In this document: piece after piece, positions 1 to 64,000 of the stretch
How the letters are laid out: every line of letters begins with the position of its first letter
Numbering within the stretch: the first letter of the stretch is position 1
Assembly: GCA_947570175.1 (NCBI GenBank)
Contig: CANOTJ010000001.1
Span: 64,282-128,281, forward strand
DNA: 64,000 bases
Source: an uncultured Mycoplasmatota bacterium
Lineage (GTDB): Bacteria; Bacillota_I; Bacilli_A; RF39; UBA660
Direction: 5' to 3'
Notes under the pieces: model-generated
The model's input: the letters and a program-made list of their open reading frames with translations, nothing else
Told to the model about the DNA's origin: nothing
Database searches by the model: none
Position numbers and translations under genes: made by a program

Positions 1-53
1 TAGATTTAGAAACTACTTGTCCTATATTATACGATTATATAGTAGATCAAAAA

Positions 54-698
54 TTGAATATAAAAAATAAAAGCTTTATTGGATCTATAGAATCTGAATA
101 CCTTAATAGTATAGGATTTTCTCAAACTCAGATTAATAAAGTTGAAGAGTTAGTTAGTAGAGGAATTCAGGAACATTTATATGAAAAAATGAGAGTACCT
201 TATCATAATTTAAAACATATTGAAAGAGTTATAATGTATTCCATTTGGATATTAAATGAAAAAGAAAATAAGTACGAGCATATAAAAAATCATAATGTTC
301 TATTATTGGCGGCTTTATATCATGACTGTGGAAGACATCTAGCATCTAATAAAATGCATGGTATTGTTGGGGCAAAGATAGCCAGAGAGAGGTTAAAAGA
401 TACTTTGGATGATAAAACTATTAATAGTATTTGTCTTCTAATTGAAACGCATGCTTCTTACCAAGATATGGTTGATTTTAAAAATTATAATTATTCAGAA
501 GAAGAGAAGAAAAATATTCAAATATTATCCGATATATTAAAGGATGCGGATGCACTAGACAGAAATAGAATTAAATTATTTCCCTTTGCGCAATGTGATG
601 TTAATAAATTAAGAACTTTAGAAGCGAGAAATATCTATAATAAAAGTGAGTTGTTTTATGATAAATATAAAGATGCAACAAAAATAAAGGCGGGATAG
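54..698 (+). CDS. HD-domain metal-dependent phosphohydrolase
   Basis: Conserved H...HD motif context 'LLLAALYHDCGR' and N-terminal 'HNLKHIERV' His motif. Size about 214 aa. Confidence 0.6.
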   Translation: MNIKNKSFIGSIESEYLNSIGFSQTQINKVEELVSRGIQEHLYEKMRVPYHNLKHIERVIMYSIWILNEKENKYEHIKNHNVLLLAALYHDCGRHLASNKMHGIVGAKIARERLKDTLDDKTINSICLLIETHASYQDMVDFKNYNYSEEEKKNIQILSDILKDADALDRNRIKLFPFAQCDVNKLRTLEARNIYNKSELFYDKYKDATKIKAG

Positions 699-877
699 TT
701 ATGAAAAAGAATATAATTATTATTATATTATCTGTTATTATTTTGATACTTGTATCTTATATTGTTTATGATAAAATCACTTATCACAATCCTCAAGAAG
801 GAAGTGGAGATAGTTGTCCAATACCTGTAAAATAAAGTAAAAAATAACGTGATTCATGTTATTTTTTTTATTCCTGT

Positions 878-886
878 GATATACTA
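878..886 (+). promoter_or_regulatory. Extended -10 promoter element (TGnTATACT) upstream of pflB
   Basis: 'tgatatact' lies 26 nt upstream of ATG 912. RBS 'aaggagga' at 896-904. Confidence 0.35.
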
Positions 887-911
887 AAATATATATAAGG
901 AGGATAAGAAA

Positions 912-3140
912 ATGGAAGAATGGCAAGGATTTCAGAAAGGAAAATGGACTCAAGAAATTAATGTAAGCAATTTTATTAAAACAAACTATCAATCTTATAA
1001 TGGAAGTAGTGATTTTCTAGAAAAAACTACTAATAAAACGGATCAAGTTTGGCAAAAATGTACTAGTCTTTTGCAACAAGAATTAAAGAAAGGTGTTTTA
1101 GATATTGATGTAACAACAGCTTCTGGAATTAATTCTTATCCTGCCGGTTATATTGATAAAGAAAATGAAGTAATCGTTGGTCTACAAACAGATGAACCAT
1201 TAAAAAGAATTGTAAATCCTTATGGTGGCATAAGAATGGTATATAGTTCTTTAAAGGCATATAATTATAAACTTGATCCAACTTTTGAGCATTATTTTAA
1301 ACAGTTTAGAAAAACACATAATGATGGTGTATTTGATGCTTATACAGAAGAGATTAAAAAAGCACGTCATGTTGGACTTTTAACAGGGCTTCCAGATGCT
1401 TATGGTCGTGGAAGAATTATTGGGGATTATCGTCGTGTAGCCCTTTATGGAATTGATTATTTAATATCCCAAAAGCAGAAAGAACTAGATTATTTATTAC
1501 TAGGGGAAATGAGTGAGTCTATCATTCGAACTCGTGAAGAAGTTTCTATGCAGTGTAGAGCATTAAAAGAAATAAAAGAAATGGCACTTAAATATGGGTA
1601 TGATATTTCAAAACCGGCTAAAACTGCTAAAGAGGCAGTACAATGGCTTTATTTTGGCTATCTAGCAGCAGTAAAAGAAAATAATGGGGCTGCCATGAGT
1701 TTAGGGCGTGTAGATGCTTTTTTAGATATTTATATAGAACGAGATTTAGAAGCAGGTGTTTTAACAGAAATTGAGACACAAGAACTAATCGATCAATTTA
1801 TTATTAAACTTCGTTTGGTAAGACATCTTAGAACACCAGACTATGATCAATTGTTTTCAGGAGATCCAACTTGGGTTACTTGCTCTATTGGTGGTTTAAC
1901 TACCGAAGGAGATTCACTGATCACTAAAACATCTTATCGGCTTTTGCACACTCTTTCTAATTTAGATACTGCGCCAGAACCGAATATGACTGTTTTGTGG
2001 AGTGAAAAATTCCCACAGACATTTAAAGATTATTGTGCGAAAATGAGTATTCAAACGGATGCTATTCAATATGAAAATGATGATTTAATGCGACCTATTT
2101 ATGGAGATGATTATGCAATTGCTTGTTGTGTTTCGGCCATGAGAGTCGGCTTAGATATGCAATTTTTTGGAGCTCGCTGTAATCTAGCAAAGGCCCTTCT
2201 TTATTCTATTAATGGTGGAGTAGATGAAATGAAAAATGAATTGGTGTTTGATGGATTTGAAAAAATGGAAGATGAGATTCTAGATTATAACAAAGTGAAA
2301 AAAATCTATTTTAAAATGTTAAAAGAAGTGGCTAGAGTTTATGCTAGTGCGATGAATATTATTCACTATATGCATGATAAATATGCTTATGAGGCAGGTC
2401 AAATGGCTTTACATAACACAGATGTTCATCGTTATATGGCTTATGGAGTAGCAGGACTTTCTGTGGTGGCAGATTCTTTATCGGCTATTCGTTATGCCAA
2501 GGTCAAACCAATTAGAAATCAAGATGGAATTGCTATTGATTTTAAAATTGAAGGAGATTTTCCCAAATATGGAAATGATGATGATCGAGTAGATGAAATC
2601 GCAAAAGAAGTTTTACAAACTATTTTTGATGAGTTAAAATCTCATAAGACTTATCGAGATGCAGAACCTACAATGTCTGTTCTTACGATTACTTCTAATG
2701 TTGTTTATGGTAGTAAAACAGGGGCAACTCCTGATGGAAGAAAGGCAGGGGTAGCATTCGCACCAGGTGCAAATCCTATGCATGGACGAGATGAAAATGG
2801 AGCTTTAGCTTCTTTAAATTCTGTAGCCAAATTAGATTATGAGACATGTTGTAAAGATGGAATATCCAATACTTTCTCCATTGTTCCAGAGACACTTGGA
2901 AAAACAATGGAAGATCGAATTCATAATTTAGTGTCCATTATAGATGGGTATTTCCATCAAAAAGCTCATCACTTAAATGTGAATGTATTAACACGGGAAA
3001 CCTTAATCGATGCAATGGAACATCCTGATAAATATCCATTACTTACAATTCGCGTTTCTGGTTATGCAGTTCGCTTTAATCGTTTAAGTAAAAAACAACA
3101 GGAAGAAGTAATTAATAGAACGTTTCATGAAAAAATGTAA
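912..3140 (+). CDS. pflB: Formate C-acetyltransferase (pyruvate formate-lyase, glycyl radical enzyme)
   Basis: 742 aa. C-terminal glycyl radical motif 'RVSGYAVRF'. Active-site region '[11 protein letters not shown]'. Strong RBS 'aaggagga'. Confidence 0.95.
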
Positions 3141-3837
3141 TTTGAAAGGAAGTATTCATTCTATTGAAACACTGGGATTAGTAGATGGTCCAGGAATTCG
3201 AGTGGTTGTATTTTTCAATGGGTGTAAATTAAGATGTTTATATTGTCATAATCCAGAAACTTGGAAAATAGAAAAACCAAATATGACTGTTTCAGAATTA
3301 GTAGATAAGATTCTTAGATATCAACCATATTTTCAAAAGAATGGCGGTGTTACTTTTTCTGGAGGAGAACCTCTTTTACAGTTTGATTATTTATTAGAAG
3401 TCTGTAAAGTGTTAAAAAAATATAATATTCATATAGCACTTGATACAGCTGGCGTCGGTAATTATAATGATAAACTACTTGATTTAATAGATTTAGTTAT
3501 CTTCGATGTAAAAGCTATAAAACGTCAAGAATATCAAGATATAACAGGATATTTAATTGAAAATTCTTTAAATTTTTTGAAAAAATGTCAAGAAAGAGAT
3601 AAGAAAATGTGGATTCGACAGGTTATTGTTCCAGGTATTAATGATACCAAAGAAGGTATTCTAGAATTAAAAGAATTTATTTCAAAATTAAAGAATGTAG
3701 AAAAAGTCGAATTACTTCCTTACCATACTATGGGAATTGGTAAGTATAAAAATTTAGGATTGGAATATAAATTGAAGGATGTAGCTGCAATGGATCAGGA
3801 AAGGTGTAGAGAATTAGAAAAATTACTTTTAGAGTGA
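3127..3837 (+). CDS. pflA: Pyruvate formate-lyase activating enzyme (radical SAM)
   Basis: CxxxCxxC motif '[14 protein letters not shown]' and 'LVDGPGIR' N-terminal motif. Sits immediately downstream of pflB with overlapping coordinates. Confidence 0.9.
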
Positions 3838-3983
3838 TTTTTTTTGACGAAAATATCATATGACTGAAGTGAACAAGTAAGAATGAAATAATTTTTGTTA
3901 GTTAGAATTGAAAATCATGGGAATTCTTCATCTTTAAGGACAATATTAAAAAATAATAGAACCACTTGGTTATACTCTGGAAT

Positions 3984-4009
3984 TTAAAAAAATCACTAAA
4001 AAGTGATTT
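3984..4009 (-). terminator. Rho-independent terminator for uppP (minus strand)
   Basis: Stem 'aatcact'/'agtgatt' with loop 'aaaa'. On the minus strand it is followed by a T-run (A-run 3984-3990 on plus). Confidence 0.4.
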
Positions 4010-4826
4010 ACAAAAAGAGTAAAATAAGAATTCCCACAACGAAGCAATAATATACAAAATAAATTAATTTTCCATCTTTTACAAGTTGTTTAAACCATTT
4101 TGTTCCAATATAAGTAAATATAAAGGCAAAAAATGCACTAATAAAGTATAAAAGAACTTGGATAGATGAGAAACTCGATTCTAGTAAATCTTTGATTCCT
4201 ATAATCATTGTTGCTAATGTAATTGGAATATATAAAATAAAGGAGAAATTAAAGGCCGTTTCTCTTTTTAAATTTCGAAACATTCCTCCAACAATCGTAG
4301 AACCACTACGACTAATTCCTGGAATTAATGCCACCACTTGAAATAGCCCAATGATGAGGGCATCCTTAAAGGTAATATCTTTTTTTTCTTTTTTTCCTTT
4401 AAAATCTTTAATTAAAAATAAGAATAAAGCCGTAATTAGTAAAGTAATTCCTACAAATTTAACATTCTCTTCTAAAAAGTCGAATAAATTTAATTTGGTT
4501 ATAATAAGACCCATTATTCCAGCTGGAATTGTACCTAAAATAATCATCCAACAATATTTATAATTGGAATAGTATTTTCTCTCTTTTGTTTCTAAATAAC
4601 GAAAGAACGATTGAATCAGATCAATAATTTCTTTTTTAAATAGAATAACAATAGCAATAAAACTTCCAAAATTTGTAATGATAGCGAGTAAATTAAAATC
4701 AATATCTTGTATTTCGTTTAATAGTTTTTGAAAAATTAATAAATGTCCACTAGAGGAAACAGGAATTGGTTCAGTAAAACCTTGTATAATTCCTAAAATA
4801 ATATATTTCATAAAATTTATAAACAT
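4008..4826 (-). CDS. uppP: Undecaprenyl-diphosphatase (UppP/BacA)
   Basis: Multi-TM protein with motifs 'GFTEPIPVSSSGHL' and 'GISRSGSTIVGG'. RBS AGGTGA upstream. Confidence 0.85.
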   Translation of the reverse strand: MFINFMKYIILGIIQGFTEPIPVSSSGHLLIFQKLLNEIQDIDFNLLAIITNFGSFIAIVILFKKEIIDLIQSFFRYLETKERKYYSNYKYCWMIILGTIPAGIMGLIITKLNLFDFLEENVKFVGITLLITALFLFLIKDFKGKKEKKDITFKDALIIGLFQVVALIPGISRSGSTIVGGMFRNLKRETAFNFSFILYIPITLATMIIGIKDLLESSFSSIQVLLYFISAFFAFIFTYIGTKWFKQLVKDGKLIYFVYYCFVVGILILLFL

Positions 4827-4913
4827 TTATAATCACCTATTTCATTATATACTATAAATTAAAATTAATAAATAAAACTGCATTAATTAAATAGAATTTA
4901 AGTAGGTGATTAT

Positions 4914-5144
4914 ATGCTTGCTAGGATTTTCTTTTTTCTGATTGGATTTGGTTTTACTGTTGTTGGAAGCATATATATAATTAGTTATTTAAATTTACTA
5001 ACAATTGGGTATAATTTTTTAGAATATGTAAACTTTATTATTAGAAGAATAGAATGTTTATATGCTGTATTTGGTATCGGAATTATTGTACTGACATTAC
5101 TTTGGCCAGGTATAGGAGGAAAAAAATATGAGCTACATATATGA
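4914..5144 (+). CDS. Small hydrophobic membrane protein (hypothetical)
   Basis: 76 aa with two hydrophobic segments. Overlaps the start of the next ORF, so possibly co-translated. Confidence 0.3.
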   Translation: MLARIFFFLIGFGFTVVGSIYIISYLNLLTIGYNFLEYVNFIIRRIECLYAVFGIGIIVLTLLWPGIGGKKYELHI

Positions 5145-5766
5145 TATCTTGATTAACTTTAATAAAAATTTATATGAATTCTATGATTGGAATTTAAACG
5201 ATGATATTGATCATGTTCGAAAAATTCCTGTTTTTAAAGTAGATAGTGCTACTTTATGGGATATAAAAAATAATGCTATTATTTTTAAAAATCAATTTTT
5301 AAATCAAATTTGTAATAAAACAGAAGTGTTTACGGTAAAGAATCTTAAGAATTTAAAATATGCTTGTCTATTTTGTGATGGAATGGAAACGATAGCTGTG
5401 GAAGTAACAGAAAGTGGACTAAAAAAGAGCAAACTTTTGATAGATGAAGAGGAAGAAGTAATTGAGGTTTGTTCCAAACTGGAAGTTCAAAGAATTGAAT
5501 ATAAAATTCTTCATGAATTAAAGGTTGAACAACATAAGACGAGAAAAGAAGTAGAGATGGAAGAATTTGTAAAGGAACAAATCAGGAATTTATCAAAAGA
5601 AACAGATACTAGTAAATTGCACTATTTATATTATGAGTGTTTTAATGAAAAAGAAAACGATAAAAATAAAATTATTGATAGATTCCGTTTAGAAATGAGT
5701 AAAAATTTTGATCAATTGGTTCAAAAACTATATCAATTTTTTAAATTGCTACAATTTAATCAATAA
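5128..5766 (+). CDS. Hypothetical cytoplasmic protein
   Basis: 212-aa ORF. No motif that I can recognise. Confidence 0.4.
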   Translation: MSYIYDILINFNKNLYEFYDWNLNDDIDHVRKIPVFKVDSATLWDIKNNAIIFKNQFLNQICNKTEVFTVKNLKNLKYACLFCDGMETIAVEVTESGLKKSKLLIDEEEEVIEVCSKLEVQRIEYKILHELKVEQHKTRKEVEMEEFVKEQIRNLSKETDTSKLHYLYYECFNEKENDKNKIIDRFRLEMSKNFDQLVQKLYQFFKLLQFNQ

Positions 5767-5817
5767 ATATGTATAACATCGTCAATTATAACCAAAATAT
5801 AATTGAGGAGGAATAAT

Positions 5818-6369
5818 ATGAAAAAAATAGCATTAGTTTTTACAACGTTGATGATCGTATTAATGAGTGGTTGTGGTGAGAAAACGCTTTTAGATACACC
5901 AACCAAAAAAGTTGAAGAATTTTTTGCAAATTATCAAACTTTAGATGAAGATGTTCTTACACAATTAGATGAAATAATTGATAAAGATAATAATTTGGCT
6001 GATGATCAAAAGGATGAATACCGCGATCTTATGAAAAATCATTATCAAAATTTAAAGTATGATGTAAAAGATGAAGTTATTGATGGAGATCAAGCAACAG
6101 TTACTGTTGAAATAGAAGTTACAGATTATACTAAAATAATGTCAGACTCCGATGCTTATCTAGAAGAAAATAAAGATTCTTTTAATGATGAAGAAGGTAA
6201 ATATGATGAAACATTATTTACAAAATATCGTTTAGATAAATTAAAAGAGGCAAAAGATACAGTTAAATATACTTTAGATTTAACACTTCATAAAGTGGAT
6301 GATGAATGGAAATTAGATGACATCAGCGAAGAAGATGAAAAGAAAATTCATGGAATGTATGAATACTAA
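5818..6369 (+). CDS. Acidic lipoprotein (hypothetical)
   Basis: Signal peptide with lipobox 'LMSGCGEK'. The ORF track started at TTG 5803, but RBS GAGGAGG (5805-5811) supports ATG 5818. The protein is Asp/Glu-rich. Confidence 0.5.
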   Translation: MKKIALVFTTLMIVLMSGCGEKTLLDTPTKKVEEFFANYQTLDEDVLTQLDEIIDKDNNLADDQKDEYRDLMKNHYQNLKYDVKDEVIDGDQATVTVEIEVTDYTKIMSDSDAYLEENKDSFNDEEGKYDETLFTKYRLDKLKEAKDTVKYTLDLTLHKVDDEWKLDDISEEDEKKIHGMYEY

Positions 6370-6373
6370 AAAT

Positions 6374-6399
6374 AGATAAATTGATTTATCTGTTTTTTG
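6374..6399 (+). terminator. Rho-independent terminator
   Basis: Hairpin 'agataaa-ttga-tttatct' followed by 'gttttttg'. Confidence 0.5.
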
Positions 6400-6524
6400 T
6401 TTGGAAAAGAGAATCTAATAAAATGGTGAAAACGAAGTATGAAGGCATTCATAGTTTTAAAATTATTCACAAAATTATATTTTAACAGAAAATTTCATAA
6501 ACTTTTATAAAGGAGAAAAATATA

Positions 6525-6809
6525 ATGAGAATTATACCAGATATTCCTCCAAAAGCTTTTACCCTTAGTGCAATTGTTATTGGGTACTTATTAATAGATG
6601 ATACAACAGCCAATGAGCAAAATGCTCTTGGAAATTGGTTGATGCTAGTTGCACAAGTTCTATGTACCAATGCTTTTTATAAACAAGTTCAAGCAGAAAG
6701 GAGTGGACAGAATATGAATCAACCAAATACAGAAGAAACAATTCTTATGATTCAAAAAATGATTCATGCAATGAACCAGGAAATAGAAAATTTAAAAAAA
6801 CAAGTATGA
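6525..6809 (+). CDS. Hypothetical small protein
   Basis: 94-aa ORF with RBS 'aaaggagaaaaa'. No recognisable domain. Confidence 0.35.
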   Translation: MRIIPDIPPKAFTLSAIVIGYLLIDDTTANEQNALGNWLMLVAQVLCTNAFYKQVQAERSGQNMNQPNTEETILMIQKMIHAMNQEIENLKKQV

Positions 6810-6856
6810 GATGAATCTTGGACATAATTTGTCCATTTTTTCATAGAATGAAATAG

Positions 6857-7921
6857 GTGAAAGTTATGAAGAAAATACTATTGTTAATGTTTATTTTTTT
6901 GTTTCCTGTTTCTATAAAAGCAATTAGTACGAGTGCAACTTCAGCAATTCTTATGGATATGGATAGTGGAAGAATTCTTTATGCCAAAGATATTCACAAT
7001 GCTAGAAGTGTAGCTTCGATATCTAAAATAATGACAGCGGTAGTTGCCATTGACAATCGTGCTCTTAATGATAAAGTTAATGTCGGTAAGGAAATTGAAA
7101 AAGCTTATGGTTCTGGTATTTATATTAAACAAGGTGAAAAATTAACTTTACAGGATTTATTATATGGTTTAATGTTAAGAAGTGGAAATGATGCTGCTTT
7201 GGCGATTGCCAATTACGTTGGAAAAAACACAGAAGATTTTGTCAAAAAAATGAATGAGAAAGCTACAGAAATAGGGATGAAAAACTCTTTATTTCGAAAT
7301 CCCCATGGATTAGATCAAGAAGATGGTGGTAATATATCAACTGCTTATGATATGGCAAAACTTACTAGTTATGCAATGAAGAATAAAAAATATCGTCAAA
7401 TTGTATCTACTAAAAAATATACTTTAACAACAAATAAGAATACCTATGTTTGGAATAATAAACATAAGTTATTATCTAGATATGAGTATACAACTGGTGG
7501 AAAAACTGGATTTACAGAAATTGCAAGAAGAACTTTAGTAACGACTGCTAGTAAAGATCATCTAAATTTAGTGGTAGTTACTTTGAATGATGGAAATGAC
7601 TTTTCTGATCATGAGAATCTTTTTGAATATGCTTTTTCCAATTATAAAAGTTATCAAATTTTAAAAAAAGGAAATATCAAAATTAAAGAAGATAATTATT
7701 ATAAAAAATATCAACTTTATATTAAAAATGATTATTTCTATCCTCTTTCAGAAGAGGAGAAGAGTAGTATTAAAGTGCAATACGAATTAACGAAATTGAG
7801 AAAATTAAAAAATAATAAAAAGGTGGGAGTTGCTAAAATATATTTGGCAGATCAACTTGTTCATGAAGAAGGAATTTATCTGCAGTATCAATCTAAAAAA
7901 AGTAAAGGTTGGTTTTCATGA
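6857..7921 (+). CDS. dacB: D-alanyl-D-alanine carboxypeptidase (PBP5*-type, sporulation-specific)
   Basis: Signal peptide. SxxK 'SISKIMTA', SxN 'LRSGND' and KTG 'GGKTGFT' motifs. Followed by spmA-spmB as in the Bacillus dacB operon. Confidence 0.8.
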   Translation: MKVMKKILLLMFIFLFPVSIKAISTSATSAILMDMDSGRILYAKDIHNARSVASISKIMTAVVAIDNRALNDKVNVGKEIEKAYGSGIYIKQGEKLTLQDLLYGLMLRSGNDAALAIANYVGKNTEDFVKKMNEKATEIGMKNSLFRNPHGLDQEDGGNISTAYDMAKLTSYAMKNKKYRQIVSTKKYTLTTNKNTYVWNNKHKLLSRYEYTTGGKTGFTEIARRTLVTTASKDHLNLVVVTLNDGNDFSDHENLFEYAFSNYKSYQILKKGNIKIKEDNYYKKYQLYIKNDYFYPLSEEEKSSIKVQYELTKLRKLKNNKKVGVAKIYLADQLVHEEGIYLQYQSKKSKGWFS

Positions 7922-8496
7922 TTAACAAAATTTGGGGTTTCTTTATTGTAGTAGGAATTATATTTTGTTTATGTACTGAAAAAGTAGATATTTTAAATAA
8001 TGAAATTTTAGAATGCACTAAAAGTAGTTTGGATATGATTATTAAGATTTTTCCTGTTATGGCTTTGTGGCTTGGAATTATGAATATCGCAAAAGTTTCT
8101 GGACTTTTAAATAAATTTTCAAAATTATTATCCCCCCTTTTGAGGAAACTATTCCCAGAAATTCCAGAGGGACATGAATCATTTAGCTTTATTGCTTCTA
8201 ATATTGTAGCGAATATGTTTGGGCTTGGAAATGCAGCCACTCCTTTTGGTTTAAAGGCTATGAAATCTTTACAAGAAATTAATAAAAATAAAACAGTAGC
8301 TTCTAGGAGTATGATAACTTTTTTGGTATTAAATACAAGTGGAGTGACGATTATTCCTACTACTATTATTTCTCTTCGAATGATGTATGGTAGTAAAAAT
8401 CCAACAGAAATCGTGGTTGCTTGTATTTTGGCTACTTTATTTTCTACAGTTGGTGGATTAATGATGGATCGATTTTTAGCTAGAAAGAGGGGGTAA
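7909..8496 (+). CDS. spmA: Spore maturation protein A (nucleoside-recognition domain membrane protein)
   Basis: Polytopic membrane protein directly after dacB with overlapping stop/start. Conserved operon order dacB-spmA-spmB. Confidence 0.75.
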   Translation: MVFMINKIWGFFIVVGIIFCLCTEKVDILNNEILECTKSSLDMIIKIFPVMALWLGIMNIAKVSGLLNKFSKLLSPLLRKLFPEIPEGHESFSFIASNIVANMFGLGNAATPFGLKAMKSLQEINKNKTVASRSMITFLVLNTSGVTIIPTTIISLRMMYGSKNPTEIVVACILATLFSTVGGLMMDRFLARKRG

Positions 8497-8497
8497 T

Positions 8498-9019
8498 ATG
8501 CTTAGTACAATATCTAGTTTAGTAATTCCTCTTTTGGTTTTATTAGTTGTTCTATATGGTATTATAAAGAAAGTAAATATTTATGATGTCTTTGTAGATG
8601 GATCCACAGAATCCTTTGATTTAGTTCTTACGATGTTTCCTTGTTTACTAGGAATGATATTTGGAGTAAATATATTTTTAAAAAGTGGGGTATTAGATTT
8701 TATTTTTAAATTATTAGAACCCTTCTTTTCCTATGTGAAGGTTCCTATTGAAATTTTTCCTATGATGATTATGCGACCAATTTCTGGAAGTTCTTCTCTT
8801 GCCATATTGAATAATATATATGAGGGATTTGGACCAGATAGTTTTATTGGAAGACTTGCAAGTGTTATTCAAGGATCTACTGATACTACTTTTTATATTT
8901 TAACCCTTTATTTTGGTAGTATTGGAATTAAAAAAATACGATATGCTTTATGGTCAGGACTTTTTGCAGATATTTTAGGAATTATTGCAGCTGTATTCTT
9001 AGTGAATCTTATGTTTTAA
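8498..9019 (+). CDS. spmB: Spore maturation protein B
   Basis: Paralogous membrane protein 1 nt downstream of spmA, in the same operon context. Confidence 0.75.
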   Translation: MLSTISSLVIPLLVLLVVLYGIIKKVNIYDVFVDGSTESFDLVLTMFPCLLGMIFGVNIFLKSGVLDFIFKLLEPFFSYVKVPIEIFPMMIMRPISGSSSLAILNNIYEGFGPDSFIGRLASVIQGSTDTTFYILTLYFGSIGIKKIRYALWSGLFADILGIIAAVFLVNLMF

Positions 9020-9070
9020 CTTGATAAATGTTATAGAATTTGATATCCTATTTCTATAGGAGGAAAGAAT

Positions 9071-9505
9071 ATGAAAAAGGGAATTTTTTGTATGATTGGT
9101 ATGTTATGTTTGACAGGATGCGGAACTAAAACATTAAACTGTTCTATGTTAAATGATGCGAATGAAGAACTAAAGATGACACAAAATATTATTACAACTT
9201 ATAAAAAGGATACTTTAACTAGAATGGATATGAGAATTATTGTTGATTTTTCTGATAATTATGCTAGTTACTCAGATGACTTAGAGAAAAATTTAAAAGA
9301 TACTTATAAGAATTATGAAGGAAAAAAAGGAATCAAAATTGATACTAAAAGAAAAGATAAAACAGTGACATTAACTTTTATGGCCGATTTAGATAAAATG
9401 GATAATGATACTAAAAAAGATTTTGATTTAGTAGGAACAGGCGAAAAGTTATCAGAAGTAAAAGCCGATTTAGAACAACAAGGATATACATGTAAAGAAG
9501 CATAG
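9071..9505 (+). CDS. Lipoprotein (hypothetical)
   Basis: Signal peptide with lipobox 'CLTGCGTK'. RBS 'aggagga'. Confidence 0.5.
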   Translation: MKKGIFCMIGMLCLTGCGTKTLNCSMLNDANEELKMTQNIITTYKKDTLTRMDMRIIVDFSDNYASYSDDLEKNLKDTYKNYEGKKGIKIDTKRKDKTVTLTFMADLDKMDNDTKKDFDLVGTGEKLSEVKADLEQQGYTCKEA

Positions 9506-9558
9506 TCTTCTTGTTTTTTTTATTTAGTTCCTGTATAATTTGAAAAGCAGGTGATAGG

Positions 9559-10275
9559 ATGGAAAGATTACAAAAAATAATTGCAAATAGTGGGTATTGT
9601 TCCCGAAGAAAAGCTGAAGAATTCATTCAACAAGGAAAGGTAAAAGTAAATGGAAAAACAATCTGGGAACTTGGAACCAAAGCAAATTTTTCTGATCAGA
9701 TTCTGGTTGATGGAAAAATAATTGGACAAGAAATGAAAGTATATTATTTATTAAACAAACCACGTGGAATTATTTCTTCGGTACATGATGATAAACATAG
9801 AAAAACGGTTATTGATTTAATTGAAACTGATAAAAGGATTTATCCAATTGGAAGACTAGATTATGACACAACTGGTATTTTGTTACTTACGAATGATGGG
9901 GAACTTGCCAATTTAATTATGCATCCTAAAAATAAAATAGATAAAGTGTATGTCGCTAAAGTAAAAGGCTTGGTAAATAAAGAAGATGTTGCAAGTTTAA
10001 CAAAAGGAGTTGTTATAGATGGTAAAAAGACAGCAAAATCAAAAGTAAAAGTCAAAAAATATGATAAAAAGAATCAAATATCTATTGTAGAAGTTTCTAT
10101 TCATGAAGGAAGAAATCATCAAGTGAAGAAGATGTTTGAAAGCCTTGGATTTGAAGTTTTAAAATTAAAAAGAGAACGAATATCTTTTCTGAATTTATCT
10201 GGGTTAAAATCAGGGGAATATCGAGAGTTAAGTATAAAAGAGGTAAAAAAATTATATAGTGAAGTTAGTAAATAA
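9559..10275 (+). CDS. rluB: 23S rRNA pseudouridine synthase (RsuA/RluB family)
   Basis: N-terminal S4 domain 'RLQKIIANSGYCSRRKAEE'. Catalytic Asp motif 'PIGRLDYDTTGILLLTNDGELAN'. Confidence 0.85.
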   Translation: MERLQKIIANSGYCSRRKAEEFIQQGKVKVNGKTIWELGTKANFSDQILVDGKIIGQEMKVYYLLNKPRGIISSVHDDKHRKTVIDLIETDKRIYPIGRLDYDTTGILLLTNDGELANLIMHPKNKIDKVYVAKVKGLVNKEDVASLTKGVVIDGKKTAKSKVKVKKYDKKNQISIVEVSIHEGRNHQVKKMFESLGFEVLKLKRERISFLNLSGLKSGEYRELSIKEVKKLYSEVSK

Positions 10276-10276
10276 A

Positions 10277-10305
10277 AAACCGAATTGTTCAAAATTCGGT
10301 TTTTT
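10277..10305. terminator. Bidirectional rho-independent terminator between rluB (+) and ferredoxin (-)
   Basis: 'aaaaaccgaatt-gttcaaa-aattcggtttttt'. A-run on one side and T-run on the other. Confidence 0.6.
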
Positions 10306-10510
10306 GTTCTTCTATTACAATAGCAGAAGTAGGGCACCCTTCAACAGCTTCTATTACTTCGTTTTTTAATTCTTTATCCATTTTATCTAAATTATTGTTA
10401 TCGCTTGTTTGAGCAAGACCATCATCACCCATTTCAAATACTTCCTCTACAAGGGCCATACAAGCTCCACATCCAATACAAGATTCCTTGTTTACTTTTA
10501 CTTTTTCCAT
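10289..10510 (-). CDS. 4Fe-4S ferredoxin (small)
   Basis: 'CIGCGACMALVEE...' cluster-binding motif and second Cys pair 'EGCPTSAI'. RBS GGAGGAAAATTATG favours the start at MEKVKV (10510) over the ORF-track start 10561. Confidence 0.7.
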   Translation of the reverse strand: MEKVKVNKESCIGCGACMALVEEVFEMGDDGLAQTSDNNNLDKMDKELKNEVIEAVEGCPTSAIVIEEQKTEF

Positions 10511-10614
10511 AATTTTCCTCCTTTTAGTATTATAAGAAAAAAAGATGCTAAATGCAAGCAAATAGTTTTAAAAACAAAAAAAATATGGTATGATTATGAT
10601 AGTGAGGTGGAAAC

Positions 10615-11427
10615 ATGGCTAGTAGGATGGAGCGCTATTACAAACGAACCAATTCTCGTTCCAAAAGAAGTGAGAGAAATCAAAGTTTGTACCGTGATAT
10701 TTATGATTCAGCATCTTATAGTAATATTGAGGGGATTGCAACAATCGAAAAGAGTAACGAAATTGATATTACAAAAGTCAAAAAGATGTTAAAAAACAGA
10801 GAAGAGTATCAACGACAAAAAGAGGTTAGTCGATTTATGCAAAAAAAGGAACCCGAGGTATATACAAAACCTTTGCAAACAGATGACTTAGATCATACTA
10901 GAAACTATGATATTCGTGATATTTTAGATAAAGCAAAAGATACAAAAAAAAGAGAGAATCCCTACCATAGTATGAATAATACTAGCTATGATATATTAAA
11001 AAAAATCAAAGATAAGAAAGATTTGTTTAAAGAAGAAGAAAATGAAGATGAATTGAAAGAGTTAATTAATACCATTACTAGTAATAGTATGGTGAATCAA
11101 TTAGATGATCGAGCCTTAAGCTTAGACTTATTAGATGATTTAAAGGCGAGCGAAGATGACACAATTATTGAAGGCAAAAGTTCTATAAGGAATATTTTAG
11201 ATGAAGTAAAACAAGAAGATCGAAAAAAATCGCTAGATTCTACTGCAGAAATGGATAAAACTTTTTTTACTTCAAGTTTAAACTTTGGAGAAGATGACTT
11301 TGAGCAAATTGCCAGTTTAAATAATAATTTAATGAAGAATAATGTGTTATTAAAAGTTTTAGTACTTGTTGTTCTAGTTGTTATAACGGCAGGAATTATA
11401 TTTTTAGTTTATCATTTTATAAAATAA
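10615..11427 (+). CDS. Hypothetical tail-anchored protein (basic N-terminus, acidic middle, C-terminal TM)
   Basis: 270 aa. C-terminal hydrophobic anchor 'VLLKVLVLVVLVVITAGIIFLVYHFIK'. Confidence 0.4.
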   Translation: MASRMERYYKRTNSRSKRSERNQSLYRDIYDSASYSNIEGIATIEKSNEIDITKVKKMLKNREEYQRQKEVSRFMQKKEPEVYTKPLQTDDLDHTRNYDIRDILDKAKDTKKRENPYHSMNNTSYDILKKIKDKKDLFKEEENEDELKELINTITSNSMVNQLDDRALSLDLLDDLKASEDDTIIEGKSSIRNILDEVKQEDRKKSLDSTAEMDKTFFTSSLNFGEDDFEQIASLNNNLMKNNVLLKVLVLVVLVVITAGIIFLVYHFIK

Positions 11428-11472
11428 TTAAAGAGTATCTATACAAAATAGACTAATAAAATAGTCTATAAA

Positions 11473-12585
11473 TTAGGTATTCTTTTTTTTCATAAATAAT
11501 GATTTTATAAATGTAAAAATAGGGATACCAAGTAAAATAATATAACAGTAAATTGGATAGGTTTTAATTAAGAAAGAATTAGCGGAGGTATTATCTGGAA
11601 AGATAAACAAACTAATTAAAAGAATTATAATAATGACAGTATTTAATATCCAATGATTTCTTTTTTTATCTTTTAATTGAAATATATGTGAAATACCTAC
11701 TTTGATAAAGTAGCAAATAAAGGTGATCATCATTAGTAAATCTAAAATCCATTGAATAGATAAAGTACTTTCTACTCTTTCAATAAATCCACCTAAACTG
11801 ACTCTTCTTAATATTTGAAATTCTGGATATTGATATAATAAAGTTAATTCTATTCCAAATATAGATAGAATACAGAAAACTATTAAGATAATTGTTAATT
11901 GAACTAGAAAATAGGCTAGAATCATATTTTTTGTAAAATGTTCGTGTTTTTCAAAGTTGGTTTTAGGAATACAGGTTATCATAAATAAGGGCAATACTAA
12001 GTATCCAATAGCAGCAAATAAAGATTTAAATGGGGAAATTATTCCATCTGCCATAATTGGGAAAATATTAGAAATTTGAATTTGTGGGATAAGGGCAATT
12101 GCTGTAATCGAGAAGAAAATAAAACTAAGGAAAAAAATAATGGTACTACTTCTTAAAATTACTTGGATTCCTTTTGATAATAGGTAGATAATGGGAATTG
12201 TAAATAAAATTGCAATAAAAGTTTGAGGAGTGTTGTATAGATGTTGGGAACTAATAAAATTTGTTAAGTTCCAAAAAAATATCATTGCATAGCTACTAAT
12301 AAATCCAATTAAAATGATATTGATTATTCGTCCTATTATTTTTCCAAATTGTGATTCTATTATTTCAAAGATATTTTGATTTGGAAATTTATTCATCAAG
12401 TGAATAGAGAGATAAAATGGAATAAATCCGATGATACTACTAAGGATAGGAACCATCCAACTATCTTCTCTACTAAAAATAAACATAGCATTGGTGGTTG
12501 CTCCAAGTAAAGAGCCATGACAAATGAAATAAAGAATAATCATTAATTGTGATAACTTTAGCTTTCCTCTAATATTAGTAATCAT
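11473..12585 (-). CDS. Spore germination protein, GerAB/GerKB family (APC-like permease subunit)
   Basis: 370-aa polytopic membrane protein, last gene of a minus-strand operon with GerAA and GerAC homologs. Confidence 0.8.
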   Translation of the reverse strand: MITNIRGKLKLSQLMIILYFICHGSLLGATTNAMFIFSREDSWMVPILSSIIGFIPFYLSIHLMNKFPNQNIFEIIESQFGKIIGRIINIILIGFISSYAMIFFWNLTNFISSQHLYNTPQTFIAILFTIPIIYLLSKGIQVILRSSTIIFFLSFIFFSITAIALIPQIQISNIFPIMADGIISPFKSLFAAIGYLVLPLFMITCIPKTNFEKHEHFTKNMILAYFLVQLTIILIVFCILSIFGIELTLLYQYPEFQILRRVSLGGFIERVESTLSIQWILDLLMMITFICYFIKVGISHIFQLKDKKRNHWILNTVIIIILLISLFIFPDNTSANSFLIKTYPIYCYIILLGIPIFTFIKSLFMKKKNT

Positions 12586-13762
12586 AAATACCTCCTATTA
12601 AACTTTTTTCAATGGATCCTTTGGTAGATAAATGAATTTCTGTTTTGATTTTGACATCTATATTTGGGAAAATATCCTCATTCCATTTTTTTTCTACTTT
12701 CTGGAAGTAAGTCGGATATTTTTTATAAAATAGATTCCCAAATCCAAAAATATCTGTTTTATATTTTTCCTGAGCAATTTTAATAGATTTTTTTATTTGT
12801 TTTTTTAGCGATTGTTTTGCTTTTTTTTCAATCTCCTGAATTACTTTTGTTTTTTCAATTTCCTTTTGACAAGTGATTTCTTGGATCGCCCCTTTTGCAC
12901 TTACATGAACTGTTACTTGAGGTTTGTTATCAACTAGTTTATTACTAATGTTTGTTTTCATATTTGATAAATTTACAACAATATAACCCTCTCCGCATTT
13001 ATAGGAAGTGATCATCTCTTCTACTTGATTGGATATAATATTAATTCCTCTACTTTCATCTTCCGTAGTATATCCCATTAATTTATCCTTTTTAAATATA
13101 GCAACGGTATCTAGTCTTGTTTTTGCATCAGGAGTAGACTGTTCTAGAATCTCATTTTTACTCCCTTTTTTTGCATTTCCTGTTATTGTAATGGTTGGCA
13201 AAACTGGTTCTTTCCCTTTTTTTAATAAATTCTCTACAAATTTACTATAAGTGATAGAAGTAGAAATAGCTTGTAAATCTTTAGAGGAAGCAATATTGGT
13301 TGCAATGCTCTGCCCTGGAAAGGATTCTAGTGGAGATAAAATTTCAATAATATCTTTAGCATCTTGATCTTTGGCTAAAATCAGATAAAATCTTTTGACT
13401 GATTCAGGATCTCGTATTAGAAAGTCTAATATATTTAGTAATCCATCTTTTGCAATCTCTTCTGAAACAATAACAACTCCTAAATGTCCTAAATAAGTAT
13501 CTTTGGGAATTTTTAAATTAATTCTTTTTAGAGCTCTAGAAATTGTATTTCCCTTCCCAGAATAAACAACCGTTTGGCTTTGTCCTTCCTTCGGACTTGT
13601 TTGACTGTTTTTTCCGTTTGCAATTAGCACACTCACTTGATATTCATCATCTACTTTATCAATTGCAAGAGCAGTACTAATGGCAAGTGTATTTAATTCC
13701 CTATAGTTCCAACATCCACAAGTGAAAAGAAATAATGGGAGTAGTAATAGTAGCTTTTTCAT
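12575..13762 (-). CDS. Spore germination protein, GerAC family (Ger(x)C lipoprotein)
   Basis: Signal peptide with lipobox 'LFTCGCWN'. Size about 395 aa. Sits between the A and B subunits. Confidence 0.8.
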   Translation of the reverse strand: MKKLLLLLPLFLFTCGCWNYRELNTLAISTALAIDKVDDEYQVSVLIANGKNSQTSPKEGQSQTVVYSGKGNTISRALKRINLKIPKDTYLGHLGVVIVSEEIAKDGLLNILDFLIRDPESVKRFYLILAKDQDAKDIIEILSPLESFPGQSIATNIASSKDLQAISTSITYSKFVENLLKKGKEPVLPTITITGNAKKGSKNEILEQSTPDAKTRLDTVAIFKKDKLMGYTTEDESRGINIISNQVEEMITSYKCGEGYIVVNLSNMKTNISNKLVDNKPQVTVHVSAKGAIQEITCQKEIEKTKVIQEIEKKAKQSLKKQIKKSIKIAQEKYKTDIFGFGNLFYKKYPTYFQKVEKKWNEDIFPNIDVKIKTEIHLSTKGSIEKSLIGGIYDY

Positions 13763-15225
13763 TATTTTCCTCCTAATCTTTTAAAGTTTTTAATATTTAA
13801 AAAGAAAGGTCTATATTTTTGTTTATCTTTGCTTTTTCGAATAATAGCATAGCTTTGGCTATTTTTATAAAAAGGTGAAATTGGAGACATGTATGGAATT
13901 CCTTGAATTTCTAGACTGCATAATTTTGTAATGAAAATGACACCTGCTACAATGAAACCAATTAAACCACAAATTGTTGAAAATAAAATGAAAATAAATC
14001 TCCAAAGTCTAGTAGCATTTACAAAATCGATATCTGTATATAAAAGTCCACAGATAGCGGTAATTGCCACAATGATTACAACGATAGGAGAAATGATTCC
14101 AGCGCTTACCGCAGCATCCCCTAATACTAAAGCCCCAACAATACTAATGGCTGATCCCATTGTACTAGGGATTCGGATATCACTTTCTCTTAATATCTCA
14201 AAAGTAACAATTAGCATGATTGTTTCAAATGCAGTTGGAAAAGGAACTCCTTCTCTTTGAATTGCAAGGGATATTAATAATTCGTTTGGAATCATTTGCT
14301 GATTAAAAGTAGTAATTGCTATATAAAATCCGGGGGTTACTATTGTTAAAATAAAAGCAATTACACGTAAAATTCTAGTGAAATTTACATTCGCAGATTT
14401 TTGATATTCATCTTCAGCTGCATGAAGAAAATCGACAAATAATCCAGGGGTAATTAAAACGAATGGTGAATTTTCTATTAAAATCACAATTTTTCCTTCT
14501 AACAAAGAAGAACATGCTAAATCTGGTCGTTCTGTACTTTTGAATTTTGGAAAAGCGGATTTTTGCTTTTTTAGAATAAATTCTCGAAGTTGACCGCCAT
14601 CCAAAATTCCGTCTACATCAATATTTTGTAATTTCTTTTTGATTTGGTTAATTTCTTTTGCTTCTACCACATCTTGTAAATAAGCAAGGGTAATCTTTGT
14701 TTTGGTTCTTCTACCAACAATTGTTTCATCAAACCATAGATTAGGATCTTTAATTCTTTTTCTAATTAATCCTAAATTTGTAGCATTATTTTCTGTAAAA
14801 CTATCTTTCGGACCACGAACAACTGATTCGCTACTAGCTTCTGTAACCCCTCGGTCTAATTGACTTTTTGTTTCAATGACAATTGCTTGTTTGCTATTTT
14901 CTATAAAGATTGCTGTATATCCACTTGCTAAGTAATAAAAAACATCTTCTAATTGATTAATCGTTGTTAGATGACTATTAAAAATAGTATTCTCTAATGA
15001 TTGTAATAAACTTTGAAATAAGGATGTTTTTTTATTTTTTACATAATAACTTAAATCTCGCATTAAAAAATCACTAATTTTGTCATCACTACTTACACTT
15101 TCTAAATAAATATATAATACTTCTTTATGATGAATTTTAATTTTTCTAGAAACAATATCACTACTTTTTCCATATTTTTGTTCAATTTGATTTAGTATTT
15201 CGTCTACATTCCTATTAATTTCCAT
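13762..15225 (-). CDS. Spore germination protein, GerAA/GerKA family
   Basis: 487 aa. Soluble N-domain followed by a 4-5 TM C-terminal region, the typical GerA_A architecture. First gene of the operon. Confidence 0.85.
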   Translation of the reverse strand: MEINRNVDEILNQIEQKYGKSSDIVSRKIKIHHKEVLYIYLESVSSDDKISDFLMRDLSYYVKNKKTSLFQSLLQSLENTIFNSHLTTINQLEDVFYYLASGYTAIFIENSKQAIVIETKSQLDRGVTEASSESVVRGPKDSFTENNATNLGLIRKRIKDPNLWFDETIVGRRTKTKITLAYLQDVVEAKEINQIKKKLQNIDVDGILDGGQLREFILKKQKSAFPKFKSTERPDLACSSLLEGKIVILIENSPFVLITPGLFVDFLHAAEDEYQKSANVNFTRILRVIAFILTIVTPGFYIAITTFNQQMIPNELLISLAIQREGVPFPTAFETIMLIVTFEILRESDIRIPSTMGSAISIVGALVLGDAAVSAGIISPIVVIIVAITAICGLLYTDIDFVNATRLWRFIFILFSTICGLIGFIVAGVIFITKLCSLEIQGIPYMSPISPFYKNSQSYAIIRKSKDKQKYRPFFLNIKNFKRLGGK

Positions 15226-15327
15226 AATAATCCCTCTATTTCCGTATTATTATTTCCAAAATTAGGGATTTTATAAATAATTTGAAATATATTTTTATTT
15301 CTTATATAATGAAAGTGGTGATGTAGT

Positions 15328-16554
15328 ATGAAATATGATGTAGAAATTACTTCTATTGATCATAGTGGTCGTGGAATTGCTAGGATTGATAATAAGATTG
15401 TTTTTATTCCAAAAACTGCAATTGGAGATATTTGTACAATTAAGATTACAAAAACAAAAAAGAATTATTTAGAAGCGGAGTTAATTGAATTAATAAAACC
15501 AAGTGTTAAGAGGAAAAAACCATACTGTCGATTTTTTGATCAATGTGGTGGCTGTGATTTAATGCATATGTCTTATCATGATCAATTACGTTATAAAGAA
15601 GAAACTGTGAAAAACATTATTACAAGATATACAAAATTGAATAAGAAAAAGATAAAAAGTATTATTCCTTTTGATGATCCGTATTTTTACCGAAATAAAG
15701 TGAATTTTAAAGTACGCAAAAAAATCGGACTTTATCAAAAAAAGAGTTATGATATTGTAGAGGTTGATCGTTGTATTATAGCAGATACTTATATTAATAA
15801 ATTGTTGCAATTAATTCGTGAAACAATCGATCTTTCTTATGTGAAAGAAATTACGATTCGTTCGAGTTTAAATCGTAATGATGTAATGGTTATTTTTCAT
15901 ATTACAAAAAAAATAAATGTAGACTCATTAAAAAAAGAAGTGAAATCAATTATTTTCTTCGATGGAAAAGATTATGAAGTCGAGTATGGAAATAATTATA
16001 TTATTGATACAATCGGTATTTATCAGTTTATGATTTCTCCAACTTCTTTTTTTCAAGTAAATACAAAACAAGCTCAAGTATTATATGACCAAGTTATAGA
16101 TTATGTAAATCCTAAAAAAAATGACATTGTATTAGATTTATATTGTGGAACTGGAACAATCGGAATTTATCTAAGTAGCCAAGTAAAAAAAGTGATTGGA
16201 ATTGAAATTAATAAGGAAGCCATCAAGGATGCTAATAAGAACAAGGAGTTAAATCACGCAGATAATGTTGAATTTTTATGCGGGGATGTATCTAAGTTGA
16301 TTCATCGTTTTCATACAGAGGTTGATATTGTAATTGTAGATCCTCCTAGGGCGGGATTAGATGATGAGGGAATTCAAAACATTAAAAGAATTCAAGCTGA
16401 ACGTCTTGTATATGTTTCCTGTGATCCTATTACTTTAGCACGTGATTTGGAGAAGTTAGGGGATACATATGAAGTGGAAGAAATTACACCAGTAGATATG
16501 TTTTGTCATACATATCATGTGGAGTGTTGTACGTTGCTTAGTCTAAAGAAATAA
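15328..16554 (+). CDS. 23S rRNA (uracil-C5)-methyltransferase, RumA/RlmD family
   Basis: N-terminal TRAM domain. Fe-S cysteines 'CRFFDQCGGCDLMHM'. SAM-MTase motif 'LDLYCGTGTIG'. C-terminal catalytic Cys 'YVSCDP'. Confidence 0.85.
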   Translation: MKYDVEITSIDHSGRGIARIDNKIVFIPKTAIGDICTIKITKTKKNYLEAELIELIKPSVKRKKPYCRFFDQCGGCDLMHMSYHDQLRYKEETVKNIITRYTKLNKKKIKSIIPFDDPYFYRNKVNFKVRKKIGLYQKKSYDIVEVDRCIIADTYINKLLQLIRETIDLSYVKEITIRSSLNRNDVMVIFHITKKINVDSLKKEVKSIIFFDGKDYEVEYGNNYIIDTIGIYQFMISPTSFFQVNTKQAQVLYDQVIDYVNPKKNDIVLDLYCGTGTIGIYLSSQVKKVIGIEINKEAIKDANKNKELNHADNVEFLCGDVSKLIHRFHTEVDIVIVDPPRAGLDDEGIQNIKRIQAERLVYVSCDPITLARDLEKLGDTYEVEEITPVDMFCHTYHVECCTLLSLKK

Positions 16555-16660
16555 GCAAAACCTTAGTAAAATAAAAAATTTAAAGAGATTTTAAAATAAT
16601 AAAAAAATTAAGATTTAATATTTATGTAAAGGATAAAATATATTGTTAAAAAATTAAACT

Positions 16661-16695
16661 AAATATACACAGTTGTTTGACTTCTGTGTATATTT
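16661..16695. promoter_or_regulatory. 12-bp inverted repeat upstream of the AbiE-like TA pair (candidate operator)
   Basis: 'aaatatacacag' ... 'ctgtgtatattt' separated by 'ttgtttgacttc', located 27 nt upstream of the 16722 start. Confidence 0.3.
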
Positions 16696-16721
16696 AATTT
16701 AAAATTAATTTAGGTGATATT

Positions 16722-17264
16722 ATGTTATATTTTCATAAAGAGTTAAAAGAAAAGTTAAAATCAGATTATCAGATAAAAAAAGCAATTTTAAATAAAGATT
16801 ACTTTAAAATTGCTAAAGGTTTATATTCAGATGTAGAATTTGTAAATCCTTTAAAGATAATATTAAAAAAATATCCTAATGCAATATTCACATCCGATAG
16901 TGCCTATTACTATTATGATTTAACAGATGTTATACCTGACTATTTTTATTTAGCAACTAAAAGATCAGATAGTAGAATTAATGATAAAAATATTAAACAA
17001 GTATTCATACCTAATGACTTATTTGAGTTTGGTAAAACACAAATTGAAGTAGAAAATGTTAAAATTAATATTTATGATGAAGAAAGAATGTTAGTAGAAC
17101 TAATTAGAAAAAAGAATATAATTCCATTTGATTATTATAAAGAAATAATTGCTAATTATAGAAAGAAAACCGATAAACTTGATATTTATAAAATTGGGGA
17201 ATATATATCTTATTATAAAAATGAGTCATCTTTATATGATACTTTAATGCGTGAGGTGTTTTGA
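16722..17264 (+). CDS. Putative type IV TA antitoxin (AbiEi-like)
   Basis: 180-aa ORF overlapping (ATGA) the start of the downstream AbiEii-like nucleotidyltransferase. The assignment rests on pairing and size, not a clear motif. Confidence 0.35.
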   Translation: MLYFHKELKEKLKSDYQIKKAILNKDYFKIAKGLYSDVEFVNPLKIILKKYPNAIFTSDSAYYYYDLTDVIPDYFYLATKRSDSRINDKNIKQVFIPNDLFEFGKTQIEVENVKINIYDEERMLVELIRKKNIIPFDYYKEIIANYRKKTDKLDIYKIGEYISYYKNESSLYDTLMREVF

Positions 17265-18085
17265 TGAATTTAGAAAACTTACGAAGAAAATATCTTGATA
17301 ACGGATTTTCGCTTGCTAATGCTTCAGCAAAAATATGTCAAGATATTATATTAAATAAAATATCTAAAAGTAAGATGAATAAAAATGTAACAATCAAAGG
17401 TGGAGTTGTTATGTATGGTTTATCTAATGATAAAAGGCGTGCAACAAGAGATTTGGATTTAGATTTTATAAAATATTCACTTGCTGATGAATCAATTAAA
17501 GCATTTATAGATACGTTAAATTTAGTAAATGATGGTATTAAAGTTTATATAATTGGAGATATACAAGAATTGCATCACCAAGATTATAAAGGAAAAAGAG
17601 TTAATGTTGTATTAAGAGATGAAAATAATTTTAGTGTTTCTGCTAAACTAGATATAGGTGTCCATAAGAACTTTGATATTAAACAAGATGAATATTGTTT
17701 TAATCTAGAGGCACTTAATGAAAGAGCAATACTCATTATTAATTCAAAAGAGCAAATTATCTGTGAAAAATTAAAATCATTATTAAAATTTGGTATAAGA
17801 ACTACTAGATATAAAGACATATTTGATATATATTATTTAATTATAAATGCCAATATAAAAAGAGATGAAATATTACGAATCTTAAATTTGATAATTATTA
17901 ATGATAATACTATGAGAGAAGTAGATATTGAAGACATTGTTAGAAATACAGAAACTATTTTAAATAATGATATATTTAAAAGGAATTTATTGGATGCAAA
18001 AAATAACTGGTTGGGTATTTCTGTTTCTGAAGTTATGGATAGCATACTTAGATTTTTAAATGATTTATCTGTTATATCCGTTTAA
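17261..18085 (+). CDS. Nucleotidyltransferase toxin, AbiEii/AbiGii (DUF1814) family
   Basis: N-terminal 'KGGVVMYGLS...RATRDLDLDF' (NTase GG / DxD motifs). C-terminal 'TTRYKDIFDIYYLI' motif. Confidence 0.6.
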   Translation: MMNLENLRRKYLDNGFSLANASAKICQDIILNKISKSKMNKNVTIKGGVVMYGLSNDKRRATRDLDLDFIKYSLADESIKAFIDTLNLVNDGIKVYIIGDIQELHHQDYKGKRVNVVLRDENNFSVSAKLDIGVHKNFDIKQDEYCFNLEALNERAILIINSKEQIICEKLKSLLKFGIRTTRYKDIFDIYYLIINANIKRDEILRILNLIIINDNTMREVDIEDIVRNTETILNNDIFKRNLLDAKNNWLGISVSEVMDSILRFLNDLSVISV

Positions 18086-18201
18086 TAAAAAAACAATCAT
18101 TTGACTTGTTTACTATCAACAATGTGGTTGGATGTTGGTAGAGTAGTTGACTTGTTTTATTTGAAAAACAATATTAAGGTTGGGATGCAACTTTAAAGAG
18201 T

Positions 18202-18822
18202 TTGCCGCTAGAAAGAGAAGAAGTAATAAAAATAATAAGTGAAAAATTAAGTATAGATTTAGATGATGGAATAGACTTTAAAATAGAAAATGTTAAAGAT
18301 ATAAGACAAGAAAGTGAATATGGTGGATTCAAGATAAATATACTAGCTAAGTTATCAACATTAAAAGTGTATCTAGCAATAGAACTAACAACAGGCGATA
18401 AGATAACGCCAAGAGAAATAGAATATAATTACAACAGTCATTTTTCAGATAAAAAAACTCCAATACTTGCTTATACGCTTGAGACAGTCATAGCAGAGAA
18501 ATATCAGACAATAATTGATAGAGATGTTTATAATACTAGAATGAAAGATCTTTATGTTTTAATTAAAGAGAATGTCGAAAAAATAGATTTTAAAAACTTG
18601 GCTATGGCAATTAAAAACACATGCAAAAATCGAGAAACAGAGTTAAATACAGAAGAAATTAGAGAACAATTAAGCAATATGAAAACAAGTGAACAACTGA
18701 TAAGATTATGGGAAAAATATCAAATTAATGCACCATATTCTAGTAATATCTCTTTTGACAATTTATTTGATTCATTAGATTACATAACCAATATATTAGA
18801 TAATGAAGTTATAACTATATAA
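18202..18822 (+). pseudogene. Truncated AbiEii-like fragment (C-terminal domain only)
   Basis: Carries the C-terminal 'AEKYQTIIDRDVYNTRMKDLYVLI' motif but lacks the N-terminal NTase GG/DxD motifs. Flanked by direct repeats 'ttgacttgtt' (18101-18110 and 18147-18156). Confidence 0.4.
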
Positions 18823-19046
18823 TAATAAATGACTTTTCCTTTATTAAATGGTAAAATTTTATTTGGTTTTAGATATACTAAAATAAAATAATATGATTGA
18901 CCATAGGCCTATTATAATTTTAATTTATAATGAATGATAATGATATCAACTGAAATCATTTCCAATTTTACTATTCACTTATATGTAACATCTATGTGTG
19001 TGAATTGATACATAGAATAATGAAATAGCGAAAAAAGGTGGAAATA

Positions 19047-19073
19047 ATGGAGTGGTTAAAGATGATGTTTTGA
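19047..19073 (+). other. 8-codon upstream ORF (MEWLKMMF) preceding the GNAT gene
   Basis: RBS AAAGGTGG at 19034-19041, ATG 19047, stop TGA 19071-19073. It lies 21 nt upstream of the GNAT start. Confidence 0.25.
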
Positions 19074-19094
19074 AAATATGCGAGGTAAGACAAT

Positions 19095-19670
19095 ATGTTA
19101 GAATTAAGAAAGATAGATTTAAAAGAATTTAAAAAAGATATTTATAATGATTATCGTTTATTATTTCCTAAAAACGAGAGGAAAAGTTACAGAATTTTAA
19201 AATATATTAGTAAGCAAAATATATTAAAAATATATAAAATAGAGGAAGATAGAAACTATGTTGGTTTTATGATTTTTAATAGCATAGAAGGAAGTAACCT
19301 ATTACTGTTTGATTATTTTGCAATAAAACCTGAATATCAAAATATGGGATATGGGAATAAAGCGGTCGCCTTGCTTAAAGAAGTTATGAACAATTATAGT
19401 TGTATTTATGGTGAAGTAGAAAAATTAGGGTTAGGAGGTAATTTAGAGGAGAATTATATAAGAGAAAAAAGAATGAGATTCTATAAAAATTTGGGCTTTT
19501 ATAAATTGAAATATGATTTAAAATTATATGGAGTAATATATACTCCGATATGTTTAAACTTAAATGGGAAATTATCTGATGAAGAAATACTAGATGGTGC
19601 TTTTAAAATTTATAATACTATTTTTGGAAAAAGGAGCGTTAGAAAGAATTGTAAAATCATAATGAAATAA
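19095..19670 (+). CDS. GNAT family N-acetyltransferase
   Basis: Motif A 'FAIKPEYQNMGYGNKAVALL'. Motif B 'RFYKNLGF'. 191 aa. Confidence 0.7.
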   Translation: MLELRKIDLKEFKKDIYNDYRLLFPKNERKSYRILKYISKQNILKIYKIEEDRNYVGFMIFNSIEGSNLLLFDYFAIKPEYQNMGYGNKAVALLKEVMNNYSCIYGEVEKLGLGGNLEENYIREKRMRFYKNLGFYKLKYDLKLYGVIYTPICLNLNGKLSDEEILDGAFKIYNTIFGKRSVRKNCKIIMK

Positions 19671-19864
19671 GACATATAAAATAAATTGACTGTTTTTAAT
19701 ATTATGGTAAGGTTTGTTTGGAGGAGCTATATAAGTCAAAACTATCGTTTATCGTAAAGATTATTTAAAAACTTTTAATCTCTGATAAAAAATCCTAAAA
19801 GTTTTTGAATAAACTTTTTTTTTTTGAAATTTTAGTTTATACTATTATTAGTTGAAGGATAGGG

Positions 19865-21457
19865 ATGAATATCATGATTTTTAGAAAACCATTTGCTTTT
19901 TTTATAAAACATTTTAAACTGATCCATCTTATTTTAACAATATGTGCAATATTCTTAATTATAAAGACGAATCATATGTTAAGTTTTTATTTGGAATATA
20001 TGGAATTAATAAATTTAGGATCAAGCACTACTATTTCTATTGATTTATTTAGCCCAATATTGTTAGTTTGTATTGTTGTTATGATTTTTGGTAGTCTTCT
20101 GATTGCTACCATTATGAGAAATAAAAAGAAGCCAATTATGTTTTATGTTGTAAATATGATTATTTATGTTTTTTTGGCAAGCGTTTATATGTTTTCCTAC
20201 AGTACAATAGAAAATTTAGATATGGGACTAGTTGGTATTCGAACCCTAAAACTATTACAAGACTTTTTGGTAATTTCCATGATGGTACAAGTACTAAGTG
20301 TTATTATTTTAATGATTCGTACCTTAGGGTTTGATATTAAAAAATTTGATTTTGAAAGAGATTTAGAAGAATTACAAATTACTTCTGAAGATAGTGAGGA
20401 AGTCGAAATTAACTTAGAATTTGATTTTGATAAATTAAAAAGAGATATTAGAAAAAGTATTCGGCATTTTAAATATGTTTATGTGGAGAATAAAACAACA
20501 ATTAATATTGTTGCACTTATACTGACTGTAATTATTGGGATTGTTGTATATCTACATGTTGGTGTTTATAATCGTATTTATCATGAAAATCAATTTTTTA
20601 AAGTAACCAATTATCAAATGGGCGTGAGGGAGTCTTATCTTGTAAATACGAATAATCAAAAAGAGATAATTTCAAATAATACTATTTTTGTCATTATCAA
20701 TACTCAAATTCAATCCTATTTTGATACAGAAATAAAGTTTCAAAGTGCAAGAGTATCCCTAAAAATAAAAGATCACTTATTCCATCATCAAAAGCAATAT
20801 AAAGGATATTTTGATGATTTGGGAATTGTTTATGAAAATCAAAAAATTGGAAATGAAAAAAAGAATTATTTATTAGTATTTGAAATTCCAAAGGAATATC
20901 AAAATGAAAAAATGATATTGAAATATTCAGATTATAATAATAAAGAAATTAATATTACCCCTCATCCTAATCGTTTTTTGGATACCAAGTTATATAATTA
21001 TCATTTAGGAGATAAAATTGAGTTTAAAGATAGTATTTTAGGAAATTCTACATTACAAATTACAGAGACACTAATTCAAGATCAATTTAAAAACGAGTAC
21101 GAATTTTGTGTAACTAAATCAGAATGTATACCTTCCTATGAGTATTTAACCCCAACTTATACAGGAAACGGTGAAAAGGCTTTGCTAAGAATAAAGGGAA
21201 CTGTTTCTATAGATGAAAATAATCGAAATGAAAATCTAGAGGATTTATATGATTTTATGAAAATTTATTCTAAAATGATTTATATAATTCAGGGAGAAGA
21301 AAAAGAAATGCATATAAATTGGAAACAGGTAAAAGCTAAAAAGAAGAAGGAAGAAAATACATATTACATTGAAGTGCCTAAAGAATTAAAGGATGCTGAA
21401 AAAATTTATATTGATTTTATGGTTCGAGATAAAGAATATAAATATGCTGTTAAATAG
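19865..21457 (+). CDS. Membrane protein with N-terminal polytopic region and ~300-aa extracytoplasmic domain (hypothetical, first gene of Tad/T4SS cluster)
   Basis: 530 aa. Several hydrophobic helices in the first ~230 residues. Confidence 0.5.
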   Translation: MNIMIFRKPFAFFIKHFKLIHLILTICAIFLIIKTNHMLSFYLEYMELINLGSSTTISIDLFSPILLVCIVVMIFGSLLIATIMRNKKKPIMFYVVNMIIYVFLASVYMFSYSTIENLDMGLVGIRTLKLLQDFLVISMMVQVLSVIILMIRTLGFDIKKFDFERDLEELQITSEDSEEVEINLEFDFDKLKRDIRKSIRHFKYVYVENKTTINIVALILTVIIGIVVYLHVGVYNRIYHENQFFKVTNYQMGVRESYLVNTNNQKEIISNNTIFVIINTQIQSYFDTEIKFQSARVSLKIKDHLFHHQKQYKGYFDDLGIVYENQKIGNEKKNYLLVFEIPKEYQNEKMILKYSDYNNKEINITPHPNRFLDTKLYNYHLGDKIEFKDSILGNSTLQITETLIQDQFKNEYEFCVTKSECIPSYEYLTPTYTGNGEKALLRIKGTVSIDENNRNENLEDLYDFMKIYSKMIYIIQGEEKEMHINWKQVKAKKKKEENTYYIEVPKELKDAEKIYIDFMVRDKEYKYAVK

Positions 21458-21543
21458 TGTAAAAAATGTAATAAAATTGATTTTATGTTTGTGAATTTAC
21501 AAAGTCAATGTTATAATGGTAATAGTATTATAGGAGGGAATAT

Positions 21544-22185
21544 ATGAAAAGAAATATGCTGTTTCTAGTTTTATTATTTGGTTTTCTAGTATTTCCTTTT
21601 CAAACAAAAGCAATCTGTAATTCAAATGAAAAAATAAAAATGGTTGCTCTTGCTAATAATATTAATAGTACTTATGTGTTTGATGAGAGTTCTAAGACTT
21701 TTCAAATTACTTTGACAAATATTCCAGAGGGCTTTGCTGTTAAGGATATCAATAGTGATGTTATTCATTATTATTCTCAGTCAGAGTTAAGTTTTGGTGG
21801 ATATCAACCAGGAGGAAGTTATCGGTTTGATGTTTTTGACGCCAGAACAGAATGTGTTGGTGGAACTTTAAAATCATTTTATATTACACTTCCTGTATAC
21901 AATTCAAATTATATGGATCCCTTATGTAAAGGATTAGAAGATTATGATATTTGTCAAAAGTGGGGAAAATATATCACCAATCGCTCACAGTTTGAAACAG
22001 AAATAAAAAAGTTAAATCAAGATTTAGTAATTTCTGAAGAAGAAGTGGTAGAACAAACTTATACAGGAGTATTTGATAAATTTGCGGAATTCTTTGTAAG
22101 AACATATTATATTATATTACCAATCATTATCGTAGGAGGATTATTTGGTATTTATAAATTGAATAAAAAGGAACAATTGTTTTAG
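21544..22185 (+). CDS. Secreted protein with C-terminal TM anchor (hypothetical)
   Basis: Signal peptide 'LVFPFQTKA' and C-terminal hydrophobic segment 'YIILPIIIVGGLFGIY'. Confidence 0.5.
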   Translation: MKRNMLFLVLLFGFLVFPFQTKAICNSNEKIKMVALANNINSTYVFDESSKTFQITLTNIPEGFAVKDINSDVIHYYSQSELSFGGYQPGGSYRFDVFDARTECVGGTLKSFYITLPVYNSNYMDPLCKGLEDYDICQKWGKYITNRSQFETEIKKLNQDLVISEEEVVEQTYTGVFDKFAEFFVRTYYIILPIIIVGGLFGIYKLNKKEQLF

Positions 22186-22196
22186 GAGGTAGAAAA

Positions 22197-25100
22197 ATGA
22201 AAAAAAGTCATTTCAAATTATTTATTTGTTTTTTTGCTATTATTGTTTCTATTTTATTTGGTAGTAGTGTTAGGGCAGCGGATGAAGGTTATAAAGCTAT
22301 AACAAATGGTACAGCTGGATTTGGTGGGTATGATCCTTGTAGCAATGAAAAGTCGTTAGTTTGTATATATGGCTTAGTTGCTTTTAGAATTAGTTATTAT
22401 GAAGATACCTCTTATATTGGTGCAGTTGATTTTTATGATACGGGTATTTATAAATCATTTTCTGATGAAAAATTAAAGCCTACATATAATATAGAGAAAT
22501 CCCAATCTAAAAGTTTAAATCATAATAAGAAAGGACAACCAGTAACCAAGTTTCAAAAAATTGATTTAGGTATTGATTTTGATTCCAGTAAATTCCATGT
22601 GGAGAGCGCTCAAAAAAAAGTATATTCAAAATTTTTAAATAATTTAGGTAGTAAAAAAGCAGCTAAAACAGATGGACTGGCAAGAAATATTTTACATTAT
22701 ATTTATTTAAAAAGTAAAAACCAAAATTATGTGATAAATAGCGATTTTATTAGTGATAAATTAAAAAATACTTCTGGGAAATTTGTAGTAGAACCTTTAT
22801 TTCTAGTTCGAATTCAAAAACAACCAGATGCAATAGCAGGAAAAGGCAAGTGGACATATTATATCGGGACAGCAACAACAGTTGCTCAAGAAGTAACTAA
22901 TTCTCATTATTTTTATCAATGTAAGGACAGTGGAATTAGCTCAAGTACTTGTCAATTAGGGTGGCAAACAAGAAGCAATAAAAATCATGTTGGAAGGATT
23001 GCTAATAGCATGACTTTATCTAAAAATTGGAATGGAATTTCTAAAGTTTCTAAACTTAAGAAGAAGGATTCCGGTTATAGTATGAAGACAGTAGCAAACT
23101 TTAATAAAGGATATGGAATGGCGATTGTATATTTTGATTATAATGAAACAGTTACACATGGTACTATTCAACAATATTGTTATCAATTAGAAACTGACGA
23201 TTGTGATTCAATAAATGGGGATTATGATATGTCAGTGAAGGTTTCGGGAACTAAGACTGTGGACGATGCAAGTAATCATACTTGTTTGAATAATCAAAAC
23301 AATGACTCTTATTCAGTTTCAGAATTTGGAAAATTAAAAGAAGGTGTAGGAATAGAGAATAATGAATATTGTGCATTATATTGTAATGAAGATGTTCAGT
23401 TTCAGGTTCCAGAGTTTGGTAGAAGGAAAGGAACTTTGAAACAAAATCTATCATCATTTAATTATACTGATGAATATCAAATACGAAAAACAGCAATTTA
23501 TAATTGTCAAGTAGATTTTAAATATTATTATACAACTAACCAGCAAGAAATAAATAATATTTCAAAGGTTTATGAAAGAGATATTCGCCCTACAAAAGCA
23601 CAGGCTGATTTGGCTAATGCAATTACCAAAGTTCGAGATCTAAGAAATACTACTGATAGTTCTTCTTTGGGTCAAGTTTGTAAGACAGTAGTAGATGATA
23701 AATATGGTTTAAAGGAGTGCTATAACAAAGCTTTAGAACAATATAAAGCATCCAAACAAATTGTAGACGATTCTACAATAGATGAAAATGCAAAGGCTAT
23801 TCATAAAGAATATGTAGCAAATTTAAAATCCTATATAGATGCATACGAGGCTTGGACAGCGACATGGGAAAGGATTCGAGAAAGCTATAAAAACTGTATT
23901 ACAGGCAATATAACTAAAGATTCTTTTAAGTCGTCTGATAGTGATATAGTAGTGAAAGATACAGACGGGAATTCCATTACTTTATCTGCTCAAGATGATG
24001 GCAGTGAGGAACCAACTGGTGGTGAAGGAAGTATAATCTCAATATCTGAATCATGTAAAACTTCCCACCCAGATAGTTTTTTAGATCAGATAATATGTTC
24101 TTATAATTTGAGTTGTGACAGAAATCAGGATTATTATCCAAAATACAGGTCTATATGTGTTACAGATAAACTAGAGGAATTATTAGAAAGTCGTCAACCT
24201 ATGACCGTTACAGAGAGATTGAAATGGACAGGAAATACAAATACTATAGTAGATTTTAATCGAGAAAATCCAATAATAGGACCTACTAATACACCAGGTT
24301 ATAATACATCAACCAGTAAAGGTCAGGAGACTTTAGCATCTGGGACATTGAATTATTGCAAATGGGATTTATCAAAAGTCAACAAATTATTTACTATAAA
24401 TAGTCAAAATGAACTTAGTTTTGAAAATAAAATAACTTTCACTTTTAAGGGTGCTATGGCGAAATGTTTAGGTAATACAGCTATTATAGAAAATCCGAAA
24501 TCAGCTTCTGTAAAGGATTGTGCTTGTCCCCCAAATACAAAACACACAAAAATTAATGCTTATCATTGGTTGAATCAATTAGAATTATTGTCTGAAACGG
24601 AACGACAAAAATATATGAATGGTTTGACTTGTACAGAAGCAATATCTACATTCTGTGATAGTAACGTAGAGCCAAATATTGATTATTATGAGGAAATTGT
24701 GAATGGAGAAGGATGTTCGTTACAGGATTGCTTACAAGAAGGTAATCCATATGAATTTTGTTCTAGGGTAGCATGTAATCAATATAAATGTACAATTGAT
24801 ATAGCAGGAAAACAAACAACTACATATATTCAAAGTGCGGTTTATAGAGAGGCTTATCTTCGAGCGAAAAAACATGGTATTAATTGGAATGCATTAACAA
24901 AAGAAGAAGCTAATAATCAACTAGATGAAATTGCTAAAGAGCAATGTCAGCTTTCTCAATGCGATAACAAAGGAGATAAAGAACCATTTGTCTATAGAAC
25001 AGTTCAACTACATAATGGTAATAATAAGACGTTATCATTTCCTGGCTTATCTGGCACAGGTAGAGATTTTGGATCAAATTGGAGTGAAGATTTAGTTACT

Positions 25101-25340
25101 AAAGTTTTAAATAGAAATAATATTGATGAATCAAAGCCAATGTACAAAATCACTTTAACTCCAGCAACAATTAGACAAATAAGAAATTATAATAAAAATC
25201 AAAATGATTATAATAATCCATCATTAGATTGTGCTGAAAATAAAGCCGCTTGTATTAGTAGTTTTTTACCTACAATTCCGATAGAAGGAAAATGCGCTGG
25301 GGCAAATAAAAATAATTTTTATTCGTGCGTTAACTATTAA
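22197..25340 (+). CDS. Large secreted cysteine-rich protein (candidate surface adhesin/pilus-associated protein)
   Basis: 1047 aa. Signal peptide 'GSSVRA|ADE'. Very Cys-rich throughout. Starts 11 nt after the previous gene. Confidence 0.6.
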   Translation: MKKSHFKLFICFFAIIVSILFGSSVRAADEGYKAITNGTAGFGGYDPCSNEKSLVCIYGLVAFRISYYEDTSYIGAVDFYDTGIYKSFSDEKLKPTYNIEKSQSKSLNHNKKGQPVTKFQKIDLGIDFDSSKFHVESAQKKVYSKFLNNLGSKKAAKTDGLARNILHYIYLKSKNQNYVINSDFISDKLKNTSGKFVVEPLFLVRIQKQPDAIAGKGKWTYYIGTATTVAQEVTNSHYFYQCKDSGISSSTCQLGWQTRSNKNHVGRIANSMTLSKNWNGISKVSKLKKKDSGYSMKTVANFNKGYGMAIVYFDYNETVTHGTIQQYCYQLETDDCDSINGDYDMSVKVSGTKTVDDASNHTCLNNQNNDSYSVSEFGKLKEGVGIENNEYCALYCNEDVQFQVPEFGRRKGTLKQNLSSFNYTDEYQIRKTAIYNCQVDFKYYYTTNQQEINNISKVYERDIRPTKAQADLANAITKVRDLRNTTDSSSLGQVCKTVVDDKYGLKECYNKALEQYKASKQIVDDSTIDENAKAIHKEYVANLKSYIDAYEAWTATWERIRESYKNCITGNITKDSFKSSDSDIVVKDTDGNSITLSAQDDGSEEPTGGEGSIISISESCKTSHPDSFLDQIICSYNLSCDRNQDYYPKYRSICVTDKLEELLESRQPMTVTERLKWTGNTNTIVDFNRENPIIGPTNTPGYNTSTSKGQETLASGTLNYCKWDLSKVNKLFTINSQNELSFENKITFTFKGAMAKCLGNTAIIENPKSASVKDCACPPNTKHTKINAYHWLNQLELLSETERQKYMNGLTCTEAISTFCDSNVEPNIDYYEEIVNGEGCSLQDCLQEGNPYEFCSRVACNQYKCTIDIAGKQTTTYIQSAVYREAYLRAKKHGINWNALTKEEANNQLDEIAKEQCQLSQCDNKGDKEPFVYRTVQLHNGNNKTLSFPGLSGTGRDFGSNWSEDLVTKVLNRNNIDESKPMYKITLTPATIRQIRNYNKNQNDYNNPSLDCAENKAACISSFLPTIPIEGKCAGANKNNFYSCVNY

Positions 25341-25358
25341 GAAGGGAGTTGATAAATA

Positions 25359-25763
25359 ATGAGAGATTCATTTTGGATTGCGTTAATCATGATGTTGGGT
25401 ATTATTTGTATTGTATTTATCAACTTCTTTCAAATATATACCAATACAGATGAACAAAACTATATGCTTTTAAAAGAAACAACAGAGGCAGCTATGTATG
25501 ATGCTGTTGATATGGATGCTTATAAATTACATGGCCAAATAAGAATTAATCGAGAAAAATTTGTAGAAAATTTTGTTAGACGATTTGCAGAAAGTGTATC
25601 ATTATCCAATACATATGTTATTGAGATATATGATGTGAATGAAATGCCACCGAAGGTGAGTTTAAAGGTTTCATCAAAATTAGGTACTAAAGCCATCAAT
25701 AATGAGGTTTTAGAATTTGATATTGTGAATAGAATAGATGCTATATTAGAAGCAACTGATTAG
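25359..25763 (+). CDS. Small N-terminally anchored protein (possible minor pilin/pseudopilin)
   Basis: 134 aa with a single N-terminal hydrophobic helix. Located immediately upstream of the CpaB-like gene. Confidence 0.3.
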   Translation: MRDSFWIALIMMLGIICIVFINFFQIYTNTDEQNYMLLKETTEAAMYDAVDMDAYKLHGQIRINREKFVENFVRRFAESVSLSNTYVIEIYDVNEMPPKVSLKVSSKLGTKAINNEVLEFDIVNRIDAILEATD

Positions 25764-25778
25764 AAAGGAAGAGAGAAA

Positions 25779-26654
25779 ATGAATAATTTTATAATTTCAT
25801 TGAACAGATTTTTTAAAAACAAAAATACAGTTACTATTTTGGGAGTAATAGCTGTTATATTAATTTTATTCTTTGGTTACCGTTTTCAAATTAATAAAAT
25901 GGTTAGTCCTGTAAAGAATATCCCAATTGCAACTAAGACCATTCAACCAAGAACAGAAATAACAGGAGATATGATTGAATATGTAAACGTCGCACCTGTT
26001 GTATTAGATAAGGGGAATATTATTACCAATTCTGCTGCTATTATTGGTAGATACAGTAATTATAATACTGTAATTCCAAAAGGAAGTTATTTTTATAATG
26101 ATACAGTTATTGATGAAGCAAAACTTCCAGATTCCGCTTTCGTAAATTTAAAAAAAGGAGAAATTCCTTATAACTTCCCAGTTGATATTAATTCAACTTA
26201 TGGAAATTCTATTTTTCCAGAAAACTATATTGATATTTATATGAAAGCTTACAACGAAGAAGGAAAACTAATGGTTGGAAAACTAATTGAAAATGTTAAA
26301 GTTTTAGCAGTAAAAGATTCAACAGGAAAGCATGTGTTTGAAAATACAGAAGAAGATAGACAACCAGCATATTTAATTTTTGGAGTAAAATCAGAAATTA
26401 ACATTTTACTTAGAAAAGCTAGTTATATGAATAACTTTTCTGTAGAATTATTTCCAGTGCCACATGGTGTTGTAGTAAAGGCAGAAGAAGGGGAAACACT
26501 CGTTACATCTGAGACACTTAAAAACTTTATAAATGCAAATACTGTTCCAAATGATGAAATTGAAGATAAAACAGAAGAAACAGAACAGAAAAAAACAACA
26601 AAGAAAAATACATCAAGTACTACTGATGATACCTCATCTTCTACAACTAGATAG
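25779..26654 (+). CDS. CpaB/RcpC-like pilus assembly protein (SAF-domain-like), with Ser/Thr-rich C-terminus
   Basis: N-terminal TM followed by a periplasmic-type domain. Sits directly upstream of the TadA ATPase, as in Tad loci. C-terminal 'TSSTTDDTSSSTTR'. Confidence 0.4.
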   Translation: MNNFIISLNRFFKNKNTVTILGVIAVILILFFGYRFQINKMVSPVKNIPIATKTIQPRTEITGDMIEYVNVAPVVLDKGNIITNSAAIIGRYSNYNTVIPKGSYFYNDTVIDEAKLPDSAFVNLKKGEIPYNFPVDINSTYGNSIFPENYIDIYMKAYNEEGKLMVGKLIENVKVLAVKDSTGKHVFENTEEDRQPAYLIFGVKSEINILLRKASYMNNFSVELFPVPHGVVVKAEEGETLVTSETLKNFINANTVPNDEIEDKTEETEQKKTTKKNTSSTTDDTSSSTTR

Positions 26655-26667
26655 TAAGGTAATTTAA

Positions 26668-28029
26668 TTGAACGATAATTTATTTTCACAAATAGATTTT
26701 GGAGCATTAAAAGAATACTTGGAAAATGATGATATTACTGATATTTCTTACAGTAATAATGGGCAACTATGGATAAAAACTTTATCTAAAGGTTTATTTA
26801 GAGTTGAAAATCCAAATGTTAATAATGCATTTATGGAAAAATTAGCTTTCCAATGCTCTAATGTAATGGGGAAAAGTTTTAATATGGCTCATCCATTCTT
26901 AGATGCAGAAGGTGCAGAGTTACGTCTTAACTTTGTACATGATTCTATTGCTAAAAATGGAATTGCTGTTGTTATTCGTAAAACACCATCAAAAATAAGA
27001 CTGGAAAAAGATAAATTATTAAATGAAAAATATATTGATTTAGATATTCATGATTTCTTAGAACAATGTGTTTTAGGACATTGTAATATCATTGTTTGTG
27101 GAGAAACAGGATCTGGTAAAACAGAATTTGTTAAGTATTTAGCCTCTAAGACAAGGCTTGATGAAAAATTAATTACCATCGAAGATACTTTAGAGCTTCA
27201 TTTAGACCGAATTTTTCCTCATAGGGATATTGTCGCTATGAAAACCAATAACATTGCATCTTATTCAGATGTTTTGGTTACTTGTATGAGACAAAATCCC
27301 AAATGGATATTACTTTCGGAGGTACGTAGTGCGGAGGCTGTTATGGCTGTTAGAAACTCCATTTCTTCTGGACACTATATTTTGTCAACTATTCATGCAG
27401 ATAAAGCCTCCTCTATTCCTAATCGTATGTATAGTTTGTTAGAAACAAACCAAGATATCGATCAATTTTTAAAATCCATTTATCGATATATTCAGATAGG
27501 AGTATATATTAGAGGATTTCAAGATAAAGCTACGAAACATTTTGTACGTGAAATTGCTGAAGTTACAGAATTTTATGTAACCGAAGATAATGAAGCAAAA
27601 TATAATACAATTTATAGAAAATCAACATCTGGAAAAGTAAGTAGAAAAAAACCTTCTAAGTATTTAGTAGCTTACTTAGATGCTCAAGGAGTTACCCTAG
27701 ATGAAAATTTAATTCAAGAGTCTGAAACAATGGTTAATAGAGATTTTAGTGTTTTTCAAAAACAGGGACAATCTACTATCAATCAGCCACAAACAGGGAT
27801 AAATAGAACAGTGAATCCACAGCAAATTAATCGTCCTACAGGTATTAATCCACAACAGGTAGTAAATAGACCACAATCAGTAATTCAAACATCGAATGTG
27901 AATAGAACACAAATAATAAGTCCAGGACAAGCTCCTAATAGACCTGTTTCTAATAGTGTTTATAATTCACAACCAGTGAGTGCAAGTTCAAATAATCAAA
28001 TAGAAAATTTAGAAAGTATATTTGACTAA
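26668..28029 (+). CDS. tadA: Tad/Flp pilus assembly ATPase (TadA/CpaF, VirB11 superfamily) with Q/N/P-rich C-terminal tail
   Basis: Walker A 'CGETGSGKTE'. Walker B / Asp box 'ILLSEVRSAEA'. His box 'STIHAD'. Followed by two GspF-like membrane proteins. Confidence 0.85.
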   Translation: MNDNLFSQIDFGALKEYLENDDITDISYSNNGQLWIKTLSKGLFRVENPNVNNAFMEKLAFQCSNVMGKSFNMAHPFLDAEGAELRLNFVHDSIAKNGIAVVIRKTPSKIRLEKDKLLNEKYIDLDIHDFLEQCVLGHCNIIVCGETGSGKTEFVKYLASKTRLDEKLITIEDTLELHLDRIFPHRDIVAMKTNNIASYSDVLVTCMRQNPKWILLSEVRSAEAVMAVRNSISSGHYILSTIHADKASSIPNRMYSLLETNQDIDQFLKSIYRYIQIGVYIRGFQDKATKHFVREIAEVTEFYVTEDNEAKYNTIYRKSTSGKVSRKKPSKYLVAYLDAQGVTLDENLIQESETMVNRDFSVFQKQGQSTINQPQTGINRTVNPQQINRPTGINPQQVVNRPQSVIQTSNVNRTQIISPGQAPNRPVSNSVYNSQPVSASSNNQIENLESIFD

Positions 28030-28042
28030 AGGAGGGATATAA

Positions 28043-28945
28043 ATGGAATTTGTGATTTTTCTCCTTGCTGCTTTTGTTATCATTTTTATTGTTGCTTATC
28101 GAAATGGAGTAGGTAAGAATATATATCTTGAAGTATCAAAAACAGCTGGTAATATTTATGAAAAATATGCTCCATATTCATTTAAGGAAGTAAGACAGAA
28201 GGTAAAAGATTTGGGACAGGAGTATACAAAAAAACAATACACAATTCAAATTGTTGTATTTGCACTTGGAGCAGCAATTATTACATATTTATATTTTTAT
28301 AATTTAATTATTTCACTTATATATGCAGTGATTGCCGTTGCCTTTATTCCATATTTAACATATTTAAGATGTAAAAGAGTATATAGTGAGTATATTTTTG
28401 AACAAATTCAAGTATATACAACCAATACAATTATGGAATTTGCTACAACACAAAGTTTTGTAAAGTCACTAGAGGGTGTTTATGAATCTGGTGTTTTAGA
28501 AGATCCTGTTAAATCAGATGTGAAAACAATGATTGATCTTGCTTATGAGAATGGTACAATTGAAGATTCTATTTCGTATATGAATGATAAATATGATTTC
28601 TTTATTGTAAGAAATATGCATCAATTGTTCCTACAAATAACCAATGAAGGATCTAAGAACGCAGGGGATGCTCTTGAAAATATGTCATTAGATATCGATA
28701 TGCTTGTTGAATCTGTTTATCAAGATAGAATGAATAGGGCCGATTATCATAAGAAGTTCTTGCAATTCGGTATTATTTTATATTTAATGGTAATGCTAGT
28801 ACAAGTACTTCTTGGCGTAGAATCCTATATCGCTATGTTAGATTCTATTTGGGTTCAAGGTTTACTCCATTTAACAATTATTATTAATACCTTATTTTTG
28901 TTAAATGGCGAAAAATATTATAATGAGAATGTGGGGGCAGAATAA
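28043..28945 (+). CDS. tadB: TadB-like inner-membrane platform protein (T2SS-F/GspF-like)
   Basis: 300 aa. N-terminal TM, a central soluble domain and two C-terminal TM segments. Adjacent to the TadA ATPase. Confidence 0.6.
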   Translation: MEFVIFLLAAFVIIFIVAYRNGVGKNIYLEVSKTAGNIYEKYAPYSFKEVRQKVKDLGQEYTKKQYTIQIVVFALGAAIITYLYFYNLIISLIYAVIAVAFIPYLTYLRCKRVYSEYIFEQIQVYTTNTIMEFATTQSFVKSLEGVYESGVLEDPVKSDVKTMIDLAYENGTIEDSISYMNDKYDFFIVRNMHQLFLQITNEGSKNAGDALENMSLDIDMLVESVYQDRMNRADYHKKFLQFGIILYLMVMLVQVLLGVESYIAMLDSIWVQGLLHLTIIINTLFLLNGEKYYNENVGAE

Positions 28946-29736
28946 TGGAATTTTTATTAATTGCAGTAATTGTTTTATTTGTATTACAGTATACAAAAAG
29001 AATAGATTCTAAAAAATTTATTTCAGATATCGAACCATATTTCTCCTTTTTGATGGAGGATGATTATAAATTCCTTCTATCAGTGCGTTATGGTAGTGAA
29101 GAAGAATTAGATGTAAACTTACTATTTAATAAGCGTGTATCTACAGCATTACTTACAATGGTTTGTTTAATTTTTCTATTTTTAATTACAAAATTTAGTT
29201 TTATTAGTTTATTAATTGTACTAATTATTGGATTTTTCGTTTTTAAATTTCCATATATGCGATTAAATATGTATTATAAAGCAAATCTCAATAGAATTAA
29301 TCAAATGCTACCCTATTATTTAAAGGGATTAGAAATTTTAATCCAACATTATACAGTTCCAGTTGCCCTTAGAAAATCTATTGACAGTGCCCCAGAAGTA
29401 TTTCGACCTGGTCTAAAAAAATTATGTCAAAAGATAGAAGAAGGAGATTCCTCTGTCCAACCTTACATGGATTTTGCCCATGATTATCCAGTACGTGATT
29501 CTATGCGCATGATGAGATTGTTATATAGATTAGGTCTAGGTTCACAAGAGAATAAACAGGAACAATTAATTATGTTTGCAAAAAATGTATCGACGTTACA
29601 AAATAAAGCACGTGAACAACGTTATGCCAATCGATTAGAGAAAATGGAAAGAAAGACAATGATGATGTTAGTTTCTACAGGTCTTTGTATTTTGGCATTA
29701 TTATTTATATCAATGCTAAGTGTTATTAACATATAA
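28945..29736 (+). CDS. tadC: TadC-like inner-membrane platform protein
   Basis: 263 aa with the same topology as the preceding gene. Start overlaps the upstream stop. Confidence 0.6.
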   Translation: MEFLLIAVIVLFVLQYTKRIDSKKFISDIEPYFSFLMEDDYKFLLSVRYGSEEELDVNLLFNKRVSTALLTMVCLIFLFLITKFSFISLLIVLIIGFFVFKFPYMRLNMYYKANLNRINQMLPYYLKGLEILIQHYTVPVALRKSIDSAPEVFRPGLKKLCQKIEEGDSSVQPYMDFAHDYPVRDSMRMMRLLYRLGLGSQENKQEQLIMFAKNVSTLQNKAREQRYANRLEKMERKTMMMLVSTGLCILALLFISMLSVINI

Positions 29737-32090
29737 TGAAATCGAAAATAAAATGGTTATTAGCATCTTTAATTGTACCAATTCTAATTATACTAGTAGT
29801 ATTATTTAGAAGAGACGCGAGTATTGATTCTATATTTGTTTCGGATTTAGGAGCACAATATCAATACTTATTTGAATGGTTTAAAGATGTATTAGATGGG
29901 AAAGAAATTTTAACTTATTCATTTTCAAAAGGATTAGGAGGGGATATGGTACATACTTATTGGTATTATCTATCTTCTCCATTTAATCTTTTTCTTTTTT
30001 TTATTCCAAAAGTTGGCATTAAATATTTTATATTCATTTTAATTTTATTAAAAATAGGTTTATGTGGATTTACGATGTATTTTTATTTGGATCATAAATC
30101 TACAAAATTAAAAAACTATGAAAAATTCTTACTTGCGATTTCTTATGCGCTTATGAATTATAATCTTGTTTATTATTTTAATATCATATGGTTAGATATT
30201 GTATATCTTGCCCCTATTGTACTTATGGGATTAGATCGGATTTTTCAGGATAAAAAACCAACACTATATATAGTTTCGTTAGTAATTGCGATTATTAGTA
30301 ACTATTATATGGCATATATGTTATGTTTTTTCCTTTGTTTTTATTTTATTTATCAATGTATTCATTTAAAACAAAAGGATAAAATAAAAATATGGGTCAA
30401 AAAATTTTTGCTTTATTCATTGCTATCTGGATTACTTAGTGCTATTGTTTTAGTTCCTGTTATTTTTTCTATACCAGATATATTTCGTTTAAAATCCTTA
30501 CCAAATTATAATTTTATCAAAAAATCTTTAAACCTTTTATATAATTTTCAAATTCATACACAACATGATAGATATGATTATACCATGCCATATGTGCATT
30601 CTACTTACTTTGTAGTGATTTTAATTTTTAATTGCTTATTCAATAATAAACGAAGTCGGAAGCTATTTTTAATTATCTTATTACTATTTTTATCATTTTT
30701 CCTTATAAATGATAAAATTTGGTATGGTTTTTCTTCTCCAGTTTTATTTTTATATCGCTATAGCTTCCTTTTTGTACTAATACTGATAGTATTTATTTCG
30801 GATTTTTATAATCCACAAATTGTTAAAAAAAATAAAATTTTTATGATTTCTTTGATTTATTTAATTGTCGGTATTATCACAACATATCTCCTAAAAAAGC
30901 AATTCTCATTATATTTTATATTGACTAATTTTTATTTGCTTTTATCATTTCTTCTTATGAATAATTTCGTTATCCGATTTAAGAAATATATTTTCGTTTT
31001 ATTTTTCTTAACAATTATTGAGTTATATATATCAGGTAATGCTTTGTTTCATACACTCAGCCCATCACAAATGAACGAATCATTGAGGGTCCATAAAAAT
31101 TATAATACAATTTCACAAATAGAAGACTCTTATTATCGTATTAATTCTCGATCTTATTTTTCTATAGGGAAATCAACTTCATCATTCTTTCTGTCTACTA
31201 ATGACAAGAATATTTTTAAATTCAATCATACAGCTAATTCTGCTATATCTTCTTCTATGTATAGTTTTTATGACAATGATATTTTAGTAAGATTATTAGG
31301 TTATCAATATCAAGAGGATTGTGATGAAAAAAATAATTGTAAAATTTCTAAACTATCTTCTACAGGAATTGGCTACATGATTGATAATAATTCTATGAAA
31401 AAATCCAAAAATTTTATAGAATATAATTACAATTTTGGTAAAGTTTTATCTAAAAATGCAGATCTTCTATATGAGAATTACAATTATAAAAGAAAAAATA
31501 AGAATGAATTTATAATAGAAGGAAATAAGAAACAAAGAGTGTTTGTGGATATTTCCTATAATGTAAATGATGATGTAGACGTTTATTTGAATGGTAAAAA
31601 AATATATACTGACTATTATCATGATAGCAATTTGTTGAGATTACAATTAAAAAAAGGGAAGAATATTTTAAAAATTAAAAGTGATTATAGCATGAAATCC
31701 GATATTCAGGTTTACGAGCTAAAAGATGAAAATTTAGATAGCTTGGTAAAAGATCTTCAATCAGAGACTTTATCTATTGAGAAGATGCAGAAGGGGCACT
31801 TAAGAGGAAATATAAATGTTCAATCGAATCGAAAAACATTACTGATTACTATCCCTTATCAAAAGGGATGGAATATTTATGTGGATGGTAAAAAAACAAA
31901 TTATTATGAAGTTTATGATACCTTTATTGGACTTGATTTAAAAAAAGGAAAACATCAAATTGTAATGAGATATGAAAATAAACCTTTGAAAATTGGAATT
32001 TTAATGTCTATATTAACTTTAGTAATAACGATTTTTATGCTCTTCATGTATAATAAGCGTAAAGTATTTAAAAATATTAAAAAAAAATAA
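29736..32090 (+). CDS. YfhO-family polytopic membrane protein (GT-C-type glycosyltransferase-like)
   Basis: 784 aa. About 12+ TM helices in the N-terminal 430 aa and a large extracytoplasmic C-domain. Start overlaps the tadC stop. Confidence 0.55.
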   Translation: MKSKIKWLLASLIVPILIILVVLFRRDASIDSIFVSDLGAQYQYLFEWFKDVLDGKEILTYSFSKGLGGDMVHTYWYYLSSPFNLFLFFIPKVGIKYFIFILILLKIGLCGFTMYFYLDHKSTKLKNYEKFLLAISYALMNYNLVYYFNIIWLDIVYLAPIVLMGLDRIFQDKKPTLYIVSLVIAIISNYYMAYMLCFFLCFYFIYQCIHLKQKDKIKIWVKKFLLYSLLSGLLSAIVLVPVIFSIPDIFRLKSLPNYNFIKKSLNLLYNFQIHTQHDRYDYTMPYVHSTYFVVILIFNCLFNNKRSRKLFLIILLLFLSFFLINDKIWYGFSSPVLFLYRYSFLFVLILIVFISDFYNPQIVKKNKIFMISLIYLIVGIITTYLLKKQFSLYFILTNFYLLLSFLLMNNFVIRFKKYIFVLFFLTIIELYISGNALFHTLSPSQMNESLRVHKNYNTISQIEDSYYRINSRSYFSIGKSTSSFFLSTNDKNIFKFNHTANSAISSSMYSFYDNDILVRLLGYQYQEDCDEKNNCKISKLSSTGIGYMIDNNSMKKSKNFIEYNYNFGKVLSKNADLLYENYNYKRKNKNEFIIEGNKKQRVFVDISYNVNDDVDVYLNGKKIYTDYYHDSNLLRLQLKKGKNILKIKSDYSMKSDIQVYELKDENLDSLVKDLQSETLSIEKMQKGHLRGNINVQSNRKTLLITIPYQKGWNIYVDGKKTNYYEVYDTFIGLDLKKGKHQIVMRYENKPLKIGILMSILTLVITIFMLFMYNKRKVFKNIKKK

Positions 32091-32107
32091 AAAAAATTTT
32101 TGTTTTG

Positions 32108-32116
32108 TGGTATACT
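32108..32116 (+). promoter_or_regulatory. Extended -10 promoter (TGgTATACT) for the pilin genes
   Basis: 'tggtatact' lies about 28 nt upstream of GTG 32145. RBS AGGAGG at 32132-32137. Confidence 0.3.
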
Positions 32117-32144
32117 AAATATATAAGGTAAAGGAGGTATATTG

Positions 32145-32318
32145 GTGAAAGAAGCGACAGGAGAAGCAAGTATGACTGTTGTTGTTATTGTTGTAATCGG
32201 AGTTGTTGCAGCAGCAGCGGCAATTATAATACCAAGTTTAATGCACAATATTAGTGATAAGGCAGATAGTGTAAACAATATTTCAATAGGATATGTAGAA
32301 GCGGGAGGTGATTATTAG
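32145..32318 (+). CDS. flp: Flp/Fap-type (type IVc) pilin-like protein, copy 1 (57 aa, GTG start; not in ORF track)
   Basis: RBS AGGAGG 7 nt upstream. 'VKEATGEAS' leader, then a ~22-residue Ala/Ile/Val hydrophobic helix, then a short polar tail. The paralog downstream differs mostly at synonymous sites in the leader. Confidence 0.55.
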   Translation: MKEATGEASMTVVVIVVIGVVAAAAAIIIPSLMHNISDKADSVNNISIGYVEAGGDY

Positions 32319-32494
32319 TGAAAGAAGCAACAGGTGAAGCAAGTCAAACAGTTATTGTTATTATTGTTGTTGCAATTATCGCAGCAGCGGCAGCTATTAT
32401 TGTGCCAATGTTAACAAGTCAAGTAAAAGAAGGGGCAGATAACATGTCAGCTAAAGCTAGCCCAACGGATCCTTTTACACCTAAAGAACAATAG
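32318..32494 (+). CDS. flp: Flp/Fap-type pilin-like protein, copy 2 (58 aa, GTG start overlapping upstream stop as TAGTG)
   Basis: RBS GGGAGGTG 7 nt upstream. Identical leader 'VKEATGEAS', then a hydrophobic helix. Divergent C-terminal tail 'SAKASPTDPFTPKEQ'. Confidence 0.55.
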   Translation: MKEATGEASQTVIVIIVVAIIAAAAAIIVPMLTSQVKEGADNMSAKASPTDPFTPKEQ

Positions 32495-32508
32495 AGTAGA
32501 GGTTTGCT

Positions 32509-32916
32509 ATGAAACAGTCAATAGGAACCGCCCAGGTAATGACATTCGTGATTATATTTGTTGTCATTACTTTTGTATTTATTATGGCAACACTGCTTTA
32601 TTTAAAGGCTTTTAAGGTTAACAGTATGATTGCTGGTACGTTGGAAAAATATGAAGGATCTAATGCATTTTTTCAAGATGAAATAAAACAAAAATTAAAT
32701 GCCTTAGGTTATGCAGCGGATACAGGTTTTGAATGTCCAAATGGATATGGTAGAGTTGATGAAGGGCATAAGGCTTGTATACGATATAAAAAAACTACAG
32801 GAAATTATTATCGTTATGATATTTTAACTTATATTGAATTTGGCCCACTTTTGGGTGTGAATTTTTCAATTCCAATTCGAACAGAATCAGAAAAAATTTA
32901 TAATTTTAGTAGTTAA
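32509..32916 (+). CDS. TadE/TadF-like pseudopilin
   Basis: 135 aa. N-terminal 'MKQSIGTAQVMTFVIIFVV...' hydrophobic pilin-like helix. Sits immediately after the pilins. Confidence 0.5.
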   Translation: MKQSIGTAQVMTFVIIFVVITFVFIMATLLYLKAFKVNSMIAGTLEKYEGSNAFFQDEIKQKLNALGYAADTGFECPNGYGRVDEGHKACIRYKKTTGNYYRYDILTYIEFGPLLGVNFSIPIRTESEKIYNFSS

Positions 32917-32931
32917 GAGGATGGTGAGTAA

Positions 32932-33363
32932 ATGAGAGAGAGTATAGGTGCATCATTTGTAGTGTATGCTATCGTTATTTTCGTTGCCATCTTTTCTTTA
33001 TTTTTTATTATGGGTTTTAATTATACAAAGGCCTTTAAGATGAAAAATAGAATTATAGATATTATTGAAGAAAATGAGTGTTATGAAGGTGGAGATTGTC
33101 AATCTCAAGAACAGATTTCTAAAGCATTAGCAGATGCTGGATATCGTATGAAAGGTGGACAACCAGCGTGTAATCAGTATATGAAGGGAAGAACTGCAGA
33201 AATTATAGACAATAATGCTAATCACTACTGTGTTTATAAAGTAACAACTTCTCGTGGTAATTATTATGGTGCCGTAACTTTTATGTATTTTGAAATTCCA
33301 CTTTTTAATATTCATAAGGAATATCCAGTTTATGGAGAAACAAAAGTAATGGGTAAATTTTAA
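32932..33363 (+). CDS. TadE/TadF-like pseudopilin (paralog)
   Basis: 143 aa. N-terminal 'MRESIGASFVVYAIVIFVAIF' parallels the preceding gene. Contains several Cys. Confidence 0.5.
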   Translation: MRESIGASFVVYAIVIFVAIFSLFFIMGFNYTKAFKMKNRIIDIIEENECYEGGDCQSQEQISKALADAGYRMKGGQPACNQYMKGRTAEIIDNNANHYCVYKVTTSRGNYYGAVTFMYFEIPLFNIHKEYPVYGETKVMGKF

Positions 33364-33378
33364 GGGAGATGGCTAGGA

Positions 33379-34407
33379 ATGAATGTTATTATTTCTAATA
33401 AATATACATCAATGTTAAATAGTTTAGATATTGATGTAATCAAGAAAATCGAAGGTGAATTTGATGCTGACGATATTATATCGCAATTTAAAAATTTCTT
33501 TTTTCAAAGAATGATTTTAGATATCACAGCGATTAAAAATTATAAAAATATTCAGACATTGCAAAAGTTATCCATTTCTTTAGATATGGATAAAGTAATA
33601 TTATTGTTAGATGATACAGATGAAAGCAATAGTAATTTATATTTATCCAAATTAATATCCATGGGAATTTACAACTTTACTAAGAATATTGAAGGAATTA
33701 TGTATTTATACAATAATCCAAATTCTTATCGTGACGTTGCCCATATACAACAATTGGATACCATAGGTGTAGAACAACCACAACCTCAATCTAGCAATGT
33801 GATTGTTGAAAACTATAATAGTACTGTTCATACAACTAGAATTATTGGGGTGAAAAATGTTACCAAACAATCTGGTGCTACCACACTAACTTATATGCTT
33901 CGAAATCAACTCAAACAAAATTACTCTGTGGTAGCAATTGAGGTGAATAAATCGGACTTTAAGTATTTTAATGATAAAACCTTAATTACAACAACAGCAA
34001 CAGAAATTGGTAATGTGATTGCAAAACATAATGATAAAGATGTAATTGTAATTGATGTTAATGATAGCAAACAAGCAGAAGGACTATGTACAGATGTACT
34101 TTATCTGATTGAACCTTCTATTATTAAATTAAATCGTTTAATGTTTGTAGATCGTTCTGGTAGTGCATTAAAAGCCTTAAAAAATAAAAAAGTGATTTTA
34201 AATCAAAGTTTATTAAATTCAAAGGATGTTTTAGATTTTGAATATGAAGCGGGTTTTAAAGTATTTTATAATATGCCACCTTTAGACGAGAGGGAAAAAA
34301 GTATTCATGCATTAAATAAATTATTAGTTATGCTTGGATTTGGAAAACAATCCGATGAACAAACACAAGAGAAAAAAAATAAAATGTTAGGATTATTTGG
34401 ATTCTAA
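33379..34407 (+). CDS. TadZ/CpaE-like protein (ParA/MinD-fold with degenerate Walker A; possible N-terminal receiver-like domain)
   Basis: 'IIGVKNVTKQSGATTLTYMLRNQL' aligns to the MinD/ParA P-loop position but lacks GKT. Upstream 'KVILLLDDTDE' is receiver-like. Confidence 0.4.
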   Translation: MNVIISNKYTSMLNSLDIDVIKKIEGEFDADDIISQFKNFFFQRMILDITAIKNYKNIQTLQKLSISLDMDKVILLLDDTDESNSNLYLSKLISMGIYNFTKNIEGIMYLYNNPNSYRDVAHIQQLDTIGVEQPQPQSSNVIVENYNSTVHTTRIIGVKNVTKQSGATTLTYMLRNQLKQNYSVVAIEVNKSDFKYFNDKTLITTTATEIGNVIAKHNDKDVIVIDVNDSKQAEGLCTDVLYLIEPSIIKLNRLMFVDRSGSALKALKNKKVILNQSLLNSKDVLDFEYEAGFKVFYNMPPLDEREKSIHALNKLLVMLGFGKQSDEQTQEKKNKMLGLFGF

Positions 34408-34442
34408 CTTTTTTTGATTTTACATATTATTTATTGATTTTA

Positions 34443-34472
34443 TTGACAAAATATATAAAAATAAGTTATGAT
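34443..34472 (+). promoter_or_regulatory. Candidate sigma-A promoter (TTGACA-18-TATGAT) for the T4SS-like gene block
   Basis: TTGACA at 34443-34448. TATGAT at 34467-34472. RBS GAGGAGGAG before ATG 34503. Confidence 0.3.
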
Positions 34473-34502
34473 ATAGGTGTATGAAAACGAGGAGGAGAGA
34501 AT

Positions 34503-34871
34503 ATGTTAAATGTTTTGGCATGCCATTTAGGTGCGAGTATGGACCCTATTATACCAAAGTTTATAACTGCTGCTATAAGAGTTTTTCAAATTGCAATTCC
34601 TATTATTTTGGTAGTACTAGGAATGATTGATTTAGGGAAAGCTGTTACTAGTAATGATGAAAAGCAAATGAAAGAAGCTCAAAAAACATTAATTAAACGT
34701 GTTATCTATGCAATATTAATATTCTTTATTGTGGCTTTAGTTAAGTTTGTATTTGGGCTATTAGCAGACGCTAGTAAAGATGGCGAAGGTCAAAGTAGTA
34801 ATAAATCTGGAAGTGCATCTGCTTGTATAAATTGCTTTTTGAATTATGAAGACGGTTGCCTTAGCAAGTAA
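34503..34871 (+). CDS. VirB2/TrbC-like small membrane protein (T4SS pilin-like)
   Basis: 122 aa. Two hydrophobic helices 'IAIPIILVVLGMIDLGKAV' and 'VIYAILIFFIVALVKFVFGLL' separated by a charged loop. Paralogous to ORF 36110. Confidence 0.35.
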   Translation: MLNVLACHLGASMDPIIPKFITAAIRVFQIAIPIILVVLGMIDLGKAVTSNDEKQMKEAQKTLIKRVIYAILIFFIVALVKFVFGLLADASKDGEGQSSNKSGSASACINCFLNYEDGCLSK

Positions 34872-34946
34872 GATTTTAGAACAACTAAAATCTTTTTTTG
34901 TTGTTTTTATTATGTATATTTGTTATAATCAAAGTAGGTGATTTGA

Positions 34947-36104
34947 ATGAATTTAAAAGATATTACAGCTATTTTTAAAGATCCGAGTAAAAAGTTATAT
35001 TTATATACCTTTGTGTTGGTAGTGCTTTTTGTTTTTATTTTGATAATTGTTTTATTTGTTAGTGTTTTTGGAAACAAGAATTTGAGTTACGAACAAATGG
35101 AGCATCAAATGGTTAGTAGTGCGAAAGACTATGCCACTAGTAAAAAAATACTGATTAAAAAAGATTCGTTTAGAAAAGTAATTAAAATAAGTGCCTTGAT
35201 TGAAAATGAATATATGAAAGAATTAAAAAAATACAATAAAAAATATGAAACTTGTGATGGAAATGTTACGATTACTTATAACGGTAAAAAGTTTTTATAT
35301 ACTCCTTATTTTGATTGTGGAAAAACATATGAAACAAAATATTTGAATGATGAAATTAGGAAGTCAAAGTTAAATGATAATAAAGATGGATTATATCCAG
35401 TAGATGATTATTATGTTTATAAAGGTGAAAATCCTAATAACTATATTAGATTTGCAAATGAATTATGGAGAATTGTAAAAGTGGAAAGTGATGGAACCAT
35501 TAAAATTATTCAAATAAACAATGATTTTGATTCTATCGTATTTGATGATCGTTATAATTCTGCTTGTCCAGAAGATGAGTATAACTGTAATGGATTTAAT
35601 AATTTTGAAACTAGTCGCTTAAAAGATCAAATGTTAGATATATTTAATAATGGTATTGAAGTGGATGGTGGAAAATTTAGTTTTTCTCAATTCGAAAAGT
35701 CTATTATAACCTATCAGCACCTCTGTGTTGGAGCAACAAATGAAAATTTAAAAATAGATGATGGTTATCCTGAGTGTCAAGTAAAAACCGAGAATGAATA
35801 TCCATTTGATTTTATAAAATTGAATGAATATATTATGGCTTCATTGGATTCTACATGTAAAACGATAAAAGATATGCAATGTACAAATTATAATTATTTA
35901 TCCAAAAGGGCTTATTATTGGACAATAACTCCAAGTGATAAAAATACTTACAAAGTTTATTATATTTCTCAATTGCCACGAGCAATTTCTGTAAATGAAG
36001 AATTTAACTATAAATTTGTATTAAATTTATCTTCCAATACTTTATATAAAAGTGGAACAGGAACAAAAGAAGATCCTTATCTTATTAAGAACGTCATAGA
36101 ATAG
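34947..36104 (+). CDS. N-terminally anchored extracytoplasmic protein (hypothetical T4SS-associated)
   Basis: 385 aa. Single N-terminal TM 'LYLYTFVLVVLFVFILIIVLFVSVF'. Cys-containing ectodomain. Confidence 0.4.
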   Translation: MNLKDITAIFKDPSKKLYLYTFVLVVLFVFILIIVLFVSVFGNKNLSYEQMEHQMVSSAKDYATSKKILIKKDSFRKVIKISALIENEYMKELKKYNKKYETCDGNVTITYNGKKFLYTPYFDCGKTYETKYLNDEIRKSKLNDNKDGLYPVDDYYVYKGENPNNYIRFANELWRIVKVESDGTIKIIQINNDFDSIVFDDRYNSACPEDEYNCNGFNNFETSRLKDQMLDIFNNGIEVDGGKFSFSQFEKSIITYQHLCVGATNENLKIDDGYPECQVKTENEYPFDFIKLNEYIMASLDSTCKTIKDMQCTNYNYLSKRAYYWTITPSDKNTYKVYYISQLPRAISVNEEFNYKFVLNLSSNTLYKSGTGTKEDPYLIKNVIE

Positions 36105-36109
36105 GAGAG

Positions 36110-36502
36110 ATGAAAATGAATTTTATAAAAAAGAATCAAAAAAAGATATTTTTGAGTCTATTATTTATTACAATGTTGTCCTCTTCTCCTGTTTTTGCGG
36201 CATCTAGATGCCAAGCCTTTGGTCCAAAAACTGAAAATTTAATACGGCTTGCTTTAAACGCTATTAGAATTGGAGCTCCAATTTTAGTAATCTTCTTAGG
36301 TGCAATCGATTTTATGAAAATTCTAATTTCTGGAGAAGAAAAAACATATAAAGAATCATTTAAAACATTTTTGAAAAGACTAGGAGCAGTAGCCGCTTTG
36401 ATTTTTGTTCCTTATATCATTGTCTTTGCATTAAAAATAAGTGGTATTTTAAATGAATATCAAATTGCAGATAGTAGTATCTTTTGTTTCTTTGATTTTT
36501 AG
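36110..36502 (+). CDS. VirB2/TrbC-like small membrane protein with signal peptide
   Basis: Signal peptide 'SSSPVFA|AS'. Two hydrophobic helices 'IGAPILVIFLGAIDFMKIL' and 'LGAVAALIFVPYIIVFALKI' that align with ORF 34503. Confidence 0.4.
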   Translation: MKMNFIKKNQKKIFLSLLFITMLSSSPVFAASRCQAFGPKTENLIRLALNAIRIGAPILVIFLGAIDFMKILISGEEKTYKESFKTFLKRLGAVAALIFVPYIIVFALKISGILNEYQIADSSIFCFFDF

Positions 36503-36503
36503 T

Positions 36504-36528
36504 AAAAGGTGAAAACCTTTTTTTGTTT
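36504..36528 (+). terminator. Rho-independent terminator (partial/attenuating) after VirB2-like gene
   Basis: 'aaaaggt-gaaa-acctttt' followed by a T-run. Confidence 0.45.
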
Positions 36529-36554
36529 ACATTTTTTTAAATACCACTTAAAAA

Positions 36555-36586
36555 TCATTTTAAAATGATTCTTGGTATGGTATAAT
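36555..36586 (+). promoter_or_regulatory. Promoter with extended -10 (TGgTATAAT) and a perfect 16-bp palindrome ATCATTTTAAAATGAT at the -35 position
   Basis: Palindrome at 36555-36570. 'tggtataat' at 36578-36586. About 38 nt upstream of ATG 36624 (RBS 'gggaggt'). Confidence 0.4.
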
Positions 36587-36623
36587 ATATAAAGAGTAAT
36601 CTAGTTTATACGGGAGGTCATAT

Positions 36624-38966
36624 ATGTTTAATATATTGGATTCTGAAGGATTTTTTAATGATATGATTCGTGATATATTTGCAGCTATTAATAAAGGAAT
36701 TTATTCTTTGATAGCGGTCACTTATAATTTAATAGAAGATTTATCAAAAATGAGTATTTTATCTTATGGAAACATGCAAGAGTTTGCGAAAAGAATTTAT
36801 GCCCTTTTGGGCTTATTTATGCTTTTTAAAGTATCTTTTTCCATTATTACATATATTGTAGACCCAAATAAAATGACTGATAAAGCGGCTGGTTTTAGTG
36901 CTATTATTAAAAACACAGTTATTACTCTTATTTTGATTTTAATTGTTCCGACTGGTTTCTCCTTATTGTATGAAGCACAAGATGCAATTTTATCAGAAAA
37001 TGTTATTCCTAAATTAATCTTAGGGACTGATAAAGATATTTCTACTACTGGAAATACGAAAGATGAATTAAAAATTTATTTTTCTCCAGATTATTGCGGA
37101 GATGTACCGATATATGCGAAAGATACAGGACATTATATATCACTACTTACCTTTAGGGCCTTTTTTCAACCTAATCCTAAATATGATATTGAATCCTTTG
37201 CGGATTCTATAGGTAGTAAAATTTATACTAGATATTGTTTTCCAAGATCAACAGAATATTTACCAGATGATGTTAATCTTGATCTTGGCTCGATAAAATG
37301 GGACCTTGTTAAAGGTGCGATTTCTACAGCAATTTTTCCAGCATTTGCACCACTTAAAGAGGCATTAAAAGGAGCTAAAAAACTATATAATTTATCAAAA
37401 ATGCCAGATGATTTGAACGAATTAAATAATGATATTGTGGTTTATGATTACTTGAATTATTCCCAACTTTATAATGCATCTTCCGCTAAAGCTGATCATG
37501 ATGCAATTGATTTCTTTACACTTAGTTATTATGACTATGATATAGATTTTAATTATTTTATTGCATTGTTAGTTGGAATTGTTGTAGAGTTAGTATTAAT
37601 TGGAATTTGTATGGATGTTGCAGTTCGATCTGTTAAACTGACATTTTTACAATTAATGGCTCCAATTCCGATTGTTTCTTATATTGATCCGAAATCTGGA
37701 AAAGATGGAATGTTTAAAAGATGGTATCAAGAAGTTTTTAAAACTTGGGGGAGCTTGTTTATCAAATTAATTGCTGTATTCTTTGGAGTATATTTAATCC
37801 AACAATTAGATACACTATATTTACTCAGTGGAAGTGCAACAGATATTAAATCAGGAAAACTTTGGATTATGCTATTTCTATTAATTGGTATTTTGATATT
37901 TATGAAGCAGCTTCCAACTTTATTAGAGAGCTTAATCCCAGGAATGAAGAATGCAGGTTCATTTACTTTAAATCCATTTAAAAAATTTACCAATGAAGCA
38001 ATAGGTGGAAAACAAATTTTAGGTGCAGCTGGAGCTGTTGGTGCTGGTGCTTTAGCATTTACTGGAGCTGGAATTGCCCATGGTATTGCAAGGCATCAAT
38101 TTAAGAAAGGATTAAACAAAACTCAGGGAGAAATATCAAATTTGAGAGGAAAAAGACTTGCTAATGCGAATCAAATTCGATCGAATAATTCTCAAATAAG
38201 ATCTCTTAATGCTCAAAAGAGTATATTAGAAGCTAAAAAGGCTGCTACGCCTGTTGCTTCGCGTCAATGGTTTGATCTTGGAAATGATATCAAGAATCTA
38301 AATGCTCAAAAAGCAACATTACAGGCTGATAACAAAAATCTAAGAGCAGAAAGTAAAGAGTTACGAGGCAATATGAAAGCTAAGGTAGATTCTCTAGAGG
38401 CAAAAATTGAAAAATCTAAATTAACGAAACACCCAATTGCAGGTGCTATGGGAAGTATCTCTAGAGGAGCTTTGTATGGAATGAGAGAAGGATATAAAAA
38501 TCCTCGTAATTTCATTAAAAATGCAATTACCGCTACTACAAAAGCTAGTGAAAATCGTAATTATAGAGATAAATATGCTCTTGGGGATAGGGTAAAGGAC
38601 CGTCTTACAGATATTGCGGCAATTAAAAATACATCTGGAACAAGTAGTAAAGTTAAGGAAAGTATTAAGGATGCACAAAATAGCTTAGCAGATGTAACAA
38701 ATAATATCGCTCGTCTAAATAGAACAATTGCCGATTTATCTACTAGAATGGGTGAAGCTGAATTTAACAAGGCAGTTATTACTCAAGCAAATGGCCGTAT
38801 GATGTATAATGATAGTTATCGCCCACCTGCAGGATATAGTGGACCATCTCTTGATGATTTAAAAGCTGTTTTGGATAATTATAACAATCAAAGAGATAGT
38901 CAAATTCAAATTGAAAAACAAATTAAAGAATATGAAAATATTATTAAATCGGGTAAAAAGGAGTGA
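36624..38966 (+). CDS. VirB6/TrbL-like polytopic membrane protein with long C-terminal coiled-coil tail
   Basis: 780 aa. Multiple TM helices across residues ~60-500. C-terminal ~280 aa of heptad-like Asn/Lys/Ala-rich sequence ('LNAQKATLQADNKNLRAESKELRGNMKAKV'). Confidence 0.5.
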   Translation: MFNILDSEGFFNDMIRDIFAAINKGIYSLIAVTYNLIEDLSKMSILSYGNMQEFAKRIYALLGLFMLFKVSFSIITYIVDPNKMTDKAAGFSAIIKNTVITLILILIVPTGFSLLYEAQDAILSENVIPKLILGTDKDISTTGNTKDELKIYFSPDYCGDVPIYAKDTGHYISLLTFRAFFQPNPKYDIESFADSIGSKIYTRYCFPRSTEYLPDDVNLDLGSIKWDLVKGAISTAIFPAFAPLKEALKGAKKLYNLSKMPDDLNELNNDIVVYDYLNYSQLYNASSAKADHDAIDFFTLSYYDYDIDFNYFIALLVGIVVELVLIGICMDVAVRSVKLTFLQLMAPIPIVSYIDPKSGKDGMFKRWYQEVFKTWGSLFIKLIAVFFGVYLIQQLDTLYLLSGSATDIKSGKLWIMLFLLIGILIFMKQLPTLLESLIPGMKNAGSFTLNPFKKFTNEAIGGKQILGAAGAVGAGALAFTGAGIAHGIARHQFKKGLNKTQGEISNLRGKRLANANQIRSNNSQIRSLNAQKSILEAKKAATPVASRQWFDLGNDIKNLNAQKATLQADNKNLRAESKELRGNMKAKVDSLEAKIEKSKLTKHPIAGAMGSISRGALYGMREGYKNPRNFIKNAITATTKASENRNYRDKYALGDRVKDRLTDIAAIKNTSGTSSKVKESIKDAQNSLADVTNNIARLNRTIADLSTRMGEAEFNKAVITQANGRMMYNDSYRPPAGYSGPSLDDLKAVLDNYNNQRDSQIQIEKQIKEYENIIKSGKKE

Positions 38967-38971
38967 TATAA

Positions 38972-39301
38972 ATGAATGGTAATTTTCTAATTCCAGCAAA
39001 CTCAAAAAAATCATTAAAAATTTTAGGGATATTTTATCCCTTTGATTTGATTTTGTTTGCTTCGGGAGTTGGGGTATCCATAATCTTGATGATGGTGTTG
39101 CAAGTATCTGATTTTAAAATTGCAATTCTGTCAATTCTTCCAGGGTGTGTTTGTGGATTATTAGTATTCCCTGTTCCAAATTACCATAATGTCTTGACAG
39201 CCATTAAGGAAATGTGGACTTTTATTAGTCAAAGACAAAGATTTGTATGGAAAGGTTGGTGTGTATTAGATGAAATCAAAAAACTCGAAAAACAGAAGTA
39301 A
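38972..39301 (+). CDS. VirB3-like small membrane protein
   Basis: 109 aa with two TM helices. Immediately upstream of and overlapping the VirB4-like gene, the usual VirB3 position. Confidence 0.4.
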   Translation: MNGNFLIPANSKKSLKILGIFYPFDLILFASGVGVSIILMMVLQVSDFKIAILSILPGCVCGLLVFPVPNYHNVLTAIKEMWTFISQRQRFVWKGWCVLDEIKKLEKQK

Positions 39302-39824
39302 ATATACAGAGTCATTTGTACCAATTAAAAGTATTACAAATGGAATGATTATTTTAGATAATAATGAAAAAGTTACAGGGGTAAAAATTATGCCTACAAA
39401 TATTTTTATCTTAGATTATAGTACTCAAAATGCCATTATTGATAACTTAAAAAACGTTTATAATATGATTGATTATGAATTTTGGATCATTGCAGCGGAT
39501 CGTCCTGTAGATATTAACGTATATTTGTCGCAACTAGAACTTTTATTTAATTCTACTCATGATCAAATTAAAAGAAAACTAATTATGGAAGATATTAATA
39601 AAGCTAATTTATTCATGAATAATAATGTTGTAGATACAGAATATTTCTTATTATTTAAGGCAAAGGATCAAGATAAAATTATGAAACAAATCAGGCAACT
39701 TATTAATGCCTTTGCCAGTGCGGGATTAAATACACATCAAGTAACTAATGATGATTTGAGAGTTATTTTAGATAATTTCTTAAATGGTGGAGTAACCACT
39801 AGTTTTGGGACGGTGATTGGATAA
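39270..39824 (+). CDS. VirB4-family N-terminal domain encoded as a separate ORF
   Basis: 184 aa. Its stop overlaps the downstream ATG as TAATG. Together with the next ORF it equals a full-length Gram-positive VirB4/TraE/TcpF-like protein. Confidence 0.5.
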   Translation: MKSKNSKNRSKYTESFVPIKSITNGMIILDNNEKVTGVKIMPTNIFILDYSTQNAIIDNLKNVYNMIDYEFWIIAADRPVDINVYLSQLELLFNSTHDQIKRKLIMEDINKANLFMNNNVVDTEYFLLFKAKDQDKIMKQIRQLINAFASAGLNTHQVTNDDLRVILDNFLNGGVTTSFGTVIG

Positions 39825-48677: not shown

Positions 48678-49056
48678 GATTTTCTGCTCCGGCTACGATA
48701 CTATATTCTCCACTTGTTAGAACGGTATATAAAACAATAATAGCTGCGACTGCGGATAATTCGGATGCTGTAATTTGTAAGCGAAAGGCTGATAAGTTTT
48801 CGCTTTTTTTCTGTTTCGCCAAATTAAAATTTTTATAATTTACATATAGAAAAATAATCGTTAAAATTAAAACAATGACACGATTTCCAACTGAAATATT
48901 TCTTGAAAATTTTTTGTTTAACCAAGGTTTTCCATTTACTGCTTCATATTTATCATTATAAGTTAGAAGATAGGAGATGAATAAACTAAGAATATAAATA
49001 ATGGTTCCAATAATTTGTATATCAAGTAATTTAATCTCAGTTTCTTTAGTATTCAT
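48667..49056 (-). CDS. Small membrane protein (hypothetical)
   Basis: 129 aa with 3-4 hydrophobic helices. Confidence 0.35.
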   Translation of the reverse strand: MNTKETEIKLLDIQIIGTIIYILSLFISYLLTYNDKYEAVNGKPWLNKKFSRNISVGNRVIVLILTIIFLYVNYKNFNLAKQKKSENLSAFRLQITASELSAVAAIIVLYTVLTSGEYSIVAGAENPNL

Positions 49057-49494
49057 ATTCTATTATATTAAAACGGATCATAATATATGTTTTGGTGTAT
49101 ATTGCTTTTCGAGATTAATTACCAAGAATCTGAAGTGAAATTTTGTAAACTATGATATAATTGTATAGAATAGAAAATGGAATATTATAAATTATAATTC
49201 AATTGTTAGTAATTGAATAAATCATATTTTTATGATTTATTTTGAAAGAATTATATTTTAATCAAATTAAGAAGTAGAAAGTTATAAAATATTTATCTAT
49301 TTTACAAATCCTTTTTCGAGTCAATTAAAGTTGAATTTTTGTCCTTATTAATCTCTAAATTTAAGTTTCATTTCACTTTATACATTGTAAAAAAATCAAA
49401 ACTTATGATGTATAATATTGCATATTGATATGTATTGTGATACAATGAATAGGTATTTTTAAAAATAAAATTTTTAAGAAAAGAGGTAGTATTC

Positions 49495-50904
49495 ATGAAG
49501 AAAACAAAAATTGTTTGTAGTATCGGTCCATCTACACAAAATTGGGAAAGTTTTAAAGGAATTGTAGACGCGGGAATGAATGTTGCTAGAATTAATTTTT
49601 CACATGCAACCATGGAAGAAAGAAAAATAGATGAAGACTTGGTAGAAAGAGCCAATAAAGAATTGGGTGCTAACATAGCTATTTTATATGATACAAAGGG
49701 GCCAGATCTTAGAACTTGTGATTTTGAGAATAATTATATTGAACTTGTTGCTGGAGCAAAAATCCGTATTGTAGAAGAGGATGTTTTAGGAACAAAAGAT
49801 GTAATATCATTTAATTATAAAGGAATTTTAAAGGATGTATCTGTTGGGACTGCTATTTTATTAGATGATGGATTTTATAAATTAGTAGTTGAGGATATTG
49901 ACGAGGATGGTCAAGGTGTTACTTGTAAGATCTGTAATGGAGGAACTATTAAAAGTAAACGTGGAGTATGTATTCCAGGAATTAAACTAGATGTTCCTTA
50001 TGTTAGTGAACAAGATAAAAAAGATATTCAGTATGCATGTGATCATGATGGGGATTATTTAGCGATTTCATTTGTAAATTCTGCTGATGATATTCGTGAA
50101 GTAAGAGAATTATGTTCACAATATGGAAAACCTAATATGCCAATTATCTCTAAAATCGAAACTCAATATGCGATGGACAATTTAGATGAAATTATTGATG
50201 AGACAGATATCGTTATGATTGCTCGTGGAGATCTTGGAATCGAAACAGGTGTAGAAAACTTACCACTTTATCAACAAATGATGATTGATAAGTGTAGAGA
50301 ACGTGGAAAACGAGTAATTATGGCCACACAAATGATGTCTAGTATGAAAAGTAATATTCGTCCTACGAATGCGGAAGTTACAGATGTTGCGAATGCTGTC
50401 TTAGCTGGATGTGATGCTGTAATGACCAGTGATGAAACAACTATTGGTAAATATCCAGTAGAAACCATTCAAAATATGGCAGAAATCTGTAAAAAAGTAG
50501 AAAGTTATTATAAGTATGACAATCAATATGGGTATAATAAAAAAGACATCAATTCTATTATTGCTCATAGTGTTGTTACAGCTAGCAATGAGCTTTCTTC
50601 TAAATTAATTGTTGCAGCTACAATGTCTGGACATACAGCAGCTTCTATTAGTAATTTAAGACCAAATGCTATGATACTTGCTACTGTTCCAAATGAAAAA
50701 GTTGCTAAAGCATTAGCTTTAAATTATGGTGTTTATTCCAAAGTCGTTGGAGAATATGGGTCTACAGACGAACTAGTGGAAGATGGAAAAAAACAAGCAC
50801 AGGAATTTATGAATTTAACACATGATGATAAGATTATTATTACTGGCGGATTTCCTAATACTGGTGTAAAAACTACAAACTTTATGAAAATCGAGGAATT
50901 ATAG
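49495..50904 (+). CDS. pyk: Pyruvate kinase
   Basis: 'KIVCSIGPST', 'MNVARINFSHA' and 'MIARGDLGIE' motifs. 469 aa. Confidence 0.95.
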   Translation: MKKTKIVCSIGPSTQNWESFKGIVDAGMNVARINFSHATMEERKIDEDLVERANKELGANIAILYDTKGPDLRTCDFENNYIELVAGAKIRIVEEDVLGTKDVISFNYKGILKDVSVGTAILLDDGFYKLVVEDIDEDGQGVTCKICNGGTIKSKRGVCIPGIKLDVPYVSEQDKKDIQYACDHDGDYLAISFVNSADDIREVRELCSQYGKPNMPIISKIETQYAMDNLDEIIDETDIVMIARGDLGIETGVENLPLYQQMMIDKCRERGKRVIMATQMMSSMKSNIRPTNAEVTDVANAVLAGCDAVMTSDETTIGKYPVETIQNMAEICKKVESYYKYDNQYGYNKKDINSIIAHSVVTASNELSSKLIVAATMSGHTAASISNLRPNAMILATVPNEKVAKALALNYGVYSKVVGEYGSTDELVEDGKKQAQEFMNLTHDDKIIITGGFPNTGVKTTNFMKIEEL

Positions 50905-50928
50905 TCATAGTTTTCTATGACTTTTTTT
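50903..50928 (+). terminator. Rho-independent terminator after pyk
   Basis: 'agtcatag-ttttc-tatgact' followed by a T7 run. It contains ATG 50917, so the next gene more likely starts at ATG 50929. Confidence 0.55.
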
Positions 50929-51417
50929 ATGAAATTTGTTTATCATGAATTTCCTCCAGTATATAATTGTGAATCAAAGGTATTAATTTTAGGAACTATG
51001 CCATCTGTAAAATCTAGACAATTTGGTTTCTATTATGCTCATCCTCAAAATCGCTTTTGGAAAATTCTATTTGATCTTTTGGAAGAGGAATACTCTAATG
51101 ATGTAGAAATTAAAAAACAATTGTTATATCAGCATCATATTGCTTTATGGGATGTTTTAAGTAGTTGTGAAATTGAGAATTCTAGTGATGCTTCTATCAA
51201 GAATCCAAAAGTGCATGATATGAATCATATTATCCAACAAACGAATATACAGACTATTTTTACAACTGGAAAAAAAGCGACTGAATTATATATGAAGTAT
51301 TGTTATCCAGATACTAAAATTCCTTGTATTTATTTACCATCTCCTAGTTCTGCCAATTGTTCAATCCTCTATGAGGATCTAAAAGAAGAATATCAAAAAA
51401 TATTAGATTATATATAA
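50929..51417 (+). CDS. Uracil-DNA glycosylase superfamily protein (deoxyinosine/mismatch glycosylase-like)
   Basis: 'KVLILGTMPSVKSRQ...YYAHPQNRFWKIL' fits the UDG-fold motif arrangement. The family cannot be assigned without a search. Confidence 0.55.
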   Translation: MKFVYHEFPPVYNCESKVLILGTMPSVKSRQFGFYYAHPQNRFWKILFDLLEEEYSNDVEIKKQLLYQHHIALWDVLSSCEIENSSDASIKNPKVHDMNHIIQQTNIQTIFTTGKKATELYMKYCYPDTKIPCIYLPSPSSANCSILYEDLKEEYQKILDYI

Positions 51418-51422
51418 AAAAA

Positions 51423-52580
51423 TTATCCGATTATAGTTGGATAATTTTTATACTCTGATTCCATCATTTTTGTTCTTTCTGGTTCTTCTAAAATACTAGC
51501 ATATACACAGGTTGTACGAAACTCAATTTCTAACATCTTATTTTTAAATTTTGGATAATTACTAATAATTGGAATTTCAATTTCTTTTTTTATCTCATTT
51601 AAATAATTTTGACCAATGAGGGAAAAACCTAAAATTCGAATATACTCTATTTGATTAAAAAGATTTGCTTCCTCCTTAGTAAAATTGCATAATATATGGG
51701 TAAACATTCTATTTAACTTATTATAAGTATAGCGTTTGGTTTTGATTTTTAAAATTAATTCATCTAAACTTTTACAATTCATAATATACTTCATAATTCT
51801 ATTTTCAATTCCTTCATCTACTGTTTGATATTTTTGAATGTTCTCTTTTTCTGTTAGTATTTTATATTTTAATAATCCAAAGTAATGATCAGTAAAATGA
51901 AGATTCTGATTTAAAAAAGATGTCACCTCTTTTGGTATGTAATTAGAAACATCACTTTGGTTTTTTAAAGCATATCGGATACTGGTAGCACTAGTAATAT
52001 GATCATCTAAATCTAGCCCATTATAATCATTGTTTCTTTTAATTGTAATTGGAATAATACCTGCTTCTTGCTTTTTTATTTCTCGGATATAAGTGATTCC
52101 TAGAATATCATTTGGTTTATTCATTTTTATTCCTGTAATATCATATAAAGAATTGGAAAGAGCAGTCGGATAGTTTAGACCTTGTTCTAAATATTCTTTG
52201 ACTAATTTTTCATATTTTTTATTTTCTAACTGTACAGTAGCTAACTGTTCTAATTTCTTTATATCGTTAGATTCACTTCCAAAAACAAGATAATCTACTT
52301 TGAGATATTTAAGAATTTCAATACTTGCTTTAGCGAAAATATCCGCACTTTGAGTAGCAAAAACAAATGGAAGTTCTATTACTAGATCAATTCCCATTTT
52401 TAAAGCTATTTTGGTTTTATCCCACTTGTTATATACACTAGTATCTCCACGTTGTGTGAAATTCCCGCTCATCACTAAAATGATTGGATGTTTTGGATAT
52501 TTCTTTTTAATTTCATTTAAGTGGTGCAAATGCCCATTATGGAAAGGATTATATTCACATATGATACCAATACTCTTCAT
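51423..52580 (-). CDS. tmcAL: tRNA(Met) cytidine acetate ligase (TmcAL/YlbM, HIGH-type nucleotidyltransferase)
   Basis: 'IGIICEYNPFHNGHLHH' HxGH motif at the N-terminus. RBS GGTGAT supports the start at MKSIG (52580). Confidence 0.75.
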   Translation of the reverse strand: MKSIGIICEYNPFHNGHLHHLNEIKKKYPKHPIILVMSGNFTQRGDTSVYNKWDKTKIALKMGIDLVIELPFVFATQSADIFAKASIEILKYLKVDYLVFGSESNDIKKLEQLATVQLENKKYEKLVKEYLEQGLNYPTALSNSLYDITGIKMNKPNDILGITYIREIKKQEAGIIPITIKRNNDYNGLDLDDHITSATSIRYALKNQSDVSNYIPKEVTSFLNQNLHFTDHYFGLLKYKILTEKENIQKYQTVDEGIENRIMKYIMNCKSLDELILKIKTKRYTYNKLNRMFTHILCNFTKEEANLFNQIEYIRILGFSLIGQNYLNEIKKEIEIPIISNYPKFKNKMLEIEFRTTCVYASILEEPERTKMMESEYKNYPTIIG

Positions 52581-52656
52581 ACTATCACCACTTTTATCAT
52601 AGCATATTTCCATTGAAAATCCTAGTAATTTATGGTACAATGAACGAGGTGATTAT

Positions 52657-53136
52657 ATGAATATAGATATTACTAGGTTAAAAAGTGGAATAGAACATCA
52701 AATAAAAATTGATGAAGAAATCTCTTTTGCTCAAGAAAAACTAAAGAATACAAATATTTTATCATTGGATCATGTAAAAGTATTTGGAAGTGTATTTTCT
52801 AATCATAGTAATAGTTATGATATTGATTTATCTGTTTGCGGTATAATGATTCTTCCATCTAGTCTCACTTTGAAGCCAGTAGAGCATCCATTTGAAATCA
52901 AAATAGAGGGAAATGTAGAGGAATTACTTGCAGAAATGAATGAAACTTCAAAAAAAATACAAAATACTATTGATATTTTACCAATAATATGGGAAAATAT
53001 ATTAATGGAAATCCCCATGCGTATTGTAAGTGATGAATCTGAAAAACCCCTTAAAGGTGAGGGATGGCGATTGATCACAGAACAGGAAGGAAATGTGAAT
53101 CCAGAACTTCAGAAGTTAAAGGATTTATTAAAATGA
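52657..53136 (+). CDS. yceD: YceD/DUF177 family protein (large-subunit rRNA accumulation)
   Basis: 159-aa acidic protein immediately upstream of rpmF, in the conserved yceD-rpmF arrangement. Confidence 0.65.
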
Positions 53137-53152
53137 AAAGAGAGGTGTTATC

Positions 53153-53362
53153 ATGATGAAATTAGATATTCAAATTTTCGCAGTGCCTTTTAGAAAAGTA
53201 AGTAAAACAAGAGGAAGAAAAAGACGTACACATTATAAAATTAGCGAAAATACTACAACTGTTTGTCCAAAGTGTGGAGCAACAATCCGCCCACATAGAG
53301 TATGTTCTGAATGTGGAACATATAAGGGAAAAGAAGTTATTCAAAAAGAAGAAGCAGCTTAG
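53153..53362 (+). CDS. rpmF: 50S ribosomal protein L32
   Basis: '[20 protein letters not shown]' and zinc-ribbon 'CPKCG...CSECG'. RBS AGAGGTG. Apparent short N-terminal extension 'MMKLDIQIF'. Confidence 0.85.
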
Positions 53363-53413
53363 TTGCTTTTTATTTTTAAAAAAGTTATAATGATAACGAG
53401 GATAGGTGTTATC

Positions 53414-54328
53414 ATGAAAAAGCAAGGATTTACATTAATAGAAATGATTGCTGTAATTGTTATTATTGCACTAATCTCTATCATAACATTACCGACGATT
53501 ATTAATCAATATTCTAATAAAAAAGATACTATTAGTGATACAACTAAAAAAATAATTATAACAGCTGCTGAATTATATGCGAGTGAAAAACGAAATGGAG
53601 TAGAATCTGTTACCCTAGAGGATTTAGTTAAAGATGAAAAACTAGAATCTCCTATTATAGATTATAAAACAGGAAAAGAGATTCCATTAAATACAGTAAT
53701 ATATTTAGATGAAAATGGTAATGCCTGTATTGAGGGAAGTGAAGGTTGTTCTCGCGTAGATAGAAAAAAGACATATACTATTCAAAATTTGGTTTCTAAT
53801 GGATCTTTTGAAACAGGAATTAATGGATGGGGAAATACTGGAAGTAATACTGTTTTTGCACATGATTCTAGCATTAAAAACAATGGTAGATATAGTTTTA
53901 AAGTCAGCATCACAAATGCTCAAGCTTGGCCACGAATAAATTATCCGAGTATTTCTAATTTGCAAGGACATAAACTATATGGAAAAGTAAGTTATTATGT
54001 AGATCAGGCTTCCTTAACCCCAGGAATTAATATTTTAACAGCTGAAACTTCTGATTTTTGGCCAACTACTCAAGACGGAAAAACTACTTGGTCATCTTCG
54101 AAAGAAGTCAATAAATGGATAGATATTAGTTTATTATATGAGGCAAAATATAATTATTTACTAATGATGTTACCACAGTCGAATGCTAGCGCTAGTGGAA
54201 ATGTTTATTTTGATGGACTTGTTGTGGTCGATTTGACTAGCAGTTTTGGGGCAGGAAATGAACCAGATAAGGCCTGGTGTGATCGAAATATTTCTTATTT
54301 TGATGGCAAAAAAAGTTTACAATATTAA
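53414..54328 (+). CDS. Type IV prepilin-like protein (class III signal peptide) fused to a CBM4_9-like carbohydrate-binding domain
   Basis: 'MKKQGFTLIEMIAVIVIIALISI' N-methylation/cleavage motif (G|FTLIEM). Later 'NLVSNGSFETGINGWGNTGSNTVFAHDSSIKNNGRYSFKVS' matches the CBM4_9 opening signature. RBS AGGTG supports the start at 53414. Confidence 0.65.
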   Translation: MKKQGFTLIEMIAVIVIIALISIITLPTIINQYSNKKDTISDTTKKIIITAAELYASEKRNGVESVTLEDLVKDEKLESPIIDYKTGKEIPLNTVIYLDENGNACIEGSEGCSRVDRKKTYTIQNLVSNGSFETGINGWGNTGSNTVFAHDSSIKNNGRYSFKVSITNAQAWPRINYPSISNLQGHKLYGKVSYYVDQASLTPGINILTAETSDFWPTTQDGKTTWSSSKEVNKWIDISLLYEAKYNYLLMMLPQSNASASGNVYFDGLVVVDLTSSFGAGNEPDKAWCDRNISYFDGKKSLQY

Positions 54329-54355
54329 AAGAAATATCACATTAAAGTGATATTT

Positions 54356-55498
54356 TTAATTGATATTTCTTAATGCTTGATTAGAAATATTAAAAATAAT
54401 TCCTATCATAATCATATAGCTAATTAAACTAGATCCTCCATAACTAATGAAAGGTAATGTAATACCTGTAATAGGCATCAGTCCAAATGTCATTCCAATA
54501 TTCTGAAGTTGTTGATAAATCAACATTCCAACAATTCCAGAAATAATATATTTGTTAATATTGGAATTACTTTTCATAGCAGTTAAAATTAATTTAATAT
54601 CAAAGAAAGCAATTAATAATAATAGTAATAAAGCTCCCATTAAACCAAAGTTACTAGCAAAAACAGCAAATATAAAATCGGTTTGTGCTTCTGGAAAATA
54701 AATTGGAGTATTGTTAAAACCATGCCCAAATAATCCTCCAGAGCCAATTGCGACAATTCCATTTTCTAATTGATATCCAGATTTATTTGACCAATCAAGC
54801 AATCGATCTACTCGAAGGAAGAAACTAGAACCAAATATTTTGATAAACAAATCTGTGTTTAAAAAATAAATTACTAATACACTTCCAATTGATAAAGCTA
54901 GAACTAAAAATAATATAACAAACCAACGATAACGAATACCAGAGATAAAAAGCATAATGATTGTAATTAATAAATAAATTAAGACAACTCCTGTATCTGG
55001 TTGTAAAAAGGTAAGAATACTTGGAATTGCAACGATAGCACCTACTTTTAATAAAAAGAAGAATTCTTCTTTTATGGAAGGGTTAGAAAAGGTTTCATTA
55101 AATTCCTTAATAACGTGCCCAAGTACTAAAATCAAAATAATTTTCATAAATTCACTAGGTTGAATTGTACCAATTCCTGGGATAGAGAACCAACACTTGG
55201 CATCACTAATGGGTTCTGCAAATAGTAGGAGTAGTACTAACGATATATTTCCGATAATATATAAAATCCAAGCATTTTTAATAATAAAGTCATTTCCAAT
55301 AAACATGATTAAATAGACAAAACCAAAACCAATCAAATACCATATTCCTTGTCTTAAAGCCAAGTTAGAACCATCTGGCAGTAAACTTTGAGCACTATAG
55401 ATAGAAAGAATACTAATGATAATAAAAGAAAGCAAAGTAATCAGTAATGCTTTATCGATTTTATATTTTGATATTTTATTCATCGAATCACCTACCAA
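54356..55498 (-). CDS. SEDS-family peptidoglycan glycosyltransferase (FtsW/RodA/SpoVE)
   Basis: 380 aa, polytopic, FtsW/RodA family layout with a large loop near the C-terminus. Confidence 0.8.
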   Translation of the reverse strand: MVGDSMNKISKYKIDKALLITLLSFIIISILSIYSAQSLLPDGSNLALRQGIWYLIGFGFVYLIMFIGNDFIIKNAWILYIIGNISLVLLLLFAEPISDAKCWFSIPGIGTIQPSEFMKIILILVLGHVIKEFNETFSNPSIKEEFFFLLKVGAIVAIPSILTFLQPDTGVVLIYLLITIIMLFISGIRYRWFVILFLVLALSIGSVLVIYFLNTDLFIKIFGSSFFLRVDRLLDWSNKSGYQLENGIVAIGSGGLFGHGFNNTPIYFPEAQTDFIFAVFASNFGLMGALLLLLLIAFFDIKLILTAMKSNSNINKYIISGIVGMLIYQQLQNIGMTFGLMPITGITLPFISYGGSSLISYMIMIGIIFNISNQALRNIN

Positions 55499-55602
55499 TA
55501 TATTACACTAAATTTATTATTTAAACAATTAAAGTATGATATTTTGACAAATATTTTTGTAATTTTATAGAATTTATAGTATAATAATTAATAGGTGAGA
55601 TT

Positions 55603-55908
55603 ATGGAATATTTAATTATTATCGTTGTATCAGTACTACTTGCTTTGGCCATTACTAAAATAAATAAGAAAGATTTTAAAATTGAAAATAAATTAGCCAC
55701 TTCTTTAGGAGGAAAGGAAAATATCATCACTTATGAGCTTACAAAATCTAGATTTACCGTAACTTTAGCGGATGTAAATTTAGTAAATAAAGAAACGATT
55801 CAAAGAATGGGAGCCCAAGGAATTTTGGAAGTAGATAATCAATTAAAAATTATTTTGGGAGATACTTCTAAACAATTAAAAAAGCAGATTCGTGAATTAA
55901 TGAAATAG
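55603..55908 (+). CDS. PTS EIIB (glucose-type) domain-like protein with N-terminal TM; catalytic Cys not conserved
   Basis: 'GGKENIITYELTKSRFTVTLAD' corresponds to the EIIB 'GGxxNI...C(A/I)TRLR' region, with Ser in place of the phospho-Cys. Confidence 0.45.
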   Translation: MEYLIIIVVSVLLALAITKINKKDFKIENKLATSLGGKENIITYELTKSRFTVTLADVNLVNKETIQRMGAQGILEVDNQLKIILGDTSKQLKKQIRELMK

Positions 55909-55993
55909 GAAATTTCTAAAAACTAGAAATTTTTTTCTTTTTCGACAAAATTCGACAAACGAAGTTTGTACAATTATGTCGAGGGGTGAAATT

Positions 55994-57259
55994 ATGAATA
56001 TTTTTGAGATAATTATTATTGATTTAATCTTTATTATTTTTCCATTAACATTTTGGATATTGTATCAAAACTATTCCAAAACGTTAAACATGAAAAAAAG
56101 TGAGTTATTATTAGACTTTGCACTAATTAGTTCAATGTATTTCGTAATGAAGTATGGAATGAATCCTGTTTTAAATGCGCCGATTTTATTTTTTAATATC
56201 CCACTGATTATCGCATATTTGAAAAATCGTAAATTTTCTATTGTAGTACTCTCTATTATTAGTATATGTTATTATCATTTTTATTTAAATATCGAATGGA
56301 TATTTTTAATCGTTGAATACATTTTTTATTACCTTATTTATCTTTTCGTAGAGAAACAAAAAATAGAAAACAAAGTCCTTATGAATTGTTTATCTCTTTT
56401 TAAACTATTGTTTATATTTTTACAAGTATTGATAAATGATGCTATTTTTGAACAAATTGGCTATACAAAATTAGACTTTGCACTTATATGTATTTCTTTT
56501 TATCTTGCTGTTCAATTTGTTGTTTATTTATTACAGATTGCACAAGATATTTTAGGAGTCCATTTAAAATTTTGCGAGTTAGAACATCAAAAAGACATTA
56601 CAGATTCTTTGTTTCAAATTACACATGAAATTAAAAATCCAATTGCGGTTTGTAAAGGATATTTAGATATGTTTGATGTAAATAATATAGAACATAGTAA
56701 AAAATATGTACCCATATTAAAGGAGGAAATGGATCGTTTATTAATTTTATTACAGGATTTTCTATCTGTGCATAAGATTCAAGTAGATAGAGATATTATC
56801 GATATTAATTTATTGTTGGAAGATATGTTAAAAAGTTTTTTCCCGATTTTTAAGGTAAGGAATATTAAAGCAAACTTTAGTATTGATGAATCAGAATTAT
56901 ATATACTTGCTGATTACAATCGTTTAAGACAGGTATTGACGAATTTAATTAAAAATAGTATGGAGGCAATTCCAGAAAATCGAAATGGAATGATTAGTGT
57001 TTATTTAAAAAAATATCCTGGAAATATTAAAATCTATGTTGAAGATAATGGAGAAGGTATTTCTAAAAAGGATATGGAAAAATTAAAAAGTCCGTTTTTT
57101 ACAACAAAATCGCAAGGAACTGGACTTGGAGTATATTTATGTAATGAGATTATAAAAGCACATAAGGGAAGTATTAAATATTTCTCTAAAGAAAAACAGG
57201 GAACAAAAGTAGTGATTACTTTACCATATAATAAAAAAGATATTAAGAAGTTTTCTTAA
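55994..57259 (+). CDS. Sensor histidine kinase (orphan; membrane-embedded sensor, sporulation-kinase-like)
   Basis: N-terminal ~6 TM helices. H-box 'THEIKNPIAV'. HATPase motifs 'NLIKNSMEAI', 'EDNGEGI', 'GTGLGV'. No adjacent response regulator. RBS AGGGGTG supports ATG 55994. Confidence 0.75.
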   Translation: MNIFEIIIIDLIFIIFPLTFWILYQNYSKTLNMKKSELLLDFALISSMYFVMKYGMNPVLNAPILFFNIPLIIAYLKNRKFSIVVLSIISICYYHFYLNIEWIFLIVEYIFYYLIYLFVEKQKIENKVLMNCLSLFKLLFIFLQVLINDAIFEQIGYTKLDFALICISFYLAVQFVVYLLQIAQDILGVHLKFCELEHQKDITDSLFQITHEIKNPIAVCKGYLDMFDVNNIEHSKKYVPILKEEMDRLLILLQDFLSVHKIQVDRDIIDINLLLEDMLKSFFPIFKVRNIKANFSIDESELYILADYNRLRQVLTNLIKNSMEAIPENRNGMISVYLKKYPGNIKIYVEDNGEGISKKDMEKLKSPFFTTKSQGTGLGVYLCNEIIKAHKGSIKYFSKEKQGTKVVITLPYNKKDIKKFS

Positions 57260-58970
57260 TATCCATAATAACAGGTAGAATAATTGGTTTTCTTCCTGTT
57301 TTTTCATATGTATAAGACGATAATTTTGTAATAATTTCATTTTTAATATCCGAATAGTTTAAATATCCTTTTAATTTCTCTTGAATTGCTTTTTTACTAA
57401 CAATTTCTAGATTTCTTAATAATTCTTCATTTTCATTTACTTGAACAAATCCACGAGTTGTAATATTAATTCGTCCAAGAATTTGCTTTTTATTAACATC
57501 AATATTAACGATAACAACAATAATTCCATCATTAGACATGATTTTACGATCTTTAATGACAGCTGCTCCAATATCGCCAATACGATTACCGTCTACATAT
57601 ATATCATCTGCAGGAATAGATCCTGCTCTTTTAATTTTTCCTTTGTACATAGATAGAATATCTCCATTTCCTAATACAAAGGTATTTTCTTTAGGAATGC
57701 CACATAATACTCCAATGTCGGCATGACGTTTTAACATGCGATATTCGCCATGAAATGGCATAAAGTATTTTGGATTAATAAGGCGAAGCATTAGTTTTAA
57801 TTCTTCTTCACTACCATGACCAGATGTATGAATATCTCTTAGTAAAGTATTGGTATAAACACTAACACCTTTTAGATACAATTTGTTAATTGTTCTAGAA
57901 ACACTTAAGGCATTTCCAGGAATAGTAGAAGAGGAAAATATAACAGCATCATCTGATTGTAATTTAATTTGTCGGTGAGATCCATTCGCAATTCTAGATA
58001 GAGCCGCTAGTGGTTCCCCTTGGCTTCCAGTACAAAGCAAGCAAACTTTGTTTGGTGGAAGTTTATTTGCTTCTTCTGGAGATATAAAGATCTCTTTATT
58101 TTTGATATAGCCACCTTCGATAGAGATTTCTATATTATTTGCCATACTTCTTCCAAAAGTCGCAATTTTTCTTCCGTTTCTTTTACAAGTATCTACAATA
58201 TGTTTTAAACGATAGATATTGGAAGCAAAAGTAGCAATGATAATTCGACCTTTTTGAACTTTAAAGATTTCTGATAAGGCATGATCTACTTTTGATTCAC
58301 TCATACTCATTCCCTCATTTAAGGCATTGGTACTATCACTTAGTAGAAGGGTAACTCCTCTTCTTCCAATCTCTGCCATTTTATGAAGATTTGCCATTGG
58401 TCCAATTGGCGTTAAATCAAACTTAAAATCTCCTGTTGTAACAATAGTTCCATTTGGTGTAGAAATACAAATTCCATGCGAATCTGGTATAGAATGCGTT
58501 GTTCTAAAAAATTCTACAGTGATGTTTTTGAATTTTACTTTTGTTTTTTCTTCATATACAATCAAATTTTTATATGTTATATTTCGATCAGCTAGTTTTT
58601 TTCGAATTAATCCAACTGCCTGATTTGGTGCATATATAAAAGGAATATTCACAGTTTGTAATAAAAATGGAATTCCTCCAATATGATCCTCATGACCATG
58701 TGTAATGAATAATGCTTTAATTTTATTCTCATTTCTTTTCAAAAAAGTGAAATCGGGAATTACATAATCCACTCCCATTAAATCACCTTCTGGAATAGAC
58801 ATTCCAGCATCCGTAATTACAATTTCATTTTGATGCATTACACAATACATATTTTTTCCGACTTCTCCTAGTCCTCCTAAAGCAAATATTTTCGTATCAT
58901 TCTCATTTTCTAAAATTTTCAACATTTTTCTCCTTTCTTGTATTTGCTTTCTGACTTCTTGATTATACAC
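57243..58970 (-). CDS. rnj: Ribonuclease J (metallo-beta-lactamase / beta-CASP)
   Basis: 'HGHEDHIGG' motif, beta-CASP region and C-terminal domain. 575 aa. Confidence 0.9.
   Translation of the reverse strand: MYNQEVRKQIQERRKMLKILENENDTKIFALGGLGEVGKNMYCVMHQNEIVITDAGMSIPEGDLMGVDYVIPDFTFLKRNENKIKALFITHGHEDHIGGIPFLLQTVNIPFIYAPNQAVGLIRKKLADRNITYKNLIVYEEKTKVKFKNITVEFFRTTHSIPDSHGICISTPNGTIVTTGDFKFDLTPIGPMANLHKMAEIGRRGVTLLLSDSTNALNEGMSMSESKVDHALSEIFKVQKGRIIIATFASNIYRLKHIVDTCKRNGRKIATFGRSMANNIEISIEGGYIKNKEIFISPEEANKLPPNKVCLLCTGSQGEPLAALSRIANGSHRQIKLQSDDAVIFSSSTIPGNALSVSRTINKLYLKGVSVYTNTLLRDIHTSGHGSEEELKLMLRLINPKYFMPFHGEYRMLKRHADIGVLCGIPKENTFVLGNGDILSMYKGKIKRAGSIPADDIYVDGNRIGDIGAAVIKDRKIMSNDGIIVVIVNIDVNKKQILGRINITTRGFVQVNENEELLRNLEIVSKKAIQEKLKGYLNYSDIKNEIITKLSSYTYEKTGRKPIILPVIMDIKKTS

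Positions 58971-64000: not shown

Follow-up and report, generated by a model that had tools for sequence, protein, structure and literature searches.

Two tandem small ORFs in the window, the 64,000-nucleotide stretch of DNA analysed here, probably encode the major prepilins of a strongly diverged Tad-type pilus that is coupled, both in gene linkage and in evolution, to a Gram-positive T4SS. This assignment is drawn from sequence comparisons. It depends on a Gly-ended leader that the small proteins share with larger proteins encoded immediately downstream, and on the neighbouring genes, among which are homologues of Tad proteins.

Two small genes and their shared leader

The two ORFs lie on the forward strand (Table 1). 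Gene 1 starts with GTG at 32145, where an in-frame TTG precedes it at 32142, and its TAG stop codon (32316-32318) shares one base with the GTG of gene 2 (32318-32320) to give the overlap TAGTG. These GTG-start ORFs, their overlap and the strong ribosome binding sites (RBSs) with 7-nt spacing had been pointed out in an earlier note on this DNA, and all of them are present in the sequence. The same is true of the other features listed there. Residues 1-9 are the same in both proteins (M/V-KEATGEAS), with codons that differ only at synonymous positions (gcg/gca, gga/ggt), and they are followed by approximately 22 Ala/Ile/Val residues and divergent tails. A candidate extended -10 promoter element, TGgTATACT, sits in the 54-nt gap between the YfhO stop codon and gene 1, and a TGnTATAAT version is conserved at the equivalent place in the related loci L005 and L010. 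A consensus scan for promoters and terminators found no more sites than in shuffled sequences, and this element is absent from its list because no -35 hexamer is present.

Comparative data identify both ORFs as genuine protein-coding genes under purifying selection. Gene callers report them in public assemblies, and the exact 58-aa protein is recorded on at least 21 contigs (NCBI/ENA/Logan). Orthologous loci keep two tandem genes, with ATG at the codon where the window has GTG; of 135 small ORFs matched by pattern, some of them false positives, 120 start with ATG. Values of dN/dS (Nei-Gojobori, codons 2-34) range from 0.05 to 0.32, and those of gene 1 against its orthologues from 0.13 to 0.18, which bears out the selection in this frame proposed earlier. 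By profile search the family comprises 832 clusters at 50% identity, nearly all aligning from residue 1, and has been found in uncultured gut Bacilli of at least 178 species. A leader pattern relaxed to Gly/Ser/Ala also caught 'MKEAQSK...' peptides. These were rejected as family genes and excluded from the family set, as they are internal parts of T4SS_pilin-like ORFs.

Among 97 unique family sequences, M1, K2, E3, A4, T5, G6, E7 and T11 are invariant or nearly so. Gly6 and Glu7 are found in all 97, and conservation extends to Thr11. The sequence after Gly6 is E-[LA]-[NS]-M-T-V, with Thr at +5 in 97/97 and Val, Leu or Ile at +6, and the leader is followed by a run of 20-25 uncharged residues and then by Pro/Trp. 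The earlier note had taken the leader to be the nine residues VKEATGEAS. Because Gly6 and Glu7 are invariant and the minor pilins carry the same leader, it most probably comprises the six residues MKEATG and is cut before the invariant Glu. This Glu at +1 is absent from the minor pilins, and there is no Glu at +5.

The minor pilin-like proteins begin with MKQSIG and MRESIG, and the leader M[KR][EDQ][AS][TIV]G is common to them and the small pilins. Among 100 unique larger neighbours that begin M[KR][EDQ][AS][IVF]G, position 6 is Gly in 91 and Ser in 9. Profiles of minor and major pilins align in register over residues 1-27 (hhalign P=8e-5), so that major and minor subunits have in common a short Gly-ended leader placed directly before a hydrophobic helix of approximately 20 residues. 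The in-register MKQSIG, MRESIG and MKEATG are the best argument for one common cleavage site, and they replace the different 'SIG[TA][AS]' N-terminus that had been read from the downstream proteins. The label 'TadE-like' did not hold for these proteins either. When 52 minor-pilin members were scanned at E<=10, TadE (PF07811) did not appear in the list of the 25 commonest families, and hhalign against genuine TadE gives P=0.49; they are instead DUF4320/pLS20 p40 relatives. Minor pilin-like protein 2 occurs in 87 of 91 related loci and its paralogue, protein 1, in 16 of 91 (BLAST).

Neither small ORF of the window has a significant match in Pfam or NCBIfam, and the same holds for the minor pilin-like proteins and the two polytopic membrane proteins. 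The commonest Pfam match of the family is archaeal Pilin_N, seen in 32/97 members (best 0.0022) and aligned from Gly6, at 16-18 bits and in every case under the 25.2-bit cutoff. The best PDB profile matches are type IV pilins (PilE1 0.043, geopilin, PilA), which are sub-threshold and share their list with ATP synthase b subunits. Both sets of matches could be partly compositional.

Table 1. Features of the pilin locus and its surroundings (positions in the window; aa, amino acids; slash, proposed cleavage site)
Feature	Position	Strand	Details
Cys-rich secreted protein, candidate adhesin	22197-25340	+	1047 aa
DUF5411 protein	25359-25763	+	134 aa, one N-terminal TM; pLS20 p36 counterpart; Pfam DUF5411 6.8e-52
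CpaB/RcpC homologue	25779-26654	+	291 aa; Pfam RcpC 2.8e-5, below cutoff
CpaF/TadA/VirB11-family ATPase	26668-28029	+	453 aa; Pfam T2SSE 2.6e-26
Polytopic membrane protein, TadB-like platform candidate	28043-28945	+	300 aa
Polytopic membrane protein, TadC-like platform candidate	28945-29736	+	263 aa; T2SSF-like domain ~98-238
YfhO-family GT-C glycosyltransferase, accessory	29736-32090	+	784 aa; Pfam YfhO 9.6e-106
Extended -10 promoter element	32108-32116	+	TGgTATACT; read from sequence, presumed function
RBS of pilin gene 1	32132-32137	+	AGGAGG; 7 nt 5' of GTG
Pilin gene 1	32145-32318	+	57 aa, GTG start; predicted product MKEATG/EASMTVVVIVVIGVVAAAAAIIIPSLMHNISDKADSVNNISIGYVEAGGDY
RBS of pilin gene 2	32303-32310	+	GGGAGGTG; within gene 1 3' end, 7 nt 5' of GTG
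Pilin gene 2	32318-32494	+	58 aa, GTG start overlapping gene 1 TAG; predicted product MKEATG/EASQTVIVIIVVAIIAAAAAIIVPMLTSQVKEGADNMSAKASPTDPFTPKEQ
Minor pilin-like protein 1	32509-32916	+	135 aa; N-terminus MKQSIG/TAQVMTFVIIFVV
Minor pilin-like protein 2	32932-33363	+	143 aa; N-terminus MRESIG/ASFVVYAIVIFVA; DUF4320/pLS20 p40 relative
Conserved cytoplasmic protein at TadZ position	33379-34407	+	342 aa; in 84/91 loci
Gram-positive T4SS gene cluster	34503-46526	+	
T4SS_pilin-like proteins (two)	34503-34871, 36110-36502	+	
TrbL/VirB6-like	36624-38966	+	Pfam TrbL_4 1.9e-6
VirB3-like	38972-39301	+	
TraC-like	39270-39824	+	
VirB4	39824-41608	+	Pfam AAA_10/P-loop_TraG 1e-11
SpoIID-domain hydrolase	41620-43521	+	Pfam SpoIID 1e-10
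VirD4 coupling protein	44316-46526	+	Pfam T4SS-DNA_transf 1.5e-57
Canonical prepilin	53414-54328		MKKQG/FTLIEM; N_methyl 26.1 bits, above cutoff

A Tad-like module beside a T4SS

Judged by profile comparison, the neighbourhood is a diverged Tad-type module with a CpaB/RcpC homologue, an ATPase, a TadB/TadC-like pair and minor pilins. Its core genes are linked in 74-87 of the 91 loci, from more than 80 species. The CpaB family profile matches the CpaB of a B. thuringiensis plasmid (hhalign Prob 99.8%, P=1e-27), a reference that itself matches RcpC (2e-12) and SAF, and it matches proteobacterial CpaB with P=7e-4 over 188 columns. The ATPase has PDB matches to HP0525 (7e-16), FlaI (8e-15) and CpaF (1e-14); VirB11 (HP0525) is as close as CpaF. 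Its best plasmid matches are the 'CpaF/VirB11 family' proteins of pLS20, pXO2 and pZB18, at approximately 30% identity. In hhalign comparisons it gives P=7e-35 against the pLS20-family p37, 5.5e-26 against the B. thuringiensis CpaF and 6.6e-19 against CpaF.

The two polytopic membrane proteins are candidates for the TadB- and TadC-like platform. Their putative T2SSF homology is seen at P near 1e-4 in pairwise profile comparisons, of which about 60 were run, and the signal needed an 8-locus TadB/TadC profile and the B. thuringiensis locus as a bridge. The 300-aa protein aligns with the 310-aa protein of that locus (Prob 62%, P=7e-5 over 249 columns), and the 310- and 288-aa proteins match the TadB/C profile with P=8e-8 and 1.5e-9, respectively. 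The 263-aa protein matches the TadB+TadC profile (Prob 60%, P=8.6e-5 over 136 columns; reversed controls P>=0.12) and the Gram-positive plasmid p39 family (Prob 95%, P=4e-8). Neither protein has a Pfam T2SSF match or a PDB sequence match. Their AF2 models are of low confidence (pLDDT 61 and 65), and Foldseek returned nothing significant for them. There was also no signal in hhalign comparisons of the two family profiles with single TadB/TadC sequences and with each other, or in hmmsearch of the family HMMs with TadB/TadC against block-shuffled controls.

The YfhO gene, which stands between the platform and pilin genes, has NCBIfam matches to PgfM1 and PgfM2 (1e-45 and 1e-42) that are far below cutoff, and a YfhO homologue longer than 500 aa occurs in only 8 of 91 loci. 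The 342-aa protein has no Pfam match, and its hhalign comparison with CpaE/TadZ-like proteins reaches only P=0.0025-0.012 over the P-loop. Directly upstream of the DUF5411 gene, the 1047-aa protein occupies the position of pLS20-type Tie/thioester adhesins. It has no Pfam domain and is found in 32/91 loci (BLAST).

The module adjoins a Gram-positive T4SS gene cluster, and T4SS genes are linked to it, within ±10 kb, in 49-83 of the 91 loci. As in T4SSs of the pLS20/pAW63 type, VirB4, VirD4, a VirB6/TrbL-like protein and a wall hydrolase are clustered with a p36-p40 block. Membership of the module in a T4SS gene cluster was not a feature of the earlier reading. A domain scan of the ORFs at 16.7-47 kb of the window revealed no relaxase or integrase. 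The T4SS may belong to an element that extends beyond the window, or it may be non-conjugative.

Proposed assembly and competing explanations

If the two ORFs encode major prepilins, each 57- or 58-residue precursor would use its one hydrophobic helix to enter the membrane and would keep the short N-terminus on the cytoplasmic side. An A24-type prepilin peptidase, whose gene lies in another part of the genome, would cut after Gly6, so that MKEATG is lost and the invariant Glu stands at +1. The ATPase, acting on the TadB/TadC-like platform, would lift mature subunits from the membrane, and their helices would stack to form a thin filament. The larger proteins with the same leader may be minor or priming pilins, and the CpaB/RcpC homologue and the DUF5411 protein could form the envelope-spanning part. 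The variable C-terminal tails would make up the exposed surface, which in this clade might be glycosylated by the YfhO enzyme encoded upstream. Such a filament would most plausibly make or stabilise cell-cell contact, or span the wall, for the adjoining T4SS.

The earlier note had allowed for cleavage by an unidentified peptidase, and no dedicated one lies in the vicinity. Searches with the strict GxGDxK motif, a looser [GAS]D.K motif in suitable ORFs and phmmer with a Bacillus TadV-like protein found no A24 peptidase in the window or the 91 loci, and processing would thus need to occur in trans. An enzyme acting in trans is plausible because the canonical prepilin of the window needs one.

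Of the other explanations, the one that survives best, although we consider it unlikely, is that the small proteins stay unprocessed and belong to the T4SS itself as bitopic membrane subunits, that the ATPase is a true VirB11 working with the T4SS channel and that no filament is made. The small proteins could then have a structural role, help in assembly or act in exclusion. VirB11 and CpaF are equally close to the ATPase, whose nearest plasmid relatives carry VirB11-like annotations (pLS20/pAW63), but the CpaB/RcpC homologue (P=1e-27) is Tad-specific and has no role in known T4SSs, and the genes are arranged as in a Tad locus. An exclusion role is suggested by weak NCBIfam matches of the small proteins to entry-exclusion TrbK (0.005-0.07), although these fall far below cutoff and this reading was rejected. 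The cluster already holds T4SS_pilin/VirB2-like proteins, and the literature denies pili to Gram-positive T4SSs; against this, tandem duplication and hypervariable tails on an invariant N-terminus form the pattern expected of pilins. The lack of a peptidase gene in the window and all 91 loci would be natural for unprocessed subunits. However, their Gly-ended six-residue N-terminus is in register with those of larger operon proteins, and such a shared leader has no easy explanation unless these proteins are processed or recognised in a common way.

It is very improbable that the small proteins are ordinary Flp/Fap members processed by TadV at a G/XXXXEY-type site, as the name 'Flp-like' in the earlier note might imply. 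They resemble Flp in size, in their short leader, Gly, hydrophobic helix and short tail, and in their tandem copies and Tad-like neighbours. The note had called for a search with the Flp_Fap HMM (PF04964). This search gave no match in the two window proteins at E<=1, and for the 97 family members, scanned at E<=10, the list of the 25 commonest Pfam families does not include Flp_Fap; the positive control, Flp of Pseudosulfitobacter plasmid P6, was found with 57.2 bits (1.5e-15). The family compared with this Flp by hhalign gives P=0.14. Flp proteins are processed at G/XXXXEY, a site in which the fifth and sixth residues following the Gly are Glu and Tyr (PMC3244431). The small proteins have Thr-Val there, with Thr in 97/97 and Val/Leu/Ile at +6, so the note was right that this site is missing. 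TadV is also absent from all 92 sequences (the window and 91 loci). Flp/Fap membership is refuted by these HMM and motif comparisons. What stands of the name is that these appear to be small pilin-type proteins in a Tad-like neighbourhood, and 'Flp-like' is apt only if taken loosely, to mean a small pilin of Tad type.

There is next to no chance that 'EATGE' and the hydrophobic stretch form a sortase sorting signal, despite weak LPXTG anchor matches (TIGR01167 0.15; Gram_pos_anchor 0.4) and a sortase-like gene in 33 related loci (Pfam Sortase 1.8e-4, below cutoff): the motif occupies residues 3-7, where cleavage would free only a pentapeptide, no N-terminal secretion signal lies ahead of it, the locus lacks a sortase gene in the window and its closest relatives, and in other loci that gene adjoins a large surface protein rather than the pilins. 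Comparative data likewise refute the idea, of negligible probability, that the plus-strand ORFs are non-genic and that the real gene is the minus-strand ORF 31955-32278, which at 107 aa is the longest in the interval but overlaps the 3' end of the opposite-strand YfhO gene and the intergenic RBS, is not conserved (in L005 it is split into fragments of 41 and 47 aa, and antisense frames over the pilin genes contain 3-14 stops in all three loci compared) and faces a plus frame with dN/dS well below 1; the earlier note had also judged it spurious.

Relation to known systems

Profile comparisons show the pilus module to be a homologue of the 'VirB11' gene block, so far uncharacterised, on conjugative plasmids of the pLS20/pXO2 type. 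Genes 36-41 of pLS20, with counterparts in pAW63/pXO2, pZB18 and Listeria types, have the same order as the window: an adhesin, DUF5411-like p36, ATPase p37, membrane proteins p38/p39 and the 120-aa DUF4320 protein p40, then tandem 47-63-aa single-helix proteins and VirD4/VirB6/VirB4. Window and plasmid profiles match for p36 (Prob 94%, P=1e-7), p37 (7e-35), p38 (1e-3), p39 (4e-8) and p40 (3e-6). Unlike the window, the plasmid blocks examined have no CpaB, and their small proteins (MLDQNADRMYWVIG...) lack the MKEATG leader and any obvious Gly site. The pLS20-type plasmids carry relaxases and have proven conjugation, whereas no relaxase or integrase was found in the scanned part of the window (16.7-47 kb).

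In the annotation of pLS20, p37 is a 'putative VirB11' and the rest of the block is 'unknown' (PMC8557374). In pLS20/pAW63-type plasmids no role has so far been assigned to the additional 'VirB11' ATPase or to its hypothetical neighbours, and Gram-positive conjugation systems are described as pilus-free and adhesin-dependent (PMC8557374, PMC12102498, PMC10221548). Literature searches for Tad or type IV pili with Gram-positive T4SSs, pLS20 pili and DUF5411 found no description of such a system. We suggest, tentatively, that a large class of Gram-positive T4SSs might build a Tad-derived filament from a previously unrecognised pilin family, with 'VirB11' as the pilus motor. This class could extend from chromosomal clusters of gut Bacilli to pLS20, pAW63/pXO2 and pHTbeta-like plasmids via p36-p41 homology, and the 47-aa tandem proteins of pLS20 might then be positional counterparts of the MKEATG/E... 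pilins. The window would be a less eroded version of the block, and its retained CpaB and shared-leader subunits point to a Tad-derived filament.

If this is correct, no pilus would have been linked to a T4SS of monoderms before, and the filament would explain how partners are found in liquid or how a thick wall is crossed. A block carried by anthrax, Bacillus, Enterococcus and Listeria plasmids, and by hundreds of gut species that are uncultured, would gain a concrete function open to testing. The 832 clusters would be a new family of pilins, unusual in a mature N-terminus that has Glu+1 but no Glu+5. Should the suggestion prove wrong, they would still form a large family of conserved small membrane proteins, so far unannotated and associated with T4SSs.

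Type IV filaments encoded together with a T4SS are known from Gram-negative bacteria, where the thin pilus of IncI R64/TP114 and the type IV pilus of PAPI-1 serve mating-pair formation or are essential to it (PMC12857230, PMC9045228). Those systems are of type IVb and, unlike the window, have classical prepilins, their own peptidase and diderm hosts. No monoderm example of a conjugation-assisting type IV pilus was found in the literature searched. Archaeal type IV pilins and class III signal peptides (PF07790) also have a short leader, cut after Gly/Ala just before the helix, and no Glu at +5, and Pilin_N is the only pilin model that the window family touches. In contrast, the window family has bacterial hosts and Thr/Ser/Ala instead of Lys/Arg at -2.

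Flp pilins of Tad (type IVc) pili, such as Aggregatibacter Flp1 and Caulobacter PilA, share with the window pilins a size of approximately 50-60 aa, tandem paralogues, a short Gly-ended leader, a hydrophobic helix of approximately 20 residues and a short variable tail. Their loci likewise encode an ATPase of CpaF type, CpaB/RcpC and, with the same leader, larger pseudopilins; the TadB/TadC pair has candidate counterparts in the window. The window pilins differ from them in having no Flp_Fap match, an invariant Glu at +1 and Thr at +5 in place of Glu+5/Tyr+6, a leader of only six residues and no TadV in the locus. Its pseudopilins have no TadE match, and the module is fused to a T4SS cluster.

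The locus of B. thuringiensis plasmid ppl185_NB125 differs from the window in having its own A24-like peptidase candidate (Pfam Peptidase_A24 only 0.33) and a pilin leader of approximately 21 residues rather than six. No T4SS genes were seen within the 9 kb examined, and the two pilin families align with hhalign P=0.002 over 11 columns. Its tandem pilins likewise escape Flp_Fap and lack Glu-Tyr. Its genes follow the order of the window, cpaB-tadZ (AAA_31 ATPase)-cpaF-tadB (310 aa)-tadC (288 aa)-three 67-aa pilins-181-aa A24-like peptidase, and match it in CpaB (P=1e-27), ATPase (P=5.5e-26) and TadB-like (P=7e-5) profiles.

Two small genes with a shared leader

The two small open reading frames on the plus strand are real genes under selection. 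Re-reading the sequence reproduced exactly the layout, starts, overlap and ribosome binding sites (RBSs) reported in the earlier note, as well as the identical N-termini of the products. Residues 1-9 are the same in both, and their codons differ at only two synonymous positions (gcg/gca and gga/ggt). Each protein continues with a ~22-residue Ala/Ile/Val helix and ends in a tail unrelated to that of its neighbor. An in-frame TTG lies one codon 5' of the first GTG. The start codon is fixed by the orthologous loci L005 and L010, since their pilin genes have ATG where the window has GTG.

Features of the pilin region and of a Tad-like plasmid locus used for comparison
Feature	Position	Strand	Details
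DUF5411 protein	5' of pilin genes	+	Pfam 6.8e-52
291-aa protein	5' of pilin genes	+	sub-threshold RcpC match
T2SSE ATPase	5' of pilin genes	+	2.6e-26
Two polytopic proteins, 300 and 263 aa	5' of pilin genes	+	no Pfam or PDB match
YfhO/PgfM-like GT-C glycosyltransferase	29736-32090, between platform and pilin genes	+	YfhO 9.6e-106
RBS of pilin ORF 1	32132-32137	+	AGGAGG, 7 nt 5' of start codon
Pilin ORF 1	32145-32318	+	GTG 32145, TAG 32316-32318; 57 aa
RBS of pilin ORF 2	32303-32310	+	GGGAGGTG, 7 nt 5' of start codon
Pilin ORF 2	32318-32494	+	GTG 32318-32320, one base shared with ORF 1 stop; 58 aa
Minor pilin-like protein	32509-32916	+	N-terminus MKQSIG...
Minor pilin-like protein	32932-33363	+	N-terminus MRESIG...
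Conserved 342-aa protein	3' of minor pilins		
Gram-positive type IV secretion system (T4SS)	3' of minor pilins		T4SS_pilin-like proteins, TrbL/VirB6, VirB3-like, TraC-like, VirB4, SpoIID-domain hydrolase, VirD4
L106 Tad-like locus (B. thuringiensis plasmid ppl185_NB125)	113015-120002 of plasmid record		in order: cpaB (RcpC 2e-12 and SAF), AAA_31 ATPase, cpaF, 310 aa, 288 aa, three tandem 67-aa pilins, 181-aa A24-like protein

The tandem pair is retained at the equivalent place in L005 and L010, and the flanking genes of L005 are 78-87% identical to those of the window. Over codons 2-34, dN/dS is 0.13-0.32 when the window is compared with its orthologues, 0.05-0.06 when the orthologous loci are compared with each other and 0.29 for the pair of copies in the window, in agreement with the purifying selection proposed earlier for this frame. 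The minus-strand ORF 31955-32278, against which the earlier note had already argued, overlaps the YfhO gene 3' end and the RBS, is broken in L005, and was rejected. More than 20 public contigs encode the 58-aa protein with full residue identity, and gene callers annotate both ORFs there (57 and 58 aa). Searched at E<=0.001 against 1.84 billion representatives, an 11-member pilin profile matches 832 clusters (50% identity), nearly all of them 48-107 aa long and aligned from the first residue. Relatives occur in at least 178 species when one genome per species is scanned; among the matches listed, the carriers are almost all uncultured gut 'Bacilli', 'Tenericutes' or Erysipelotrichaceae MAGs. 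Just 5' of the first pilin gene lies an extended -10 element (TGnTATAAT-like) that is conserved in three loci and suggests separate strong expression, which is usual for major pilins.

The 97 unique pilin sequences from 91 loci begin with the pattern M-K-E-A-T-G-E-[L/A]-[N/S]-M-T, in which Met1, Glu3, Gly6, Glu7 and Thr11 are invariant and Lys2, Ala4 and Thr5 nearly so. Residue 5 may also be Ser, Ala, Met or Pro in a wider library, with Gly-Glu kept. After this motif come 20-25 uncharged residues, usually a Pro and/or Trp, and a variable tail that is acidic/Trp-rich, Ser-rich or Cys-rich. Directly 3' of the pilin genes, every locus encodes one or two larger proteins (125-190 aa). Their N-terminus follows M-[KR]-[EDQ]-[AS]-[IVF]-G, where the last position is Gly in 91 of 100 sequences and Ser in the other 9, and leads into a hydrophobic helix. 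The earlier note had described these as TadE-like with a different N-terminus. They match no TadE model and carry the same six-residue pattern, with the small- and large-protein profiles aligning in register over residues 1-27 (hhalign P=8e-5). A leader that ends in Gly before a helix, and that a small major subunit has in common with larger minor ones, is the signature of a prepilin (class III) signal peptide as defined in PMC3244431, and places the likely cleavage after Gly6. Thus the leader is likely to comprise the six residues MKEATG, not the nine suggested earlier, and the mature protein would start at 'EAS'.

The core reading of these proteins, as small pilins of the Tad type whose leader is unusual, is largely right. 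The label 'Flp-like' does not extend to family membership. By profile search the two window pilins lie outside the Flp/Fap family. Neither matches Flp_Fap at E<=1, and when the 97 members are scanned at E<=10, the 25 commonest families listed do not include it. The same tool gives 1.5e-15 for a genuine Flp taken from a proteobacterial Tad locus. The lack of a Glu-Tyr pair after the Gly was correctly recognized before: positions +5/+6 are Thr-Val. The commonest weak Pfam match is Pilin_N, the archaeal type IV pilin N-terminus (32 of 97; best 0.0022, 16-18 bits versus a cutoff of 25.2), whose alignment begins at Gly6. Type IV pilins also head the PDB profile matches (PilE1 0.043), which partly reflect composition because ATP synthase b subunits appear as well.

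Candidate assembly platform and proposed processing

The ATPase alone leaves the Tad assignment undecided, since its PDB matches are equally close to HP0525 VirB11 (7e-16), FlaI (8e-15) and CpaF (1e-14). Its neighbors are more telling when compared with L106. The CpaB of that plasmid matches the window's 291-aa family with Prob 99.8% and P=1e-27, a profile comparison that identifies the 291-aa protein as a CpaB homologue. To our knowledge, CpaB is specific to Tad systems. Against a TadB+TadC profile built from eight proteobacterial loci, the L106 310-aa and 288-aa proteins give P=8e-8 and P=1.5e-9. The 310-aa protein in turn aligns with the window's 300-aa family over 249 columns (P=7e-5), and the 263-aa family aligns to the TadB/C profile without such an intermediate, over the T2SSF domain (P=8.6e-5; reversed-profile controls P>=0.12). 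The values of 7e-5 and 8.6e-5 are modest for ~60 comparisons, and the quality of the AF2 models was too low for them to contribute. The 300-aa and 263-aa proteins are likely to form a TadB/C-type platform. L106 is the fuller Tad-like locus of the two, yet its PGAP annotation gives names to CpaB, the AAA ATPase and CpaF alone, and leaves the T2SSF-like pair, the three pilins and the A24-like protein as 'hypothetical'. The L106 pilins likewise escape Flp_Fap, so a negative result with this model is normal for Firmicutes Tad-like loci.

No A24-type prepilin peptidase was found in the window or the 91 loci using the GxGDxK motif, a looser motif, or phmmer with a Bacillus TadV-like protein. Elsewhere in the window, a 304-aa protein (53414-54328; ORF listed from 53363) has the canonical prepilin N-terminus MKKQG|FTLIEM (N_methyl 26.1 bits, above cutoff), with no visible pilus assembly genes nearby. 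Just 5' of its pilus module, L040 encodes a protein of 968 aa that combines N_methyl with Listeria-Bacteroides repeats (L040:1568-4474). Because the window and L040 encode canonical prepilins, their genomes must have a PilD/ComC-type peptidase elsewhere. Such enzymes need mainly Gly at -1, and leaders of 5-6 residues are typical of Firmicutes Com pilins; together these points make processing of the putative pilins in trans by a host peptidase plausible.

In the mechanism we propose, a host peptidase would cut at Gly6|Glu7 and the pilins would polymerize into a thin filament with their variable tails exposed. The minor pilins, which do not have a +1 Glu, could act as primers; tip pseudopilins of other systems similarly do without Glu+5. 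The filament might help the T4SS to make contact or to cross the wall.

The surrounding secretion cluster

The locus combines a secretion ATPase, a shared leader and linkage to a T4SS, and the pilus module sits within a Gram-positive T4SS cluster. Within the 10 kb covered on either side, 74-87 of the 91 loci keep the core genes together. A YfhO homologue of >500 aa is confined to the window's clade (eight of 91 loci: L001-L005, L010, L011 and L064). Pilin tails are Ser/Thr/Asn-rich in L005, L010, L011 and the window type, and Trp-rich or Cys-rich in other clades. As a guess from this distribution, YfhO may O-glycosylate the pilin tails in this clade.

Several other genes vary among loci. A 1047-aa Cys-rich secreted protein with no Pfam domain (22197-25340) occupies the place of the thioester/isopeptide adhesins on pLS20-type plasmids; it evolves fast, as BLAST finds homologues in only 32 of 91 loci. 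In 33 loci (L012, L016 and 31 others; for example, L016:2203-3015), a ~261-270-aa protein with a sub-threshold Sortase domain (1.8e-4) is encoded next to a ~900-960-aa surface protein, 5' of the pilus module. No sortase-like gene is found in the window. T4SS_pilin (VirB2-like) proteins occur at 34503-34871 and 36110-36502 and in one to several copies across loci, including L024, L025 and L053 (~13.3-15.7 kb), and some are fused to large extracellular domains (L071: 458 and 491 aa). Matches to 'MKEAQSK' in T4SS_pilin-like proteins are internal, at the start of the C-terminal helix, and were discarded as false-positive pilin leaders. VirD4 (44316-46526) has a ~200-residue low-complexity C-terminal extension beyond its Pfam domains, Pro/Gly-rich and then with Glu/Lys/Gln-rich repeats.

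The whole cluster (19865-46526) may be a domesticated, non-conjugative T4SS, such as has been proposed for Patescibacteria. A domain scan of ORFs from 16.7 to 47 kb of the window found no relaxase or integrase. Its flanks are housekeeping genes (rlmD-like, 15328-16554; rhodanese, RmuC-like and pyruvate kinase past 46.5 kb), and homologous clusters are found both in a closed MAG chromosome of 1.31 Mb and on contigs as long as 1.46 Mb. Region 16722-18822 carries an AbiEi-like gene and then a pair of ORFs (17261-18085 and 18202-18822) for AbiEii nucleotidyltransferases. The pair corresponds to N- and C-terminal portions of the Pfam model and looks like a toxin gene that has been duplicated or split; further on is a gene for a GNAT acetyltransferase (19095-19670).

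Kinship with Gram-positive conjugative plasmids

In the pLS20 family, p37 is described as a putative VirB11, p36 and p38-p41 as 'unknown', and Gram-positive elements as forming no conjugative pili (PMC8557374). Two recent T4SS papers also present Gram-positive systems as lacking pilins, and our literature search found no description of a p36-p41-type block as a pilus module.

The best plasmid matches of the window ATPase are 'CpaF/VirB11 family' proteins (~30% identity, E 1e-33 to 1e-39) from pLS20-type Bacillus, pXO2/pAW63, Enterococcus pZB18-like, Listeria and Paraclostridium plasmids. All of these plasmids carry a block encoding a thioester/isopeptide adhesin, a ~125-aa protein, the ATPase, two membrane proteins (~270 and ~245 aa) and a 120-aa DUF4320 protein, with T4SS genes (VirD4, VirB6, VirB4) further along where the sequence examined extends there. 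Several also encode tiny single-helix proteins, often in tandem (for example, two of 47 aa). On pLS20-type, Paraclostridium and pXO2 plasmids (L092:13927-14459, L102:7196-7599 and L105:7074-7220), such proteins of 47-63 aa (MLDQNADRMYWVIGAVLVVG..., MLDQNTDRASWGMLALVL...), often duplicated, are encoded immediately 3' of the DUF4320 gene, where the window has its pilins; they have no Pfam match and no obvious Gly cleavage site. Profile comparison pairs the window proteins with those of the plasmid block: DUF5411 with p36 (P=1e-7), the 263-aa protein with p39 (P=4e-8), a minor pilin with p40 (P=3e-6) and the 300-aa protein with p38 (P=1e-3). Judged by these profiles, the window module is a homologue of the VirB11 block, so far unexplained, that major conjugative plasmids of Gram-positive bacteria carry. 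A broader reading, which we consider moderately probable, is that the block on these plasmids likewise serves to build a Tad-derived filament.
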